Assembly: GCA_964187785.1 (NCBI GenBank)
Contig: CAXLNC010001431.1
Span: 498,934 to 560,000, forward strand
Length of the DNA stretch: 61,067 nt
Direction of reading: 5' to 3'
Source: Amphiscolops sp. MND2022
Lineage: Eukaryota
Part shown: positions 1 to 61,067 of the stretch, piece after piece
How the letters are laid out: the number at the start of each line of letters is the position of its first letter
Numbering within the stretch: the first letter of the stretch is position 1
Made by a program: the position numbers and the translations under genes
The notes under the pieces: generated by a model
What the model was told of the DNA's origin: nothing
The model's input: the letters and a program-made list of their open reading frames with translations, nothing else
The model's database searches: none

Positions 1-413
1 GTCAGGAAACGTAAACAACAATACGTATGAATGCTGCATTTACATGTTTGAAAGATATATATTTAGAAAGAAATACGATATCAGGAACGACACACAGAAC
101 ATCTACATTTCACATGATAAAATACTTTTAATTCAACTGGGATAGTGCCTGGTATGGGGTTCCCTACTTTCGTTGGAGACCACGGGTCTGTGTCTTCTTC
201 CCCCCATCATGATGATACACATGGCACTTGATTGATGACGAAGACCCATGATATCTGATAGTAAAGAGTGAAAAAATAAAAAAATTCTCATTCAATGATT
301 TTTCTTCTTTCGAGAAAACTCCATTTCTCTAACAGCGCTTTTTTTCCAAGATTTTATGGTTGCATCTGACATCAGATTGTATATATTACAACTATACAAG
401 CTGTTGACTTGAA

Positions 414-2999
414 ATGTCCAGCTTTGCTGAAAATATATTGAATCGACTCCACGATCTGTATTTGAAAGGAATAGACTGTGATGTAATCCTCAGAGCTGCT
501 GATTACTCTGGAGAAGCTAGAGCAATCGATACTGGTTCATCGACGAGAGACTTAATATGGACCGAGCTGCATTGTCATAAGATCGTCTTGCGAGCTGCTA
601 GCTCGTTTTTTGACCGAATTTTTTCCCGCCCTATGACATCTGGAGAGCTATGTTTAGATGACGATGTGAAAGGCGTGATTGCGAGAACTCAAACTGGTGA
701 GAGCACCATGCTGAAAATCACTTTGAATGAAATAAGTTCACAGTCTTTGCAAAGTCTGGTGAACTTTGCGTACACGGGTATCGTTCAAATTGATACTAAC
801 TTGATGAAGAAAACTATTCAGGATCTGAAACTTTTGAATGTTCGTCACATTATTGACATACTGGAAATGCGTATTGAAGAAGAAATATCATTCGCCAATT
901 GTGTACCGAATCTCATCTTATCTTCTGGTCTGGAACGCGATGAAACTTACAGTAAAATTTTGTTATTCATATTGGAAGAGTTTCACCATGGACTCAGAGG
1001 TAAAGGTGAAAATAAGGTTTTCGATCATCATTTGCTTTTGACAAAGCCCGAAATGTTGGAATCGATCGAGAGGGACCTTCAACAGGAACTACAGACTCTG
1101 AGCATCTCTGAAGATAAGGCCTTGTTGAACATTTTGCTGAAGTTGTTGAAATCTGAATGCGTTTCCGAGGAAGAAGAATCAAAATTCACTACTTTTTTGG
1201 CTTCTAAGAAGCGAGAAAAGTGTCGTGTCCATCTGGAGCCTGTTGTAATGCATTGCTACTCAGATCGTGAAGATATATGTATGAAATGTCTCATCAAAGG
1301 TCATGTACGACACCATATTGAACCACTGGGTGTAGCAAAACACAATCAGTTAACACCTGCTTGGGAAAGAGTAGATCTGGAACTCGATGATCTTAAATCT
1401 AGCGCCAAAAGTCGCATCACCGAGTTGAAAGAGCTGGCTAAGATATTTGGCGATGAACAATCCCGGGATTTTGCAGTTCTCAGAAGCTGTGCGGAGATCA
1501 AACCGAGAATGGACACTCTTGCAAAAATGTTTGCATCGGGAGAACTTGATGCTGCTGACGACGACGTATTAGCTTTTGAAAGGTTTGTTGACTCCCTGCA
1601 AAAAGAGTGCAAACGAACTAAAAACGATTTCGACAGAGCAAAAAGAATTTCCGAAGAACTGCTCAGTATAATGGAGAAACGGTGTGCTAATTGTGCGTCA
1701 ATTGCAGACGCTGCGTTCGAGATTCAAACTCATGAAGACATGGATGACGTTGAAATAGAGCAACCTCTGGAGATCAAAAATTGCATTTCTATTCTAAAAC
1801 GTGCGAAATTTTTGGGCAATCAGGATTTGTATGATGGAGCTTTTGATTTTATTCTTCAAAATTTCTTGGAAGTTGTGAACGACAGTGGCGATAGTTTCTA
1901 TCGGCGAATTTCCCATTCTGTCCTTCAATGTTTTCTGAAGTCCGATAAATTGAACGTTGAAAGTGAAGATCAGGTGCTTTTGGTTGTTGAAAAGTGGTTG
2001 CAATTCGATTATGGATTGCGGAAGAAGTTGACCGTGCAGCTTTTATCGCATGTCAGATTCGGTGACATTTCCGAGGAAATTTTGCAGCAAATTAAAGCCA
2101 ATCCGCTTCACGTTGTGATGAGAAATGAAGATTCCAAAAAGCTGTTGAATAATGCCATAGCAGGTGCTGTCGAAAGTAATGCCAGAGAATCTCTGAACAA
2201 CAAAGTTCTTTGTTTTGGAAATAATAGTGAAAATTTAATACTTGATTGTGTCAAAGGCCCCTGGGAAGAATGGCAACGACAAAATAATGGAGAACTTTTC
2301 AGCACTGTGAAGGTAAAAAACAAGGTTTATATTATAGGCGGACTGAATAAAGAGAAATTGAACACGGTATCAATTTACAACCTGGAAACCAAAGTCTGGA
2401 CAAATGGTCCGAATATGCGCGAAGCTCGTTATCTATTTGGGACGTGTGTTAGCTCAACAAATGTCATCTACGTGATGGGTGGATACTTTCCACAGACTTC
2501 TACTGTTGAGATGTTGCAGTGTGATTGTAATGGAGACCCAATCGGAGGCTGGCAATCACTTCCACCAATGAATACTGCCAGGAGCTATTTCGAAGCTGCT
2601 TGTGTGGATGATAAAGTTTATGCCATTGGTGGCTATTCCAACATTGCAACGGTCGAAGTCTTTGATCCCAAAGTGAACTCTTGGAGATACTGCAAGTCAA
2701 TGGCACAAGGAAAAAGCCATCACACTGTTTCAACATATAAGGGAGAAATTTATGTTTTTGGTAGAAACGGATTCTGTGAAAAGTACAACCCTTCTACTGA
2801 TATTTGGACTCCTATTGCACAATTGCAAATGAATCCAAATGTCTATATACGAGGCTCTGTAGTTCTGAATGATAAAATTTACGTGATCGGTGGCGGTGGT
2901 TGTTCTGAAGTTGATATTTATGACACCAAGACCAACAGCTGGTCCAAGGGTCCTCAAATGCCGAAAGTGATTGGATATACTAAATGTGTGGCAGTTTAA
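414..2999 (+). CDS. Intronless Kelch-like protein, 861 aa: BTB - partial BACK - B-box zinc finger - coiled coil - BACK - six Kelch blades
   Basis: BTB signature CDVILRA...LHCHKIVLRAASSFF...SLQSLVNFAYTG. B-box-like CRVHLEPVVMHCYSDREDICMKCLIKGHVRHHI at 1221-1325. BACK (NCISILKRA...FDFILQNF...LNVESEDQVLLVVEKWLQFD). Kelch repeats with GG...W (VYIIGG, IYVMGG, VYAIGG, IYVIGG). Unbroken ORF. Confidence 0.93.
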   Translation: MSSFAENILNRLHDLYLKGIDCDVILRAADYSGEARAIDTGSSTRDLIWTELHCHKIVLRAASSFFDRIFSRPMTSGELCLDDDVKGVIARTQTGESTMLKITLNEISSQSLQSLVNFAYTGIVQIDTNLMKKTIQDLKLLNVRHIIDILEMRIEEEISFANCVPNLILSSGLERDETYSKILLFILEEFHHGLRGKGENKVFDHHLLLTKPEMLESIERDLQQELQTLSISEDKALLNILLKLLKSECVSEEEESKFTTFLASKKREKCRVHLEPVVMHCYSDREDICMKCLIKGHVRHHIEPLGVAKHNQLTPAWERVDLELDDLKSSAKSRITELKELAKIFGDEQSRDFAVLRSCAEIKPRMDTLAKMFASGELDAADDDVLAFERFVDSLQKECKRTKNDFDRAKRISEELLSIMEKRCANCASIADAAFEIQTHEDMDDVEIEQPLEIKNCISILKRAKFLGNQDLYDGAFDFILQNFLEVVNDSGDSFYRRISHSVLQCFLKSDKLNVESEDQVLLVVEKWLQFDYGLRKKLTVQLLSHVRFGDISEEILQQIKANPLHVVMRNEDSKKLLNNAIAGAVESNARESLNNKVLCFGNNSENLILDCVKGPWEEWQRQNNGELFSTVKVKNKVYIIGGLNKEKLNTVSIYNLETKVWTNGPNMREARYLFGTCVSSTNVIYVMGGYFPQTSTVEMLQCDCNGDPIGGWQSLPPMNTARSYFEAACVDDKVYAIGGYSNIATVEVFDPKVNSWRYCKSMAQGKSHHTVSTYKGEIYVFGRNGFCEKYNPSTDIWTPIAQLQMNPNVYIRGSVVLNDKIYVIGGGGCSEVDIYDTKTNSWSKGPQMPKVIGYTKCVAV

Positions 3000-3688
3000 T
3001 CTGTAAACCAAACCATTCATAAAAGGAATATCGCCTTCCTTCGATTCGATGTCAGTCACCGAAAGAGTTTTTCTTGAAATCTTATTTTCGTACCAAAGTT
3101 CTATTGTTTGGAAGAATTTTAGGAGGTATTTCATTTGCTGGGTTCTTTGGTTTGTTGCTCGGTTGCGCTCGAATTGTATCATAGCTTGCTTTCTATCAAT
3201 GATTTCTCAGACAACTCCTCTATTATTTTGGTGCTGTTCTCATTCAATTCCTTCTAACCAGATGTATTTTCCTACTTTCATTATAGTCATTTTCATGGGA
3301 ATCCATTTCTGTTCTATTAGAAGCCGACTAAATGATAGAAGCCTATTTCTACTTATTAAGTTCAATTCGAATCATGACAATTGCATAACAATGATATTCT
3401 GTAGTATTTTTCATATAAAAAATAAATTCTCATAACTTGGTTTTTTTTGGAAGTCAACTCGCGTGCTTAACGTTACTTTGAAATCAAACTAATATCACTA
3501 ATTGTTTCGGAAACTTATTTTGATTTTGCGTAACATCTTTTTTCTGTAGAAGCCGCTCTGGGTCTTTAAATTCATCTTTCAATTTCGCGAAAAATTGTGG
3601 TCAGTTCATTTCATTACAGTTGTTGTTGTTGTTTTTGTTGTAGTGGCTTTACAGCTAGGCTGAAGGGACTTCTCCCCGACGGTTATTA

Positions 3689-5893
3689 TCAGAATATCCT
3701 AGTTGTGTTTCGGCAGTTTTGACAGTCACAGTATATTTGGTAGGTGCACAATTGATCTTCAAGATAGAGCTCGTGAAAGTATTGCCACATGAAGTCCAGA
3801 ATTCTATTTTTGAGCCCCAAAGGTTCGAAGAATGCCACTCTCTCCGGAAGTTTGTTCGCAAGTCGACACGTCCTGAAACAGAACTCAGCGCGAGCTTTCT
3901 CAGTACGGGCAGTTTTTATATCAAACATCATTCTGCCCTTTTTAGACATTGTCGTTGTGATATTCAAATCAACCCCCAAGAAGCGCAATTCGTGAAAATA
4001 TTTTGAGAGGAATAGTAGGTTCTTTAGTTGGAAGAACATAGGCACTGGTAGAAGATTGCATTTTAAGAGAAGCTCTTTGTGAGTCGAATGATAGTCACGA
4101 CATACCCATTTGAGGACTCGTTTCTGGAAATTTTCAAGTAATTTTAAACTGGTTCTGGAAAGGCTGAAGCAGCAACAAGCAAATGACAGAATTGGCAGTA
4201 GCATAGATTTATACAAATTTAGTCTGACTCGTATTTGCGTAGCGGAGGTGTTCCTTTTCATAAAGAAGAAAACTGTGTTGGCTTTACGAATTTTGCTTTC
4301 AATATGGGTTGACCATGACAAATTACTAGTTACCATCAATCCAAGATCTTTGGCAGATGTAAGTCCCAGGAGAGGTAAGTTACTCAAATAGAATTGTTCT
4401 TCCGTTGTGCCTCGGAATGTAACTATAAAACATTTTAGGTCCTTGACAGCAAAAGACATCCTGTTTTCCACTCCCCATTTAGTAAGGTTATCAAGGTCTA
4501 ATTGAAAAATTTCTTTGTTGTTAATCACTATGCTTTTCAGGTCGTCGGCATACAAGAAAGGTTCACTATAGATTAAATATTTCGGTAGATCGTTGATAAA
4601 TATAAGAAACATTAACGGTCCAATAACAGACCCTTGCGGTACTCCACTTGTTATAAGAAGTTGATCAGAGCGTTCATTGCCACAACGGACAATTTGGTAT
4701 CGATCTGTCAAGTAATCTTTGAGAACCTCTAGTAGACATCCACCAATCCCTATTTTAGAAACCTTTTGAATTAACTCATAGTGAGGAACTTTGTCAAAAG
4801 CTTTTGCCATGTCTGCATAAAATGCAATGATGGATTTAGTTGTTGGGTCGTCATAGCTATTGTAAATTTTCTGTAAAAAAGAAAGCAAATTTGTTTCGAC
4901 AGACTTGTTCTTGTCAAAGCCATGTTGGGGAGAAGTTATTTGGTGAGAAAAACAGTCGTAGATAGGCGAGTACAGACACTTTTCGAAGATTTTCTCGAAA
5001 ATATCAAGTATTGCTACTGGTCGGTAATTTGACACATCTTTCTTGCTAGACTTTTTATGACTAGGTGAAATAGCGCTAATTTTCCACACTTTTGGTATTC
5101 TTTTCTGCCTTTTGATATTTCTGAAGATAAGATTGAATGCTTTGCTCAGAGGTGCAGCCAAGTTTTTGATGAACAAAGGCGGAATACCATCAGGGCCTCT
5201 AGATTTGGTCTCATCTAAATCGTCGATATATTTTCGGATAGTACTAACTGATGTATCGAAATTTGTTGTTATCGGGTCTTCGCAATATATATCACTTGGT
5301 GACTTGTTTTTCGGCAAATAAACAGATTGGAAGTAATTATTGAAAAGGTTTAACGTTTCTTTGACGCTGTTAGACTCTTGTCCGTTTAGAACAAATGTTG
5401 AAGGAAGAGCGGACTCTTTACTCATTCGTTTGAAATGTTTGAACATTAAATCAGTGTTTCTTGTTTCTGCAATTTTCGTTTGATAGTCAATTCTATCTTG
5501 TTCACTCGATTTCCAAAACTCGGTTTCCAGTGTTTTAATCTTTTGTTTGCGGTACGCAGTTGGCCTCAACTTCAGTAATTTCCTCTGTGTTTCAAGTTTT
5601 TTCAACAAGTGAGAGGTCTCCGGGGTGAACCAACTTGGTAACGTTTGTCTGTGAGTCGTTCGTCGGGGAACACATTTTTCAATAATATCATTGAGATAAA
5701 CATAGAATTCGTTTACCATGTTATCTATGTTCGAGTAACAAGTCGGTTCGAAAGGAGAATTTTCCATAATCTTTAAAATTTCATCATAATCAGCAGCATT
5801 GAAACTGTACGCAGTCTTTGTAGCAGTTTGTTGTGTATAGATGGGCAGTTCAATTTCTAGGGCAACAGGAGTATGGTTTGATATTTTGTACAA
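3689..5893 (-). pseudogene. LINE ORF2, reverse transcriptase portion
   Basis: KSRGPDGIP, NYRPVAIL, DMAKAFDKVPH, GVPQGSVIGPLMFLIFINDL, YADD, KDLG. Begins with the endonuclease C-terminal motif as SNH (normally SDH). Separated from the endonuclease ORF by frameshifts. Confidence 0.92.
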
Positions 5894-5982
5894 TTTTTCA
5901 ACAATATGATTTTCTTCGCATAGTATTGAGAGGTTTCTGTGTAAGGCAATATCTAGAGTGTTCTTCCCGCAAGTTGGAATAG

Positions 5983-6522
5983 TTACTGCTTGCTGTAGAC
6001 AGTGTTTGTCAAAAAGATCCAGGACCTCTCAAAATCATCTTCACTATGAAAAGTATTCCAATTTGTTTGGGGGAAGTTTATATCTCCACAAAAAAGTTTT
6101 TGGTTTTTCTGGAATCTCGTTGACAATGTTAGCATCAATTCGAAATCACTCACTGTGTATCGGTACACGCTTTCTTTAGGCGGACTGTAAAATGCACAGA
6201 TAATCAGCTTGTCGTTGTTGATAGTAACTTCGACTGCCACACAACACTGGGGTAAGTTGTGCTCAATTTTTGCGGAAGAAAGACTTTTGGATACAGCAAT
6301 AAGTGATCCACCATGAGTAGATGTGTTCTCTTCTCTAGAGGGACTATCAGCTCGATAAAGCTCATAAGTTTCAAGAAAAAGTTCTTTATCAGAGATATTT
6401 GAAAGAAGCCAGGTTTCACTAACACATGCAGCTAGAAAACCGCCTCCAATTACAGCAGTAGAAAATTTTCTTCGCCTATCTTCATTTATCAAGCTATTTG
6501 CATTTAGGACTAATATGTTCAT
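5983..6522 (-). pseudogene. LINE ORF2, apurinic-like endonuclease portion
   Basis: NANSL, SETWL, GGSLIAV, YSPP, GDINFP motifs. Frameshifts before joining the RT frame. Confidence 0.9.
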
Positions 6523-6531
6523 TGAACATAG

Positions 6532-7379
6532 TCACTTGGCGGTAGGAGTAATTTCAATTCTGATATCATCTTGGAAGAGTTCAAAATTTCTTATTTTGAG
6601 CGCACTCCTGGCGACTCCAGTTTCAATTGATTCTCGTCTCTTTTTCAAGCATGCATTTTCTTCGAACGCTTCCTCTCTCGTTAACGCTGGCAATATGTAG
6701 ATATTTTTGTTCATCAGTTCTGTTCGTTTTTCGATACTTTTGGCAAAAATTGTTCGTTTTTCCCATTCATTCGATACTTCAACCATTATTGTTCTGGGCT
6801 TTGATCTAGAATTGTCAAATTTTCCGAGTCTTTTCACATTAACTATTGGACTGGTGACTCCTAGTGTATTGAAAACATCTTTCAGTTTTTCATTTGTCAG
6901 TAGGATATTCTCTTTGGCTGGTTTATCAAAATCCTCAGGGATACCCTGAATTCGCAGACTTTTGTTGGTGTCGTGATCAACCTTTTTGGGGTTATGGTTT
7001 GGTATCTCAGCTTTTGGACCAGATGGTACTTTGCTCTCAATAACCTTTGTAAGAGATTTTTCAGACGAGTTCAATTTCATTTCCATCATCAGAGACATTT
7101 TTTCTCAATTTTTTCAAATTTCGCTTCAAGATCGGGAAATTGATACTTATCTTGAAGGTTTTGGGTGTTAATGGCCTCCAGGACTCGGTCACGCCTGTGG
7201 GTAGTCACACACTCGTCACAGAAAAGAACAACACTCACACCGAGCTCCTTGATTCCGTTAATAGCCACCGATGAAAGACCAGTACACACTTCAGTAAGGT
7301 GCATCTCCAGGCTGCATCCCACACAGTGAAAGCTGCCACCCTTGCCGATGCCCTTCTTGCAGGTTTTGCAATTGACCAT
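6532..7379 (-). pseudogene. LINE ORF1 (PHD finger, coiled coil, RRM-like part), split by a frameshift near 7090
   Basis: CKTC...FHCVGCSLEMHLTEVC...FCDEC is PHD-like. SLRIQGIPE...VKRLGKF...KPRTIMV...IYILPALTREE is typical of CR1-group ORF1. Confidence 0.8.
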
Positions 7380-8139
7380 TTCAAATATGAAACTATTTAA
7401 CAGTGAGTATTAAGTATAAATATACATTTCCCTGAATGTAGTTTGTAAATGTGACTAGCATTAGGTTGTTAAAACTCGCGTTTTCAGGGTTCGGACAATT
7501 CTGGAAATCATGGAATGAATTTCCATCAGGGAAATCAATGAAAATCATTGAAATTCAAGGTTCATCGTGGAATTTTTGAAACAAAATAGACAAAATGTCT
7601 AGTTAATAATGTCTGCAGGTACTAAAAGGATCACACAATGATATTTATTTGAGAAATATGGGCGTTGGGCCTCTGAAAAGCCATACCAATACTAAAATTC
7701 AACGTTTTGAACTAATTTGTAACGTGTTTTTTCAAGCAGATACTTGGTTCTAGAATCTCGGAATGTTTATTTTTAGATCATTAAAATCATAAAATTTGTT
7801 GATCAAAACTGAGTCTGAACCCTGCATTCTCTAACCACTGCAGTGTATGTGCCTTTTAGTCTATAGGGAACTAAGCCTCATTTTAGCAGTAGATTGCACT
7901 CCGCGATTGTTTCATACCCAACACGATGGCATAAAAATGGAGGCTACGGTCAATATCATTTGTCGACTGAAAAACTTACATAAAAAGATACACATTCAAT
8001 ATGTTCTCAATTTTTCTCGTCATCTCATCTTTAAGATAGTATCCGGAAAGGCGTCGACTTGAAAATACATAACTGTTTATTCGGCGTCCACACGCGGAAT
8101 TAGGAAATAATAATTGATTTTACACACAAAACGACAAAC

Positions 8140-9060
8140 AACTTACGAAAATAAAATTCAGCGGAAGAGACTTCCAGAGGCAAGAGCCAGTTTAATGGAA
8201 GCCTCAAAACAATTAACTAGAAACTGAGTCGCATACAAATCAGCTGTTTTTAGAATTGATAATGTCAGTTGTTCGAAACATTCATCCGATGTCAATGTTT
8301 CTCAATCGACCTTATTCAATTCGTTCACTAAGTCATAGACTCTTTCTTCAATGATTTCTCGAACATTACCCAAACGAAATGATCAGTGATAGTGCATTCA
8401 TAAACTCGACTGGATGATACTTTGAGATCAGAGTATATTTGATCAAGACACGTTTTTGAAACGCCTGGTTCTCTTTTAACATCGAGTGGACTACTTAAAT
8501 GTAGATTGAAGTTTTAAAGTATATCCATGAGATCCTGAGCGTATATACATTTTACGAGAAGGTCGACGTTAAAATCCATGAGAATTACATGAATGTTGGT
8601 TTTATTTAGGCGACTAAACGCTTCGAGAAGCCATTCACAATATGTCTTTTGAATACCGTTTTTCACAGCGATATGAAACCATTATGATGAAATTGGTGGG
8701 CGACACAACTTCAAGAAACTCACGGGTTGCGTCTTTGCGAACTCTGTATTTGAGTTTTTTGTCAGAAGCAGACCGACACCGCCTCTAGTTCCCCAACAAG
8801 AGATGAGATTGTGATATCCGGAAGCTTGAAAAGATTAGCCTGTTGGTCTTCCTCAAGCCAGGTTTCCGTGAAACCAATGATTGTAGGTTATAGCTTTTCC
8901 GACAACGAAAACGCCTCTAAATCCACAAAATGAGCTCTCAGTGAGCGTATGTTTACATTCTGAATAGATTCTACTCGATCATCGTTTCTCATCTACTGAT
9001 GAAACGGAAATAAACTGTCTTTCTGCGATACAAATTCTTTCGAATTGATTTTTTCTTCAC
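8140..9060 (-). mobile_element. Degenerate second CR1-like LINE remnant (endonuclease region)
   Basis: Manual minus-strand translation gives NIRSL, IIGFTETWLEED, RGGVG, DFNVDL, CLDQIY...ITDHF, with many stops and frameshifts. Confidence 0.7.
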
Positions 9061-9275
9061 AAAAACTTCAATATAAATGATGATATATAAAGAGTCATTC
9101 AGTATTACAATGGAAAGAATTTCGAGTTTTTATTAAAAGTTATCGATCGTGAAGTTTGACAGCTTCATTTTTTCCGTTCACGCGCTAACATACAATTTAG
9201 CGTATGTTAATTTTTGCGAATCAGAAAGAAACCTGAAGTGAGCTGAACAAATTTTAGAAAGACTTTTCAATTTTA

Positions 9276-9740
9276 AACAAGACGGGATTGTGTAAAATCG
9301 GCACTATCTAAGGCTCGAAAAGCGTAGTTTTTTTAAATATGCGTGGGACGTTTTCATGAAAAACTTCTGTTTTCGAACCTCCGCCTCCTCCTTACAAAAA
9401 CGCAGTATAGTTCGGATATAACGTCAAAAGTTCGGATATTATTATAATATAGCGCTCAACTGTGGATATAACAAGAGGGGACCTTCTAAGACAAAAAAAG
9501 TCTCAACGCCGAAACAAAAATTGAAAGGAGGGACACTTCAGTCTCGACCGGTTTTGTATGTTACGTTTATTGAGTAAAAATTGAAAGGAGGACCCTTTGC
9601 AATAACTTGGATGTGTTTCCCAGATATTCGTTTAGTTGAACAAACAACAAAAATTTCGTCGCTTCGAGACTCATAAAAAAGAAAAAAACTAGTAACTCTA
9701 ATAGTCGGGCTCTTCTATTATTGAAAGCGCCGACTAAAAA
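9276..9740 (-). mobile_element. HINE/DINE-like non-autonomous rolling-circle element
   Basis: 5' subterminal repeat AGCGCCGACT-AAAAA at 9726-9740 with inner partial inverted copy; 3'-end-like AACAAGACGGGA at 9276. Confidence 0.65.
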
Positions 9741-9910
9741 GGAGATTAATTTTGAAGTTACGTGAAATTTTTCATTGGAAACTCAATTGAGAGCAAATTA
9801 ATTGCTGAAACAATATCACCTTATTAAGTTTTAGTGTGTGGGGGAATGAAAAAGTTGCATTTGATGTTTTTCAGAATTTGCTGCATTCCGCAATGACCAC
9901 GTTTAGATGA

Positions 9911-10167
9911 ATGTCAGCACAATGGATACATTTTTCTCTCAGTTCATGTTCGACCCACCGTGAAGGGTACACGTTATACCATGTAACCGGATACAGACAG
10001 CAAATTGCATGCAACAGTCTGAAAAACATCAGCCCTGTGCAAAAGTTCACTTCGATGACTAGGTATCGCAAAATGTTGGAACTGCGAGAAGCGATTCTTT
10101 TGGAATGTGGTGAAGAATCCTTTATTACCGATCTCCCTGGTTTGAGGAAACCCACTGCTCTACGAAG
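9911..10167 (+). CDS. RPS6KC1: RPS6KC1-like exon 1 (PX domain, N-terminal part)
   Basis: MSAQWIHFSLSSCSTHREGYTLYHVTG...TRYRKMLELREAIL...LPGLRKPTALR. Ends AG|GT, phase 2. Confidence 0.8.
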
Positions 10168-13100
10168 GTTCTCGGCTCTTTTCTGTTTTTTTAACCCACC
10201 ACCCAAGATTTTTTTTGAAAAAAAAATGTGAAAAGATTAAAATAAAAAGAACTGAACTAAACTGGAAACCTTCACTTTTATATTTTTCCTCAGGATGACA
10301 GTTTAGAATTCAGATGCAAACTTGTTCACGCTATTTTGTCTTTGAAGTCACTCATTTTTGTTCAAGAAATCAGCGGCTTCCTGTTTTGAGTCACAAAAAG
10401 CAGTTAAAACAAATTTAATATTAGTCAAAATGCGTGGAAAATGTTTTGTTCGATTAATAAACTATTCTAATAGAAGTTTACTTACTGTTATTTTCACGCA
10501 TTTTGAATATAATTATGTTCGTACTAACTGTTTTTTCGTGACTTAAAACGTGAAGTCGTTGAATTTCTCGTGAATGCGCAAAGAAAAATAGTGTAAACAA
10601 AGTTTGTATCTCAATTCTAAATTGTCACCCTGGAAATAAACATAAAACAGAAGGTTTCCGGACTGTAATCAAGTCTTTTTGTTATATTATTTTCACTAAT
10701 TTTCAAAAAAAAATTGTGGTGGGGGGAAAACAGAAAAGAGGCAGGTTCTCCAGCAACGAAGTGACTCACCGACAACAGAGCATCGAATGTTTCTTCAGTT
10801 TCCTGGAAATCATAAATTCGCCCGTTTTGACCTCCGTTCTTGATGATTTCTTCAACATTGACACGCACAATCAACCTAGTATCGAAAATAGCATGGAACA
10901 TAATGGAAGCTTTCCTGTACATGAGAACCCAATGGAATCCAGTTCTACTGGGGTTTTCGCAACAACTGGAGTGTCTGATGCAAACTTTAATGATTTAATG
11001 GATGATTCCTCTAAAGTACAAATTGAGGCTGTTTCGCACAGAGCTATACATTCCAATCTACTTTCTCCTGATTGCTTCAGAGCATCCTGCGACTCGCTTT
11101 CATTGTCATCTAGGTATGGCGTCTGTTGTAGTCATTTGCAAAGCGACATTCAAAATTGCCAAACCAATTAGATTAAAAATCAAGTTTTCTAAATAGACAT
11201 TCAAAATTCCCAAATCGACATTCAATTTTAGTAATCTCCCAGCAGCAATTCGAAGCAGCTTTTTCATTCTTTCTACCTCTCTAGTGGCATGATTGTAGCA
11301 TATGCTAATTTTGAAGGTCTATTCTGTTAAATTTAATTGTCCTATTTTTTGGAAGTAACGAATTGGAATCAAGATTGATAAAACAGACTGATTTTCGAAA
11401 ACAAATTTGAATGTGGTATTGCAAATTTTCAACGTCCTACACTGTATATATTTCTATAGATTGTTTTCAGGGTCAAACAAGCCGGGAACGGCATAAGTCG
11501 GCGCCATTAGGCTCAAAAAATAGCACAAGGACTTCAAAGTGTCAAAGTATTCTCTTCTACAGTACCCGAAAAAGTTGGCCCGAAACTATTTTAGTCGTCT
11601 TTCACTTCATGAAGCGCCGACTAAAATGGATGGTTTAGCCCAGAAAAAATTGTCTTGTTTTAATCAGCGCTTTATTGAAAATTTTCTATATTTGCTATAA
11701 AACTTGAATATAATGACCGTGTGCGTCAAAACCATGGACAATTCCCAATGCGTCGAACTTTCAAACAGGCGAAAGTCAAAAATCGATTTATAAACAATAC
11801 AAATTTTGTTCAGCGTGCAGTCTGATTGATTGAAATTTAAAATCAAATCAATTTCAACCAATTGAAAGGCTGGGCATTCAAAAAAGAAAACACTGTATTC
11901 CTTCATATAAAATATCTAAAATGTAAATAAATATATGGAGGGCAGTGTAAAACCGTATTACTAAAAAAATTAAAAATTTCAACCAGTGTATATTATACTG
12001 GCTGATATAGCACTAATTTGTAATTGCTCAAATTCTGGTCGTCGAGAAGGATTTGTAATTAGGGCTGTATGAAAAGTCACCGAAACCACGTGTCGGTAGC
12101 TTGCAAGTTTTATATGCCCGTATTAGAGAAGGCGAGTCGGTTAACATTTTTTGGTGTCGTTGCGCTGCAAGTTACAGGGCCTCCTTTGCAGTATCAGCGT
12201 TAATGCTCCCAGAAAATAGCTACACAGCGGAGAAAATTACTAGGTGAATCAAAATCAAGGAATACATTTCGAGATGTCTAAGTTTCAATTGTTTGTCGAT
12301 AAAGGTTTAACGACAGCTTTGATTGAACGCTGCTGTCAATTATTATTATTTCTGCGATAGCAGGAATAATATTGAAATCTGGTTTATTGGAATTTTTTCA
12401 GTTCAAATTTTGTCTGAATTAGTTTTGTTTGATTCCGAGGACCTACTGAAAAATTCAGATACTTTGTTCGGCAGCGAGGATAAGCGTGAGATTTAAATTT
12501 CTCAAGTTGCCGACAATTCGTTTGTCGTGCGATGGAACGAGCGAGTGGTAATTATGCTTTCATACGCCGAGTTATTGAGATAAAGCGAACGAGTGTTAAA
12601 TATTCGTTCGCCGAGAGCTTCGCCTGCATTCAAATGCGAAAGCGAAACTCCGTGTACGCTTAGTAGTTACATTTTCTTCAGTCCGAGAAGAAATCAAGGC
12701 GGTGTCTTCTTTTCAACATGAAAGCCTAAAAGCAGAAATACTGTGCCCCACGGGGCCTTTTTTTTAAATAGGCAACTTCTTTTGAAGCGATAATATTTTC
12801 ACCCATCAAAATGAGAACGAAATGACTGGTAGCGGTGTCCATATTTTTCTGATTGTTCGAATATTCCTTAGTTGAAGATGTGATTACTTAACAAAAATAC
12901 AATTCTAAATAATTGACAGAAAATTTCAGTCAGTTTTATGTACAAATCATACGACTTCAAAGGCGCAAATTTTAATGTGCTCCGTTTTTTTTGGTTCACT
13001 TTGTAGTCGCTGATTTTTGAGAGCTGAAAATAACATATAATCCTAATTTTTGCACAATTTTGTTAAATTAGAAAATAGCCTCAGAATATGAATCAGTTTT

Positions 13101-16100
13101 TATTGGACCTTTTTGGTTTCAGATCCGACCATTTTTACGAAAGCTATGATGAAGACGAACTTTTTGACCATTTTCGGTCGTTTCTGTGTTTGAGGTGAAA
13201 TTGCTCGAAACTGGTTTCAACTGTTACCATTCCAATGCCAGGTTTCTGTAGCTCAGGTTTCCGTCCATCAAGTTTCCATATGAAGTTGTTGCTGAAAATC
13301 AACTCTGTAAGAAATGCTCAAACATTTGCCTGCTGTAGCCAATCTTAATACGTGGGGCGAGAGAACACGTTCCATTTTTGTCGAATTTCTCTTAGGTTGT
13401 TGATTTTCATCTAACATGTCATGTGGAAACTTAATAGAAGAGAACCAAAACTACAGAAACCTGGCATTGGAATGGTAGTCGCTGAAACCAGTTCAGTCCC
13501 GAGAAGTTTCACCCCAACCACAAAAATGACCGAAAATGGTCAAAAATTTGGTCTTAATTACTTTTGTAAAAATGATCGGATCTAAAAGCAAGAAGTTCCT
13601 GTCCTATAAAGACTGCTTCGAACTCTAAGGCGACGACTTCAGTTTTACAAAATCGGTGCCTAGTGAAATAGCATCGACGGTCACTTTGGTTGCCTAGAGT
13701 GCAGTTCTGAGATTTTTCTACATGTTTTCAACTCGAACAACTTTGACTTGTATAACAGTTCAACAACTACCATCATTCAGTTTTGGAATTGCAAACAAGT
13801 GAACCTCTGTCATTGTTTGAGTAGTTTGAGTAAACTCTTATTTCAAATTCAATGTCATGGTATATTTGTAGATCAGATCGACAGATTTTATCGCTCGGTA
13901 GAATGTGTTCACATCATTCCGAAGCATTCGTTTGCCGCCCGTTTGATTTTCCGTGTGCTTATCATTGTCAATAGTCAGGGTTGGCTGTTTTGAAACATTG
14001 TTTAAAAACATGCGGTATAAAAAACGTTTTAAAACATTACAACCTCTTGAAAGTGACTGTTTTTAGTCGGCGCTTTTCTTTAGAAAAGAGCGACAATAGT
14101 CATGGCTTTTCGTCAGTTTTTCGATACAAAATCATTTGAAGCCAAGGGGTCCCTTTGGATTTTTTTCGGTGTTGTGAGACCTTATTCTTTTTGCACATGA
14201 CGAAGTCAATGTGCATTGCAGTCCAGCTAAGAAAGTTTTTTTTTTCCACAGTAGCCAACTTCATAATAAGCCCCTTTTAGAGAAAAGCCAAAACCCCAGA
14301 GAGATTCGAACCTGCAGCCTCCCGATTGCGCGGCATAAGTGTTAACCACTGTGCCATAAGGACGTTATTGAATAAAGTTGAACTGTTGAATATATATACG
14401 CATGCGAATAAAATAATATATATACGCATATTAAAATAATCGTTGTCTTCGTCATGTGTTGCGAAGCACCGCTTCGCCTCTGTGTTCAACTTAACCGAAC
14501 AGCTCTTTTAATCTCAGTACTTTATCATACTTTGAGGGCCCGTTTCAGTGAACTACATCAGAAAACTAAAGAAAAACAATAGAAAACAAAAACGTGTGTT
14601 TTTTATGAAAATCTGTTTGTTTGATTAATATGATAAAAACTGTTTTTGCCAACCCTGTCAATAGTTGATGTTTCAGTTCTTCCGTGGCTGATTTATCGTC
14701 TGAAACGGCCTCTTCCGCAAGCACCGGTTTCGAATCGCTGTCCTGCTGTGACGAGAACAGTTTTCTGTTTGGAAACACAGTCCTTGCTCGCGATTGGCTG
14801 CAAGCTGCTTTGATCGAAGTCACCTTCATTTCACCCTCTTCAAGTTAGCCCCTAAATTGCATTTTAAAGGTTTTTAAGGTTTCAAGTAGAGGTGCTGCAC
14901 CGGACAAGAAAATTTCCGTCTGGCCGGACAACATAACTGAGCCGCCGGATACCTGCCGGACCGGACATTATCCTCGACTATAAGCTATAAAAGACTCTTT
15001 TCAGAATTGGGCAATGAATATGACGGAAAGCAAAGTAAACGCTTGCTCCAAAAAGTGAGAAAAATTATTCCGTTTTTTATTCAACATCGAAATACCTGAA
15101 ACTTATGACTGTCGTCGAGAAATGAATGTTGAAACATGGCTATAAAAGCATCAGTCTCGATTTTAATCTAAGATACGCGATCATTTGCTCAGATATTCGT
15201 CCAGCCGGATTCCGTCAAAAGTTCACCTCTAGCTTCAAGATTTTTTAAGTTGTTTGAAGGATTTTACACTGAGTTTTGACACCGCTAATCAACGATTTAG
15301 CGAATTAGCGGCCGCACAGAAATTTTTAAGCGAATTTATTTGCAATTCAAATTAGCGGCGGCCACTAATAAGTTGTCCAAATTCAAAATTTTCTCGGAAA
15401 ATACGCGGAGTGTCGAAATGAATTTCGAAAAATGCCAACTCTTGTAAAACTCACACAGTATGAGAAATTTTTTTCAAAAATTGAATCAAGTTATCGTTGG
15501 ATTTTGAAAATAATTGAATTCAAACATTTAAAAGGTTGAAGTGAACGTTTTTCAGCGAAATGGCAACTTTGAAGATAGCGGTTTGAACTGATTTTAATGA
15601 AATTTCCGCATTTTATGAATATATTCACTCGTCAGTGGAAAGATGAATACCTTCAGATTAATTTTACTGGAGCTGAACCTTGGGATTTTATTTTATTTCA
15701 GAGAAATACCTGATTGAAAATAGGGAAAACCTTTTCGACAAATTTGAAAAACCTGTGACTCAATTGTCCTACTCAATGCCTTCCGAATAAAGGACAAAAA
15801 ACATTTGATGTGTAGAACCAAAAATTGCCATTTTTCTTCGTTTTGAGTTCCTGACCGGAAAACTGCCATTGCAGCTTTTCACTCATCTCAAGAGTAAGTT
15901 TCACAAATTTGTCCTCTGTCGTTTTCTACTTTATTTCTTCGCTTTTGGCATGATTCTAAAGTTAACAATTTCAATAGACTTTTATTCGAGCTGATGTATT
16001 GAGATATTAAATCTCTTTCGTAGTTATGCGTTCTGAACGATCATTTTCCCCAGTATTTCATTTCCTTTCGAATTAATCTTGATCGAAGATCGTGATGTGT

Positions 16101-19100
16101 ATATTGAATCAGTTTTACGCAATTAATTTTGATTGAATTATCTGTTGAAGTACAGTACGATTAAGAAAACATCTCCCGGGCGATTTTAGGCTCGATTTTC
16201 TCGTAATCAATTGACAATTTACAATGCAAGAGTCAACACTGTGACTTATTACCGCCAAAATATAGACCAAAAAATTTACATTTTCCACTAGAGAATCCAA
16301 AGCTCACTTTTCGGACGCGCGAAGTGGCCCGTAACAAAGAAATCGCCGAAAAAAGTAGTTTGATTGAAGAAACAAAAACAAATGAAGACAGAAGATTTAA
16401 CGACAATTGACGGTCTACTAAGTGAATTAAAAAACGGAATACAGAAATATTTCCCTCTTCAAAATCGTAATATTTGTAAACAAGGCACTAAAAATCTTTC
16501 ACTTTCTCTGTCAATCATCTCATTACGTAATCAAATCTTCAACAATGAATGATTCGAACCTTCAGAAAACGTCTACTAAGTGAACCGAATAGAACAGAAC
16601 GCACAGAAGTATTTCACTCTTCAAAAACGTACAAATTGTCAGCAAGACACTGAAAAATTTCCACTTTCTCTGTCAATCATCTCATACGTGTAAGGACTAC
16701 TGTCCCTGGGTACTCTTAGGTCACCATTAGACCGTGAGTCCTTTTTTGTAATTTTATTTCTAAACCCATTGTTCACTTCAGCGTTCTCCTGACTATTAGG
16801 GGACGAACTAACCTCAGTGTCTCGATTCCCTGAGGATGAATTCGAACTCACTATATTTTGGATCTCTGGAATTACTCTCTCGGCTATTGCCGTGTTAATT
16901 GCCCTGTTTATCTGACTAGGCATTAATGACATCATTGAATCCATTTCTTGCGAAAGTCTCATGTTGAATTCGCTAGTGAAGGTTTCCAGTGTCTCTTGAA
17001 CCCTATCTTGCCTATGAACTGCATTTCCATGGACGTAATGTCCAAATTCGTTTTCATGAGATTCATACCGTGCAGATTGGGGATTGGACTCAATGTCTTG
17101 ATTGTTTTCCACATTCCCAATCATGTTTGAAAGTTCGCGTTCAATAGGATTAGTGTTCTCATTCCATATCATTACGTCCATATTTTGAAAGTCAGACATC
17201 ATGTCCATTTCCCTTGACTTCCTAGCTTTCGCCTTTTGCTTTCCTGTGGAAGGCAAAAGAGACAATTGCAAGAGGTAAGAATTGATTATCTTTAGGCTTG
17301 CAAAACAAAATCAATTGATAGGCAGCAGAGAATATAAAGTTGTGTCCCCCGGTCCAGAAGTCCCGGGTATATATAGGACAGCTTGCATGACTATCAGGAA
17401 AATAACCGTTATTTTCTAAAAATAAATAATCACTCGTGTAAAAATAGCATTACCTATTTATAGGTTACATGGCGTAATGACCTACTGGTCACATCAAAGG
17501 CGTCACACCGCCACTCCCATCTATTTCAACTAGCGTCCTCGAAGGACAACTGCACTTTCATGATCATGGTAGCAACCCTGCATGTATCATTCATATAATC
17601 ATTACATGTTTTGAGCATTCCTGTGTGTATTTCAGGCACGAGAGTTTGGACTTGGCCTAATACGGCTTTTGAGCCAAACGGGGGGGGTGATCAATTGTAG
17701 CACCCTTATTTGTAAGAATATAATTGTATGCATCATTATTCTTCAAGTTAAGTCTATTACTACAACAATGAAAGCACCAGTTAATTTGGACTCAGTGTCC
17801 CATTGCCTTAACAAGTACATCAATATTTGAAAGTATGCGGCGCGTGGCCATAATGTCCACTAATAAGAGCACTGTATTACATAGGTTCGAGAAAGAAAAT
17901 CGCCAGATTTAAGGTTTATAGAGACCACAGTTGCAGCGTTCCCGCAAGTAACAGTAGGCAAATGCCCTGCTTTATCGATGGAGGTAGAGAATTTAGAATA
18001 AAGGATCTCGTTTTTCAGAATGCTCTTTATTTGACTTAGTCCGTGATCAGACAAGTGTATCTGATCCTTCCGGAGAAGATTGATATTAATCTTATGCGCG
18101 ATCCCGCGAAATATCCACTTGCGGGACTTTGCTTTATCGCTAAGAATACGATTAACAGCAGCAGTTCGCTCGGGTTGAGGGAATCGGGGAGTAAGCCCAA
18201 TGATAACCACTTTGTCTGCTAATGCCACCAAACGGTCTGCAACGTCAATCGGCGATGATTCGTTGTTTCCGTTTTTGTCGAACAAGCAATTGGCACCAAT
18301 GAATAAAACCACTACCTTGAATTGACCTGTGGTGGGCAGAAAACCAATGACGTTCCAAGTTTCCCCCAGGTATCGTAAGAATATTGAAATTCGGGAAGGA
18401 AAGCTGCGAAGTCTGAAAGTTAGCGATTAGTAGGTTGGCTGCTGTGGACGGCTTTAATGTGTGAAATCACATTCGATTACGTTGAATAAAATTGTTGTGT
18501 AGAAAACAGGCTTTTAGGATGAAGCTTTTATTCAACGTAGTCTGAAAATGGAAATACAATTAGTTAGAGTTAGTCATGGTCAATAAGTTAGTAATAGACA
18601 GACAATGGCCATAGTCATTATATAACACATAGCTAGGCTTTTGCATTGACCAAACGTCAACGTCAAGGGCTATCGATCAAACTATCAATAATGTTGCCGT
18701 AGACGAATAAATGTTTCCTTTGTCGTGACATAGTTCTAATAAAGTATAAATCACAAATATTGAAAGTGTAATGTTCGAAAGTGACCCTGGTATGGTTTCA
18801 TTTTTATTGATGAATGGATCCATGTTGAAACTAAAATAGTCGGACTATTACAGTCACTTTCCCGTCAAGACTCACACGCGTGTAAATAAAATAGATAAGG
18901 CAGCCCATGTGGGATTTGGAGGTTGGCCTAGTGGTTACAGCGCTGACTTCCCAAGCCGCGAGAGTGGGTTCGATTCCCGCAACCATCTAATTTGTTTCAC
19001 CAATCCAGTGATGTACGAAATCAAAGGGTCCTCCTTCGTTTATTAAATGGATTTCAATGCGTTTTTTCTCCAATGTGGTTGTCGTCAAAGTGCGTTTTTT

Positions 19101-22100
19101 TAAATCATTCCCAAAAAGTTTCACCAATTAGGGCTTTCTTGAAGTTTTCCATTGTGTATTTTTCCGCCCTCTGAGATTTTGACAATTTTTCCATGGACAA
19201 TCTGGACCATAATAACAGACTTTGCGTTTTTTCAGTCCTGAGCGGGTGACAACTTAAGGGTTCTTGTCTTGTTTACTTCTCAAACTGATGAAATAGTATT
19301 GACTTTATTAGCTCGTTCCTATTCCTTCAATGTAAGGTTGTTAATAGTAGTTTTTTCACGGAAAATGTTTTAAACAGGTTCTTAAACAAAATATACTGTT
19401 TTTTGTTGTATTTTATTGTTTTTTCTCTCTTGGGGAAAACTATCGTGGAAAACAATGTGTTATGCACAACGGTTTTCCATTTGTTGCCAAATATTTCATT
19501 GTACAAAAATATAACAAGGATATATATAACGGGGATATATAAAAGAATATAAACCATGAAAGTCATTCACTTCACTGAATTTTTCCAGATATCTTTCACA
19601 CGAGACTTTTCTGATCTGAAAAACCTTAAAAGTACCAATCAAATTGAACAGTCACTCAGAAACTAGATCATAAACAACTAACTGTAAAGAAGTGTCTGAA
19701 AAAAAAACAGGAAAAGCAGTGTCTTTTTAAAATTGTTTCATGTTTTTTCTTGTGTTTTAATAAAACATGAATGTTGACAAGCAATAAGATTAAAAGCAAA
19801 TAGAAATCAATCTCTCGATGACCGCAAAAATTCGAGAATGTTCTAGAAAATATTTGAATATTCGAATACGAAAAAGGCCTTGCTACGAAATATTGTTTAC
19901 TAATATTTGTTATTTGTTGCTTAATTTATGTTCATTTAGCCGTCTGAAATGTACCATTCTAATCTTTTGCTGTTTATATTTTTGCCTCGAATCTTGATGA
20001 AATTCTGTACGAATTTGGCCTTCAAAACTGGGAATCTAATACATTGTTCCTCTCCATCAACTTTTACAAAACGATCTATAGAAACGGCGACAAATTCTAT
20101 AGTTATTTCAATGAATAAAACAACTTAACCACCTTGCTTCAAAGCGTTTGTTTTGCAGAGCCCTCCGAGGATTCTTCGAACAAGAGGGGTACTTCGAACA
20201 AGTACGCAGGCATGTCGGGTCTGTTGGGGAAGTTCTCCTCATCATCATCATCATCGCATTCCAAGAACTCTTATCTGGAACAAGCCGCCCATTACGTCAA
20301 ACTTGCCAACGAGTATGAAAACTGTGCCCAATACGAAGGTCAACACGCCGCAGCCAATGCTCAATAGAAACACGTGATATGTATATATGCTGGCTGTCTA
20401 ACCGCACTTCAGCCCCCCGCACTTTTTGCGGGCTGCGGGCTAATTAAAAATTTTTGGCATAAAAATGGGATCTCTTTCACTATGTCCCCCCAAAATCCCG
20501 ACTCAGCCAATCAGAAGCGTTGTTAAATAAGAGCAGATCTGCGTTATTAGAATGTGCAATACATGTATTTAATAGTGTTTCACTTTGTCCCCTCTTTTTG
20601 TTGTAGGGGGGGGGGGGTGAGATAGTGACATAGATTCGAGAATTTAAGTTGCATCTGAAACTCTTTCATAATTCGTTTCATAATTTTTGACTGAGTGGAA
20701 ACTTGGAAAATCAAGATGACTTTTCGAAACAACCTTTAATACTGTTTGATAATGGATTGGACTTTTACATGTTGGGCTTGAAATACAAATTAAACTATCG
20801 AAAGTTTTTCCTTCAAAGGGAAATCACACAGTTGGCTTTTTAAAGAATAATTGTTCATCTCAGTAGATTTCAAGTGAAACAAGACGCCCGCTAAGCACCG
20901 GGATATTTTCCGCGACACGCTTATTGCAAAAAAAGTATGGCGAAGGAGAGGATCGAACCCACCACCTACTGGCTGGGAAACACGAAAAAATTTCAAGCAC
21001 AAGCCCGGGTTCGAACCCACGACCCACTGGCTGGGAAAGCAATAAGTGAAGTGCACTTCACTCCATGGAGTGGGTATAAAGTGAAGTTTTGGCAGAATTT
21101 GTTAAAAAAACGCGTCACAGATCATGATTTTCCTCCCCCATTTATTTTGGCGGAAAATAACAAAAAGTAAACTTGTCGAGTAAAATTCTGGTTAAATAGT
21201 CAGTTTAAAAGATCAGTCAAATGTAATATTGCCTTGTACCATTTTTTCCCCAAAAATGTATAGCATATTGAGAATGATAGCAGGAACGACGGAGAAAAGA
21301 GAAATATTTGTGAATAATATTTCGAGATAGTAAATGTACTTTTGAATAATATGCAACAAAGTTCAATTTTTTCCATTTTCCGAAATACCAAATATTTGAC
21401 GGCATCGGCAGTCGAACCCGTGATCCCATGATCGGACGGCTACCGCACATCCTCTCATCCAAATTGCCGTATCATCGAGGGGTCCGAATTTAATCTTATT
21501 CTTATTTGCTTCGCAAGAATTCTATTGAGCATTGTCCCGCCCGCGCAGGTGCTTTCCACTCCTACAAAAGCTGCATCGAGATTCTGTTGCGAGGCGTGGC
21601 CAACGAAACAGATGGTGAGAAACGGGCAGCTGTGAGCGAACAAGTGACTGAGTACATCACAATCGCTTCTCAGATCCTCCTGAACTTCATCCAAACCGAT
21701 GCCGACCCCAGTCTGTGGTTGCAGGAATCCATCAGCAAGAGCTTCTCGGAGCTTGCCATGCCCTGCGAAGAACTCAAGTTTTTCACTATCCTCAGGGTGC
21801 GGCCGGCGGGCTTGAATTGAAATTCATTAAATATTGGACACCTAAGCTTCTAATAGATGCACCGCGCGCATCGAAACTAGGGATGTACCGGAATACGTTT
21901 TTGAGTTCCGGCCGGAGCCGGACCGGAACTTTGATTGTGCTATCCTACATTTACGTAACATATTTTTTGCTTTGTATCGATTGCTTTATATGCGATTTCT
22001 CAGAATTCGGAAACATATATGAAGAAAAAAGAAGCAGACCTCTTCCAGAAACTGGCGAAAAACTTTTATTTCTTCACCATAATCTGAAATTGTTTTAGTC

Positions 22101-25100
22101 AATTGTATCAAATTATGAAACAATTTAGAACAATTTGGAAACAATGCTGTTTTTAAGATAATTTTGTTCCGGCCGGAACCGGAACGTTTTTGAAATCCGG
22201 CCGGACCGGAATTCCGGTACATCCCTAATCGAAACCAAAAAGGGCGATGATTTTCAAATATGCAGCCCGTATTAAGGGGGCTGGTTAGCAAATAGACGTG
22301 TATGGTGTCGATACGCTGCAAGCTGCAGAGCCTTCTTTCAGTGTCAATAAGGTTCCCAAAAAATTAACATCGAAATCTTAGCAAGTGAAAAAATTAATTG
22401 TCATTTTTAGAACAGTTATATTGTAATGAATACCTTTCCAAGAAAAAAATCCTGGTTCCGTCTCTTTCAGTTTGGGCTTCATGGTATCTTCGTGGATGCA
22501 GTACGCAAGGTGCCTATAAGCGCGAAACGTGAACCTCTACAGGAAATAAATTAGGCTGTAAATTTTCATTTAAACTTTTCAAGATCTTATCGATGACATT
22601 CGTTTTGTTCTCAGTTTCAAAAAATATTCAGTAGTATGTATATACTTTTGTCGAAATCTTTCGTTGTTTTCAATTCTAAAAAGGACGATTCCTCATTTGC
22701 AATAGCGTATAGTCTACTTGAAAATAAAGGCCTCGAAGATAATAAACCTGGAACGTCATAAGTGGACGCCCGCTTAAGGTTCAAAGAGAGGAAAACTACT
22801 TCAAATCTTTGTTGAGAAAACTCAATTTAATAGTCTTGAAAAACCTAAAAAGGGAGCCTCTGGACCTAAAAATTCTTTTTATCTCACCAGAAAAAGTAAC
22901 AGCGCTTTTTCCAGTTTTATCACCAGAAATATCAAAAAGCCATAGCGAGAACCCTTTTGCGAAATGAAAATCAACCCCCCCCCCCAAAAAAAGGACGAAC
23001 AGTGTTAAAACAAAACATAAAAGCGGCCCTTCAGGCTTCAAAAACGCTTCTTCCTATCTAAAAGAATTAAATCGACCTTTGGTTTGTAATTTGCATGAAA
23101 TTCATTTTCGTATAACTTTTTTGGTCAGTTCGTGTGGATTAAAAAACCACAAGTCACTATAAAGGTCGCGTTTTATTTTCAGAAAAAAAGCGCCGACTAA
23201 AAACAAGACATTCTCTCTGAAACGTGGGCTAGACCATCCATTTTCCTGCTTTTTTGTCTCTGTCCTTACAGCATAGGCAGTACATTCAAGAACAGATAGT
23301 CTTGAAAATGTGTTAAACATTAAGATATTTTTCCACGATTAAAGTGTTGACATTCTATCAATTTCTAAGCCCGCTCAAGGTTCTCTCGCAAAATATGGTA
23401 GTCCGAGACAAAGACGGGGAAATCTACTTTCTCAAAGTTATCCGCAAACCTTTAGAGGGCTCTTACAACTTCAGGAATGTTCCCTTGTCAGTGAAACACA
23501 TGGCGAGGATTGTGAAATTCTACGACCTACCTAGCTGCTATGTTTTCTGCATTGAGTATTTGGGACAGAATATTGGTTTCGATTATCAAAATAATTGGAA
23601 GAATTCTCTTCAAACGACGCCAGACTTAACCCGAATCTTCAACACTTTCGAAAACAACGATAGCAGCAAATTCCATGACGATGAAACGCTGGGTTCTGAT
23701 TTGAATGGTTTTGTGGAATGCCCTGAAAAAGAACAACTGCCAGTGGTACGAGATCGATTTTTCGTTCAAAATGCGGCCGTGAACAAAGATTCAACTGAAA
23801 TGGAATCTGTTTTGAGCGATTTGGAAGAAAGTCTTTCGAATTCTTTCGGACAAACATTAACCGATGAAAGAATGAAAGAAACCCTGAGGCGTAAAATCAA
23901 GGAGGCCAAATTGGAATTTTCTCGTAACTCCGATTCTTCTCAGAACATTACTCATTTCCGGCCCATATCCGGTGGAGTCGCTAATCTTGATTGCTTTGAT
24001 GCGACCCCGGTTGTTGAAACTTCGAAAAACCTTTCAAACGATTCTCTCAAAACTTCTGGTACATTCAGTGATGATCAACATTATGACCTAAACAAACTAT
24101 TTTAGTTGCAGTGAAACCGAATTAAGTTGATTAAATTATTCTACAAGTTTTGATTTTTTTTCTGATATTTTGCCTTTTTTCAGAACGTTTTTTACTCACG
24201 TTTGAAGTAATTTTATGATTAAGAAAATTTTCGAATCAAAATGAATATTTCAACAATTTTTCCATCAATTGTTGGACCTATACAGTTAATGTCATTGAGT
24301 CATTTGGCGGTGTTTTTAATCATGTGTTAACTCTAAATGGACGATGAAATTTTTGACTCCATCCAAAAATCTGGTGCTTAAACTTTCAACCGCAATATCT
24401 TCTAAACTTTTCGAGTCCGACAAACGATTTATAGCGCGTTGGAAGGCAATCAGGGCTTTCAAATGGATTTTTGATCTACTGGACTAAACACTAGCACCGG
24501 ACTTTGCGCCAAAGCATTGCACACCTCGTTTCTCTGGCTGCTTTCCAGCATGTTTCAAAACATGCTGCGACCCAACCTCGATACCAGTGGGATAAAGTGG
24601 CCACAAACAGAAACTGAAAAAAAAACGAAAATATGCAGTTTTTTTTCAATTTTTGGTCCCGTTCTCTCGATTTCTGAGACATCAAGTCAATATTTCGTAA
24701 AAAGGCGTGCAATGCTGTAATATCTGCTACGTCTGAAAATCTTACTCAAGTGTTTTCTTTACCATAAGGTCAGCTGGTGCCTTCAGAAGTTTGTAGAAAC
24801 CAATAGGTACGAAATCGTGCCATCGTCCATTCAGGGTTAAAGATACAAAATGAAGAAAATACCCGATAAAGTATAAGCGATATAGTTGCAACCCCCAAAA
24901 AATCCTTATGAAATTCTTTCATTCAAAGTTTAAGATTATCACTGCTTGCTTTTCAAGATTCCTCCTGCATTCCGCGGATTCAAGATCTTCAGAGGATTAT
25001 TCTTCAGATGATCGACTGCTTCCAAGAACTGCATGATCTCAATCTTTTCTGGGGAACTTTCACCCCCAGTAACTTGACCTTCGAACGTCGTGACGTCATC

Positions 25101-25457
25101 AAAATGACTCATTGTTTCAACTGGCTTAGTCCGGACTATTATTCCAAGGATCTCTGGGATTACGAAGTTTTACCATTCGTGGCTCCAGAAATTTCGGAAA
25201 ACTTCATCTTTCAAATTCCTGACTCGAAGAGCGATGTTTTTAGTTTGGGTGCTGTTATTTACACGTTATTAACTAACCGGTTGGTCATAAACGACTTTCC
25301 CGGTCATCTCATTGACGAAATGAATGCCTACAGTTTAGGATACAAGTCTGCTGGAAGCTTAGCCGATTTGTTGAAAAAGATGCTAGCGTTTGATCCCAAA
25401 AATCGGTTGACGCTCAAAGGAACTAAGGCACATCCGTTTTTTCACGAAACTTTGTGA
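9911..25457 (+). CDS. RPS6KC1: RPS6KC1-like protein (PX - MIT - split pseudokinase). Exons 9911-10167, 10745-11113, 14677-14843, 20159-20338, 21549-21796, 23380-24058, 24958-25457; 2400 nt, 799 aa
   Basis: All six introns are GT-AG and phases agree (2,2,1,1,0,1). PX (HREGYTLYHVT...RY...LP...RF...RQQSIECFFSF...LDDFF), MIT (YLEQAAHYV...YEGAFHSYKSCIEILLRGVANE) and kinase halves (LKVIRK; FVAPEI; DVFSLGAVIYTLLT) match the RPS6KC1 architecture. Exon 3 is the least certain. Confidence 0.82.
10174..10742. mobile_element. Foldback/long-TIR non-autonomous DNA transposon forming RPS6KC1-like intron 1
   Basis: Imperfect inverted arms of about 265 bp starting GGCTCTTTT / ending AAAAGAGGC, spacer about 50 bp. 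Perfect 8-bp direct repeat AGGTTCTC at 10166-10173 and 10743-10750. Confidence 0.88.
10745..11113 (+). CDS. RPS6KC1: RPS6KC1-like exon 2 (PX C-terminal part and linker)
   Basis: CAG|G TTC: RFSSNEVTHRQQSIECFFSFLEIINSPVLTSVLDDFF continues the PX domain. Donor AG|GTATGG. Confidence 0.8.
11476..11626 (-). mobile_element. Minimal HINE/DINE-like element (about 150 bp)
   Basis: AACAAGCCGGGAACGGCATAAGTCGGCGCC at the left end and AAGCGCCGACTAAAA at the right end. Confidence 0.7.
13000..13750. mobile_element. Second foldback-type palindromic element (ends approximate)
   Basis: Long imperfect inverted arms, including a perfect 27-bp pair TACCATTCCAATGCCAGGTTTCTGTAG (about 13226) / CTACAGAAACCTGGCATTGGAATGGTA (about 13451), and GACCATTTTCGGTC / GACCGAAAATGGTC. 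Confidence 0.7.
14188..14486 (+). repeat. About 300-bp cassette (reverse tRNA-like segment plus Helitron-like 3' hairpin), copy 1
   Basis: Almost identical to 26536-26833; ends GCGAAGC-ACC-GCTTCGC-CTCTGTGTT. Confidence 0.85.
14677..14843 (+). CDS. RPS6KC1: RPS6KC1-like exon 3 (Ser-rich linker)
   Basis: Acceptor TTTCAG, donor A|GTTAGC, open frame SSVADLSSETASSASTGFESLSCC..., phases fit both neighbours. No domain motif. Confidence 0.6.
14887..15231. mobile_element. hAT-type MITE
   Basis: TIR TAGAGGTG / CACCTCTA, CCGGA subterminal motifs, 8-bp duplication GTTTCAAG / GCTTCAAG. Confidence 0.8.
16413..16688. repeat. Two diverged direct copies of an about 120-bp unit (158-bp spacing)
   Basis: GTCTACTAAGTGAA...CACTTTCTCTGTCAATCATCTCAT at 16413 and 16571. 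Confidence 0.7.
16689..17469 (+). mobile_element. LTR (TGT...ACA) of a gypsy-like retrotransposon, followed by a PBS-like TGGCG; contains an antisense ORF
   Basis: Starts TGTAAGG, ends GGTTACA, immediately followed by TGGCGTAATG (17470). The minus-strand ORF 16639-17271 lies inside and runs off the LTR edge. No clean target duplication. Confidence 0.6.
17860..18520 (-). pseudogene. Decayed SGNH/GDSL-like hydrolase ORF, probably TE-borne
   Basis: LLIANFQ (block I-like), ILTIPGG (block II, frameshift follows), VVLFIGANCL (block III), KDQIHLSDHG (block V DxxH). Confidence 0.65.
18918..18988 (+). pseudogene. tRNA-like sequence (Gly-CCC-like pseudogene or SINE head)
   Basis: A-box TGGCCTAGTGG, loop TTCCCAA, T-arm GTGGG-TTCGATT-CCCGC; acceptor and anticodon stems mispaired. 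Confidence 0.55.
20159..20338 (+). CDS. RPS6KC1: RPS6KC1-like exon 4 (start of MIT domain)
   Basis: Acceptor TTTTGCAG; ...SKNSYLEQAAHYVKLANEYENCAQYE; donor G|GTCAAC. Confidence 0.82.
20469..20640. mobile_element. Diverged MITE of the 25850-26131 family
   Basis: GATCTCTTTCACTATGTCC left end and shared ACTCAGCCAATCAG...GTTTCACTTTG core. Confidence 0.6.
20935..21045 (-). repeat. Two tandem tRNA 3'-half-like units
   Basis: TTTCCCAGCCAGT(G/A)GGT(C/G)GTGGGTTCGA occurs twice on the minus strand (anticodon-loop-like plus B-box). Confidence 0.6.
21549..21796 (+). CDS. RPS6KC1: RPS6KC1-like exon 5 (MIT domain to kinase start)
   Basis: GAFHSYKSCIEILLRGVANETDGEKRAAV...PCEELKFFTILR; donor GTGCGG, phase 0. 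Confidence 0.85.
21878..22227. mobile_element. hAT-type MITE, young
   Basis: Perfect 17-bp TIR TAGGGATGTACCGGAAT / ATTCCGGTACATCCCTA, perfect 8-bp duplication ATCGAAAC, CCGGA subterminal repeats. Confidence 0.92.
22743..23203 (-). mobile_element. HINE/DINE-like element, diverged
   Basis: AGCGCCGACTAAAAA at 23189-23203; degenerate 3' end (GGAACGTC...TAAGGTTCAAA) at about 22743-22790. Confidence 0.55.
23380..24058 (+). CDS. RPS6KC1: RPS6KC1-like exon 6 (kinase N-lobe and acidic insert)
   Basis: VLSQNMVVRDKDGEIYFLKVIRKP...MARIVKFYD...CIEYLG followed by a long acidic low-complexity insert. Donor G|GTACAT inferred from phase. Confidence 0.8.
24958..25457 (+). CDS. RPS6KC1: RPS6KC1-like exon 7 (kinase C-lobe and stop)
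   Basis: QRIILQMIDCFQELHDLNLFWGTFTPSNL...FVAPEI...DVFSLGAVIYTLLT...LLKKMLAFDPKNRL...AHPFF. Confidence 0.88.
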
Positions 25458-25849
25458 AAAATAACGCGAATTCATATTTCGACATATTTCATTCAAGTCT
25501 ATAAGAAGGTTTCGTACTGCGTTTCTTCGAAAAGAAGTCGACCTTGAGCTTAAAAAATGCCCCCAAATAGAAACAGTCATTTGAAGTTCGCAAATAAACC
25601 TATAAGCCGCGGCTTGTACTCGAAAAAGTACAGTAATTTGATCGATTTCAACCGCTCAAACTTTGAACATGAATCAGTTAAAATTATGCAAAACTGATGT
25701 ATTTACTTTTTTGATAATGAATAACTAAATAAATCCAAACCATTGAAGTATAGATCATTGCATCTCCCCGGATGTGATTTCACAACTATCGAATGAGTGT
25801 TTTTTTGTCACTGAAAGTGTTTTATGAACTTCAGCCTATGATATGGAAT

Positions 25850-26131
25850 CTGATCTCTTTCACTATGTCCTCCCCTTTTTGTGTCTTCTCACTATTCGTT
25901 TTCATTTGCAAATCTCTCAGGCTATTCTGTCAATCAATTGATCTCTTCATATGTATCGACACTTTTGATTGTCTCCTATCAAAATCCACCACTCAGCCAA
26001 TCAGGAGCGTTGATACTTCGTACATGTATTTAAAAGTGTTTCACTTTGCCCTCTCCCTTTCCCATGTATTTAAGAGCGTTTCACTTTGTCCTCCGTTTTT
26101 TGCTATAGGGGGACATAGTGAAAGAGATCAG
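25850..26131. mobile_element. MITE with perfect 21-bp TIR
   Basis: CTGATCTCTTTCACTATGTCC / GGACATAGTGAAAGAGATCAG. Confidence 0.85.
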
Positions 26132-26535
26132 TAGTAAAAGTACGTGGCATTATAGGCGGGGGGGTTGAGTGAGTAACCAAATATGGTCATAACGCGGACT
26201 CCAAAATGACGTCATGGTTGCGACACAATGACGTAACCGAATGCAAAAATACCTAAAATAACGTCACCAATCATTACATTTCATTGGTTGACGAAAAAGA
26301 GCGACAAACAAAAGTGGATTGGTTTTGCCATTGGCGAAGCAAAAGCTTGAGTCTGGAAGAAGTTAGTTTTCTTGGTGACAAAGTAGTAGTGGGATCTTTT
26401 TCTTTGTAGTGGGATCTGTTGTTATCCAGGTTTGAACCTCAGGATGTCCTCAATCTTTTCTAGTATTTGTGCAAGGGCTACTTTTCGGCAAAAATATCTT
26501 TAAAAAAACTGATGGTTCGACGCAAAAAATGTATG

Positions 26536-26833
26536 TTTTTGCACATGACGAAGTCAATGTGCATTGCAGTCCAGCTAAGAAAGTTTTTTTTTCCACAATA
26601 GCCAACTTCATAATAACCGCCTTTTAGAGAAAAGCCAAAACCCCAGAGAGATTCGAACCTGCAGCCTCCCGATTGCGCGGCATAAGTGTTAACCACTGTG
26701 CCATAAGGACGTTATTGAATAAAGTTGAACTGTTGAATATATATACGCATGCGAATAAAATAATATATATACGCATATTAAAATAATCGTTGTCTTCGTC
26801 ATGTGTTGCGAAGCACCGCTTCGCCTCTGTGTT
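26536..26833 (+). repeat. About 300-bp cassette, copy 2
   Basis: Near-identical to 14188-14486. Confidence 0.85.
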
Positions 26834-28099
26834 GATATTTGTGTTTTCATGAAAGTTCACACGTGAATGATACTTGTTTGTAATCAAAGGACACGATATA
26901 TGGATACTGAAAATTTGAACAATGATCCTGAGTCTTGCAACAGACAGCGGTTATGATTCAATGGTTTCATTTGACGAAGATAATGCTGATGATGTTGGTC
27001 TGATGCATCTCAATATTGAGGTTGTAGAACTGTTGAACGCTTGTTCTCATGGCTGGATCAAGATCAACAAATTGACATTTTGCAAGACTGGATGGTTGAT
27101 GATGAGTAGTATGTATGATGATGTCGAGGGATCTGGAAAGAAAATTATTTTGATGAATTCCCGCAGAACATGAAAAGCTAATTTTGAAACCTCTTTTCAC
27201 GAATCTGACGGATTTTTTTTCTTTTTGGAGACGCTATATCAAACTGTTGAGCAAGCGTTTTTGCAAAGTGTTCAAGTCTTCTAATGTTAGCACGAGCTCT
27301 CTCGACGAGTCAAATAGATCAGGAAATAATTCAGTTAACGTACAATTTTTGCTTTGCATTTCCTATTTGAAAGTATAAAGCTTTTGAAACATTAGTGAAC
27401 TGAATGCTAACAGGAGGCCAAAGTCAGGTACCCTCACTTGTTTCTCTAAATCTGAGGTTGCCTCTTTTGAAACTTTGTCTTCGAGCAGTTCTACTTTATA
27501 CAGCAATTCAAGCTCCTTCATGTTTAAATGATCAGTGTTCTAAAGCAAAATTACAGCGAGAAAAAAACAAAGAGTACCTTTTAAACTTTGTTCAAGATAG
27601 CTACTTGTGGATGGCTTATTACAATCAGCTTTATCATTCTTAAAGTACCATGCGACATTGTTTTTATCATCCTCCATGAACAGTTTCTCCAAGAGGTTCC
27701 TTTATTTTTTCGACATGAACCTAAATTTTGCATCAAAACAGTGTTTCTCATGAATTTGGAGTTCTTCAAATTTTTTTGGTCCATGGGGGGATTTTTTCCC
27801 TTTCGGAAAACAATTATTCAAAGGGATCTTTCTTCCTCTTTCCAAGGTTTTAAAATTGAAAAAAAGGCTGAAACTAAGTTTTTTCGTGAGTCAAGACCGT
27901 GCAATCATGTTTAAGTTCGCACCAGAATATGACAATGAAACCCATTTCAGAATGTGTAACTTTTCTCCATTTTTTTCAATGGATTGTTGACGTTAGTTAT
28001 AACGTGAAACAAAGTAGTAATTGATTATATACAAAACTAGATTCAAATTCACAAAGTGAGTCTTGACGAATAGTACTGTTAATGAAAACTATAACTTAG

Positions 28100-29400
28100 C
28101 TATCAGTTGTTTTTTGAAGACGCCAATTGAAGAACATCGGAAAAGTTCGTTCCAAGAACGTCTCAGTGTAGTGAAATTGGTGTCATGTCGACGCCCCTGG
28201 TACGCATCTTGTGAACGTTCATAGACTTGCACTTTTTGAGCTGTTTCTTCTAAATTTCATCGACCCTTTTGTTCGACTTTGGGAGAAGTTGATTAGGTCT
28301 CGCCAGACCAATCATTAGTTTGACCCCTTTCGTTTTGCATTCGTTTTTCCGTAATGTCTTTAGGTGACAGTGTTGAAACACTATTGTTCCCTCAAACACA
28401 TAATTTCCCAATCAACTACCAATTTTGTGTCGGCAAAAAATTAAATTTTGTTGCTCGAAAGAAAAACTAACTTAGTGGCAATGTGAGCGAATGGTAGAGA
28501 ATGTCGGGGAAGATAAAGTCGAATTGACACCCTGGTCGAGAGAGGGCTTGGATCAACCAGAAGTCAAGTGTAGGTTTTCAGAATTGTTTGGAAAAGTATT
28601 CATGTCGACCGCCTCTTTCGGCGAGAATTTGAATAAGTTTATATTGAGATGATTCCTCAATGATCAAGAAAGATTTGAAGCACCAATAACAGTCTCGTGC
28701 TTTTTCTCCATAAAATCTGAAAACAGATGAAACGTTATTTCAGAGTCAGAGCGGAATAGTTTTGGTAATGGAACATGCGTGCAAGCACAGACAAAAACAA
28801 AAAACATGCAGATTTTTAGTTTGAAGATCATTCTTTATAAAAAAATACTAATATGATTTATTTACACGTTTTCTGGAGGGCCTGGAAGATACCCGCATCA
28901 AGGTTACCCTCCATCCAGGCCTCCATACACGCGAGCAGGATTCCGCGCTCGTGTTTCCCGATCGCCCGGAAGGCGAACACGTCGAGCACGGGTTCCACTC
29001 TTGGCCTGTCGATGTACGATTGGATTCCCTGCAGCGAAAAGTTTGAACTTTAACTTTTGAGATGAAATTTCAACAAAAAGCTCTAGAAAAAGATCGAACA
29101 ACCTACCTCGTCCCCGACCATCATGATCAAGGTGTCGCAGGTGTCCCTCGACACCTCGAGGAGACATCCCGACCTGCACTTTTGGTTGACGAAGCCCCAA
29201 GCGAAGTGGTCGATGGCATTTAGTTCATTCCATAGAAGCATTTTGAAGTTGCGTGCAAAGATTTTACTTGTTTTATGGCAGTTAGCAAACTGATTTTCTT
29301 TTAGTTTCGAGCAAGGAATGATTTTTTCGAGCTCGTCAGGCTCTACCACTTTTCCAAGCACCTCCGTCGGTTTCTTCCAGTTTCACTTTGTTCTGGGAAA
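28100..29400 (-). pseudogene. Best-preserved copy of an unknown multi-exon gene with an SGNH-like C-terminal domain
   Basis: Exon ending ...TLIMMVGDE, GT-AG intron, exon 28866-29028 (GIQSYID...GIFQALQKT), 149-nt intron 28717-28865, then in-frame YFMEKKHETVIGASNLS. The unique flank continues IQALSRPG...GNNS. Stops and frameshifts present. Confidence 0.7.
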
Positions 29401-32400
29401 CATCAAAGATTTTAACCCAGACACGATTTCCATATCTAATCAATTGGAAACTCAGATAAATAACCATTTTTATGGCTTATAAGGTCTCGATCAAAGATTC
29501 GGCGTTCTTTTGAACCTAATTTCAAAGTGTTACAGGATTCACCTTTATTCCTTTGCATTTCGAAACCCAGCAAATTTGAGTTTCCATGTGATGAATCGAA
29601 GAAAAGACCGACAGTGGTAATTAATACTAGAATTGTATAGAAGAGTATTCATGTCGACCGCCACTTTCGGCGAGACTTTGGATAGGTTTATGATGAGAGA
29701 ATCCTCAATGATCAATAAAGATTTGAAGCACCAATAACAATCGCGTGTTTTCTCCATAAAATTTGAAAACAAATGAAACGTTATTTCAGAGTCAGAGCAG
29801 AATAGTTTTTGTAATGGAACAAGCGTGCAAGCACAGACAAGAACAAAAAACATGCAGATTTTTAGTTTAAAGATCATTCTTTATAAAAAAATACTAATAT
29901 GATTTATTTACACGTTTTTTGGAGGGCCTGGAAGATACCCGCATCAAGGTTACCCTCCCTCCAGGCCTCCATACACGCGAGCAGGATTCCGCGCTCGTGT
30001 TTCCCGATCGCCCGGAAGGCGAACACGTCGAGCACGGGTTCCACTCTTGGCCTGTTGATGTACGATTGGATTCCCTGCAGCGAAAAGTTTGAACTTTAAC
30101 TTTTGCGATGAAATTTCAACAAAAAGCTCTAGAAAAAGATCGAACAACCTACCTCGTCCCCGACCATCATGATCAAGGTGTCGCAGGTGTCCCTCGACAC
30201 CTCGAGGAGACATCCCGAACTGGACCTCTGGTTGACAAAGCCCCAAGCGAAGCGGTCGTTGGCATTTAGTTTATTCCATAGAACCATTTTGAAGTTGCGA
30301 GCAAAGATTTTACTTGTTTTATGGCAGTTAGCAAACTGATTTTTTTTAGTTTCGAGCAAGGAATGATTTTTTCGAGCTCGTCAGGCTCTACCACTTTTCC
30401 AAGCACCTCCGTCGGTTTCTTTCAGTTTCACTTTGTTCTGGGAAACATCAAAGATTTTAACCCAGACACGATTTCCATATCTAATCAATTGGAAACTCAG
30501 ATAAATAACCATTTTTATGGCTTATAAGGTCTCGATCAAAGATTCGGCGTTCTTTTGAACCTACTTTCAAAGTGTTACAGGATTCACCTTTATTTCTTTG
30601 CATTTCGAAACCCAGCAAATATGAGTTTCCATGTGATGAATCGAAGAAAAGACCGACAGTGGTAATTGATACTAGAATTGTTTAGAAGAGTATTCATGTC
30701 GACCGCCACTTTCGGCGAGACTTTGGATAGGTTTATGATGAGAGAATCCTCAATGATCAATAAAGATTTGAAGCACCAATAACAATCGCGTGTTTTCTCC
30801 ATAAAATCTGAAAACAAATGAAACTTTATTTCAGAGTCAGAGCAGAATAGTTTTTGTAATGGAACAAGCGTGCAAGCACAGACAAAAACAAAAAACATGC
30901 AGATTTTTAGTTTAAAGATCGTTCTTTATAAAAAAAATACTAATATGATTTATTTACACGTTTTTTGGAGGGCCTGGAAGATACCCGCATCAAGGTTACC
31001 CTCCATCCAGGCCTCCATACACGCGAGCAGGATTCCGCGCTCGTGTTTCCCGATCGCCCGGAAGGCGAACACGTCGAGCACGGGTTCCACTCTTGGCCTG
31101 TCGATGTACGATTGGATTCCCTGCAGCGAAAAGTTTGAACTTTAACTTTTGAGATGAAATTTCAACAAAAAGCTCTAGAAAAAGATCGAACAACCTACCT
31201 CGTCCCCGACCATCATGATCAAGGTGTCGCAGGTGTCCCTCGACACCTCGAGGAGACATCCCGACCTGCACCTTTGGTTGACGAAGCCCCAAGCGAAGTG
31301 GTCGATGGCATTTAGTTCATTCCATAGAAGCATTTTGAAGTTGCGTGCAAAGATTTTACTTGTTTTATGGCAGTTAGCAAACTGATTTTCTTTTAGTTTC
31401 GAGCAAGGAATGATTTTTTCGAGCTCGTCAGGCTCTACCACTTTTCCAAGCACCTCCGTCGGTTTCTTCCAGTTTCACTTTGTTCTGGGAAACATCAAAG
31501 ATTTTAACCCAGACACGATTTCCATATCTAATCAATTGGAAACTCAGATAAATAACCATTTTTATGGCTTATAAGGTCTCGATCAAAGATTCGGCGTTCT
31601 TTTGAACCTAATTTCAAAGTGTTACAGGATTCACCTTTATTCCTTTGCATTTCGAAACCCAGCAAATTTGAGTTTCCATGTGATGAATCGAAGAAAAGAC
31701 CGACAGTGGTAATTGATACTAGAATTGTTTAGAAGAGTATTCATGTCGACCGCCACTTTCGGCGAGACTTTGGATAGGTTTATGATGAGAGAATCCTCAA
31801 TGATCAATAAAGATTTGAAGCACCAATAACAATCGCGTGTTTTCTCCATAAAATCTGAAAACAAATGAAACGTTATTTCAGAGTCAGAGCAGAATAGTTT
31901 TTGTAATGGAACAAGCGTGCAAGCACAGACAAAAACAAAAAACATGCAGATTTTTAGTTTAAAGATCATTCTTTATAAAAAATACTAATATGATTTATTT
32001 ACACGTTTTTTGGAGGGCCTGGAAGATACCCGCATCAAGGTTACCCTCCCTCCAGGCCTCCATACACGCGAGCAGGATTCCGCGCTCGTGTTTCCCGATC
32101 GCCCGGAAGCGAACACGTCGAGCACGGGTTCCACTCTTGGCCTGTCGATGTACGATTGGATTCCCTGCAGCGAAAAGTTTGAACTTTAACTTTTGAGATG
32201 AAATTTCAACAAAAAGCTCTAGAAAAAGATCGAACAACCTACCTCGTCCCCGACCATCATGATCAAGGTGTCGCAGGTGTCCCTCGACACCTCGAGGAGA
32301 CATCCCGAACTGGACCTCTGGTTGACAAAGCCCCAAGCGAAGTGGTCGTTGGCATTTAGTTTATTCCATAGAACCATTTTGAAGTTGCGAGCAAAGATTT

Positions 32401-35400
32401 TACTTGTTTTATGGCAGTTAGCAAACTGATTTTTTTTAAGTTTCGATCAAGGAATGATTTTTTCGAGCTCGTCAGGCTCTACCACTTTTCCAACCACCTC
32501 CGTCGGTTTCTTCCAGTTTCACTTTGTTCTGGGAAACATCAAAGATTTTAACCCAGACACGATTTCCATATCTAATCAATTGGAAACTCAGATAAATAAC
32601 CATTTTTATGGCTTATAAGGTCTCGATCAAAGATTCGGTGTTCTTTTGAACCTAATTTCAAAGTGTTACAGGATTCACCTTTATTCCTTTGCATTTCGAA
32701 ACCCAGCAAATTTGAGTTTCCATGTGATGAATCGAAGAAAAGACCGACAGTGGTAATTGATACTAGAATTGTTTAGAAGAGTATTCATGTCGACCGCCAC
32801 TTTCGGCGAGACTTTGGATAGGTTTATGATGAGAGAATCCTCAATGATCAATAAAGATTTGAAGCACCAATAACAATCGCGTGTTTTCTCCATAAAATCT
32901 GAAAACAAATGAAACGTTATTTCAGAGTCAGAGCAGAATAGTTTTTGTAATGGAACAAGCGTGCAAGCACAGACAAAAACAAAAAACATGCAGATTTTTA
33001 GTTTAAAGATCATTCTTTATAAAAAAATACTAATATGATTTATTTACACGTTTTTTGGAGGGCCTGGAAGATACCCGCATCAAGGTTACCCTCCCTCCAG
33101 GCCTCCATACACGCGAGCAGGATTCCGCGCTCGTGTTTCCCGATCGCCCGGAAGGCGAACACGTCGAGCACGGGTTCCACTCTTGGCCTGTTGATGTACG
33201 ATTGGATTCCCTGCAGCGAAAAGTTTGAACTTTAACTTTTGAGATGAAATTTCAACAAAAAGCTCTAGAAAAAGATCGAACAACCTACCTCGTCCCCGAC
33301 CATCATGATCAAGGTGTCGCAGGTGTCCCTCGACACCTCGAGGAGACATCCCGAACTGGACCTCTGGTTGACAAAGCCCCAAGCGAAGTGGTCGTTGGCA
33401 TTTAGTTTATTCCATAGAACCATTTTGAAGTTGCGAGCAAAGATTTTACTTGTTTTATGGCAGTTAGCAAACTGATTTTTTTTAAGTTTCGATCAAGGCA
33501 TGATTTTTTCGAGCTCGTCAGGCTGTACCACTTTTCCAAGCACCTCCGTCGGTTTCTTCCAGTTTCACTTTGTTCTGGGAAACATCAAAGATTTTAACCC
33601 AGACACGATTTCCATATCTAATCAATTGGAAACTCAGATAAATAACCATTTTTATGGCTTATAAGGTCTCGATCAAAGATTCGGCGTTCTTTTGAATCTA
33701 ATTTCAAAGTGTTACAGGATTCACCTTTATTCCTTTGCATTTCGAAACCCAGCAAATTTGAGTTTCCATGTGATGAATCGAAGAAAAGACCGACAGTGGT
33801 AATTGATACTAGAATTGTTTAGAAGAGTATTCATGTCGACCGCCACTTTCGGCGAGACTTTGGATAGGTTTATGATGAGAGAATCCTCAATGATCAATAA
33901 AGATTTGAAGCACCAATAACAATCGCGTGTTTTCTCCATAAAATCTGAAAACAAATGAAACGTTATTTCAGAGTCAGAGCAGAATAGTTTTTGTAATGGA
34001 ACAAGCGTGCAAGCACAGACAAAAACAAAAAACATGCAGATTTTTAGTTTAAAGATCATTCTTTATAAAAAAATACTAATATGATTTATTTACACGTTTT
34101 TTGGAGGGCCTGGAAGATACCCGCATCAAGGTTACCCTCCCTCCAGGCCTCCATACTCGCGAGCAGGATTCCGCGCTCGTGTTTCCCGATCGCCCGGAAG
34201 GCGAACACGTCGAGCACGGGTTCCACTCTTGGCCTGTCGATGTACGATTGGATTCCCTGCAGCGAAAAGTTTGAACTTTAACTTTTGAGATGAAATTTCA
34301 ACAAAAAGCTCTAGAAAAAGATCGAACAACCTACCTCGTCCCCGACCATCATGATCAAGGTGTCGCAGGTGTCCCTCGACACCTCGAGGAGACATCCCGA
34401 ACTGGACCTCTGGTTGACAAAGCCCCAAGCGAAGTGGTCGTTGGCATTTAGTTTATTCCATAGAACCATTTTGAAGTTGCGAGCAAAGGTTTTACTTTTG
34501 TGGCAGTAAGCAAACTGATTTTTTTAAGTTTTGAGCAAGGAATGATTTTTCGAGCTCGTCAGCCTCTACCACTTTTCCAAGCACCTCCGTCGTTTTTTTT
34601 GATCTGGGAAACATCAACGATTTTAACCCAGACACGATTTCCATATCTAATTAATTGGAAACTCAGATAAATAACCTTTTTTATGGCTTATAAGGTCTCG
34701 CTCAAAGACTCGGCGTTCTTTCAAACCTATTTTCAAAGTGTTACAGGATCCACCTTTATTCCTTTGAATTTCGGAACCCAGCAAATATGAGTTTCCATGT
34801 GATGAATCAAAGAAAAGACCGACAGTAGTAATTGATAGTAGAATTGTTTAGAAGAGTATTCATGTCGACCGCCACTTTCGGCGAGACTTTGGATAGGTTT
34901 ATGATGAGATGACTCCTCAATCTTTCTAGAAAGATTTGAAGCACCAATATCAATCGCGTGCTTTTTCTCCATAAAATCTGAAAACAGATGAAACGTTATT
35001 TCAGAGTCAGAGCAGAATAGTTTTGGTAATGGAACAAGCGTGCAAGCACAGACAAAAACAAAAAACATGCAGATTTTTAGTTTAAAGATCATTCTTTATA
35101 AAAAATTACTAATATGATTTATTCACACGTTTTCTGGAGGGCCTGGAAGATACCCGCATCAAAGGTACCCTTCATCCAGGCCTCCATACACGCGAGCAGG
35201 AGCCGGCGCTCGTGTTTCCCGATCACTCAGAAGGCGAACACATCGAGCACGGGCTCCACTCTGGTCCCGTCGATGTACGATTGGATTCCCTGCAGCGAAA
35301 AGTTTGAACTTAACTTTTGAGATGAAATTTCAACGACTAAAAGTTCTAGAAAACAAAGATCGAACAACCTACCTCGTCCCCGACCATCATGATCAAGGTG

Positions 35401-36682
35401 TCGCAGGTGTCTCCGACACCTCGAGGAGACATCCCGACCTGGACCTCTAGTTGACGAAGCCCCAAGCGAAGTGGTCGATGGCATTTAGTTCATTCCATAG
35501 AAGCATTTTGAAGTTGCGTGCAAAGATTTTACTTGTTTTATGGCAGTAAGCAAACTGATTTTTTTTAGTTGCGAGCAAGGAATGATTTTTCGAGCTCGTC
35601 AGGCTCTGCCACTTTTCCAAGAACCTCCGTCGGTTTCTTCCAGTTTCACTTTGATCTGGGAAACATCAAAGATTTTAACCCAGACACGATTTCCATATCT
35701 AATCAATTGGAAACTCAGATAAATAACCCTTTTTATGGCTTATAAGGTCTCGATCAAAGACTCGGCGTTCTTTTGAACCTATTTTCAAAGTGTTACAGGA
35801 TCCACCTTTATTCCTTTGAATTTCGGAACCCAGCAAATATGAGTTTCCATGTGATGAATCAAAGAAAAGACCGACAGTGGTAATTGATACTAGAATTGTT
35901 TAGAAGATTATTCATGTCGACCGCCACTTTCGGCGAGACTTTGGATAGGTTTATGATGAGATTAATCCTCGATGATCAATAAAGATTTGAAGCACCAATA
36001 ACAATCGCGTGTTTTCTCCATAAAATCTGAAAACAAATGAAACGTTATTTCAGAGTCAGAGCAGAATAGTTTTGGTAATGGAACAAGCGTGCAATCACAG
36101 TCAAAAACAAAAAACATGCAGATTTTCAGTTTAAAGATCATTCTTTATATAAAAAAATACTAATATGATTTATTTACACGTTTTTTGGAGGGCCTGGAAG
36201 ATACCCGCATCAAGGTTACCCTCCCTCCAGGCCTCCATACACGCGAGCAGGAGCCCGCGCTCGTGTTTCCCGATCGCCCAGAAGGCGAACACATCGAGCA
36301 CGGGGTCCACTCTTGTCCTGTCGATGTACGATTGGATTCTCTGCAGCGAAAAGTTTGAACTTTAACTTTTGAGATGAAATTTCAACAAAAAGCTCTAGAA
36401 AAAGATCGAACAACCTACCTCGTCCCCGACCATCATGATCAAGGTGTCGCAGGTGTCCCTCGACACCTCAACGAGACATCCCGACCTGGACCTCTGGTTG
36501 ACAAAGCCCCAAGCGAAGTGGTCCTTGGCATTTAGTTCATTCCATAGAACCATTTTGAAGTTGCGAGCAAAGATTTTACTTTTGTGACAGTAAGCAAACT
36601 GATTTTTTTTAGTTGCGAGCAAGGGATGATTTTCGAGCTCGTCAGGCTCTACCACTTTTCCAAGCACCTCCGTCGGTTTCTT
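28580..36682. repeat. Tandem array of about eight 1033-1051 bp units derived from a spliced gene
   Basis: An anchor motif recurs at 28853, 29899, 30945, 31990, 33035, 34081, 35114, 36165. Confidence 0.97.
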
Positions 36683-37050
36683 GGCCTGAGTACTGGCCCC
36701 CTCAATGTAAGCCTGGATCCCCTACAGCAGAAAAATAGTGAGCGGTCGTTTTTGAGGCAAAACTTCAACGGTAAAAAGCTCTGAAAAACAGATAATTAAA
36801 AACATACCTCATCTCCACAAATCGTTCTCAGAGTGTCGTATGTCTCACTGAAGACGTCGAGAACACGCGAGGCCTTTCACCTCTTGTTCCCGACGCTCCA
36901 GCCGAAACGGTCGATTTGGTCGAGCTCTTACCAGCTTAGCATGATTAAGGCGAATGAGTTTGATTTCAGAAATAAACTGTTTTGCACTTTTTGAGTAAGG
37001 AATGAATTTTTTGTGCTCGCCAGGCTCAACAATTTTTTCAAGCCTCCATG
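36683..37050 (-). pseudogene. Diverged paralogue fragment of the array gene (exon, intron 36722-36807, exon start)
   Basis: KIVEPGE...DRFGWS...YDTLRTICGDE|GIQAYIE aligns with KVVEPDE...DHFAWG...CDTLIMMVGDE|GIQSYID, with the same phase-0 intron. Confidence 0.75.
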
Positions 37051-38149
37051 CCACCCATAGAAAAGCGCATATTCACTAAACGAAAATGAAGCATGTAGAA
37101 AAACAAGAATGCAAAATTATACAACAAAGACTACGAAAGAAAACAAAAGGAATAGGGGAATAAAAGATTGGAAAATTGGACAAATTCTCAGGAAACGAGC
37201 TGCACAAGATGTTAGATCGTTCCTCGCGACTGTTGAAAACAAAATTAATTCTACAATGGGTCATGAACCCGACAACAATGATGAACGAGGGTGATATTTA
37301 TTCCGAAAAAAAATGGAATTTTTCTCATCCCTTCTAAGAGGACCAGCCGCTGAATGGTACGCAGATAATATAACATGAACACGATTGGCAACATATCAGG
37401 ACTCATTTTCGAATTCGTTTTTCCGACAATAGAGATAAATACAGATACAGAATAACCGCGGAAAACAGTGTCAGAGGAAATGAAGAAATAATATGTTGGT
37501 TAGTTTCGAAATTAGAATCTTTTATCAACAATCAACAATGTCGCTTAACGATTCAGTCACTTCTACAGTCAACAAGTCTATGAGTGATAGTTACTTTTGG
37601 ATTGGAAGGGAGAGATTCTGACGTCTACTCTTCGAGTTGCGAGATTAATGAGTAACTTAACGAGATTCGAATGGCAACCATCGAATTTCTTCCATCGAGT
37701 GAAACGAGCTGTCGATAGAGGATGGCCAGATTAAGAAAATGCTGACAACGCAGCCAGAGCCGAATTGAACGCCCAAAGGAGGCACAAACACATCAATATG
37801 CCGTCAGAGGATTAACGCCAAACGAACTCGAGAACAAGGCTCACCAATTCCTAATTGAACACCCTAACGCAACTTGGGAACAATTTCAAGAACATGTAAC
37901 AAATAAAGACCTTGTTTTCAAAATCAACTCTCAGTTAACACCTCCCAGAATTAAAAAACGTTGATGAATGAACTACGGAAGACAAAAACAATGAAGAATA
38001 TGCTTGGTCTGTAGTTTATGGAGATGTTCAATTTATCCTAGTTTGAATTGTTTTCTTTTCAATCACAATTTGTGATGTTGATTTTTTTTCACACTACTGG
38101 TAAAGTTTTAGCAAGGTTTCAGAAAGTTTTAGTGTCCTGGCGGTTCGCC

Positions 38150-39300
38150 TTAAACGGCCGAACTGCCTGGAATAGGTACCGCTGTGGTTGTTGATGTTTT
38201 AATCAACAAGCCTCCATATAGGGGTGACTGCTCAATGCTCCTCAGTAGAATCTCTTCCTATTCAATCTTTGGATAGTTATAGTCATTACAATTTAATCCT
38301 GCATTTCTCAAACTGGCATCTCTCAAACAAAATAACGTTATTACGAAACTTAAATTAAAACACACAACAAAAACCCACAAAACACATTTCATTATATGCA
38401 ATTATTTATATACAATTATTTACAAAATATCCTCGCTCTCTGTGGGGATGATGGTCGCCCCATTGGGAGGCGGTTTGGGGTGCCCAGGACACAGGCACAC
38501 AATGTACCCCCTAACTCGGCCAGGTCTTGGAGGGCCTGAAAAAAAATGGCCACGGTCCAGCTGCCACGCTATACATTCATGGCCTTGCGGATTGTCATTT
38601 TCCTTCCTTGGACAATAGCCTTGAGCTTGAATACCCAGACATTCTTTGCCCCGGATTGTAACTTCTCTTTCCACTAAAACAAATCGAAAGTTGTTCACAA
38701 GACCAAACAAACATTTCTGCCCTAGGTTTCTCTCTCGCGTTTAGAAATCACAAGTTACAGAACCTTGTACAATCAATTCCAATGACGCCTTTCCCGTTTT
38801 TTTTCTTGATTTTCCTTATGAGAAATATGCAAAAATCCCTTCTCTATACGGTTTTGGTGTCAGAGCATACTAATCAACAACTTACGTGGTCTCCTAACGC
38901 CAGTCTTACTGCCCTTCGCAGTGGTTCCGGGCGACGCAACACTTCACTCTCCGGCGTAACTCCCACCATCAAATGCATCTCCAAATCTGTTACTAGGGAC
39001 CGCAAGTCAGCAAACAGATCTGGCGCTAGATAAGCGCCAGGAGCAGTCGAAAACGGCAAACGGTTCGACTTTTGTCAAATTTCAACAAATTGTCAGCGAA
39101 GAATTACTAAGTCTGAAATAACAAATACTTTCAACCTCAAATTTCATTTTCACCACCCCCTTATGTCCATTAAAAATTTACCTTGTTCTCTGCTACTGAA
39201 AACTTTCTGCTTTTCTCCGCTTTCTTTCCCCATATGCATTCAATTTCTCCTACCGCTTTTTCGGTGGTCGAGCGTGTCATATACACGATAACAAAGTTCA
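38150..39300 (-). pseudogene. Third paralogue of the array gene (repeated about 3 kb and, partially, 6 kb further right)
   Basis: Exon 38886-39112 ending RLALGDH|GTAAGT; next exon from 38673 VFKLKAIV...QLDRG..FQALQD; then an SGNH-like exon with IEQSPLY...A(V)SIPG. Confidence 0.6.
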
Positions 39301-40159
39301 AGTCTATGAAAAAATCGAAAAGAATATCAAAAACGAACTTACTGGTGAATATGAGGAGCTTAGACTAACATCCAAGAGCGCATCTGACACAAACAAAATT
39401 CAATAGCCACTCGAGGAATACATGACGACCACAACCAAAGCGTACTCAACACAGAGCAACTTCAAACCACCACTTCAAAAACAGACTCGGCACCCATAGA
39501 AAAGCGCATATTCAATAAACGAAAATGATAAGATAAAAGACCATCGATATAGGTCAAACAAAACAAAAGAACTCAAAGCAACTTCAAGCCACCATTTCAA
39601 AAACACACATGGCACCTATAGAAAAGCGCTCAATAAACGAAAATGATTAGATAAAAGATCACCGATATAGGTCAAACAAAACAAAAGAAAAACTCAATAC
39701 CCAAAGAAGTGACAAAGAGTTCACTTTTCAAAAGCATGTAGAAAACAAAAGGATGCAAAATTATACAACAAAGACTACAAAAGAAAACAAAAGGAATAGG
39801 AGAATGAAAGATAAAACTAACAAACAATGCCCTGTTAAAAGAGAATCTTGTGAAAAGAATAGAATTCTATAGGATAATTTTTGCCTTTTGAAACAAGCTT
39901 TTGCAATTGTAAGACATTGTTTAAATATTACAGAAGAAATCAAGTAGCATTTTCGAACATTGTACTTTATTTTGGTCAAGTTTCAGTCAAAACTTAGTTG
40001 ATAATGAAGCCCGTCTTGAACGACATCCCGATCGTAATCATCAAAAACTTTAAATTCAACTGTTTTTGGAATGTCATGCCTGAGTTAGAAGAAACCACCA
40101 TGATAATGGAATAATTCAACTGGAGCGACCAGTGAGGCACACACTTGAAAAATAGAAGA

Positions 40160-40945
40160 ATGGCGGATAATACTGTTTCATTTCCTAAATTCTCAGGAAA
40201 CGAACTGCACAAGATGTTAGATCGTTCCTCACGACTGTTGAAACAAAATTAATTTTCCAATGGGTCATGAACGCGACAATGATGAACGAGGGAGATATTT
40301 ATTCCGAAAAAAGACACTTCTCATCCGTTCTAAGAGGACCAGCCGCTGAATGGTACGCAGATAATATAACAGATGAACACGATTGGCAACATATCAGGAC
40401 TCATTTTCGAACTCGTTTTTCCGACTATAGAGATAAATACAGATACAGAATAACCGCAGAAAACAGTGTCAGAGGAAATGAAGAAATCATATGTTGGTTA
40501 GTTTCGAAATTAGAATCTTACTTTTATCAACAAATCAGCAATGTCGTTTAACGATTCAGTCACTTCTATAATCAAGTTTATGAGTGATGGTTACTTTTGG
40601 ATTGGAAGGAAGAGATTCTGACATCTACTCTTCGAGTTTCCAGAATAATGAGTAACTTAACGAGATTCGAATTGCAACCATCGAATTTCTTCCATCGAGT
40701 GAATCGAGCTGTCGATAAAGGATGGCCAGATGAAGAAAATGCTGACAACGCAGCCAGAGCCGAATTGAACGCCCAAAGGAGGCACAAACACATCAATATG
40801 CCGTCAGAGGATTAACTCCAAACGAACTCAAGAACAAGGATCACCAATACCTAATTGAACACCCTAACGCAACTTGGGAACAATTTCAAGAACATGTAAC
40901 AAATAAAGACCTTGTTTACAAAATCAACTCTCAGTTAGCACCGGA
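40160..40945 (+). pseudogene. Gypsy gag remnant (also at about 37185-37955 and 43159-43945)
   Basis: MADNTVSFPKFSG...LRGPAAEWY...W...F..RFSD...FHRVNRAVDKGWP...HPNATWEQF, interrupted by an insertion of about 200 bp. Confidence 0.8.
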
Positions 40946-43900
40946 CTCCTCCCAGAATTAAAAAACGTTGATGAATGAACTACGGAAGACAAAAACAATG
41001 AAGAATATGCTTGGTCTGTAGTTTATGGAGATGTTCAATTTATCCTAGTTTGAATTGTTTTCTTTTCAATCACAATTTGTGATGTTGATTTTTTTCACAC
41101 TACTGGTAAAGTTTTAGCAAGGTTTCAGAAAGTTTTAGTGGCCTGGCGGTTCGCCTTGAACGGCCGAACTGCCTGGAATAGATACCGCTGTGGTTGTTGA
41201 TGTTTTAATCAACAAGCCTCCATATAGGGGTGACTGCTCAATGCTTCTCAGTAGAATCTGTTCCTATTCAATCTTTGGATAGTTATAGTCATTACAATTT
41301 AATCCTGCATTTCTCAAACTGGCATCCAAAATAACGTTATTACGAAACTTAAATTAAAACACACAACAAAAACCCACAAAACACATTTCATTACATACAA
41401 TTATTTATATACAATTATTTACAAAATATCCTCGCTCTCTGTTGGGATGATGGTCGCCCCATTGGGAGGCGGTTTGGGGTGCCCGGGACACAGGCACACA
41501 ATGTACCCCCTAACTCGGCCAGGTCTTGGAGGGCCTGAAAAAAATGGCCACGGTCCAGCTGCCACGCTATACATTCATGGCCTTGCGGAATTGTCATTTT
41601 CCTTCCTTGGACAATAGCCTTGTGCTTGAATACCCAGACATTCTTTGCCCCGGATTGTAACTTCTCTTTCCACTAAAACAAATCGAAAGTTATTCACAAG
41701 ACCAAACAAACATTTCTGCCCTAGGTTTCTCTCTCGCGTTTAGAAATCACAAGTTACAGAACCTTGTACAATCAATTCCAATGACGCCTTTCCCGTTTTT
41801 TTCTTGATTTTCGTTATGAGAAATATGCAAAAATCCCTTCTCTATACGGTTTCGGTGTCAGAGCATACTAATCAACAACTTACGTGGTCTCCTAACGCCA
41901 GTCTTACTGCCCTTCGCAGTGGTTCCGGGCGACGCAACACTTCACTCTCCGGCGTAACTCCCACCATCAAATGCATCTCCAAATCTGTTACTAGGGACCG
42001 CAAGTCAGCAAACAGATCTGGCGCTAGATAAGCGCCAGGAGCAGTCGAAAACGGCAAACGGTTCGACTTTTGTCAAATTTCAACAAATTGTCAGCAAAGA
42101 ATTACTAAGTCTGAAATAACAAATACTTTTCAACCTCAAATTTCATTTTCACCACCTCCTTATGTCCATTAAAAATTTACCTTGTTCTCTGCTACTGAAA
42201 ACTTTCTGCTTTTCTCCGCTTTCTTTCCCCATATGCATTCAATTTCTCCTACTGCTTTTTCGGTGGTCGAGCGTGTCATATACACGATAACAAAGTTCAA
42301 GTCTATGAAAAAATCGAAAAGAATATCAAAAACGAACTTACTGGTGAATATGAGGAGCTTAGACTAACATCCAAGAGCGCATCTGACACAAACAAAATTC
42401 AATAGCCACTCGAGGAATACATGACGACCACAACCAAAGCGTACTCAACACAGAGCAACTTCAAACCACCACTTCGAAAACAGACTTGGCACCCATAGAA
42501 AAGCGCATATTCAATAAACGAAAATGTTAAGATAAAAGACCACCGATATAGGTCAAACAAAACAAAAGAACTCAAAGCAACTTCAAGCCACCATTTCAAA
42601 AACACACATGGCACCTATAGAAAAGCGCTCAATAAACGAAAATGATTAGATAAAAGATCACCGATATAGGTCAAACAAAACAAAAGAAAAACTCAATACC
42701 CAAAGAAGTGACAAAGAGTTCACTTTTCAAAAGCATGTAGAAAACAAAAGGATGCAAAATTATACAACAAAGACTACAAAAGAAAACAAAAGGAATAGGA
42801 GAATGAAAGATAAAACTAACAAACAATGCCCTGTTAAAAGAGAATCTTGTGAAAAGAATAGAATTCTATAGGATAATTTTTGCCTTTTGAAACAAGCTTT
42901 TGCAATTGTAAGACATTGTTTAAATATTACAGAAGAAATCAAGTAGCATTTTCGAACATTGTAATTTATTTTGGTCAAGTTTCAGTCAAAACTTAGTCGA
43001 TAATGAAGCCCGTCTTGAACGACATCCCGATCGTAATCATCAAAAACTTTAAATTCAACTGTTTTTGGAATGTCATGCCTGAGTTAGAAGAGACCACCAT
43101 GATAATGGAATAATTCAACTGGAGCGACCAGTGAGGCACACACTTGAAAAATAGAAGAATGGCGGATAATACTGTTTCATTTCCTAAATTCTCAGGAAAC
43201 GAACTGCACAAGATGTTAGATCGTTCCTCACGACTGTTGAAACAAAATTAATTTTCCAATGGGTCATGAACGCGACAATGATGAACGAGGGAGATATTTA
43301 TTCCGAAAAAAGACACTTCTCATCCGTTCTAAGAGGACCAGCCGCTGAATGGTACGCAGATAATATAACAGATGAACACGATTGGCAACATATCAGGACT
43401 CATTTTCGAACTCGTTTTTCCGACTATAGAGATAAATACAGATACAGAGTAACCGCAGAAAACAGTGTCAGAGGAAATGAAGAAATCATATGTTGGTTAG
43501 TTTCGAAATTAGAATCTTACTTTTATCAACAAATCAGCAATGTCGTTTAACGATTCAGTCACTTCTATAATCAAGTTTATGAGTGATGGGGACTTTTGGA
43601 TTGGAAGGGAGAGATTCTGACATCTACTCTTCGAGTTTCCAGAATAATGAGTAACTTAACGAGATTCGAATTGCAACCATCGAATTTCTTCCATCGAGTG
43701 AATCGAGCTGTCGATAAAGGATGGCCAGATGAAGAAAATGCTGACAACGCAGCCAGAGCCGAATTGAACGCTCAACAAGGCACAAATACATTAAATTTGC
43801 CGTCAGAGGATTAACTCCAAACGAACTCAAGAACAAGGCTCACCAATACCTAATTGAACACCCTAACGCAACTTGGGAACAATTTCAAGAACATGTAACA

Positions 43901-45015
43901 AATAAAGACCTTGTTTTCAAAATCAACTCTCAGTTAGCACCGGACTCCTCCCAGAATTAAAAAACGTTGATGAATGAACTACGGAAGACAAAAACAATGA
44001 AGAATATGCTTGGTCTGTAGTTTATGGAGATGTTCAATTTATCCTAGTTTGAATTGTTTTCTTTTCAATCACAATTTGTGATGTTGATTTTTTTCACACT
44101 ACTGGTAAAGTTTTAGCAAGGTTTCAGAAAGTTTTAGTGGCCTGGCGGTTCGCCTTAAACGGCCGAACTGCCTGGAATAGATACCGCTGTGGTTGTTGAT
44201 GTTTTAATCAACAAGCCTCCATATAGGGGTGACTGCTCAATGCTTCTCAGTAGAATCTGTTCCTATGCAATCTTTGGATAGTTATAGTCATTACAATTTA
44301 ATCCTGCATTTCTCAAACTGGCATCTCTCAAACAAAATAACGTTATTACGAAACTTAAATTAAAACACACAACAAAAACCCACAAAACACATTTCATTAC
44401 ATACAATTATTTATATACAATTATTTACAAAATATCCTCGCTCTCTGTTGGGATGATGGTCGCCCCATTGGGAGGCGGTTTGGGGTGCCCAGGACACAGG
44501 CACACAATGTACCCCCTAACTCGGCCAGGTCTTGGAGGGCCTGAAAAAAATGGCCACGGTCCAGCTGCCACGCTATACATTCATGGCCTTGCGGAATTGT
44601 CATTTTCCTTCCTTGGACAATAGCCTTGTGCTTGAATACCCAGACATTCTTTGCCCCGGATTGTAACTTCTCTTTCCACTGAAACAAATCGAAAGTTATT
44701 CACAAGACCAAACAAACATTTCTGCCCTAGGTTTTTCTCTCGCGTTTAGAAATCACAAGTTACAGAACCTTGTACAATCAATTCCAATGACGCCTTTCCC
44801 GTTTTTTTTCTTGATTTTCGTTATGAGAAATATGCAAAAATCCCTTCTCTATACGGTTTTGGTGTCAGAGCATACTAATCAACAACTTACGTGGTCTCCT
44901 AACGCCAGTCTTACTGCCCTTCGCAGTGGTTCCGGGCGACGCAACACTTCACTCTCCGGCGTAACTCCCACCATCAAATGCATCTCCAAATCTGTTACTA
45001 GGGACCGCAAGTCAG

Positions 45016-48000
45016 TGGCCTTAAACTGACACTGTGCAAGTTTGAAGAATCTTGTTCATGGAAGAAACGAATAATTCTACCAAGCAATAAATTCCGCGAA
45101 GTTTGAGTTTGATGAGCCATGTCATTCACTTTGAACGCAGAATTAGATAATTTCAAATCGAAGTAATGGAAAAAAATATCCTTCAAGAGGCGATTCATTT
45201 TATTGTCAAGTAAAGTATCATTGGGAGGCACTTGATTCTGCTGACTGGATGTTCCGGGCTCATTTTTTTTCATCAGTCTTCCTCCTTCTATTCAAAACAA
45301 CAACGAAAGAAATATCTCTAGTATTGGCTTTTCGCTCTAAACCCCTTAAAATGTGAATAATTCTTTCTGGGGACTCACTTCTATGCTGCATTGGATTCAA
45401 CCAAGGGGCAACTGTAAGGCTATTCATTGTAACATCCATATATAAGACAATCGTGGAGGGATTCGAATTTAGAGCCTGCTGATACAAATTTTTAGCCTCT
45501 TTGCAATTGTGATTAAACTTCGCTCCGGGTTTCAAAACCTTGACATCGAGTACACTGTGAGAATTGCTAGGATTCATAGCTACCTCAACATGTAAGATGT
45601 TAAATACCTGGAAGCCACAGACATGCAAACCTTCGAAGCGTTAAGCTTGACTTACAGATACTCCACAAAGCAACATTTAATTGTGACATGTGTTCTCCAC
45701 TGGTGGCCGCGTACATGTACTTCCCTGCTTTCTGAGTTGACGTTACCTGCAAACTATCAAAAACGCCAGGCATCTGCTCAGCAAGTTGGTTTTCCTGCAA
45801 CGCTTCCAAGGCTTCCTTTGAATGCGCTAATGGAATTTTTTGTACCAGGAAACATGACTCTGGGTATGGAGGAAATTTTCTTTCCCCATTGAACCTAACC
45901 TTTTTCATGCAATGACAATCTCGCAATCATGAGTCGGAACACGGACATAGTCGTCGACCAACCTACCTGCATGTTCAGCACTATCGACTTTTCCGAAATT
46001 TGCTTGAAACAACTGTTTAAATTCGGCTAGTACATTGTTTTTGAGCACAAGCAATTTTATCAAGGACATCCCCAGTAACATTTTTTAACCAAAACAAAAT
46101 GTGGTAGTGTTTCCAAATTAGCGGCAGCACTCTGAAACTCAGCCCTACCCCAAACTTTTAAAATTTCACCTGAAATGTGTTTTTCTGAATACCTTAATTA
46201 ATCTATGAGAACTTCAATTTTGTGGTCCAACATCTTACAATGATGACCGTGTTTGCCTGGAGCACTTCTTTTAGTTCCGCAGAGGTAGCACTACCGTGCA
46301 GTTCGTAAATTGCCTGAACTACTTCAGCAACCCCTGAATGTTTTTCTGATTGCAAGTGAATGTAACAAAAAGGTCTGGTGTTTCAGAAGCACAAGCAGTT
46401 CCTAAGCGATTTGCATGAACGTCGCTGTCGACGCTATCCATTTTAAGCACAGACTCAGTTGATGTTAGCTGTTGTGGTTTATACTTACCTATTGTTATAG
46501 TCCGTAGTCCTCGTATGAACAATCGTTGGTATGACACTTTGTTAAAGACAAGTTTAGAACACAATCGAATGCATACATGATGTAAGATAAATTTGATGAT
46601 GTTAACGAAGTGCTTCCTTTTAGTCTTAGACGCATGTGTTCATGGGGTCCATTGAATTCTAATTTTGAGCTTGCAATTTTGTACAGAAAAAAGGGCAACA
46701 TACCAGGAAGAGAACCATCTTCTAATTGTTCAAAGAAAATGCTGGGGAAAAAGCATGCTTCAGGCTGCAGGAGTGGTATTGATCAACCCGGCAGAGTAGA
46801 AATTAATTTTTGAAAAAATCGCTGAAATTTTTTACCTACGTGTTTAGGATACCTCAAGCGTTTGAAAAGTTGGCATTCGCCATTTAGAAGTACCTGCATT
46901 AGCACAAACTTAGAATCATTTGACAAGTACACGGGCTCACGGCCAGAGTCCGTGGCAAGAGCATCAGTTTCTTGGAATCCGGCATCAACTATCAGCTGAG
47001 GGCAGTCAAATCCATCCATGTTTGTTTCTGGTGTTTCGGTTGTTTGTGGTTGTTCGTGCTCAAAGCTCGGTCCTGGAAGTTTGTCATCAGTCTGCTCTCC
47101 TGCTTCTTCCAAAAATGGCTCATCGTCACTACTATCCTGGATGGCCTCATTTTAATGCGTATTGTCAACCAAAACCCTATCAGTTGAGTCAGCAAACTCG
47201 CGAAAGTGAGTTTTACACCGACGCAAAGCAATCTTTCCGGGAAAACGCCAAGCAGATTTTCTTGTACATATTTCAATTGCATTATTGTTTTTAGGTACAC
47301 TACATTTTCGGTTAGGTTTAAAGTAATCAGTAGACAAGGGCAGGTTATGTTCACGACAAAAAATTTCCTGACCTCCCATGTATTTCAAGTATCTTAGTTT
47401 AGTTTCCTCATTCAGGTCTGTTTTGGATACGTAAATTAAAAATTTCCATGTTCTGTTGTACTGGAATTCCAAAGTTGGATTTTTCTTAGCACGACTTCCG
47501 TCATTGATTCTGGTCCAAAAATTGGAAAAAGGCTCGCCATGTCTCACACTCTATTTATCTTCAGTAGGTTAAAAATTGGAAGTCTTTTCCGTTCGCAGAT
47601 GTTAAATTATAAGGTATTTGAGTGTCTCTGCTCTGGGACTCAGTGGCCACAACTAAAAGTACATCATTTCTGGTACAGTCGATTTAATATTATCTACAGC
47701 ACCGAGCGCAATTTATGACTTGACAACCTTCTAAATAGTCACAAAGAGAAACTAAGTGTTCCATTTGAGTCGGAAAAAGCTCACTGAATGCATTCTGCAA
47801 TCCATTAATGAATGATGAGTTTGCGTAGTTATGTCTAAGATTTTTACTGGCATTAAGACGTTTCAAAATTTTACATTATTCAGAAAGGTTCACATTTTCA
47901 TCGCAAAGTCAAAACATTTCAGACCATAATGAATCAGTGATTAAAAGTGCATGCGAAACACAAATAAACTGCCTTCTTGTGAGAAACCTTTCGGGAACGC

Positions 48001-49440
48001 TGATGGTTCGGAACCATAGCCGTCCACTTTATGACCATAAATTGAAGATTTCTTGAAATCATCGCGGAGTGTTGCATCTTCTGGACAACCTTCTACAAAG
48101 TCTTTCATCCGCGTTAAGGAATTCATGTTGAAGACTGAAGCGTTTTTACAATGTTCTTCTATAAGCGAGAATGAAACAGGAGCCTCAAATGATAAAAATT
48201 TCTCAGCAAGACGTGCACTGATTTCTTGATTTTGACAACATGTTCTTATTATTTCCCTAACATCACTTCTACAAATAATCATCAGTCTTTCAAGATCTTG
48301 ATGAAGATCAGGATAAGGAGGTTCGAAATTCCTGAACATGTGAAGGACGGTCGAGCTAACGCCACTGATGCGTCCGCTATCCACTCGATACATGGTGAAA
48401 GTAGCACTTTTAACTCCTATTTGAAGGTCTTACTGTTCTGACGCTGGAAACCATCAACGCTAACCTGTCGACGTTTTTCGGGCTGACGTTTCCTGCAACT
48501 GGATTCGTTAGAACATGAAAATATTTTAATAAAACACCGTTTTTATGGTCAGAGCAAGTAACTAACTGAAACCCTTTTTCATTGGTAATAACACATTGTG
48601 ACATGTTGAATTTTTCCAAAAGAGTCAATTGTTTCAAAAAAATCGTCCACCACTCCCTTTAAAAATTTGCTATTTGCATTAAAACTAGTAAAAGACGGAT
48701 AGAGCAAGTTGAGGATGTGATAGAATGAAATTCCACTACTTTTTTCAACAAATTCGAAACACGCAGCAGGACCCCTGATGTTTGGGAAGCAATGAACAGT
48801 TAGAGCTTTTACCAATGTTGCAGCTGTTTTAGTATTAATTAGAGTCCAAATGTCGTCCTTTTCGTGTGTTATATCACTGATTGCAGAATCAGTAATGGAA
48901 GTCGCTAACAACGGATGAACAGTATTCATGTTTTGTTTATATGATTTCTTGATTCCATTTGGTAGTAGTTAATACAGTTTTTCAGCGTTAGAGTTAAACC
49001 TGAGTGTCAAACAAAAGTATACATAACGCTCGGCCATGCATTAGCCCAGTCTTTGTGTCGATTGATGTTATTGTTGTAGTCGGTACAAAGTTGGCACATT
49101 CTGATTGTTTCCCCTGTCAACTCTGCCACCGGTTTACCAAACATAGTCCTATGTGAAGAGTCTCTGTGTAAAGTCTGGAAGTTACGATTGTATCGTTGCG
49201 TGTTAGTCCTACAGCACTCAGCACAACTCTCCGTCCCCGTCATCTCTACGTCGTTGGGGGGGATCTGGAAATGGGGACATATTCGTCATTGACCGCTGCT
49301 ATATCTTGTTCGTCATCACGCTTTTGAACTTGCTCTCTCCTGACATCTTGAACACACTCCATCTGCTGCAATGAAATAGTTGTGGATGTCACATCTTCGT
49401 CTGCTGTTTGCAATGCTGCTTCTTTCTCGGCCTCGGCCAC
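45016..49440 (-). mobile_element. Decayed divergent Helitron-type Rep gene, helicase absent
   Basis: PDLFVTFTCNQK (46319-46564 ORF), EFQSAAANL then frameshifted HYHILFW (HUH, about 46090-46130), RYLTSY (about 45585-45610). Long Cys-containing N-terminal region broken into many same-strand ORFs. Confidence 0.8.
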
Positions 49441-49898
49441 GTGGCATTATGAATCAAAAGATTTTTAATCAATTATTTATTTCCCACCCCTGTTTACTAC
49501 TACTCGAAATCTAACAATTCCATCGGGTCAAAGTCTGAGTATTAACAAGAAATAACACTGTTACTGAATGAACATTCCAGAGAAAGTTCAACAAAAAAAT
49601 GCCTCAAAATTGGTTTTGGACGTCGATTACACGTAATTTGCTCAAACTTATGCCAATCCAGTTTTTCAAGCAATAATCATGGCTTTTCAAGCAAGAATCA
49701 CGGCTTTTCACGCACGACGTGAATTTCTGCCGACTCGGGTTCCGAAGAACGTTCAACCGGTTGTGTATGAAGCTCATCAATAAATAAACCTGCGTGTATA
49801 CGAAAGACCCCCTCCCCTTCACATATCACCGGACATTTTGGACCTCAGCACAAGCATTAGCGCAAGCTACATCATTCCCAATGAAATGCGTTGCTCTT

Positions 49899-50104
49899 TA
49901 GAGTTGTAACTGGTAGAAAATTTACCGGATATTTCGGAGATTTTTCTACCGGATAGTTCTGAATAAAAATATCCAATCTTTTTTGCTTTACTTTTGTTTC
50001 TACATGACATCTTGGTTTATATTAAAAAAAACTAAAACTTTAGTGAAATTTTCGGCCAATTATTTCTTTTCGTTTCCGACATCCGGTGAATCGTTACAAC
50101 TCTA
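49899..50104. mobile_element. hAT-type MITE
   Basis: TIR TAGAGTTGTAAC / GTTACAACTCTA; 8-bp duplication TTGCTCTT / TTGCTTTT. Confidence 0.8.
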
Positions 50105-50140
50105 TTGCTTTTGCATACATATTAGACACTAGAAAGTGGT

Positions 50141-50295
50141 TACCGTATTTCTTCAAATACAGGCCGCGGCTTGAAAGTTTTTTTCCGTAGTGATTTCACT
50201 GCCTATATTCGAGGAAGTTTTGATTAAAAATTTCATGCTTAATGCGGCTTCTAATGGAGGGGGGGGGGGCGACTTCTATTCGAAGAAATACGGTA
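50141..50295. mobile_element. Tc1/mariner-type MITE (related fragment at about 25515-25636)
   Basis: TACCGTATTTCTTC(A)AATA / TATTCGAAGAAATACGGTA with terminal TA. Confidence 0.75.
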
Positions 50296-50307
50296 TTGGT
50301 TTAAAAT

Positions 50308-50650
50308 TAGTGCCAGCATAAATCACGCGCGTTCATGCCCAAAAATCACGCGCTTATTCATACTATTTTGAATTGAAAATCACGCTAAAATCACGGACAA
50401 ATAATTGGAAAAATGATTGAATTCAATTCAAATTTCCTGAATTTATATACAGAAACTGCAGTTGTTTGATAATTTCCGGGTCCAAACCTTGGCGGTTTAA
50501 AGTGGCAATATTTGAAAACTAGAATAGTTACTTCAAAACCATCATATTCGGCCGATTTCTAGTTCCGCTGTAAAATCACGCCTTGTCACGGAGCACTCTA
50601 ATTGGCTAGAAATCACGCTAATTCACGCGCGTGATTTTACGCTGGCCCTA
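50308..50650. mobile_element. hAT-type MITE
   Basis: TAGTGCCAGCATAAATCACGCGCG / CGCGCGTGATTTTACGCTGGCCCTA, AATCACG subrepeats, 8-bp duplication TTTAAAAT (1-nt register ambiguity). Confidence 0.8.
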
Positions 50651-51190
50651 GTTTAAAATTTTAAATACCCCTCAAAGGAAATTTCCATTCATCCTAGTCT
50701 TATTTAGAAAGTTTGACTATAAAAAGTTCTATGTTTTGTAATTTATAGTAAAAAAAATTGTGTGCTTTGAATAGTTCAGGTTGTTTTTCATCAGTTTTGT
50801 AGTTAGTTGATTGATTAGTAGTTTAGCCTGCATCTTGTTACTGTTTCACCTCAAATTCATCAGAAGTCATGTTTTGCTCCGAATATTGCGTAAATTCTTT
50901 GATTATTGCGCACAACACCCGAAAATTATTGAATTCACTTTCTTCATAAGCGATTAAGATTAGTTTTATTCACCCGACATAAAGAGCAGAAATTAATGCC
51001 CCAAAACAAAGTAGCAAGATGCTATTTTTCAGAAATTGTGCCAATTGAAATTTTGTTCATTTTAAAAATTATTTGTGTATACTGTAATGTAATTACCTAT
51101 TTTCTGCCAAATTTATTTTGTACTTTCGTTTTTTATTACCGCATCAGGAGTTAGAATTAGTTCTAAATTTGTTGGAGTAATTCTTTTGGT

Positions 51191-51673
51191 TTTTAGTCGG
51201 CGCTTTTCTTAAGAAAAGAGCCCGACTATTACAGTCACTCGTTTTTTTTTTATTTAAGACAGACTCGAAGCGACGAACGTTAACGTTCAACTAAAGGAAA
51301 CTAAATACCAGGGAAACGCGTGTAAATTATTCCAAAGGATCCCCCCTTTGGTTTTTTACTTTTTAAACGTTACCTACAAGCCCGGACGGGACTAAAGGGT
51401 CCCCCCTTTCGATTTTTTTCGGCACTGTGCGACTTTTTTTTCGAATTTTTTAAAATGTCCCCAAAGGGTCCCCCCTTTGACTTTTTTGTTATTTTGCTAC
51501 AGAATGCGTGTTTATAAATCAAAAAGGGTCCCCCCTTTTACATTTTTCGGCACTGTTCGACATTTTCCGAAAGAAAAGTTTTTTTTCGAAAATTTCAAGT
51601 TTTTTTCCAAAAAAATGTTTTGTGCTTTTTGAGCCTTAGATATAGCGCCGACTTGAGACGTTCCCGTCTTGTT
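51191..51673 (+). mobile_element. HINE/DINE-like element, complete
   Basis: TTTT-AGTCGGCGCT...AGAGCCCGACT at the 5' end; internal GGGTCCCCC / TTTCGGCACTGTG subrepeats; AGCGCCGACT followed by hairpin AGACG-TTCC-CGTCT and TGTT at the 3' end. Confidence 0.8.
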
Positions 51674-51972
51674 AGTCAATTAGCAAGGATCCTTGATATT
51701 TCTGTAAAATGCAAAAATTGCTGTAAACTGTTAACAGCAACTAATAACAGCAACTAAAATTCTGTAAACAGTGCTCTAAACAGCTATTGATAACAATTGA
51801 AAAAGATATTCAATTCAGAAATGTAAAAAAACACCCACAAAATGGTCTCAAAATTTCTATCAGCCACACCAGTCCATCATTACACTTGCGATAAGCAAGT
51901 GTTATGGGAAAGTGCGGGCGCTTTTTTTCCGCGCGACAACTCTCGTTTCACGCGGCAAGTCGCACAGTTCAC

Positions 51973-52740
51973 GCGTTCGTGGTCTAGTGGTAAGATGCTT
52001 GCTTTTCAACCAAGAGGATTCGTGTTCGAACCCCTGCCTATGCGCTAATTTTTTAAAGAAGTATTTCGAGGCAGAAGGTTCTCACTTTTTCCGGCATTAT
52101 GAGATTTTCTGCCTTTCGACTTTGTGAGACTTTCGAAAATTTTTTATCTCTTCAATTTGTTTGATATTTTACAAGAGAACAAATGTTAAAAAACCCCAAA
52201 ATGGCACTATGAGACTAAAAATTTTTTTCGAAAATTTTCTGAGAACCCAAAGGGTGTCCCCCTTCAATTTTTTGAAATTTTGTAACAGAATGGATGTTTA
52301 AAAAATCTCAATGGGTCCCCCTTTCACGGTTTTCGGCATTGTGAGGTTTTTGAAAAGGAATATTTTTCGTCTTAAATTAGGTTTTCTCAGGCCCAGCAAC
52401 GCTATATCCGATTTTTGTTTTTTTAAAGACCGGTGTTTTTTCTATGCGACTTTTATCAAAATTTTTTACAAGAAACGACACGTTTTGCGAGCGTAGAGGA
52501 CCCGTAAGGTTTTCGGCACTATGCGACTTACCGGAGACCTTCATCGAAAATTTTTTTTAATTCAATTTTCTGTTTTTTAAAATGTCCTAGACTTATGCGT
52601 ATTCCTTCGGGTTTTTTTTGGCGCTGTAAAATTGAAATTTCAACAATGTCCTTTTACCCTGGGTTCTCCGTATGATATTGCTTATTTGGTTTCCTTCAGA
52701 AGTTCGCAAGTGTTTGCGAAGCACGGCTCGCCTCTGTGTT
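51973..52740 (+). mobile_element. Composite element: tRNA-Glu-like head, HINE-type internal repeats, Helitron-like hairpin end
   Basis: TGGTCTAGTGG...TTTTCAA...GTTCGAACCC at 51973-52045; TTTTCGGCATTGTGAG / GGGTCCCC repeats; ends GCGAAGCACGGCTCGCCTCTGTGTT. Confidence 0.6.
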
Positions 52741-53099
52741 CAATTTCTTATAAGCTCAACTCTTTTGGTTCGTTAACGCCGATTTTTGGAGTCGAAAAAA
52801 ATTCGGCTACTTATGCAATCCTATCTTTTTATTCCTACCTTTCAATGAAAATTTCAAATTTCTCAAAAACTGTCAATATAATTTTTATTAAGTTTGATTG
52901 GGATTGGAAAAAAAACGACGCAAAGCCACTATAATAGTGTGTCCAATTTATAGCACCGACTAAAAAGGAGGGAAATTGAAAGAAATGGTATAAAAAACCC
53001 GCGTAAAAGAGGGGAAATTGGCGGAGATCACAACGCTTTGCAGCCTTCTGATAGTTTTTGTCGATATTGGTGTTTATCGGGTAATTAATTTCTTACAGA

Positions 53100-54800
53100 C
53101 CGATGTATGACTCATTAAATTCGAGGGTTCTTAATATGGTAATTAATGTGAACAATATTGCAACCGCATGGAGAGAAATTCATTGTCTGGAAAATATCAT
53201 CTGTATGTACGAACCTACCTACCGATCAATATGCAATCAGATCAATCTTCTAAATCACAATTTTTTTCTGGGCATTCCGATTTAGGCGTCTGCCCAGCTG
53301 TTTTGGTTGAAATTAGAAGGTTGAATGCGATTTTGTGCTCGAATTGGTTCAACCATAGATTGGCCGGAATGACTGCTATTGCTATGGCGGCTCCCGTCGC
53401 AACGACGTCTTTTTGTACATACCGTTCTGTTTCGCACACCGACATTTCCATAAGTTTTCGAAAGCATTCCTTTTCAACCGGAGGTGCTGCATTATCACAG
53501 CTGTACAATGTCTCCAGGCTAAATCGATTGCTTCATAGACGGGGACATTGGTGTTGCAAGTTTTCCACGTTCATCAAAAAAGTCGTTTCGCCCTCCTCCA
53601 GTCGAGTTTCGACTACTCAGTCAACTTACGCGGTTGTTTAATCGATGTTAGTGAAGTGGTGTGCGAGCCGGAGCCACTCGTTTAGTGTCTCATAATGACT
53701 CCTCCCAGGCAGCACGGGCGTGAGGAGAACGGGGGGGGGGCGTCTTTTGATGGACCTTCGCGAGACCATGCAGTCGGGCGGGGGATTGGGTTGAGTCCCC
53801 CTATGCTCTTCAACGTCTTGTACTGTTGATCATCTAGCATTATCTCATCAAGCAGTTTCTAGAGCTTTTTGTTAATCGTTTCTTCCACGATAACAGCAGC
53901 AGGGTTTTTCTTTGTTTCTGGGAGCTTCGCAAACTTTTCCATGTTGCCTTGATAAGTGTCATGTTTTCATTATGCAGAATCCAAGTCCCTTGTCAAATGG
54001 CACTGCTTTTTAGACCATGTTTAACGAGGTATTTTTTCACTCGTTCCAACATCTGGTCGTCGTTTTGTTTTTAGTCGGCGCTTTCATAAATAAAAGAGCC
54101 CGACTATTACAGTCACTCTTTTTTATTTAAGACTGACTCGAAGCGACGAACGTTAAAATTAACGTTCAACTACTAAATACAGTACTAAACTACTGGACCG
54201 GCATAGGCAAACGGGGAGCGCATTTAGGATAGTGCAAAGGGTCCCCCTTTCAGTTACTCCATTTTTATCGTAAGATACAAAACAGGACGAGACTATAGGG
54301 TTTAAGTTTTTTCGGCACTGTGCGACTTTTTTTCGAAATTTTTTTTGTCTCCAAAGGGTCTCCCCTTTCAAGTTTTTCGGCACTATGAGACTGACTCAAA
54401 GTTCTTATAGATTTTTTTTCAAAAAACCCTAAGGGTTCCCCCTTTTACAATTTCAAAAAGTTTGAGCTTTTTGAGTCTTAGATATGGCGCCGTCTTTAGA
54501 CGTTCCCGTCTTGTTTCATTTCCTTGGAATACCAAAGGGCCAACACATTGACTTGGTCTAGCTTTTCACGTGCTGCTGTGCTGTCATCTTCAATTCTGTG
54601 AAGTAGTGCATCCACGTCCGCCAGAAAATGGTGTTTGCTGAACTGAAGCTAGCGAAACCGCCTCCTAGCTTCAGTTCAAAACGTCACACTATAAAAAGTT
54701 CGTTATGCTAGCATCGTCCTGACATACTAAATCTGGATCTTGCGCATACTGGATGGTTTAATTGGCTTCCAGCAATTTTTTCTAACCAGGAAGTTAATGC
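53100..54800 (-). mobile_element. Degenerate Penelope-like retroelement RT region
   Basis: HFLADVDALL...WYSK; ARLHGLAKVH...RP; TNVPVYEAIDLA; YVQKDVVATGAAIAIAVIPANLWL (decayed GxAMGSPLAVILANLW). Split by a HINE at 54069-54514. Confidence 0.75.
54069..54514 (+). mobile_element. HINE/DINE-like element inserted in a Penelope remnant
   Basis: Same 5' and 3' terminal structure as 51191-51673. Confidence 0.78.
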
Positions 54801-55186
54801 TTCGTCTATAGGAACATGGAAACACTTTAGTAAAGCAGGGTTATTACGGAATTGAAGTGCAAAAAGACGTATGAAAGTATGAATTAAACAGTTGAAAACT
54901 CGGAAGGAAAAATGCGGGGGGAATCAAGGTATGTTTTTTGCTCATTCATGGCACAAAAAGTTTTTTTTTTAAAAAAAAACGTTTTCAGTTTGCTTTAATT
55001 CCGTACTTATTTTGTCAGTTCTGATCAGAAATGTTTAAAATTTTGTGTGGTTTACTGACTGTGCAATGAAATACATACGATATAAATACAATTCAATGCA
55101 TGGACAATCGAAAATTCACTTCTACCACGTTTTCAAACTTTTTGCTCCCATTTCTCATCAGCGAATACACTGTGTAACTTATTCAG

Positions 55187-55330
55187 CAGCAGTCGGAAGA
55201 ACAAATAATTGTTATTGGCCACGATGAGAAGACCGAAACCGAGGAGGTTGTGAATCGAGATGATTCGATTGGTGACGAAAGCAACATTAGTGGAGACAGA
55301 TTTCTGCGAGCTGCCGTGACGTCAAGCTAG
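55187..55330 (+). other. Possible orphan terminal exon (acidic peptide)
   Basis: TTATTCAG acceptor, then QQSEEQIIVIGHDEKTETEEVVNRDDSIGDESNISGDRFLRAAVTSS and a stop. No partner exons found. Confidence 0.25.
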
Positions 55331-55562
55331 CTTAGATGACATTTTAAAAATTTTGTGCAGTTTCGGTTATTCGATTTAAAATTTCCCGGATACGTTATGA
55401 CCGCACGAAAATTTCACTGCTCAAAATCAGAGCATGCATAATCCAAATAAATTTTTTTATTGAAATATTGTAAATCTAATTGTAATACTGTATCTTTGAT
55501 AAATTGTTAAGTTTCAATCATTAATAAACAGTTTCTGTTATTGACCTTGAAAGGCTATTTTA

Positions 55563-55792
55563 GGAGTCGGCTATTTTCGACTACTTATGAATTATTCGGT
55601 AAAATGGTACCCCTTCAGTCTCTACAAAGTTTTTGGCTTGAAAAAAGCGTTTTGCGGATTTAATAGGTCTCATTTTGGGTTTTTGGAACTGTAAAATTGA
55701 TGAAATTTTAACATTAGTTCTGAGCATATTTTTTAAAACTGCGGTTTTTGAGCTGTAAGTATAGCGTCGACTTTTGACGTTCCCGTCTTGTT
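55563..55792 (+). mobile_element. Short diverged HINE/DINE-like element
   Basis: 3' end AGCGTCGACTTTTGACGTTCCCGTCTTGTT; weak 5' end AGTCGGCT. Confidence 0.55.
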
Positions 55793-56131
55793 CCCTCTAA
55801 AATGAGTCATAAAACTTGAACAAATGTCTTTCACAACATTCAATCTTGATGACTAACGCCTGGACCCCATAAAATTGACATTGAAAGGTGTCGTTTCGGG
55901 TTCACTTTGAATATTTTGACTACCTTCGTTCATCTGTGCAGTTTGTTTTTCAGCATTTCAAAGAAAAGTGTAATAATAATTTACACTTTTCCTGAGTGAC
56001 TACTGGCTGCTCGCCCAATCAGCCATAAAATTGCAAAACGAACTCGTGATTGAACTTACAGATTGCCGGCAGCTACTCAGCTACTCTATTTAGCCAATTA
56101 TTCTAGTTTAGATTTTCGATTAATTACTCTG

Positions 56132-56405
56132 ATTGCTGAGACAGTTTCTATATGTTCTATCGCCGCAATAGCCGCTGTTGTTTGCAAACTTAAACACTAG
56201 CCATGGCTTCTAATTATTTCACAAAACAGCCCCCCCGACAGCGTCCATTTTCATACTCTCAGAACGTTAGCCGATGCTTATTGCTGAGACAGTTGCTATC
56301 TTTTCTATTACAATAGCCGCTGTTGCTTGGAAATTTTATAACACTAGCCGCGGTTTCTATTTTTTTTTGCAAAAAACAGCCACGACATAGTTCATTTTCG
56401 AAATG
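56132..56405. repeat. Two diverged tandem copies of an about 150-bp unit
   Basis: TTGCTGAGACAGTT...CAATAGCCGCTGTTG...AACACTAGCC...AAAACAGCC occurs twice. Confidence 0.7.
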
Positions 56406-56803
56406 TACCAGCACTCAGTGGTTTTCTCCAATTTTCGATTTTTCTCCTTTTTGCTCAATTATAAGGGGTCGGATTTTCAATTTTTGATCCATTTGTTTTC
56501 CCCGCCGTCTTTTTCCACGTGAAATGACACGAAAAGCAAAGGAATCTAATCCTCACTCTCTTATTCCTGGCTATCCTGGTTTTGATGACTAACACAGGTT
56601 ATAAACAATTTGCTGCATTGTTCGCTTTTGGAAGCATTTGGGAATTCGGGACATTTTATGGAAGAAACCTTCTTTTACACCTGGTTAATATGTTCTAAAT
56701 CTTTCACGCTTTTCTGTTCAAAATCATTCTCTGTTTTTCATATGTTGTAAATTTTCGTGGTCTCATTTGTATTGTTATCTGCTGTGGTACTTCTACTTTT
56801 TGA

Positions 56804-57190
56804 GGCTCTTTTCTGTTTTTCCAAAAATTTTTGAAGTATATTTTCTTAAACATTTCAGACTAGTCTAATTAAAAGTAATTTTTTCCATAACATCAAGTAA
56901 ACTTCTATAGAATAGTTTATTGTTTGAAGAAAATATTTTTCACGCATTTTGACTATAATTATGTTCGAATTAAGTGTTTTTTGTGACTCAAAACAGGAAG
57001 CTGTTGATTTTTCTATCGAGAATGCGTGACTTAATTGGTAAAATAGAGTGAACAAAATTTGCATCTCATTTCTAAACGGTCCCCTGGAAATAAATTCAAA
57101 ATTGAAGGTTTCTGGACTGTGTGTTTTTTTTGTTATAATATTTTCACTAATTTTTCACAAAAAATGGTGGTGAGGGGAACAGAAAAGAGC
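56804..57190. mobile_element. Second, internally deleted copy of the intron-1 foldback transposon family
   Basis: Same termini (GGCTCTTTTTCTG / CAGAAAAGAGC), arm homology to 10490-10742, spacer in opposite orientation, own 8-bp duplication CTTTTTGA at 56796-56803 and 57191-57198. Confidence 0.85.
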
Positions 57191-58378
57191 CTTTTTGACC
57201 ACCATTCACCAGTTTTGTATTTCGTGTTAATTCTGTGGACTTGCCAAGTACATTTTTTCAGATTTATTGCATGAAGTTGTTTGTGAACGTCGTTTCCGTT
57301 GGTCTATTCGGGTTTAACCGAAACTTCGGTGAAGTACATTTCATTCAAAGCACTTTTTTGAATTTCAAAATAGCCTTTTTTAAACAATCAGATTAAGGAA
57401 AAATTGAATGAAAATCCATCGGAACAACTTTGAATCTTTGTTAGAATTTCTAGAGTGTATGATTGAATTTTCTACGTAGGAGCCTTTAGCAAAGACGTCA
57501 TAGCTTTAGTAAGTATTTCACATTTTATATAGCTTGAAAATACAGAAAAAAAGCAAAAAGAGGTACTTGACAATAAACTAATGACCCTGGAGTTGTATCC
57601 ATTTTTTAAATATTTTGCATGCAAATTCACAAAAACCAATGGCCCGAAAATCCTGTCTAGAATTTTTGAAGAATTGCCTTGCGCCTATTTTCATCGCAAA
57701 TTGAGCGACACTTAACTAACTTCTGTGATCATTTCACCTCATTTTTGTTAACATTGGTACGAAGTTCTACAAAGTTCTGTGAACCAAAAAAGACTAATTT
57801 GAGAATTTTGGAAGTTTTATGAATTCAATTGGAACCATTTTTGAGATGTATATCACCCTTTGTCTCAAAGGTACCCAGAAGCAGTTATCAAAGAAACCGT
57901 TATCTGTACAACAATTCGACGAAATCACACAACTATTCAAATGGCCATGTAATTACAGAGCCAACAAAAACTTGTATATAAATGTATATACCACTGGACG
58001 TGTATAGAAAGTGTATATTCTGTATATAGTCTACATTATGTAAATACCAATTTTGGTGCTCCATAAATTCGGCCTCAATTCTTCATCTCGAGAAACTAAA
58101 TTCGGCATTGGATTGAATTTACGACACAGTTTTCGAGGAGTTGCCAATCTGAATGTTTATAACCAGACCTTTAAATGCTGGTTATTGTTGTTCACTTGTT
58201 ATTGGTTAATTTCTCTGGTTATGGTAAGTTTTTGATTCTTATTATTAAGACCTTGAAATATCAGGTAAACTCGATTTTTCATTCAAGAGGTAAATACGAG
58301 CTCACTGCGTTGATCTAAAAAAACGTTTCTGGAAAACTTAAAAAAGCTAAAGCTTAACTGTGCATTGTGATAGTTTGT

Positions 58379-58851
58379 TTTTAGTCGGCGCTTTTCTTGA
58401 AAAACGCCGACTATAGTCATGGTTTTTCGTCAGTGTTTTTTAGTTTTTTTCGATACACCTGAAGTGACCAAAATAGTTCTACCAAAAGTTCTACAAAATT
58501 TTAAATTGCACCTGTTGGCCCAGGGAACTGAACCAAAAAGGTTTTTTTTCTGCGTAATATACATTACCGTGCGATGCTAAAGGGTCCCCTTTCTGTTTTT
58601 TTTCGGCATTGTGCTACTTTTCGAAAAAAAATTCTACCAAAGGGTCCCCCTTCAATTTTTTTCGGAGTTTTGCGACAGAATGGATGTTAAAAAACCCCAA
58701 AGAGTCCTCCCTTTCAGTTTTTTCGGCATTGTGAGACTTTCATTTTTTTCATAAAAGGGTCCCCAATTCACCAATACTTTGACATTTTGAAGTCCTTTTG
58801 CTATTTTTGAGCTTTAGATATGGCGCCGACTTGGGCCGGTCCCGGTTTGTT
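58379..58851 (+). mobile_element. HINE/DINE-like element, variant subfamily
   Basis: 5' AGTCGGCGCTTTTCTTGAAAACGCCGACT; 3' GGCGCCGACTTGGGCCGGTCCCGGTTTGTT. Confidence 0.78.
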
Positions 58852-59672
58852 TTTTTCTCATCGCGAGAACATTCATTTTTGAAAGCTTTTTGATTCATTT
58901 GAGTTCTGGAAACTTTCTTCGTCGAATAAACTTCCAAATCGAAAATCATGGTTGGTAATTTTCAAACTTTCGATGCGAAAATTTAAAAAACTGCTATTTC
59001 AAACCTATTTCAGGTTTGCTAACAAAAACGTTTCCGACTATTTCAACTCTTGTGAATGTCAAATTCTGGAATCTACTATGAATTTTATCCTCAAAATTTC
59101 ATTACCATAGTTAAAGCCAAATTTTCGATGAATTGGCCTAAAATTGAAAAATTGTTTTTGAACTACGGTTAAATTTATACCATAACTGTCCAATTACCAC
59201 GACCCATGAAAAATTATATCCGAATCAGAAACTACCTTTCAGAAACAATATAACTCAACTTAATAGAAAAACACTGAATTATACCTTTATTAAAAACAAA
59301 CTAACTTGGTTTTAAAACAAAGCAGTGTATTACGCTAAATGAAATTCGTTCAAGTGTTGAAATTCACGTGATTCAGGGGTTCATTGAAATTTGAAATCTT
59401 TCCAACATTTTTTGTTATATTCGGGCAAGTTTGTTTCGTTTTTGAATTTTTCGAGAAAAAATTTTCATTTTCACTTTTATGGTTTAATATGAATGTCGTT
59501 CCGTTTTCAATTTTTTTTTCGGTAGTGTGTTTCACATTGAGATCACTTCGCAGAGAAAGTTTTAATCTGAAACATCTTTAAAAAATCAGGTAATCAAAAA
59601 CTTACTGTTTTCTTTTTGCTGTTATAATTCATGTGAACGAACTGAGCTGGTTTTAACTACTACGCTGGAACG

Positions 59673-59876
59673 ATGACGTGTGTCGGAGTGAACAGATTGG
59701 AGAAGCGGAAACAGATGCAAAGTTTCTGGGATTTGAGATCTTCGAGTTCTTGCTGCGACTTGACTTCGTACTTCCAATCTTGCAGTCAGAATCTTGCAAT
59801 TCCAGACGAGCTCTCTTCAAACACGCAGACGAATAATAAAAACGAGTGTTGTGAAAATGGCGGCACATTTTTCAAG
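59673..59876 (+). other. Possible first exon of a gene continuing to the right
   Basis: Open frame from ATG 59673 (or a short MAAHFS from ATG 59857) ending at AAG|GTCAGT; locally GC-richer. No homology recognised. Confidence 0.3.
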
Positions 59877-60369
59877 GTCAGTTTTTTAGTCTGCGCTTTT
59901 TCAGAAAGTGTGCACGCCGTATAGTAGTGATTTTTTGAATACCGATCCCTTAAACTGACAGGGTTTCATGTAAAGTCCTCAGTAGTAGTAGTAGTAGTTC
60001 GGTCTGACAGACAGTAGATCGCGGGTTCGAATCTTGCTGTAGGTCTGAAGTTTTTGCTCTCTGAATTGGGGTGTACCAATCAGTGTAACGTGAGTAATTG
60101 AGAAACTACTGGTAATAATTCAGTCTGGGTAAAACGGCTCCTTAGTTAAAATCTAATTGAAACCCTATTTCTGGGGAAAAATCTCAGCGACAGCTCGCCA
60201 GCATATAGTATGGAAAGCATAGGCCAACTTCGCTGAGAAGTTTGAGAATAAAGCAGGGGAAGAGATTTGGATAATTACAACGTTGAGACATCAATGCTGT
60301 CCTTCGAAAAAAAAAGATTGACTCAACGCGCTTCAAAAAGTTTTCTGTGAACCGAAAGTTAGCTCAACA

Positions 60370-60560
60370 AGCCACGAACGGCATATCTAAGGCTCAAAAA
60401 TAGCAAAATGACTTCAAAGCGTCAATTATTCTCTTACACAGTACCCGAAAAACTTGAGTTTAAATTTACATCGGTTATAGCGTCAAGAGTTCGGCTTTAG
60501 CATGCTGGGACAAAACGGAGCGTTTTTTTCGAAGCTCCACCTCCTACTTAGTAAAACGCA
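60370..60560 (-). mobile_element. HINE-related fragment
   Basis: Similar to 11500-11580 and 9300-9410 (TATCTAAGGCTCAAAAATAGCA...ACAGTACCCGAAAA; CTCC(A/G)CCTCCT). Confidence 0.5.
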
Positions 60561-60798
60561 AACGGCTCGGGGGTTCGAGCCCCGCCAACAGACAAAAATA
60601 TTTTTCATTGAGACCTGACCCAATCGCAAATCGTTTCAGTTGATTTCAAGAAGTGATTCAATCTTGTTTTGGAGCTGGACGAAGAAAAGGGGTGAACAAA
60701 CTTTATTCAGCGATTAGACAAAACAATGTGAATGAACAAAATCAAAACAAGTTGAGAATGGAAAAACGAAAGTGATTGGTTAATTCAGCAAGCTGTTA

Positions 60799-61007
60799 TT
60801 AATGACATGACAAATTAGAATTTTTGTCAGAACATTCAACATTCCGCCCGCCTTGAAGTATCTTTGATAATTGCAGATTGATAATGTCAAGTGAAAGCGA
60901 CGAGTATGAACACCACACAGTACACATCTCAACGGAGAAACGAAGTAGAGCAGCAACTGGGAGACAGAGCATTGCGGCGACAACGACTGAGATGAACTCA
61001 TGGAAAA
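60799..61007 (-). other. Possible last exon of a minus-strand gene extending beyond the window
   Basis: TTTTTCAG acceptor, then FHEFISVVVAAMLCLPVAALLRFSVEMCTVWC...stop, with a hydrophobic stretch. Confidence 0.3.
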
Positions 61008-61067
61008 CTGAAAAATGAAGATAGTCAATTAAGGGTGAAGCAAGGGTAGTTGAAAGCGGTGAAAAAC

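Follow-up and report, generated by a model that had tools for sequence, protein, structure and literature searches.

In the genome of Amphiscolops sp. MND2022 a 569-bp transposable element interrupts the PX-coding exon of an RPS6KC1-like gene, and it is most likely spliced out of the transcript as a newly gained intron. The complete reading, to which we assign a probability of about 0.6, is that of a chimeric MITE in the PX exon whose duplicated AG/GT sites would allow exact intron removal. The insertion is that of an ordinary MITE which by chance met a splice-competent target, and not of a specialised introner. Splicing is considered likely because the SNPs in the PX exons are exclusively synonymous, the open reading frame (ORF) is intact, and the other exonic copies of the family carry a sense-strand AGGT. 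All positions refer to the window, i.e. the whole stretch of 61,067 nucleotides that was analysed. The features at the insertion site and in the host gene are as follows.

Positions 9911 to 10167, forward strand: exon 1 of the RPS6KC1-like PX-MIT-kinase gene, from the ATG to ...CGA AG, by ORF and translation.
Positions 10166 to 10173, forward strand: left copy of the target duplication, AGGTTCTC, with the proposed donor GT 10168-10169 (AAG/GTTCTC) inside.
Positions 10743 to 10750, forward strand: right copy of the target duplication, AGGTTCTC, with the proposed acceptor AG 10743-10744 inside and GTTCTC as the start of exon 2.
Positions 10745 to 11113, forward strand: exon 2, coding for the rest of the PX domain (its C-terminal half) and a linker, with the donor TAG/GTATGG at its end.
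Positions 20152 to 25457, forward strand: downstream MIT and kinase exons, located by tblastn with the single 534-aa MIT+Pkinase ORF of a relative, to which they are colinear.

The two copies of AGGTTCTC are identical at 8/8 positions, lie 577 bp apart and enclose a hairpin-forming element of 569 bp (10174-10742). Excision of 10168-10744, a segment of 577 nt that starts with GT and ends with AG, gives by translation the in-frame join ...PTALR/RFSSNEV..., and exons 1 and 2 then form an intact ORF of 627 bp; the proposed exon junction reads ...CTACGAAG/GTTCTCCAGC... (10167/10745). An earlier sequence-only reading of this DNA had claimed the perfect 8-bp direct repeat, and also that splicing from a GT in the left copy to an AG in the right copy would remove the element plus one copy and restore the frame; at the sequence level both claims hold. 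Read through unspliced, the ORF of exon 1 ends after 21 extra codons at a stop (10229-10231) within the element. The proposed intron boundaries coincide with the hallmarks of a transposon, the 8/8 duplication directly adjoining the terminal inverted repeats (TIRs) of a MITE family. This arrangement is not due to chance, because the repeats sit exactly at the ends of the element, other copies of this family have 8-bp target duplications, and the unduplicated target is found in a related species.

In the proposed mechanism, a non-autonomous cut-and-paste transposon entered the PX-coding exon at AGGTTCTC, with duplication of 8 bp. Because the target held AG/GT in the sense direction, a donor and an acceptor would be available in the two copies, the GT donor (10168) coming from the left and the AG acceptor (10744) from the right one. 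The spliceosome would then remove the element together with one copy (577 nt, phase 2) and yield exactly the original mRNA, and the base of the hairpin may juxtapose both splice sites and hide three decoy AGs.

In three relatives (P0001, P0002 and P0003) exon 1 and exon 2 are a single uninterrupted genomic ORF. The nearest relative retains at locus L041 the empty site CGT AGGTTCTC CGGT, with AGGTTCTC present once, and encodes ...ALRRFSGNEV. Because the three relatives have no intron at this place and the nearest one keeps the single AGGTTCTC, the interruption is, judged from these alignments, a transposon insertion into a formerly uninterrupted PX-coding exon and not an old intron; the comparison with orthologous intron positions that had been suggested thus points to a gain. 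A protein search with exon 2 for closer relatives matched only P0001. The protein encoded in the window and the ORF of exon 1 have no entry of their own in the protein collection.

Short-read contigs of four DNA-like runs (two samples from one study) cross both junctions, by which an assembly artefact is ruled out. SNP 10147 lies 20 bp from the junction, within one 31-mer, and both of its alleles continue into the element. The insertion is present in both samples genotyped, and the presence/absence genotyping called for earlier therefore places it in both samples and on both alleles of this SNP, for two samples of one study. A search for RNA runs yielded only these four DNA-like runs, and among the joints listed in their genomic read contigs none skips the 577 nt. 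Contig ctg183446 of another public assembly is 100% identical to the window and carries the insertion, but may derive from the same data and does not count as independent. The second haplotype was not recovered at the insertion site, as contig ctg183068 ends in the large intron before the PX exons. In the tree, the terminal branches of the two arms of the element (0.088 and 0.15) exceed the family median of 0.052, lengths that overestimate age if the nearest family members are unsampled. In the comparison with L041 dS is saturated, the split from this empty-site relative is deep, and dN/dS gives nothing on the time since insertion. Given the long arm branches, an insertion that accompanies both SNP alleles and occurs in each sample, and the deep split, the recent date that the sequence-only reading gave to the gain is not supported.

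The element consists of two arms of about 250-265 bp. They meet at position 10491 and show the following relationship to the consensus of the family.

Positions 10174 to 10491, forward strand: left arm, corresponding to positions 1-315 of the 411-bp MITE consensus, by nhmmer against the family HMM, alignments and tree.
Positions 10491 to 10742, reverse strand: right arm, the reverse complement of MITE consensus positions 2-264, by nhmmer, a shared deletion and tree.

The left arm is placed in the tree as sister to a subfamily clade of the L005/L007/L014 type (moderate support of 82/92, not starred). The right arm falls into a clade with L009, L030, L028 and L055 (support 99/95), with which it has a 12-bp deletion in common in the alignment. 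From these affinities the element is read as a chimera in which pieces from two subfamilies of one ordinary MITE (about 411 bp) are joined head to head. Both arms are truncated on their inner side (at consensus 315 in the left and 264 in the right arm); therefore both outer ends are 'left' ends of the MITE, and the transcript forms a hairpin of about 270 bp. A genome search for sibling copies of the composite found no other copy with the same junction or with both arms. L032 is an independent foldback derivative of the family with a different junction. A foldback transposon family, as the element had been labelled, was rejected, since there is no second composite, the arms come from different subfamilies (71% alike) and normal members are 411-bp MITEs; the label gives way to a unique chimera of two subfamilies.

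The consensus of the family measures 411 bp and has TIRs of about 45 bp, GGCTCTTTTCTGTT...AACAGAAAAGAGCC. Perfect 8-bp target duplications accompany 46 of the 75 full-length matches and one-mismatch duplications a further 16, most copies being counted once on each strand. At least 5,148 exact family termini occur in the genome, of which 84 (1.6%) have a duplication with AGGT, compared with a chance share of about 1.7%; the family has no preference for AGGT targets. An 8-bp target duplication combined with short to medium TIRs, a mark of the hAT superfamily, is found here, and the termini begin with GGCTC, unlike the YARNG usual for hAT. Duplications of 8 bp are also made by superfamilies other than hAT. 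The family may therefore be termed hAT-like by duplication length alone. Copies differ from one another by 15-20%, which is due to the diversity of subfamilies rather than to age, because most copies still have perfect duplications. Dating of the insertion from arm divergence was dropped for this reason, and age was judged, cautiously, from terminal branch lengths alone.

Fold prediction gives a single long hairpin for the 569-bp element as DNA (-131 kcal/mol, z = -15), and -232 kcal/mol (z = -23) for the element as RNA with its flanks. The arms are about 71% complementary overall and 82% in the best 60-nt block; of the 569-bp near-palindrome with arms of about 265 bp described before, the size and the hairpin stand, and 'near-palindrome' was generous. 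The elements of the predicted RNA structure that touch splicing are listed here.

Positions 10176 to 10189, forward strand: 5' half of the terminal stem (CTCTTTTCTGTTTT), a perfect 14 bp pairing with 10727-10740, probability about 1 in the RNA ensemble.
Positions 10694 to 10700, forward strand: CACUAAU, a putative branch site that precedes the proposed acceptor by 45 nt.
Positions 10727 to 10740, forward strand: 3' half of the terminal stem (AAAACAGAAAAGAG), by inverted repeat and RNA ensemble, holding the three decoy AGs.

The donor AAG/GTTCTC matches the consensus at the GT only, and purines dominate the 3' end (AAAACAGAAAAGAGGCAG/G), which has no pyrimidine tract, in agreement with what had been noted of the donor GTTCTC and the acceptor region. 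Other introns of the gene that must be spliced have weak donors too (GTCAAC and GTGCGG). The decoy AGs (10732-33, 10737-38 and 10739-40) precede the proposed acceptor by 4-12 nt and are all predicted to be base-paired. Splicing to 10738 would add two residues, and splicing to 10733 or 10740 would cause a frameshift. The UAA (10697-10699) of CACUAAU is predicted to form a bulge in the hairpin with an unpaired probability of about 0.99. In the predicted fold the entire 3' region is double-stranded, most of the candidate branch region included, and this could block binding of U2AF/U2 rather than help it.

Exon 1 covers the PX domain's N-terminal half, with the codon AGG split in phase 2, and its product is 65% identical to residues 1-83 of P0001; the translation of exon 2 is colinear with P0001 to ...SLSLSSR. 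The downstream exons (about 20152-20338, 21549-21796, 23380-about 24100 and about 24987-25457) are parted by introns absent from the relative, where at least four introns of the gene are missing in all. For introns 4 and 5, searches within the genome itself matched only nested repeats (20877-21164 and 21875-22229), and no repeat match at the intron ends that would indicate a birth from transposons. The order of PX followed by MIT and protein kinase domains suggests an RPS6KC1-like gene. Pfam PX finds P0003 with 22.8 bits (cut-off 21.6, residues 44-124) and gives no match on the predicted spliced product of the window; P0001 and P0002 are also below the cut-off. The best solved structure for the region is the PX domain of SNX15. 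The earlier assignment to PX accordingly holds through the orthologues. A protein atlas search delivered only generic kinase clusters, with no taxonomy.

The SNPs in the PX exons (10111 and 10147 in exon 1, 10820 and 11108 in exon 2) are synonymous in 4/4 cases (P about 0.003). Between the reference and the alternative haplotype the exons differ by 15 synonymous and 5 non-synonymous substitutions (expected synonymous share 0.21) and one 12-bp in-frame indel, and the introns by 58 substitutions over 2,793 bp. At present the gene evolves under purifying selection; for the PX exons this signal consists of the 4 SNPs, while the 15:5 ratio comes from the downstream exons, which a PX-less transcript could use as well.

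Two of 41 sampled copies of the family (L002 and L065) lie in recognisable coding exons, both with a sense-strand AGGT in the duplication. L002 splits a LIM domain (sense duplication GAAGGTCG), its proposed junction being ...GAGTTTGAAG/GTCGAAAGTGG..., and this insertion is also on the second haplotype, 99% identical. L065 (sense duplication CAGGTTCT) lies in C2H2-like sequence below the Pfam cut-off, its coding status depending on weak Pfam matches. Together with the studied locus, three exonic cases of the family are thus at hand. The sequence-only reading had asked what fraction of copies sits in exons at AG/GT targets: the exonic copies found agree with the expectation, the family as a whole does not favour AGGT. 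Among the 41 copies 27% give a restored ORF of 100 aa or more, compared with 21% of random flank positions, which is no general enrichment. L013, L006, L034 and L007 were tried as coding insertions and, having no credible domain, not counted.

A disrupting allele, null or hypomorphic, might instead have drifted to high frequency; it would lack correct splicing and meet the stop at 10229-10231, leaving a gene that is PX-less from a downstream start or starting to decay. The weak donor, the lack of a pyrimidine tract, a branch region within a long duplex, the read-through ORF of just 21 extra codons, and a genotyping that covers two samples of one study are all consistent with this. It is nevertheless unlikely, as the four SNPs beside the element are all synonymous, exons 1 and 2 are still open while the arms carry 9-15% private change, and the element accompanies both alleles of the linked SNP and occurs in both samples; nor would neutral disruption predict that the only clearly exonic copies elsewhere have AGGT in the sense direction.

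The intron could also be removed via sites other than the GT and AG of the duplication, such as the AAG at 10738 (adding R-G), cryptic sites altering few codons, or several isoforms. The three competing AGs upstream of the proposed acceptor speak for this, as do documented introners that add or remove codons (PMC9860276, Aureococcus, +12 nt). Only one of the three alternatives keeps the frame, however, all three AGs are base-paired in the predicted structure, and the orthologue alignment is gap-free at the junction, where the exact join gives ALRRFS(S/G)NEV (the alignment being compatible with a two-residue variant here too), so that such splicing is rather improbable. An ancestral intron into which a MITE inserted, or an assembly artefact, is extremely improbable, given three relatives without the intron, the nearest with an intact single target, a duplication that adjoins the MITE termini exactly, and short-read contigs across both junctions. 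Exact removal of the inserted element as an intron remains the preferred reading.

A close parallel is known from the dinoflagellate Polarella glacialis, in which introner-like elements of classes 13 and 14 recruit donor and acceptor alike from a duplicated AGGH target, and those of class 3, with an 8-nt duplication, form introns in both orientations and 5 different frames (bioRxiv 10.1101/2020.10.14.339549). As in Polarella, a TIR transposon with target duplication would here derive donor and acceptor from a duplicated exonic target and leave the mRNA unchanged, and AGGT may take any of 5 offsets in the 8-nt duplication (1 at the studied locus, 3 in L002, 2 in L065). Unlike Polarella, the host is an animal, the donor is GT and not one of the GA/GC variants of dinoflagellates, the family is that of an ordinary MITE with 2/41 sampled copies in recognisable coding exons and AGGT at chance level, and the copy is a palindromic chimera whose splicing is predicted. 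MITE-like elements with TIRs and target duplications make new introns in Micromonas and Aureococcus (Huff et al. 2016, as summarised in PMC11282704; Gozashti et al. 2022, PMC9860276), as the sequence-only reading had pointed out; the mechanism is also described in dinoflagellates and other algae. Those elements bring one splice site with them and belong to families with strong enrichment in genes, whereas the present family shows no sign of specialisation. Florenciella elements (PMC11282704; PMC9860276) co-opt both splice sites from the insertion site, and likewise the present element carries neither. The tunicate Fritillaria borealis has non-canonical introns derived from MITEs (Henriet et al. 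2019, in the account given within PMC11282704), an animal lineage in which, as is proposed here, exonic transposon insertions are neutralised at the RNA level; by that account, its introns are mostly without GT-AG and its U2 spliceosome is altered, in contrast to the canonical GT-AG ends found here.

Euglenid nonconventional introns resemble the present case in that terminal inverted repeats can bring the intron ends together, but they are non-canonical, removed after the conventional introns and seen as circles, whereas the ends here are GT-AG. Double elements of cut-and-paste transposons, for example maize double-Ds, are two inverted copies that act as a unit with identical outer ends. Unlike double-Ds, the present element shows no nested insertion, and its inner-truncated arms come from different subfamilies.

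To our knowledge, the gain of introns in animals is a rare event about which little is understood. Introners of dinoflagellates and algae already exemplify the mechanism, and animal cases are rare. The locus provides a clean before/after pair, with the empty site in a relative and the filled site here. It is conceivable, at somewhat less than even odds, that intron gain by unspecialised MITEs is ongoing in this genome, with exonic insertions bearing a sense AGGT being spliced exactly and persisting or becoming fixed, and the stem helping to juxtapose the sites and mask decoys; the rule offered for the genome as a whole is that an exonic insertion would survive only when its duplication holds a sense AGGT. 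Seen in this way, the studied gene with its at least four extra introns would be a snapshot of the process in a metazoan. Should splicing prove false, the locus would be an ordinary fixed disruption of a conserved PX domain. If exact splicing is true, an unspecialised, ordinary MITE can create introns in an animal, a purine-rich 3' end without pyrimidine tract would be spliceable when a long stem brings the sites together, and this genome would be a good system for the study of intron birth.

The insertion in the RPS6KC1-like gene has the layout ...CTACGA, AGGTTCTC, 569 bp, AGGTTCTC, CAGCAAC..., with the following positions in the window:

9911-10167 (+): exon 1
10166-10173: left copy of the 8-bp direct repeat AGGTTCTC
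10174-10742: inserted element (left arm to 10491, right arm from 10491)
10743-10750: right copy of AGGTTCTC
10745-11113 (+): exon 2

Deletion of 10168-10744 (GT...AG) fuses two open frames in translation (MSAQWIHF...PTALR|RFSSNEVTHRQQ...), and in the unspliced read-through frame translation stops at 10229-10231. The 569 bp are predicted to form a single long hairpin (-131 kcal/mol, z = -15 as DNA; -232 kcal/mol, z = -23 as RNA with flanks), the arms of which are about 71% complementary overall with the exception of a perfect 14-bp terminal stem. Repeat, hairpin, GT...AG ends and restored frame, all described in the sequence-only reading, were found. The insertion is located inside a PX domain, because the orthologous protein P0003 passes the Pfam PX cut-off (residues 44-124) and the PX domain of SNX15 is the best solved-structure relative; the product of the window itself scores below the Pfam PX threshold.

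With exon 1 as query, a full HMMER search delivered three relatives (65%, 51% and 44% identity), one of them from a Tara Oceans metagenome source, and in each the region of exons 1 and 2 is one unbroken genomic ORF. In L041, the DNA of the closest relative, the homologous place reads CGT AGG TTC TCC GGT (protein ...ALRRFSGNEV); the target AGGTTCTC is present once, and the locus is by its sequence a textbook empty site. An ancestral intron is excluded by the uninterrupted ORFs of the three relatives together with this empty site. An assembly artefact is likewise excluded, as short-read contigs span both junctions in four runs from two samples and L041 carries the empty site. The comparison thus establishes the insertion into a formerly uninterrupted exon, as proposed from the sequence alone, and the gain of the intron position.

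The SNP at 10147 sits 20 bp from the junction and is therefore linked to it within one 31-mer; reference and alternative alleles each run on into the element, and in the four runs the insertion is on every visible haplotype. All four SNPs in exons 1 and 2 (10111, 10147, 10820, 11108) are synonymous (P ~0.003, taking 0.21-0.24 as the share of synonymous changes expected). When the window is compared with a contig of another haplotype from this species, the downstream exons show 15 synonymous changes, 5 non-synonymous ones and one 12-bp in-frame indel; in the introns, 2,793 bp contain 58 substitutions and 33 indel columns. The 15:5 ratio indicates that the gene is currently under purifying selection. 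The description of the gain as recent is not supported: the terminal branches of the arms (0.088 and 0.15) exceed the family median of 0.052, although unsampled closer relatives would shorten them, the element is on all visible haplotypes, and dS to L041 is saturated. Because of this deep divergence L041 sets no recent upper bound on the insertion age. An open 627-bp frame of exons 1 and 2 would be unlikely without selection, provided that the branches stem from decay in place.

Searches of the own genome with the element gave thousands of preliminary candidates but no whole-length match; each matching locus aligned in two parts of opposite strand, query 1-318 and query 318-567. The MITE family, defined by alignments with flanks and an HMM from 23 clean copies, has a consensus of 411 bp with TIRs of about 45 bp (GGCTCTTTTCTGTT...AACAGAAAAGAGCC). 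In 75 full-length hits, most copies being counted once per strand, the 8-bp duplications are without mismatch 46 times and carry one mismatch 16 times. Exact 14-mer termini occur 5,148 times in the 1.07-Gb genome, versus 66 for the reversed control pattern. A canonical full-length copy (HMM positions 1-411) lies at 56804-57191 (-) of the window.

According to the family HMM the element joins consensus 1-315 to the reverse complement of 2-264. In the maximum-likelihood tree the right arm clades with copies L009, L030, L028 and L055 (support 99/95), with which it has a 12-bp deletion in common, and the left arm is sister to another well-supported clade (sister support 82/92, not starred). With this layout and arms from two subfamily clades, the element reads as a head-to-head chimera of two MITE subfamilies, both outer ends being 'left' ends. 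Since a single perfect duplication flanks it, the chimera must have moved by transposition as one unit; no sibling was found in the genome search. The term foldback transposon is therefore replaced by that of a lone chimera within an ordinary 411-bp MITE family. Two inverted neighbours may have been mobilised jointly, followed by a central deletion, or template switching in gap repair may have produced it. L032:1297-1760 (G000:C4, ~83,543,280-83,543,750) represents an independent foldback derivative whose central junction differs and whose right arm is interrupted early by unrelated sequence; palindromic derivatives therefore seem to arise repeatedly in the family.

Splicing at the GT and AG of the duplication is considered probable (about 0.6) on indirect evidence, namely haplotype frequency, selection on the gene, the open frame of exons 1 and 2, the exonic copies with sense AGGT and the weak donors of other introns. 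U1 would pair with AAG|GUUCUC immediately outside the stem, and the hairpin of about 270 bp would set the AG at 10743-44 beside the donor. Within the perfect terminal stem, pairing is predicted for three decoy AGs:

10732-10733: decoy AG
10737-10738: decoy AG
10739-10740: decoy AG

A branch-like CACUAAU lies 45 nt upstream of the proposed acceptor, its UAA predicted to be bulged. However, a pyrimidine tract is absent near this acceptor and the 3' region is predicted to be largely double-stranded, which could equally hinder U2AF and U2. Weak donors (GTCAAC, GTGCGG) also occur in two other introns of the gene, which must be spliced because they separate highly conserved exons. The exon after intron 5 also starts with GTTCTC (..CAAG|GTTCTC), and AGGTTCTC spans that boundary as well.

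MIT and kinase domains form one 534-aa ORF in the relative (L046:15628-17232), and in the window at least three more introns divide the same sequence:

20339-21548: downstream intron
21797-23379: downstream intron
~24100-24986: downstream intron

These were either gained in the window lineage or lost in the relative; in own-genome searches with introns 4 and 5 the hits were confined to nested repeats at 20877-21164 and 21875-22229 and did not include the intron ends. The large intron carries on the alternative haplotype (L081, L082; ERZ25074608 ctg183068) a tandem duplication of ~7.6 kb, compared over window 15000-19759 and including a 210-aa minus-strand ORF (16639-17271). Haplotype divergence there is 1-3%, a very high heterozygosity. 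At 28580-35500 a tandem array of ~1,046-bp units (92-97% alike, each with an 87-aa minus-strand ORF) was recognised as ladders of BLAST matches to loci L078 and L079.

Among 41 other family copies, sampled irrespective of target sequence, two lie in recognisable coding sequence, both with AGGT in the sense strand of the duplication. The copy at L002:1477-1901 (G000:C12, ~2,847,860-2,848,280; coding-strand duplication GAAGGTCG) interrupts a LIM domain of a multi-LIM (FHL-like) gene, with Pfam LIM hits on both sides, the downstream one below cut-off. Splicing at AG|GT would restore ...HVEF|EGRKWHESC... exactly, in a frame of 375 aa; a second, 99%-identical haplotype (L077:3740-4190) has the same insertion. 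Excision of the copy at L065:1345-1767 (G000:C7, ~71,598,660-71,599,080; sense duplication CAGGTTCT) restores a 162-aa frame into a C2H2-like zinc finger (...SKPESK|QVLKCSKCQ...), below the Pfam cut-off. The remaining long restored ORFs of the 41 copies contained no credible domain. Across the genome AGGT is present in 84 duplications out of at least 5,148 (~1.6%), as against ~1.7% expected from composition, so the family has no AGGT target preference; the sense-AGGT pattern of the exonic copies looks like a survival filter. By eye (not counted), T seems to follow AGGT in about half of the 84, and the duplications AGGTTCTC and CAGGTTCT are each similar to GGTTCT, the terminus of the element itself; this may reflect a mild target preference or mere base composition.

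Introner-like elements of Polarella draw donor and acceptor alike from an AGGH duplication, and elements with 8-nt duplications create introns in five frames (bioRxiv 10.1101/2020.10.14.339549); in Florenciella, too, the insertion site supplies donor and acceptor (PMC9860276). The proposed window intron would resemble these in drawing both splice sites from the duplicated target, but in an animal. MITE-born introns of Fritillaria have non-canonical ends (PMC11282704), in contrast to the proposed GT...AG. The mechanism itself is thus already known; the window case would be an animal member of this kind, with an unusual chimeric-palindrome structure.

Follow-up and report, generated by a model that had tools for sequence, protein, structure and literature searches.

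Lineage-specific introns of probable transposon origin in a PX-MIT-kinase-like gene of Amphiscolops sp. MND2022

Background

How does one gene come to carry several introns whose two ends can pair with each other, and is that pairing kept for splicing? The question is raised by a stretch of 61,067 nucleotides from Amphiscolops sp. MND2022, referred to here as the window. Recent intron gain is rare in animals. Introners have been found in only a few animal groups in published surveys (PMC9860276, PMC12130899). The original prediction for this locus was that elements with terminal inverted repeats (TIRs) had repeatedly given rise to introns, and that the paired ends persisted because long introns with poor signals need them in order to be spliced. 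Our analysis supports the first part for two introns and probably a third, and rather disfavours the second.

Results and discussion

The PX-MIT-kinase-like gene (9911..25457, + strand, as are the features below unless stated) has seven exons in our rebuilt model, at 9911-10167, 10745-11113, 14677-14843, 20159-20338, 21549-21796, 23380-24058 and 24958-25457. Joined, they give an open frame of 800 codons without breaks, encoding 799 aa and with its sole stop at the end; Pfam places an MIT domain in exon 5 and the C-lobe of a Pkinase domain in exon 7. All six introns as modelled have GT-AG borders, and non-canonical borders of the euglenid type were not encountered. The donors of introns 1 to 6 read GTTCTC, GTATGG, GTTAGC, GTCAAC, GTGCGG and GTACAT. 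Non-consensus donors at repeated junctions had been noted for introns 1, 4 and 5 (GTTCTC, GTCAAC and GTGCGG, with 8/8, 6/7 and 7/8 identities), and a direct reading of the sequence agrees in each case. Genomic DNA runs X1-X4 gave a flat depth of 30-70x, and contigs span the exon-intron borders. An Rfam search of the sequence returned one tRNA and nothing else. Protein searches gave no consistent taxonomic signal: clusters matched by a Kelch ORF in an atlas search were mostly molluscan or chordate, at scores below 0.9, a reverse-transcriptase ORF matched no consistent phylum, and homologs were limited to ENA proteins and to NCBI proteins of about 26% identity.

Between the two haplotypes we counted 16 synonymous and 7 nonsynonymous differences, with none in the MIT or kinase domains. 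Their sole indel preserves the frame, and neither haplotype has lost the 799-codon frame. The contig of the other haplotype ends within a 7.66-kb tandem repeat of intron 3 and stops short of exons 1-2. The ratio of 16 to 7, together with a frame kept in both haplotypes, shows that the spliced frame is under purifying selection, which requires accurate intron removal; on this genomic evidence the new introns would be spliced.

An ortholog from a related species, on ENA contig L003, shares 64% identity with the window gene over aa 259-799. This ortholog is unbroken at the positions of introns 1, 4, 5 and 6 and interrupted at those of introns 2 and 3, and its alignment with the window gene has no gaps over junctions 1, 4 and 5. 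Orthologs on contigs L001 and L002 likewise lack introns 1, 3, 4, 5 and 6. The tree obtained was ((window gene, L003), (L001, L002)), with P0003 outside; a region search with P0152 for further outgroups found none new. This distribution suggests that introns 1, 4, 5 and 6 were gained after the split from the species bearing L003, and that introns 2 and 3 are older. The introns that bear a stem or had been flagged for one are exactly the four missing in L003. The two without a stem are common to both genes: intron 2 (11114..14676; 3563 nt, GTATGG..CAG), an old intron that L003 has in the same place, and intron 3 (14844..20158; 5315 nt, GTTAGC..CAG), which measures 264 nt in L003.

Introns 1 and 5

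Intron 1 (10168..10744; 577 nt, GTTCTC..CAG, phase 2) is absent from L003, L001 and L002. It is made up of 6 nt of the first copy of a target-site duplication (TSD), a foldback element and the AG of the second copy. Read directly, both copies (10166..10173 and 10743..10750) are AG|GTTCTC, an exact 8-bp repeat (AGGTTCTC at both borders, 8/8) adjoining the TIRs, and L003 has the same AGGTTCTC in one copy at its empty site. The element between them (10174..10742) is a foldback, non-autonomous TIR element with the termini GGCTCTTTTCTG.../...CAGAAAAGAGGC. Over its full length the intron folds into a single hairpin (-229 kcal/mol, z -21). It has no polypyrimidine tract, its 3' end being GGGGGGAAAACAGAAAAGAGGCAG.

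The intron 1 element belongs to a repeat family. A second, internally deleted copy lies at 56804..57191 of the window (no strand assigned), at 76-78% identity with intron 1. Its 15-bp termini are perfect, and direct repeats of some 7-8 bp (CTTTTTGA / TTTTTGA) flank it, their edge being ambiguous by 1 nt. Its ends lack AG|GT and its flanks lack splice signals. A 1.9-kb TIR element around exons 1-2 (9718/11679) was also considered and proved to be two separate mini-MITE hairpins.

Intron 5 (21797..23379; 1583 nt, GTGCGG..AAG, phase 0) is lineage-specific, and its junction repeat is CTCAGGGT against CTCAAGGT, 7/8. The 5' TSD copy, CTCAGG|GT (21791..21798), carries one change from the ancestral CTCAAGGT, turning K into R. 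The 3' copy, CTCAAG|GT (23374..23381), is mostly intronic and matches fully the uninterrupted exon of L003, where CTCAAGGT stands once. The empty sites in the relative are thus single copies of the 8-bp repeats that border introns 1 and 5 in the window gene. The TIRs of intron 5 are about 16 bp long and single copy: the left, GCGGGCTTGAATTGA (21806..21820), has its own terminus repeated in tandem, as 7 nt, in front of it, and the right, TCAATTTCTAAGCCCGC (23358..23374), adjoins the 3' TSD copy. Within the intron lies a nested MITE (21878..22227, no strand assigned) whose 17-bp TIRs (TAGGGATGTACCGGAAT) match perfectly. Its TSD, ATCGAAAC, is 8 bp long, and its DNA depth is about 50-100 times single copy.

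Marks of hAT MITEs are an 8-bp TSD, short TIRs of the YARNG type and a cognate hAT transposase. The 8-bp TSD is present for introns 1 and 5, but their termini, GGCTC... and GCGGGC..., are unlike the usual hAT terminus, and no transposase was seen. The nested MITE at 21878-22227 (TAGGG..., 8-bp TSD) is a closer fit to the hAT type.

Introns 4 and 6

Intron 4 (20339..21548; 1210 nt, GTCAAC..CAG, phase 1) is also lineage-specific. It holds a perfect 15-bp inverted repeat, CAATGCTCAATAGAA (20355..20369) and TTCTATTGAGCATTG (21520..21534), present in both haplotypes. The arms are subterminal, set in by 16 and 14 nt from the edges of the insertion. The outer 16 and 14 nt are neither inverted repeats nor exon sequence of L003, whose exon runs unbroken through the site as TACGAAGGTGCTTT. 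The junction reads CGAAGGT against CGCAGGT (6/7); as a putative 8-bp TSD it matches at 6/8, and the exact part is AGGT only. Intron 4 is probably transposon-derived, like introns 1 and 5. Two other readings of its ends were set aside: a 15-nt exon loss combined with an insertion, as the MIT domain aligns with L003 without gaps, and a tblastx alignment that ran on into the intron at its 3' end, which was judged to be chance.

Intron 6 (24059..24957) is lineage-specific as well, and is 899 nt long as modelled, with GTACAT..AAG ends that conservation does not fix. There are 13 alternative in-frame GT-AG border pairs, so the distance from any stem to the splice sites is uncertain. Neither a TSD nor a TIR signature was found at its ends. 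It contains a nested, TTAA-flanked MITE (24331..24836, no strand assigned) with an inverted repeat; the depth bins over it (24263-24805) stand at about 100-500 times single copy.

By DNA depth, introns 4-6 hold high-copy repeats inside and have single-copy terminal regions. The scrambled interiors that had been proposed for these introns are therefore real, with nested MITEs in introns 5 and 6. No other copies of the ends of introns 4, 5 or 6 were found in the window or the fetched loci. Intron ends were also compared with the adjacent exon for tandem exon duplication as an origin, and gave no signal beyond the TSD.

Pairing of the intron ends

For every intron, the 50 nt at the 5' end were paired with the 50 nt at the 3' end in RNAduplex, and the result was compared with a null of 3000 random genomic pairs at matched spacing. 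Complementary ends had been claimed for introns 1, 4, 5 and 6, and the claim holds for the first three. Intron 1 gave -43.2 kcal/mol (z against shuffles -6.8, p <0.0004), intron 4 gave -30.4 kcal/mol through its perfect 15-bp pair, 20355-20369 with 21520-21534 (z -4.4, p 0.0013), and intron 5 gave -25.5 kcal/mol (z -2.4, p 0.014). These stems are real. The candidate stem of intron 6, 24066-24076 with 24934-24944, is marginal: at -17.7 kcal/mol it falls within the genomic null (p 0.17; 0.02 against its own shuffles), and its pairing is no better than that of the stem-less intron 3 (-17.4 kcal/mol, p 0.18). Intron 2 has no stem (p 0.41).

Origin of the introns

We consider it likely that introns 1 and 5, and probably intron 4, are insertions of non-autonomous TIR transposons into exons of a functional gene. 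For introns 1 and 5 the TIR element, the TSD and the single-copy empty site in the relative are all observed, and together they mark introner-type gains. The prediction of repeated gain from TIR elements thus holds for these two; for intron 4, with its 15-bp inverted repeat and only AGGT exact, it is probable, and for intron 6, which has no end signature, it found no support. In the mechanism that we propose, TIR elements would land in coding exons at 8-bp targets that happen to hold AG|GT. Duplication of the target on insertion would place AG|GT both before and after the element; the donor would then be the GT of the first copy, and the acceptor the AG of the second. Splicing would then take out the element and one target copy exactly, and the original reading frame would be restored. 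The complementary intron ends would be the terminal inverted repeats of the elements, and the stems as such presumably neutral. The poor donors would follow from this origin, since the GT comes from a duplicated target and the bases after it are arbitrary exon or element sequence.

Other histories have to be weighed against insertion. Introns 4 and 6 may have arisen by another route, for example if a double-strand break was mended with a captured, MITE-bearing fragment by AGGT microhomology, and we regard this as possible but doubtful. It would suit the position of the intron 4 repeat 16 and 14 nt inside, between outer parts that are neither inverted repeat nor L003 exon, as well as the exact duplication of only 4 bp, and an intron 6 without any TSD or TIR. 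A decayed 8-bp TSD, CGAAGGTG, with one change per copy, would fit intron 4 too, however; no sequence feature points directly to capture during repair, and the same gene holds two clear insertions of the TSD type. That all four introns are ancestral and were lost in the relatives, as when cDNA recombination removes adjacent introns jointly, is very improbable. Introns 4-6 follow one another close to the 3' end, and one loss per lineage could take all three; as such joint loss would make the event counts similar, gain of introns 4 and 6 is not favoured by counting alone. But loss leaves unexplained why intron 1 begins with the same 6 nt as the exon after it, why the end of intron 5 repeats the L003 exon sequence CTCA-AG, and why TIR termini adjoin the target repeats of both. 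Against it, too, are the membership of intron 1 in a repeat family and the lack of all four introns in three relatives on two branches. Hardly credible at all is the reading in which the insertions are unspliced and the gene or the present allele is dead. Any TSD containing AGGT does yield a frame-restoring GT..AG pair automatically, but the haplotype comparison (16 changes to 7, with the MIT and kinase domains spared, one in-frame indel and both frames intact) speaks against a dead gene. Moreover, AGGT occurs in two independent TSDs, at a chance of about 2% each, which indicates survivorship through splicing.

The insertion model leaves the role of the stems to be considered. They may instead be held by selection, with pairing that joins the splice sites of long introns with weak signals, as a lineage-wide, structure-assisted splicing code. 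In favour of this are stems in introns 1, 4 and 5 that exceed chance, at a distance of 5-16 nt from the splice sites, the missing polypyrimidine tract of intron 1, and an intron 4 repeat that is perfect at 15/15 although 2 of the few free positions in the putative 8-bp TSD differ. Every stem is kept in both haplotypes; joining of exon borders by pairing has been proposed in Amoebophrya (PMC7789003) and for euglenid introns (PMC11282704), and stems aid splicing in yeast (PMC2536676). We nevertheless think such a code unlikely. Introns 2 and 3 are old, are the longest (3.6 and 5.3 kb) and have the weak donors GTATGG and GTTAGC, yet they are stem-less, and stems are absent from the L003 introns too. 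MITE copies that are not at splice sites, namely the 56804-57191 copy and the nested MITEs, have equally perfect ends. Nested insertions enlarge the interior of an element and leave its ends untouched, without eroding them. In intron 1 any branch site lies buried in the hairpin, at whose base only about 6 and 2 nt stay free, a geometry that is not obviously helpful. The haplotypes are identical across the stems and so show no covariation, but at 2-3% divergence only about 2 differences are expected, and this comparison has no power. A need for paired ends in splicing, as originally predicted, is therefore rather disfavoured. A related idea, which we likewise find improbable, is that recognition of the 5' splice site is so relaxed in this animal lineage that any TIR element in an AG|GT target is at once an intron, its hairpin keeping the splice sites close to each other and so replacing the polypyrimidine tract and the donor consensus. 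If this were true, the TIR-hairpin stems would be selected while an intron is young and become dispensable only once better signals evolve.

Comparison with known systems

Under the insertion model, the locus presents one gene with four lineage-specific introns, two of which come with the element, its 8-bp target duplication and the empty site of a relative; in one of them the ancestral codon survives as a fossil within the intron. A lineage in which transposons are making introns now would be useful for studying how new introns become spliceable. The findings alone do not establish a new splicing code.

Several known systems combine introns with paired ends. In the introner elements of Amoebophrya, as here, an inverted repeat of 8-20 nt joins the intron ends, short direct repeats lie over the borders, and a predicted hairpin brings the exon ends together (PMC7789003). 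The Amoebophrya introns are mostly non-canonical, with repeats of 3-5 nt, in a lineage without U1, whereas those described here are GT-AG with 8-bp repeats. The MITE-derived introns of Fritillaria borealis and the nonconventional introns of euglenids are similarly species-specific, with TIRs, TSD-like repeats and end pairing, but their borders are non-canonical (AG-AC / AG-AT, or none) and their machinery is adapted or unknown (PMC11282704). For the window gene, in contrast, the GT-AG borders lead us to assume the ordinary spliceosome. Stems of the yeast RPS17B type are another parallel, as there, too, a long intron is proposed to be spliced better when it pairs with itself, in yeast by shortening the effective distance from the 5' splice site to the branch point (PMC2536676, PMC12350175). 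The yeast stems pair sequence just past the 5' splice site with sequence ahead of the branch point, and the branch site itself stays unpaired; mutation and rescue provide the proof there; the putative pairing here would bury the branch region.

Transposon-made introns of the kind proposed here are already known from other eukaryotes, a few animals among them (PMC9860276, PMC12130899, PMC7789003, PMC11282704). Introners occur in Micromonas, Aureococcus and dinoflagellates and, among animals, for instance in copepods, Styela clava and the purple sea urchin (PMC9860276, PMC12130899, PMC11282704). Splice sites derived from the TSD have been described (PMC9860276, PMC11282704, PMC12130899), and the case in which both come from the insertion site is the type of Fig. 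2E in PMC9860276. Some differences are apparent: the three introns come from different elements rather than a single burst family, a repeat family is seen for just one of these elements (two copies seen in the 61 kb and a few loci), and the TSD is 8 bp against 3-4 bp in classic algal introners. The likeness to introners lies in a non-autonomous TIR element within an exon, a TSD over the borders, splice sites taken from that TSD, absence from orthologs and, as the TSD model predicts, an mRNA and reading frame that would be left unchanged.

Gene model and haplotypes

Joining seven exons on the forward strand (9911-10167, 10745-11113, 14677-14843, 20159-20338, 21549-21796, 23380-24058 and 24958-25457; spliced ORF model) gave an uninterrupted frame of 799 codons spanning 9911-25457. 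Pfam placed an MIT domain in exon 5 and a protein kinase C-lobe in exon 7, and the N-terminal part, which had no Pfam match, looked PX-domain-like by eye; on these grounds we assign the protein an RPS6KC1-like PX-MIT-kinase architecture. Each of the six introns has GT-AG borders, with donors GTTCTC, GTATGG, GTTAGC, GTCAAC, GTGCGG and GTACAT in order.

The four sequencing runs containing this DNA are genomic, since their depth is flat (30-70x) and their contigs cross exon-intron borders. A second haplotype (contig ctg183068 of ENA assembly ERZ25074608), 97-99% identical, carries introns 4-6. Over exons 4-7, 16 synonymous and 7 nonsynonymous changes separate the haplotypes, along with an in-frame indel of 12 nt (an insertion polymorphism at 23615-23617 in exon 6); the indel and all seven nonsynonymous changes fall in the kinase's variable insert, and neither frame is broken. 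The gene is under purifying selection, so the interrupting segments would have to be accurately removed. The window has CAG as the acceptor of intron 4 (21546); the other haplotype has TAG there, as do the contigs from each of the four runs. Compared with 14976-20110, the other haplotype (loci L005, L007 and L008) also has a tandem repeat of approximately 7.66 kb that includes 14976-17449 of intron 3, and lacks about 350 bp at 19760-20110; ctg183068 begins inside the repeat, and the difference reflects a structural variant or else a break in the assembly.

Introns absent from the closest relative

Very few relatives emerged from an exhaustive search with an exon 7 profile. Three full ortholog loci (L001, L002 and L003) were obtained from other ENA assemblies in follow-up searches. 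In a C-lobe tree the window gene paired with L003 and L001 with L002, with the more distant relative P0003 outside. Identity to L003 was 64% over residues 259-799, 53% over residues 1-199 and 86% in exon 3. In L003 the counterparts of exons 1 and 2 form one continuous stretch, as do those of exons 4-7, so the four introns flagged in the original prediction (1, 4, 5 and 6) are exactly those missing from this closest relative. Introns 2 and 3 have positional counterparts in L003, with matching borders (CCAG|GTAAAA and TCAG|GTGTGT), and L001 and L002 each show one large gap, which falls in the linker close to intron 2. Alignment of the predicted spliced product to L003 is gapless at junctions 1, 4 and 5, which fixes the predicted borders of these introns. 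Intron 6 sits in a linker with no alignment to relatives, its borders have 13 alternative in-frame GT-AG pairs, and its empty site has no alignable counterpart in L003.

Insertion signatures

Direct reading bore out the junction repeats that had been predicted: AGGTTCTC on both sides of intron 1 (8/8), CGAAGGT and CGCAGGT at intron 4 (6/7), and CTCAGGGT and CTCAAGGT at intron 5 (7/8). The termini of the intron 1 element (GGCTCTTTTCTG... and ...CAGAAAAGAGGC) abut the exact 8-bp repeat, which is present once in the L003 empty site (...GCGT AGGTTCTC CGG...). An internally deleted second copy of the element, at 56804-57191, shares 76-78% identity; its 15-bp termini are perfect, and the repeat flanking it differs and lacks AG|GT. 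By its repeat, termini and second copy, intron 1 is a transposon, its composition (GTTCTC, element, AG) equalling the element plus one target copy. The full 577 nt fold into one hairpin (-229 kcal/mol, z -21 relative to shuffles).

At intron 5 the L003 empty site is TTCTCAAGGTTTTG, in which CTCAAGGT is identical to the 3' copy in the window, whose CTCAAG is now intronic. The 5' exonic copy is now CTCAGGGT, a Lys-to-Arg change, and so the ancestral codon is preserved inside the intron. The right terminal inverted repeat (TIR; …AAGCCCGC) abuts the target-site duplication (TSD), and at the left end TSD and TIR are separated by a tandem copy of the terminus, 7 nt long (GCGGGCG|GCGGGCT in the other haplotype). 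At positions free of splicing constraint, the TSD copies match at 5/5 for intron 1 (chance ~1e-3) and 4/4 for intron 5 (~4e-3). For intron 4 the L003 empty site is TACGAAGGTGCTTT, and exact duplication in the window is limited to AGGT; a decayed 8-bp TSD, CGAAGGTG, with one change per copy, would fit without reaching significance.

Later insertions have indeed scrambled introns 4-6 internally. Intron 5 contains a MITE (21878-22227) whose 17-bp TIRs are perfect and whose TSD is 8 bp long, intron 6 a TTAA-flanked MITE (24331-24836), and several segments (20462-20642, 20824-21185, 22996-23176 and 24263-24805) exceed the single-copy k-mer depth of the DNA by factors of hundreds to thousands. Two tRNA-like boxes in intron 4 (GGTTCGAACCC..., 20950-21038) suggest a very abundant tRNA-derived SINE.

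Intron-end stems and the proposed mechanism of gain

Pairing between the two 50-nt ends of each intron was measured with RNAduplex against shuffled versions of the same ends and against 3000 random 50-nt pairs at matched spacing from the window. Of the complementary ends predicted for introns 1, 4, 5 and 6, those of the first three are real: intron 1, -43.2 kcal/mol (z -6.8 against shuffles, p <0.0004 against genomic pairs); intron 4, -30.4 kcal/mol (z -4.4, p 0.0013), with a perfect 15-bp pair (20355-20369 with 21520-21534) whose arms are set 16 and 14 nt in from the ends of the inserted DNA; and intron 5, -25.5 kcal/mol (z -2.4, p 0.014). The stem of intron 6 is marginal (-17.7 kcal/mol, p 0.17 against genomic pairs), no different from stem-less intron 3 (-17.4 kcal/mol, p 0.18); intron 2 gave p 0.41.

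Introner-type gain is the best-supported reading of the new introns. A TIR element would insert into an exon at a target with AG|GT, and duplication of the target would leave one AG|GT on either side. The upstream copy would supply the GT and the downstream copy the AG, and excision of the element with one target copy would restore the frame, the stems being the TIRs of the elements. The odd donors would arise because the bases after the duplicated GT are arbitrary exon (TTCTC, intron 1) or element (GCGG, intron 5). The independent TSDs of introns 1 and 5 both contain AGGT (chance ~2% each), which suggests survivorship of spliceable insertions; those of the 56.8-kb copy and the nested MITE at 21878-22227 are unrelated. 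Repeated gain, as predicted, is supported for intron 1 (element, TSD, family copy) and intron 5 (TIRs, TSD, empty site); in intron 4 only AGGT is exact, and the site of intron 6 is unalignable.

It had further been proposed that pairing of the ends is needed for splicing and that stems are hence retained, but the evidence leans against such structure-assisted splicing. Introns 2 and 3 are older and the longest (3.6 and 5.3 kb) and have weak donors, yet no stems, and the L003 introns have none either. An age series of introns does exist, with the direction opposite to that proposed: it is the old introns that lack stems, as neutral TIR decay predicts. MITE copies away from splice sites have equally perfect ends, as expected because transposition itself needs intact TIRs. 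Later interior insertions cannot erode the ends, so their persistence requires no selection, and the predicted fold of intron 1 would bury the branch region, leaving few free nucleotides at its base. The haplotypes differ in no stem, a comparison without power at about 80 stem nt and 2-3% divergence.

Neighbouring elements

An intronless 861-aa ORF with BTB, B-box, BACK and Kelch domains lies at 414-2999 (+). Its more than 30 relatives (43-92% identity) all come from ENA metagenome-type assemblies, identity to the closest named NCBI proteins is only about 26%, and this looks like a large lineage-specific family. Upstream of the window gene, a non-LTR retrotransposon carries a reverse-transcriptase ORF of 734 aa (3689-5893, -), with further ORFs at 5983-6522 and 6532-7098. 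A tiny hairpin MITE family with ends AGCGCCGACTAAAA occurs at 9702-9739, 11607-11671, 14058-14091 and 23176-23205 and at about 51.2, 54.1 and 58.4 kb. Two flanking copies mimicked a 1.9-kb element with 8-bp repeat TTATTGAA around exons 1-2, and that candidate was rejected. Rfam, but not ARAGORN, called a tRNA at 51973-52044 (+; 31.8 bits, barely over threshold), which may be degenerate or the head of a SINE. On ctg183075 of ERZ25074608, an ORF at 10980-12408 of locus L009 with a Monjiviricetes fusion-glycoprotein Pfam match adjoins a TRAF/MATH gene and is probably an endogenous viral element.

Comparison with known systems

Introners with TIRs and TSDs, some taking both splice sites from the insertion site, are described across eukaryotes, and among animals in copepods, Styela clava and the purple sea urchin (PMC9860276, PMC12130899, PMC11282704). 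In Amoebophrya, inverted repeats link intron ends and short direct repeats mark the borders (PMC7789003), and Fritillaria and euglenid introns have similar arrangements (PMC11282704). Functional intron stems have been demonstrated in yeast (PMC2536676, PMC12350175). Since TIR/TSD introners are already described, the transposon-made introns here would be a further example of that kind. The case is set apart from known ones by canonical GT-AG borders, by 8-bp TSDs, by the involvement of different elements and not one burst family, by a host that is animal-like and poorly sampled, with proteins lacking a close NCBI match, and by four apparent gains in one gene.

What the first reader, a model, noticed from the sequence alone, without database searches (positions are those of the whole stretch)
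20339..21548. Intron 4: perfect 15-bp terminal stem across 1.2 kb
CAATGCTCAATAGAA (20355-20369) is the exact reverse complement of TTCTATTGAGCATTG (21520-21534). It lies 16 nt from the donor and 14 nt from the acceptor. The donor GTCAAC and acceptor CCCGCCCGCGCAG are atypical, and the junction flanks read CGAAGGT / CGCAGGT, like a decayed duplication. A perfect 15-mer at both ends is very unlikely by chance.
Basis: seen in the sequence. Interest (0 to 1): 0.7.

Follow-up and report, generated by a model that had tools for sequence, protein, structure and literature searches.

The report
Paired ends on a newly gained intron
A 1.2-kb intron that this marine worm's kinase gene gained, and that its relatives lack, has a perfect 15-base inverted repeat just inside each end; the repeat most likely arrived with the inserted DNA and would zip the intron shut in the RNA, but no RNA data exist to show that it helps splicing.

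Summary
CAATGCTCAATAGAA (20355-20369) and its exact reverse complement (21520-21534) lie 16 nt inside the donor and 14 nt inside the acceptor of a phase-1 GT-AG intron in a MIT-domain/kinase gene.

- **Copy number:** these are the only two exact copies in the 1.07-Gb genome. The intron ends match no repeat family, so this is not a MITE terminus.
- **Gain:** the closest relative found reads straight through the site (…TACGAAG|GTGCTTT…) while keeping upstream introns. Three more distant single-ORF homologues and a vertebrate homologue also lack it. Intron 4 is therefore a lineage-specific insertion at an AAG|GT proto-splice site.
- **Later additions:** a foldback MITE, a young tRNA-SINE and an older SINE (about 14% from consensus) inserted afterwards.
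- **Structure:** folding predicts the 15-bp stem with probability about 1 and a net gain of -10.9 kcal/mol. The donor (GTCAAC) and the C/G-rich acceptor are weaker than in the shared introns.

Best reading: the repeat is the inverted ends of the founding insert. Its outer CAATG fits the hAT motif YARNG, but there is no adjacent 8-bp duplication and no family. The stem is a by-product that may aid splicing.

No RNA data exist, and two haplotypes are uninformative about selection.

The scan had already reported transposon-born introns with paired ends elsewhere in this genome.

The parts
20159..20338 (+). Exon 4, encoding the first half of the MIT domain (…AAHYVKLANEYENCAQYE + first base of the Gly codon)
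   Evidence: Translation. It is colinear with P0007 and P0001. The acceptor …TTTTGCAG lies at 20157-58.
20339..21548 (+). Intron 4: phase 1, GT…AG, 1210 nt. It is lineage-specific and absent from all homologous loci recovered.
   Evidence: The spliced product …QYEGAFHSY… matches P0007 …EYEGAFHSY… without a gap. The empty site in L052 reads TACGAAG|GTGCTTT. Exon 5 residues 1-41 match MIT profile positions 23-63.
20339..20354 (+). Donor GTCAAC plus a GC-rich 16-nt spacer before the left arm. The other haplotype reads GTCAAT.
20355..20369 (+). Left arm of the perfect 15-bp inverted repeat. Its outer end CAATG fits the hAT terminal motif YARNG.
   Evidence: The motif is taken from PMC3014272.
20467..20638 (.). 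Nested foldback MITE (about 1000 candidate copies, about 90% identity), with its own inverted ends
   Evidence: (I3)
20877..21164 (-). Nested young tRNA-derived SINE (thousands of candidate copies, about 94% identity)
21311..21516 (-). Nested older tRNA-derived SINE. Its head ends 3 nt from the right arm, and the left boundary may extend to about 21207. The copy is 13.8% from a rough consensus. Its last 37 nt are pyrimidine-rich, identical to the consensus, and hold candidate branch points.
21520..21534 (+). Right arm of the inverted repeat. It contains a decoy AG at 21528-29.
21535..21548 (+). C/G-rich 14-nt spacer and acceptor (…GCGCAG; the other haplotypes read …GCGTAG). There is no A before the AG, so the branch point must lie in or upstream of the right arm.
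21549..21796 (+). Exon 5, encoding the second half of the MIT domain and a linker

Best explanation
Intron 4 is a spliceosomal GT-AG intron that this lineage gained when foreign DNA was inserted at an AAG|GT proto-splice site inside the MIT-domain exon. The 15-bp perfect inverted repeat is a DNA-level feature of that insert: its inverted ends, of the kind a cut-and-paste (hAT-like) transposon carries. It did not evolve base by base as an RNA signal. In the pre-mRNA the two arms should pair and loop out about 1.15 kb, including three later repeat insertions. That would leave the weak donor and the acceptor, which lacks a pyrimidine tract, about 30 nt apart. The stem would also bury a decoy AG. 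The stem is therefore a by-product of how the intron was born, and it plausibly helps, or at least allows, correct splicing.

Shown: the repeat, its uniqueness, the absence of the intron in relatives, the proto-splice site, and the thermodynamic stem. Inferred: the transposon nature of the insert and any effect on splicing.
For: - **Non-random position.** A perfect, sharp-edged 15-bp inverted repeat lies 16 and 14 nt from the two intron ends.
- **Precedent in this window.** Most perfect inverted repeats of 15 bp or more in the window are transposon ends with equally sharp inner edges. One example is the hAT MITE at 21878-22227, with TAGGG… ends and a perfect 8-bp duplication ATCGAAAC.
- **hAT-like tip.** The outer end CAATG fits the hAT terminal motif YARNG (PMC3014272). 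A random 5-mer fits about 1 time in 64.
- **Absent in relatives.** The closest relative (L052) lacks the intron but keeps introns upstream, so it is not a retrocopy. It is also absent in P0001, P0006 and P0002, which are single ORFs across the site, and in a vertebrate homologue whose nearest intron lies 18 codons downstream. The window gene is the only homologue in its own genome.
- **Junctions.** The empty site reads TACGAAG|GTGCTTT. Seven of its bases align to both junctions.
- **Same gene, same process.** The intron at 10166-10750 is a clear transposon insertion whose 8-bp duplication AGGTTCTC supplies both splice sites. Intron 5 has a 7-of-8 duplication. Both are also absent in L052.
- **Predicted stem.** Pair probabilities are 0.75-1.0 in a fold of the whole intron. 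The net gain is -10.9 kcal/mol, and the left arm is mostly unpaired before the right arm is transcribed.
- **Weak splice signals.** They are weaker than in the shared introns.
Against: - **No family.** The 15-mer, with up to one mismatch, is not a repeat terminus. The intron's first 124 nt and its 235-nt unique middle have no other copy.
- **No adjacent duplication.** The 8 nt next to the arms (GCCGCAGC / TCCCGCCC) match at only 3 of 8 positions. The arms are separated from the putative splice-site duplication by 14 and 7 GC-rich bases that are not complementary.
- **Weak junction duplication.** ACGAAGGT versus GCGCAGGT is 6 of 8, with 4 positions forced.
- **Age puzzle.** If the arms are as old as the nested SINE (13.8% from consensus), 30 intact sites would be expected only about 1% of the time under neutrality. 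That would need selection or a younger origin. I could not show which came first.
- **No RNA evidence** of splicing at all.
- **Possible interference.** Candidate branch-point A's lie in or just upstream of the right arm, so the stem could hinder splicing rather than help it.
Confidence: 0.5

Rival explanations
1. The stem is a selected splicing element. Whatever its origin, the 15-bp pairing is kept by purifying selection because it brings a weak donor and a weak acceptor together across an intron swollen by repeat insertions, and it hides decoy AGs.
For: - The stem is predicted with probability about 1 and gains -10.9 kcal/mol.
- The donor is the weak GTCAAC, and the last 14 nt hold no pyrimidine tract and no A.
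- The decoy AG at 21528-29 lies inside the arm.
- The nested SINE is 13.8% from consensus. If the arms are older than it, 30 intact sites have a probability of about 0.01.
- There are no variants in either arm in any of the several haplotypes sampled (the reference, the second haplotig and contigs from two read samples), while flanking unique intron sequence differs by 3-8%.
- There is experimental precedent for intron-bridging structures (PMC4691745).
Against: - Zero of 30 variable sites among haplotypes is expected about 40% of the time anyway.
- It is not shown that the arms predate the SINE.
- A fully Watson-Crick, sharp-edged 15-mer looks like a DNA-level duplication rather than a stem built by point mutations.
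- No orthologous intron exists in which to test covariation, and there is no RNA data.
- The stem may occlude the branch-point region.
Confidence: 0.2
2. The intron is a break-repair neointron, as described in Daphnia. A double-strand break at AAG|GT was repaired with unique filler DNA. The short direct repeat at the junctions and the 15-nt inverted copy are both by-products of error-prone end joining, for example templated snap-back synthesis. They are not transposon ends.
For: - The interior, outside the nested repeats, is single-copy.
- No duplication lies next to the arms.
[quoted passage not shown] This is what is described for Daphnia neointrons, with repeats of 4-12 bp (PMC4202315).
- The arms are short, perfect and sharp-edged, as templated insertions are (this last comparison is from my own knowledge).
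Against: - The arms are about 0.5 kb apart even after the nested repeats are removed. That is further than templated insertions usually copy.
- The direct repeat is not significant beyond AGGT.
- The same gene and genome show bona fide transposon-born introns.
- The CAATG tip fits hAT ends.
Confidence: 0.15
3. The intron is an older one that relatives lost, and a later unrelated transposon landed in it. The arms are the ends of that secondary insertion, and the closeness to the splice sites comes from deletions or chance.
For: - L052 lacks three adjacent 3' introns (4, 5 and 6), the pattern expected from loss through a reverse-transcribed copy.
- Synonymous divergence from L052 is saturated, so there has been ample time.
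Against: - Losses would be needed in at least three or four separate lineages, against one gain.
- Only 30 nt of intron lie outside the arms, too few for a pre-existing intron.
- The intron at 10166-10750, also missing in L052, is demonstrably a gain.
- There is no duplication and no family.
Confidence: 0.08
4. The match is chance or a neutral later mutation, with no link to the birth or function of the intron.
For: - By duplex energy, the intron ends are only at the 1.1 percentile of random pairs in this repeat-rich window.
- One other family-less 15-bp inverted repeat lies in the same window, away from intron ends (11612/14061).
Against: A perfect 15-mer with both arms within about 35 nt of the two ends of one intron is expected about 1e-4 times per intron at the empirical rate, and about 1e-6 from shuffles (and my arithmetic).
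Confidence: 0.07

Closest known systems
Introners: transposons that create introns, mostly elements with terminal inverted repeats (Gozashti et al., 10.1101/2022.06.06.494994 and PMC12130899)
   Same: The intron is absent in relatives. It inserted at an AG|GT site whose duplicated bases can supply both splice sites. It has inverted repeats near both ends. It sits in an aquatic organism, and a neighbouring intron of the same gene is a textbook case.
   Different: Introners are defined as families with many similar copies, and this insert is single-copy. The inverted repeat is 14-16 nt inside the intron ends, not flush against a target duplication. No acoel case was found in the paper library.
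hAT-superfamily non-autonomous elements (8-bp target duplication, YARNG ends; PMC3014272)
   Same: A short, perfect, sharp-edged terminal inverted repeat that begins CAATG. Active hAT MITEs occur in the same window (21878-22227).
   Different: The flanking 8-mers match at only 3 of 8 positions. There are no relatives in a 1.07-Gb genome, and no subterminal repeats were seen.
Daphnia neointrons made by double-strand-break repair (PMC4202315)
   Same: Unique filler sequence, a short direct repeat of the exon end at the far end of the intron, weak splice signals, and an aquatic invertebrate host.
   Different: Terminal inverted repeats were not found in the text of that paper ('inverted repeat' occurs 0 times). 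No presence/absence polymorphism was seen here among the sampled haplotypes.
Structure-bridged introns: zebrafish (AC)m-(GT)n introns and yeast intron-end pairings (PMC4691745)
   Same: Complementary sequences at opposite boundaries of one intron, predicted to form a bridging helix that pairs the right splice sites. The acceptor region is poor in pyrimidines.
   Different: Here the pairing is a unique 15-mer, not a dinucleotide repeat. It is a single locus, and no functional data exist.
Euglenid nonconventional or intermediate introns (PMC4770533)
   Same: RNA secondary structure brings the intron ends together.
   Different: Those introns have non-canonical borders and an unknown removal mechanism. 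This one has exact GT-AG borders that restore the reading frame.

Membership tests
U2-type spliceosomal GT-AG intron | GT and AG at borders whose removal restores the conserved reading frame | tested here: met
   Removing 20339-21548 gives …QYEGAFHSY…, colinear with P0007, P0001 and the MIT profile.
U2-type spliceosomal GT-AG intron | Spliced junction seen in RNA | not testable with these tools
   Only DNA-type contig runs hold the locus, and no RNA run was found.
hAT-superfamily transposon | Terminal inverted repeats ending in YARNG | tested here: met
   Perfect 15-bp arms whose outer end is CAATG. The motif is from PMC3014272.
hAT-superfamily transposon | 8-bp target-site duplication directly flanking the inverted repeats | tested here: not met
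   GCCGCAGC versus TCCCGCCC match at 3 of 8 positions. No duplication of 2-9 bp lies next to the arms.
hAT-superfamily transposon | Other copies or an autonomous partner with the same ends | tested here: not met
   The genome holds only the two arms. The hits with one mismatch are unrelated sequences or lie inside another repeat. The subterminal sequence is single-copy.
Introner family | Many similar copies forming introns in unrelated genes | tested here: not met
   The intron ends and the unique interior are single-copy. Only the nested MITE and SINEs are repeated.
Introner family | Intron absent at the orthologous site of relatives, with the insertion at a site that supplies the splice signals | tested here: met
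   The empty site in L052 is TACGAAG|GTGCTTT, and four further homologues lack the intron.
Introner family | Target-site duplication spanning both splice sites | tested here: inconclusive
   ACGAAGGT versus GCGCAGGT is 6 of 8, but AGGT is forced by splicing. The remaining positions match 2 of 4.
Break-repair neointron (Daphnia type) | [quoted passage not shown] | tested here: inconclusive
   A 6-of-7 repeat is present but is not significant. The filler is single-copy.
Structure-dependent (bridged) intron | Complementary segments at opposite boundaries that form a stable helix | tested here: met
   Pair probabilities are 0.75-1.0. The duplex alone is -20.4 kcal/mol, and the net gain is -10.9 kcal/mol.
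Structure-dependent (bridged) intron | The helix is required for correct splice-site pairing | not testable with these tools
   This needs RNA data or a minigene. The relatives have no orthologous intron in which to test covariation.

The most novel reading that the evidence does not exclude
In this acoel-like worm, introns born from inserted DNA depend on an end-to-end RNA clasp, inherited from the insert's inverted ends, to be recognised at all. The clasp stands in for a weak donor and a missing pyrimidine tract. It is then kept by selection while the rest of the intron decays and fills with repeats. This would be a structure-assisted route by which raw insertions become viable introns in an animal.
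Probability: 0.2. Interest if true: 0.75.

Novelty: new member of a known kind. Interest (0 to 1): 0.42.

Why it matters
How new spliceosomal introns arise, and how a raw insertion gets spliced well enough to survive, is a long-standing question. Animals supply few clear cases.

This locus gives a dated contrast within one gene. Shared introns have ordinary signals. Gained introns are absent from a relative, sit at AG|GT sites, have weak signals and have self-complementary ends.

If the clasp matters for splicing, it would link the structure of the inserted DNA to immediate intron function. If it does not, the locus is still a clean example of intron gain by insertion in an under-studied lineage. 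No paper on acoel introners was found in the library.

Tried and rejected
- **MITE or repeat-family terminus: rejected.** The 15-mer has only two exact copies genome-wide. The one-mismatch hits are unrelated, or lie inside a reverse-transcriptase-like repeat or a 1.15-kb tandem array.
- **Right arm as part of the neighbouring old SINE: rejected.** At least eight family copies end at …GCAAC, which corresponds to 21516, 3 nt before the arm.
- **A longer decayed foldback: rejected.** After the three nested repeats were removed, no complementarity extends beyond the 15 bp.
- **The outer 16 + 14 nt as former exon: rejected.** The spliced protein is gap-free against all homologues and the MIT profile.
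- **Tandem duplication of exon sequence as the source: no support.** Only GT, and CG plus AG, are shared with the adjacent exons.
- **Dating the arms against the old SINE through its target duplication: failed.** My first candidate (GAATAATAT) proved to lie inside the SINE, and the left boundary stayed unresolved.
- **Selection test from haplotypes: uninformative.** Zero of 30 sites vary, with P about 0.4.
- **RNA evidence: none.** No RNA run holds the locus.
- **Rfam: nothing in the intron**.
- **Atlas search:** gave only generic kinase clusters.
- **Direct similarity of the GC-rich spacers** (CGCCGCAG versus CGCCCGCGCAG): judged within chance for such a composition.
Full report
**Observation.** The window holds CAATGCTCAATAGAA at 20355-20369 and its exact reverse complement at 21520-21534. 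The surrounding gene is read on the + strand. Exon 4 (20159-20338) ends …GCCCAATACGAAG, and exon 5 (21549-21796) begins GTGCTTTCC…. Removing 20339-21548 (GT…AG, phase 1) yields …NEYENCAQYEGAFHSYKSCIEILL…. Exon 5 residues 1-41 match positions 23-63 of the Pfam MIT profile. The spliced sequence is colinear, without a gap, with every homologue recovered. The arms lie 16 nt inside the donor and 14 nt inside the acceptor.

**Is it more than chance?** The exact 15-mer occurs only twice in the 1.07-Gb genome, and both copies are here. The repeat is sharp-edged, with no complementarity beyond 15 bp on either side. Block shuffles of the window give 0.2 perfect inverted repeats of 15 bp or more within 3 kb. 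The real window has 8, most of them transposon ends. Even at that empirical rate, my arithmetic puts the chance that both arms fall within about 35 nt of the two ends of one intron at about 1e-4 per intron. By duplex energy alone the intron ends are less striking, at the 1.1 percentile of random 60-nt pairs. The repeat is not an assembly artefact. It is present in contigs of four public runs from two samples and in both haplotigs of another assembly.

**What is inside the intron.** Three repeats are nested in it:
- A foldback MITE at about 20467-20638, with about 1000 candidate copies at about 90% identity.
- A young tRNA-derived SINE at 20877-21164, with thousands of candidates at about 94% identity.
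- An older tRNA-derived SINE in antisense orientation, at 21311-21516 and possibly extending left to about 21207. It is 71-81% identical to other copies.

The head of the old SINE ends at 21516 in at least eight family members, so the right arm, 3 nt further on, is not part of it. The rest of the intron is single-copy: the first 124 nt have one weak partial hit and the 235-nt middle piece has none. The one-mismatch variants of the 15-mer are unrelated sequences, part of a reverse-transcriptase-like repeat, or part of a tandem array. None is an element terminus.

**The intron is lineage-specific.** A profile-free search with exon 5 found few homologues.
- **Closest relative.** P0007 shares 77-79% protein identity and 74-88% exon nucleotide identity. 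It is one uninterrupted 534-aa ORF on a 426-kb contig (L052) that reads …TACGAAGGTGCTTTT… across the site.
- **Not a retrocopy.** L052 keeps upstream introns at the same positions as the window gene. One is a roughly 260-nt intron with CAG|GTGTGT…TTTTTCAG at the position of the window's intron 3.
- **Other introns missing in L052.** It also lacks intron 5, the interruption before the last kinase exon, and the intron at 10166-10750.
- **More distant homologues.** P0001 and P0006 (single ORFs of 549 and 584 aa), P0002 (a 369-aa ORF spanning the site) and a vertebrate homologue all lack an intron here. The vertebrate's nearest intron lies 18 codons downstream.
- **Single copy at home.** The window gene is the only homologue in its own genome.

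One gain is far more parsimonious than three or four losses. Timing is loose, because synonymous divergence from L052 is saturated (dN 0.27).

**How it was probably made.** The empty site is a classic proto-splice site, AAG|GT. Seven bases of the relative's exon align to both junctions of the window intron (CGAAGGT and CGCAGGT). Since AGGT is forced by splicing, this is only weak evidence for a target duplication.

The same gene offers context. The intron at 10166-10750 is a transposon whose perfect 8-bp duplication AGGTTCTC supplies the GT and the AG. Intron 5 has CTCAGGGT / CTCAAGGT. Intron 5's 5' end is also single-copy.

Transposon ends in this window look like the arms do: short, perfect, and sharp on the inner side. 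The hAT MITE at 21878-22227 has TAGGG… ends and a perfect ATCGAAAC duplication. The outer end of the arms, CAATG, fits the hAT motif YARNG (PMC3014272).

Three things count against a canonical hAT insertion:
- The 8-mers next to the arms match at only 3 of 8 positions.
- The arms are separated from the splice junctions by 14-16 GC-rich, non-complementary bases.
- No relatives exist in the genome.

I therefore file the insert as transposon-like, with membership unproven. Break repair with filler DNA, as described for Daphnia neointrons (PMC4202315), is a live rival.

**What the repeat would do.** Folding the whole intron with 30-nt exon flanks places all 15 pairs in the minimum-energy structure, with probabilities of 0.75-1.0. 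Forbidding the right arm from pairing costs 10.9 kcal/mol. The left arm is mostly unpaired in the nascent RNA until the right arm appears.

The helix would loop out about 1.15 kb and leave the two splice sites about 30 nt apart. The donor GTCAAC (GTCAAT on the other haplotype) and the acceptor …CCCGCCCGCGCAG (…GCGTAG in the other haplotypes) are weaker than those of the shared introns, which have GTATGG and GTTAGC donors and T-rich …CAG acceptors.

The last 14 nt contain no A, so the branch point must lie in or upstream of the right arm. The pyrimidine-rich head of the old SINE (21480-21516) is identical to its family consensus over 37 nt, while the rest of the copy is about 19% diverged. It offers TTAAT and CTTAT motifs. 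A decoy AG at 21528-29 lies inside the arm, and another at 21516-17 lies just upstream; both would shift the frame. A helper role is thus plausible: pairing the sites and hiding a decoy. So is interference with branch-point use.

**Is the stem conserved?** The two haplotigs differ at 3.1% of intron positions, and at up to 7.8% in the first 128 nt, including an AGAA duplication abutting the left arm. No difference falls in either arm, and the read contigs of the second sample add none. Zero changes in 30 sites is expected about 40% of the time, so this is uninformative.

The old SINE copy is 13.8% from a rough consensus. If the arms are older than it, 30 intact sites have a probability of about 1%, which would argue for selection. 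I could not establish the order of events, because the SINE's left boundary and target duplication stayed unresolved. The whole insert could also have arrived already carrying these repeats.

No orthologous intron exists for a covariation test, and no RNA run holds the locus.

**Comparison and novelty.** The locus works like an introner-type or neointron gain with self-complementary ends. It resembles experimentally supported bridged introns (PMC4691745) only in geometry. It fails the defining family criterion of introners and the duplication criterion of hAT elements.

Earlier notes of this scan, made on other DNA of the same genome, already describe transposon-born introns with paired ends and 8-bp duplications. 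They disagree on whether the pairing guides splicing. My result agrees with the first point and leaves the second open. I found no paper on such introns in acoels.

**Verdict.** The intron is a real, lineage-specific gain. The 15-bp clasp most likely comes from the inserted DNA. Its function is untested. Interest is moderate.

Noticed in passing
window 21878-22227: A hAT-type MITE nested in intron 5. It has perfect 17-bp ends (TAGGGATGTACCGGAAT) and a perfect 8-bp target duplication (ATCGAAAC), which suggests a recent insertion.
   Followed up: partly
window 21480-21516: The last 37 nt of the old antisense SINE are pyrimidine-rich, hold branch-point-like motifs, and are identical to the family consensus. 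The rest of the copy is about 19% diverged. This stretch may have been co-opted as the branch-point and pyrimidine tract of intron 4.
   Followed up: partly
window 20160-21796 compared with L055: The two haplotigs differ by about 3% in the intron and about 1.6% in the flanking exons. The differences include a donor variant (GTCAAC/GTCAAT), an acceptor variant (CAG/TAG) and an AGAA duplication abutting the left arm. Heterozygosity is very high.
   Followed up: yes
window 11612-11626 and 14061-14075: A second family-less perfect 15-bp inverted repeat (AAGCGCCGACTAAAA), 2.4 kb apart inside the shared intron between 11117 and 14667. It is about 500-600 nt from either exon, so it is not terminal, and no flanking duplication is seen.
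   Followed up: no
window 14846-20158 compared with L052 9817-10077: Shared intron 3 is about 5.3 kb here, with the unusual donor GTTAGC. In the relative it is only about 260 nt, with GTGTGT. The intron has expanded strongly in this lineage.
   Followed up: partly
window 10166-10750 and 56803-57192: Two copies of one MITE family (ends …GGCTCTTTTCTGTT…). The first forms an intron whose 8-bp duplication AGGTTCTC supplies the GT and the AG. That intron is absent in the relative L052.
   Followed up: partly
G000:C6:72396559-72402292: A tandem array with a period of about 1.15 kb. Each unit carries CACTGCTCAATAGAA, a one-mismatch variant of the arm. It is unrelated to the intron.
   Followed up: no
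L052 14862-18029: The relative's contig carries an intact-looking 1055-aa LINE ORF (endonuclease plus reverse transcriptase) 3 kb downstream of the kinase gene.
   Followed up: no
window 23938-24986: The interruption before the last kinase exon (intron 6) is also absent from the relative's single ORF. I did not define its exact borders.
   Followed up: no

What the first reader, a model, noticed from the sequence alone, without database searches (positions are those of the whole stretch)
28100..45015. Hidden spliced gene family with an SGNH-like domain underlies both tandem arrays
Seen: on the minus strand three diverged paralogues share a phase-0 intron after GD(E/H): CDTLIMMVGDE|GIQSYID, YDTLRTICGDE|GIQAYIE and RRAVRLALGDH|WKEKLQ. 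The first and third also share VF-x-(F/L)-(R/K)-AI...LD-x-G..FQALQ, an upstream intron of about 70 nt, and a downstream exon (VIGASNL..IEESS.Y...ALSRPG...GNNS versus IEQSPLY...AVSIPG) resembling SGNH blocks I-III. Differences between the first two favour third codon positions (GGA ATC CAA TCG TAC ATC versus GGG ATC CAG GCT TAC ATT). All copies carry stops or frameshifts. The N-terminal domain matches nothing I recognise. Inference: an uncharacterised, once-selected family of which intact members may exist elsewhere.
Basis: partly seen in the sequence, partly recalled or inferred. Interest (0 to 1): 0.7.

Follow-up and report, generated by a model that had tools for sequence, protein, structure and literature searches.

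The report
Maverick accessory genes blown into arrays
The "hidden gene family" is real but is two small intron-containing accessory genes of a virus-like Maverick/Polinton element, one esterase-like and one swapped between elements as a highly variable cassette. The window holds only a dead, internally deleted copy with that corner repeated eight times, and the neighbouring 3-kb array comes from an unrelated retrovirus-like element.

Summary
The quoted strings and both tandem arrays are there: about 1046 bp x 8, and about 3 kb x 2.7.

- **What array 1 is.** Its unit is a segment near the left end of a 17.6-kb Maverick/Polinton. That element has 65-bp inverted ends, a 6-bp target duplication, an rve integrase and an A32-type ATPase. 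One of its exons has over 100 copies in the genome.
- **Two genes, not one.** Gene A is 113 aa with a phase-0 intron. Gene B is 188 aa with a phase-1 intron.
- **Both are selected.** dN/dS is about 0.26 for each. Of 21 sampled dispersed copies, 9 have A intact and 13 have B intact.
- **Gene A is a shuffled cassette.** Its synonymous divergence is about 1.1, against 0.06 in gene B next door. Its distances do not follow those of the backbone, so it is exchanged by recombination.
- **Gene B is only a candidate SGNH esterase.** It has candidate Ser, Gly, Asn and Asp-x-x-His residues at SGNH-like spacing, and protein language-model look-alikes are GDSL lipases. No HMM or solved-structure sequence match supports this, and there is no usable fold.
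- **The "third paralogue" fails.** It is a different two-exon gene inside a 17.6-kb LTR retroelement (profile comparison E 0.25).
- **No expression evidence.** No RNA data exist.

Earlier notes of this scan report SGNH-like genes in other transposon classes and other Maverick cargo in this genome, but not this gene pair.

The parts
26130..26533 (-). Right end of the Maverick remnant, including the terminal inverted repeat (element positions 17171-17592)
   Evidence: blastn against the complete C3 copy: 80% identity. Window 26130-26251 also matches the left inverted end.
26895..27703 (-). Right-hand internal part of the Maverick (element positions 16280-17125), joined directly to position 2779. 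This marks a 13.5-kb internal deletion.
   Evidence: blastn, 82% identity.
28106..28388 (-). Gene B exon 2 remnant (C-terminal half of the SGNH-like protein, holding the D-x-F-H block position), broken
   Evidence: tblastn: 67% aa identity, with in-frame stops and a frameshift.
28476..28711 (-). Gene B exon 1 remnant (starts MEKKH, has G-A-S-N), broken
   Evidence: tblastn: 68-87% aa identity, with a frameshift and a stop.
28858..29241 (-). Gene A copy in unit 1: exon 1 at 29107-29241, 78-nt GT..AG intron at 29029-29106, exon 2 from 29028 to an early stop
   Evidence: Both exons are open and the splice sites are intact. The tail is frameshifted relative to the family.
29640..36523 (-). Tandem array 1: seven further units of about 1046 bp (element positions about 658-1733). 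Each holds gene A plus the first about 41 codons of gene B.
   Evidence: Repeat spacing is 1033-1051 bp at 93-100% identity. Mapping to the element. Per-unit state: (units 4 and 7 are broken).
36686..37051 (-). Fragment of a second, diverged gene A allele. Exon 1 has two stops, then the intron, then the first 12 codons of exon 2. It is fused to the array.
   Evidence: tblastn: 71% aa identity to another allele. blastn: 67% identity to element positions 931-1300. Sequence.
37049..45015 (-). Tandem array 2: about 3.0-kb units x 2.7. Each unit is a composite of two separated pieces of a 17.6-kb LTR retroelement.
   Evidence: One piece carries gene X and matches the parent at 70%. The other is the gag 5' part and matches at 81-86%.
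41884..42120 (-). Gene X exon 1 (ends ..LALGDH then GT). Further copies lie at 38886-39122 and 44891-45016.
   Evidence: tblastn: 80-90% aa identity to the parent element.
41422..41672 (-). Gene X exon 2 (starts WKEKLQ), frameshifted here. Further copies lie at 38423-38673 and 44428-44678.
   Evidence: tblastn matches in two frames. The family has over 100 copies with an open 84-aa frame.
43266..43814 (+). gag fragment of the LTR retroelement, on the opposite strand to gene X. A further copy lies at 40267-40815.
   Evidence: ORFs. The segment matches the parent's gag region. The parent's gag hits Retrotrans_gag weakly, E 2.2e-4 and 21.8 bits against a 24.1-bit cut-off.

Best explanation
Window 26130-37051 (minus strand) is a dead Maverick/Polinton, a virus-like DNA transposon. 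It has lost 13.5 kb of its interior. A 1.05-kb piece near its left end has been amplified into eight tandem units, most likely by unequal exchange or replication slippage after insertion (inferred).

The amplified piece carries the first of two small accessory genes that intact elements of this family encode just inside the left inverted end.
- Gene A is 113 aa in two exons with a phase-0 intron of 71-90 nt.
- Gene B lies 107-122 nt downstream. It is 188 aa in two exons with a phase-1 intron of 92-145 nt.

Both genes are kept by purifying selection in the active lineage. Gene A with its short flanks is a cassette. Its alleles are very old, yet they sit in nearly identical backbones in combinations that do not follow backbone kinship. 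It is therefore exchanged by recombination between elements (shown). This is the pattern expected of a protein that meets a variable partner such as host defence or competing elements (inferred).

Gene B is probably a small SGNH/GDSL-type esterase or lipase. Lipases are common accessory genes of this virus group (inferred; about 0.6).

The adjoining 3-kb array is an independent amplification of two joined fragments of an LTR retroelement. One fragment carries an unrelated two-exon gene X on the strand opposite gag. Its likeness to gene A is chance or too remote to detect.
For: Element identity:
- The unit maps to positions 5540-6590 of the C6 copy, with over 90 dispersed matches.
- Two copies align over about 17 kb.
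- 65-bp inverted ends and a 6-bp duplication, TACAAT.
- rve E 5.7e-12 and Pox_A32 E 3.1e-10.
- Family-B polymerase motifs K-x3-N-S-x-Y-G and D-T-D-S, and an H..C-G-L-Y-C protease-like ORF.
- All 22 sampled copies share the same left boundary.

Genes:
- Exon frames stay open across copies.
- GT..AG is kept in 18 of 21 (A) and 17 of 21 (B) copies. Intron lengths vary by non-multiples of three.
- dN/dS is 0.26 for both genes.
- The last exon is open in most of 141 matches.
- The same A-then-B order, and the same gene A intron position, occur in another species' contig.

Cassette:
- Identity is 0.63-0.78 inside the cassette against 0.93-0.97 beside it.
- dS is 1.1 against 0.056.
- Spearman rho for cassette against backbone distances is 0.08 and 0.18. 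For left against right backbone it is 0.89.

Gene B as SGNH-like:
- The candidate Ser, Gly and Asn motifs recur in the other species' fragment. H is invariant in the D-x-F-H block, and Asp is Glu in one of the two other-species fragments.
- GDSL lipase is the only named family near both halves in the ESM Atlas (0.92 and 0.85).
- Lipases are common in this virus group (bioRxiv 10.64898/2026.10.13.758929).

Array 2:
-.
- A against X comparisons give E 0.22-0.37.
Against: - No RNA evidence exists. The four public runs holding the sequence behave as DNA and show no GT..AG joints. Splicing and the two-gene model therefore rest on conservation only.
- Gene B has no Pfam, PHROG or PDB sequence match.
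- PF13472 searched over the whole genome hits other ORFs but not gene B.
- AlphaFold on a single exon gave pLDDT 56 and is unusable.
- The polymerase and protease are recognised only by short motifs. The capsid genes were not identified.
- The cassette analysis uses 21 of more than 100 copies, and these are related to one another.
- Region-specific hypermutation, rather than old alleles, is not excluded as the source of the divergence.
Confidence: 0.8

Rival explanations
1. One reading: one spliced host gene family, with an unknown N-terminal domain fused to an SGNH domain. Its decayed paralogues underlie both tandem arrays.
For: The three strings share a G-(D/E)-(E/H) then GT junction and a loose V-F..A-I..A-W..L-D-x-G..F-x-x-L-Q pattern. 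Gene A and gene B lie on the same strand only 107-122 nt apart.
Against: - All sampled copies lie at a fixed place inside a Maverick.
- Gene A's tail and stop are conserved, and gene B has its own ATG.
- Possible donors after ..LQALQK differ in phase between alleles.
- Gene X is not significantly similar to gene A or to gene B. It belongs to a different element.
Confidence: 0.05
2. Gene A and gene X are very remote homologues. They would form one superfamily of small helical accessory proteins carried by unrelated mobile elements, both prone to tandem amplification.
For: - Both have two exons with a phase-0 intron after a similar G-(D/E)-(E/H) motif.
- The second exon shows a loosely similar motif order.
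- Both occur as tandem arrays: gene A here, and gene X here and at G000:C5:54207500-54217499.
Against: Profile-profile comparison gives E 0.25 and probability 0.25%. The similarity is best with the window's own allele and fades in the parent copies. Lengths and C-terminal parts differ.
Confidence: 0.12
3. The eight-unit array is a working amplification. The host or the element would gain from many expressed copies of a tail-less gene A.
For: 6 of 8 units keep both exons open with intact splice sites. Units are 93-100% alike.
Against: - Every unit lacks the conserved C-terminal tail because of a shared frameshift.
- dN/dS between units is 0.52, on few changes.
- The surrounding element is deleted and gene B is broken.
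- No RNA data exist.
- High unit identity is equally expected from a young or homogenised satellite.
Confidence: 0.08
4. Gene B is not an SGNH hydrolase. It would be an unrelated small alpha/beta or helical protein whose short motifs mimic SGNH blocks by chance.
For: No HMM or PDB sequence match at permissive thresholds. The block III candidate departs from G-x-N-D. The AlphaFold model of the second exon was all-helical, though at pLDDT 56. The Atlas scores (0.85-0.92, 111-155 shared features) are in the range where chance hits occur.
Against: - The candidate Ser, Gly and Asn motifs and His recur in the other species' fragments at about 40% identity (Asp is Glu in one). Their spacing matches that of small SGNH enzymes (TAP numbering from memory).
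- GDSL is the only named family that appears for each half, searched separately.
Confidence: 0.35

Closest known systems
Maverick/Polinton (adintovirus-type) elements and their accessory genes
   Same: About 17.6 kb, terminal inverted repeats, 6-bp target duplication, rve integrase, A32-type ATPase and polymerase-B motifs. Variable accessory genes sit beside the core. Published examples include a phospholipase A2 and gasdermin-like and TRAF-like genes (PMC8502044). Lipases are reported as common in the wider virus group.
   Different: Genes A and B match no named accessory gene. The big protein search with gene B's second exon found 4 unnamed fragments, and a word search with gene A's second exon found 3. 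Both genes carry introns. Gene A is a recombining, highly diverged cassette in a near-uniform backbone; I found no report of this for Mavericks in the papers searched.
GDSL/SGNH esterases carried by other mobile elements (rotifer Terminons and LTR elements; LINE first-ORF esterases)
   Same: A small esterase-like accessory gene placed at one end of a mobile element, proposed to help cross membranes (PMC6431247). Earlier notes of this scan report such genes in LINE, BEL/Pao, Gypsy and DNA transposons of this genome.
   Different: Those are recognisable SGNH proteins. This genome has many PF13472-positive intronless ORFs, but gene B is not detected by that model. Gene B has an intron and sits in a DNA virus-like element. 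Kinship with those families was not tested because no further genome sequence could be fetched.
E. coli thioesterase I/TAP, the small archetype of SGNH hydrolases (from memory: Ser10, Gly44, Asn73, Asp154, His157 in 183 aa)
   Same: Gene B is 188 aa, with candidates Ser12, Gly34/35, Asn79, Asp163 and His166 in the same order and at similar spacing.
   Different: G-A-S-N replaces G-D-S-L. Block III is L-Y-N-S rather than G-x-N-D. There is no detectable sequence homology, and neither fold nor activity has been shown.
Transposon-derived tandem repeats (satellites born from internal pieces of mobile elements)
   Same: Head-to-tail units of 1-3 kb cut from the inside of an element, highly alike, lying in a decayed copy.
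   Different: Two arrays from two unrelated elements abut at about 37050. Each unit happens to hold a small two-exon accessory gene.
Diversity hotspots and accessory-gene cassettes of phages
   Same: A short, sharply bounded region of very high divergence inside otherwise similar genomes, exchanged by recombination. In phages such regions hold defence or counter-defence genes (bioRxiv 10.1101/2024.10.15.618418, abstract as listed).
   Different: Here the alleles are homologous versions of one gene, not unrelated genes, and the host is an animal. The function is unknown.

Membership tests
Maverick/Polinton | Terminal inverted repeats | tested here: met
   66-bp inverted match at 91% between the two ends of the C3 copy. 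The ends are shown.
Maverick/Polinton | 6-bp target-site duplication | tested here: met
   TACAAT flanks both ends of the C3 copy.
Maverick/Polinton | Retrovirus-like (rve) integrase | tested here: met
   PF00665, E 5.7e-12, 46.2 bits, above the cut-off.
Maverick/Polinton | A32/FtsK-type packaging ATPase | tested here: met
   PF04665 Pox_A32, E 3.1e-10, above the cut-off.
Maverick/Polinton | Protein-primed family-B DNA polymerase | tested here: inconclusive
   Motifs K-x3-N-S-x-Y-G and D-T-D-S lie 100 residues apart in the 472-aa ORF. No Pfam or PDB sequence match beyond zinc fingers.
Maverick/Polinton | Adenain-like cysteine protease and double jelly-roll capsid genes | tested here: inconclusive
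   The 141-aa ORF has G-H-W and C-G-L-Y-C motifs. Only a weak below-cut-off Pfam hit was found. The capsid candidates gave no family match.
SGNH/GDSL hydrolase (gene B) | Match to a family profile (PF13472 / PF00657) | tested here: not met
   No Pfam hit at E up to 1 for either exon. A whole-genome PF13472 search lists 39 other places and none in the element. No PDB match.
SGNH/GDSL hydrolase (gene B) | Block I serine just after the first strand, near the N-terminus | tested here: inconclusive
   G-A-S-N at residues 10-13 is invariant in 8 aligned copies and present as A-A-S-N in the other species' fragment. This is motif level only.
SGNH/GDSL hydrolase (gene B) | Block II glycine and block III asparagine (oxyanion hole) | tested here: inconclusive
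   E-S-G-G and L-Y-N-S are conserved in both species. Block III is not the usual G-x-N-D.
SGNH/GDSL hydrolase (gene B) | Block V Asp-x-x-His near the C-terminus | tested here: inconclusive
   D-x-F-H-Y, with F, H and Y invariant in 14 sequences. One other-species fragment has E in place of D. This is motif level only.
SGNH/GDSL hydrolase (gene B) | Three-layer alpha/beta/alpha fold | tested here: inconclusive
Only single exons could be folded. Exon 2 gave pLDDT 56.5 and is unusable. ESM Atlas features point to GDSL lipases for both halves (0.92 and 0.85). This is a lead only.
One family across both arrays (gene A = gene X) | Significant sequence or profile similarity | tested here: not met
   hhalign E 0.29, 0.22 and 0.25. 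As a positive control, gene A against its relative in the other species gives E 1.1e-6.
LTR retroelement (parent of array 2) | Long terminal direct repeats with gag and RT/RNase H between them | tested here: met
   Direct repeats of about 0.8 kb lie about 17.6 kb apart in the C9 copy. RVT_1 (E 7e-12) and RT_RNaseH_2 (E 3e-25) pass their cut-offs. Retrotrans_gag is weak (E 2.2e-4, 21.8 bits against a 24.1-bit cut-off). A viral fusion glycoprotein scores E 3e-24.

The most novel reading that the evidence does not exclude
Gene A is a recombining specificity cassette of an animal Maverick lineage. It would be a small protein kept in many ancient allelic forms and shuffled between otherwise near-identical elements. 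The reason would be that it meets a fast-changing partner, such as host defence, cell-death or signalling machinery, or rival elements. That would make it an animal-virus counterpart of phage diversity hotspots.
Probability: 0.3. Interest if true: 0.65.

Novelty: new member of a known kind. Interest (0 to 1): 0.4.

Why it matters
Mavericks/Polintons are virus-like elements whose accessory genes are mostly unexplored in invertebrates.

This family adds two intron-bearing, selected genes that no database names. One may be a lipase or esterase of the kind that many mobile elements and small DNA viruses carry. The other shows old alleles swapped between young backbones. That pattern usually marks genes caught in conflict with a host or with competitors.

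The gene A cassette gives a concrete, testable entry point for asking what these elements fight over in an animal genome.

The tandem arrays themselves are ordinary decay products of mobile elements. They should not be annotated as a host gene cluster.

Tried and rejected
- **Family scans.** Pfam on every exon and neighbouring ORF gave nothing for genes A, B or X. PHROGs gave nothing useful.
- **Solved structures.** PDB sequence searches with exon profiles gave only chance hits. The polymerase ORFs hit only zinc fingers.
- **Protein searches.** The word-based searches (3 of 3 used) returned only unnamed ORF fragments. The exhaustive representative search with the gene B exon 2 profile returned 4 unnamed fragments.
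- **RNA evidence.** One run search found four runs of one study, with no RNA on record. Laying their contigs gave even cover across introns and no GT..AG joints.
- **Folding.** AlphaFold on gene B exon 2 gave pLDDT 56.5 and on gene X exon 2 gave 51.7. Both are too poor for a fold search, so none was run.
- **Comparison with the genome's recognisable SGNH ORFs.** I planned a profile comparison of gene B with them.
- **Helitron link.** No Rep/helicase gene was met in any copy of the element or among the larger window ORFs that I scanned.
- **Inverted ends.** The C6 copy has none detectable at the shared boundaries because a 200-N gap covers its right end. The C3 copy settled the point.
- The spliced (joined) proteins were neither built, searched nor folded. 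The database protein P0029 was used only to locate its contig and for reading by eye. It is a read-through of a broken copy, with W at TGA codons.

Full report
**Setting.** The window is G000:C1444:498934-560000 of a 1.07-Gb eukaryote assembly. Base composition is about 37-42% G+C throughout.

**The observation.** Two tandem arrays are present.
- The first has eight copies with 1033-1051-bp spacing between about 28.1 and 36.6 kb.
- The second has units of about 3.0 kb, 2.7 of them, from 37049 to 45015.

**What the 1046-bp unit is.**
- It is a dispersed repeat with over 90 matches on all large contigs.
- Comparing four, then two extended, genomic copies showed that the unit is positions 5540-6590 of an element about 17 kb long.
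- In the C3 copy the element is 17.6 kb. It is bounded by about 65-bp inverted repeats and a 6-bp duplication, TACAAT.
- It encodes an rve integrase (E 5.7e-12) and a Pox_A32-type ATPase (E 3.1e-10).
- A 472-aa ORF carries polymerase-B motifs B and C, and another ORF is protease-like with an H..C-G-L-Y-C pattern.
- This is a Maverick/Polinton. The polymerase, protease and capsid are recognised only weakly or not at all.
- All 22 copies sampled share the same left boundary.

**The window copy.** On the minus strand it reads as follows.
- A fragment of a second gene A allele lies at 36686-37051.
- Eight units follow, covering element positions about 658-1733.
- The element then continues to position 2779 and jumps to 16280, a 13.5-kb deletion.
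- It runs on to the right inverted end at 26130.
- It is therefore a dead, deleted element with one corner amplified.

**Gene structure.** I use the C6 copy (locus L004) only as a coordinate frame.
- *Gene A:* ATG at 5945 and exon to 6079. Intron 6080-6150. Second exon 6151-6354, then a stop. That gives 45 + 68 codons.
- *Gene B:* ATG at 6469 and exon to 6724. Intron 6725-6862 in phase 1. Second exon 6863-7170, then a stop. That gives 188 codons.

**Evidence that the introns are real.**
- GT..AG is kept in 18 of 21 copies for A and 17 of 21 for B.
- Intron lengths range over 71-90 nt and 92-145 nt, in steps that are not multiples of three, while the flanking exons stay open.
- The gene A intron is at the same place in a contig of another species, where the donor has decayed.

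**Evidence for two genes rather than one.**
- The 15 codons after ..LQALQK keep a serine, an aromatic residue, a cysteine and K-N, and stop at the same position across alleles with saturated synonymous divergence. A fragment from another source shows the same.
- Gene B starts with its own conserved ATG.
- GT dinucleotides after ..LQALQK fall in different phases in different alleles.

**Intactness.** Among 21 sampled dispersed copies, gene A is intact in 9, gene B in 13, and both in 9. The last exon of gene B alone gave 141 genomic matches, most with an open 102-105-residue frame.

**Selection.** I counted substitutions exon by exon without joining exons.
- Gene A has median dS 1.1, dN 0.27 and dN/dS 0.26.
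- Gene B has dS 0.056, dN 0.014 and dN/dS 0.26.

**The cassette.**
- Conservation along the element drops sharply between about 5850 and 6450. This span is gene A with its short flanks.
- Pairwise identity there is 0.63-0.78, including the intron, against 0.93-0.97 on both sides.
- Distances in the left and right backbone agree with each other (Spearman 0.89). Cassette distances do not follow either (0.08 and 0.18).
- For example, copies 2-3% apart in backbone differ by 27-38% in the cassette. Copies sharing a cassette at 2% differ by 5-9% in backbone.
- Old alleles are therefore reassorted among young backbones.
- Because neutral sites (intron, synonymous) are as diverged as the protein, this is deep allelic age or local hypermutation plus recombination. 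It is not simply fast protein evolution.

**Relatives.**
- Word-based searches found only unnamed ORF fragments from ENA assemblies.
- The exhaustive search with the profile of gene B's second exon found four proteins in 1.84 billion.
- Two of these lie on contigs of one ENA assembly (ERZ26859043) whose DNA barely matches this genome. It is another species.
- There the same order is seen: gene A, then gene B, then a stretch matching the next Maverick gene.
- Gene A's second exon matches its counterpart there at hhalign E 1.1e-6.

**Is gene B an SGNH hydrolase?**
- *For:* the protein is 188 residues, with G-A-S-N at 10-13, E-S-G-G at 32-35, L-Y-N-S at 77-80 and D-x-F-H at 163-166.
  - The Ser, Gly and Asn motifs and His recur in the other species' fragments at about 40% identity. 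Asp is Glu in one of them.
  - The order and spacing resemble the small SGNH enzyme TAP (numbers from memory).
  - In the ESM Atlas the only named family near each half, searched separately, is GDSL lipase (0.92 and 0.85). By the tool's own figures these are leads, not proof.
- *Against:* there is no Pfam, PHROG or PDB sequence match.
  - A PF13472 search of the whole genome finds 39 other places, many of them multi-copy 306-residue open frames, but not this gene.
  - Block III is atypical.
  - The only fold I could attempt, the second exon alone, came out at pLDDT 56.5.
- That joined step is left out.
- I rate the SGNH fold at about 0.6 and do not file gene B as a member.

**The third 'paralogue' and array 2.**
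- The 3-kb unit joins two pieces that lie about 7 kb apart in a 17.6-kb element present on C9 and C6 at 93.5% identity.
- That element has direct terminal repeats, a weak gag match, RT/RNase H, a Monjiviricetes-type fusion glycoprotein and a TRAF-type MATH-domain ORF, all on one strand.
- One piece of the unit is the 5' part of gag.
- The other piece holds a two-exon gene X on the opposite strand. Exon 1 ends ..LALG(E/D)H then GT. Exon 2 is an 84-codon frame that is open in most of its 100-plus genomic copies.
- In the window its second exon is frameshifted.
- Gene X is real, but it is not detectably related to gene A (E 0.29, 0.22, 0.25). Its downstream string is not related to gene B (E 0.37).
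- The shared '..G-D-E/H then GT' junction and the F-Q-A-L-Q pentamer are best explained as chance. The pentamer is absent from the parent copies.
- A very remote relationship cannot be excluded.

**State of the window's gene A copies.**
- Six of eight units have both exons open with an intact 78-nt GT..AG intron.
- A frameshift shared by all units replaces the conserved tail with a stop three codons after ..LQALQK.
- Units 4 and 7 carry further damage.
- The array therefore grew from an already damaged copy.

**Expression.** The single run search found four runs from one study, none recorded as RNA. Their contigs cover introns and exons alike and show no GT..AG joints. Expression and splicing are untested.

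**Literature.**
- GDSL esterases are known cargo of rotifer Terminons and LTR elements, with a proposed role in crossing membranes (PMC6431247).
- Adintovirus-type Mavericks carry membrane-active accessory genes such as a phospholipase A2, but no esterase is listed (PMC8502044).
- A 2026 preprint lists lipases as common in polintons, virophages and their kin, and describes module-level mosaicism.
- I found no report of an allelic cassette like gene A.

**Earlier notes of this scan (unchecked leads).** They report other Maverick cargo in this genome, SGNH-like first genes in several transposon classes, and one esterase gene blown into a tandem array. Sequence look-ups for this gene pair were blank.

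**Verdict.**
- The family is not a host family, is not one gene, and does not span both arrays.
- It is the accessory gene pair of a Maverick lineage.
- The arrays are ordinary amplified debris of two mobile elements.
- The point worth following is the recombining gene A cassette.

The alignment tool prints majority lines of its own accord, and these were ignored.

Noticed in passing
L051 (G000:C5:54207500-54217499): A second tandem array of gene X: at least eight units of 1.16-1.27 kb. Each holds both exons. Units are 60-99% alike, so the array is older than the one in the window.
   Followed up: partly
L031+L032 (G000:C9:50117000-50136999) and L033+L034 (G000:C6:64064000-64083999): A 17.6-kb LTR retroelement encoding a Monjiviricetes-type viral fusion glycoprotein (E 3e-24) and a TRAF/meprin MATH-domain ORF (E 6e-20). 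It also carries the opposite-strand two-exon gene X between pol and env.
   Followed up: partly
Gene B exon 1 in loci L013-L016 and L019 (corresponds to L004:6585-6600): An in-frame serine-codon microsatellite inside gene B grows from 5 to about 56 codons in some copies without breaking the frame. In other copies it is a frameshifted proline run.
   Followed up: no
L029:10001-10852 (ENA ERZ26859043): The other species' gene B copy has TGA at places where the family has tryptophan (TGG). The database protein P0029 reads these as W, so it was called with another genetic code. The locus does not translate to it under the standard code.
   Followed up: partly
L004:1291-4873 and L006 (joined C6 copy, positions 25453-29000): The C6 Maverick copy lies between 3.6-kb inverted repeats that are 93% alike. 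These are not part of the element as defined by the other copies. A 200-N gap hides its right end.
   Followed up: no
G000, many places (for example C10:2078140-2078547, C2:32533194-32533601): Multi-copy intronless open frames of 306 residues that pass the Lipase_GDSL_2 cut-off with identical scores. They are probably the esterase first genes of retrotransposons noted earlier in this scan.
   Followed up: no
window 414-2999 (+) and 3692-5893 (-): An intronless 861-residue ORF with BTB, B-box, BACK and Kelch domains, next to a 734-residue reverse-transcriptase ORF.
   Followed up: no
window 39448-39689 and 42447-42688: A 118-bp repeat present twice in tandem inside each 3-kb unit.
   Followed up: no
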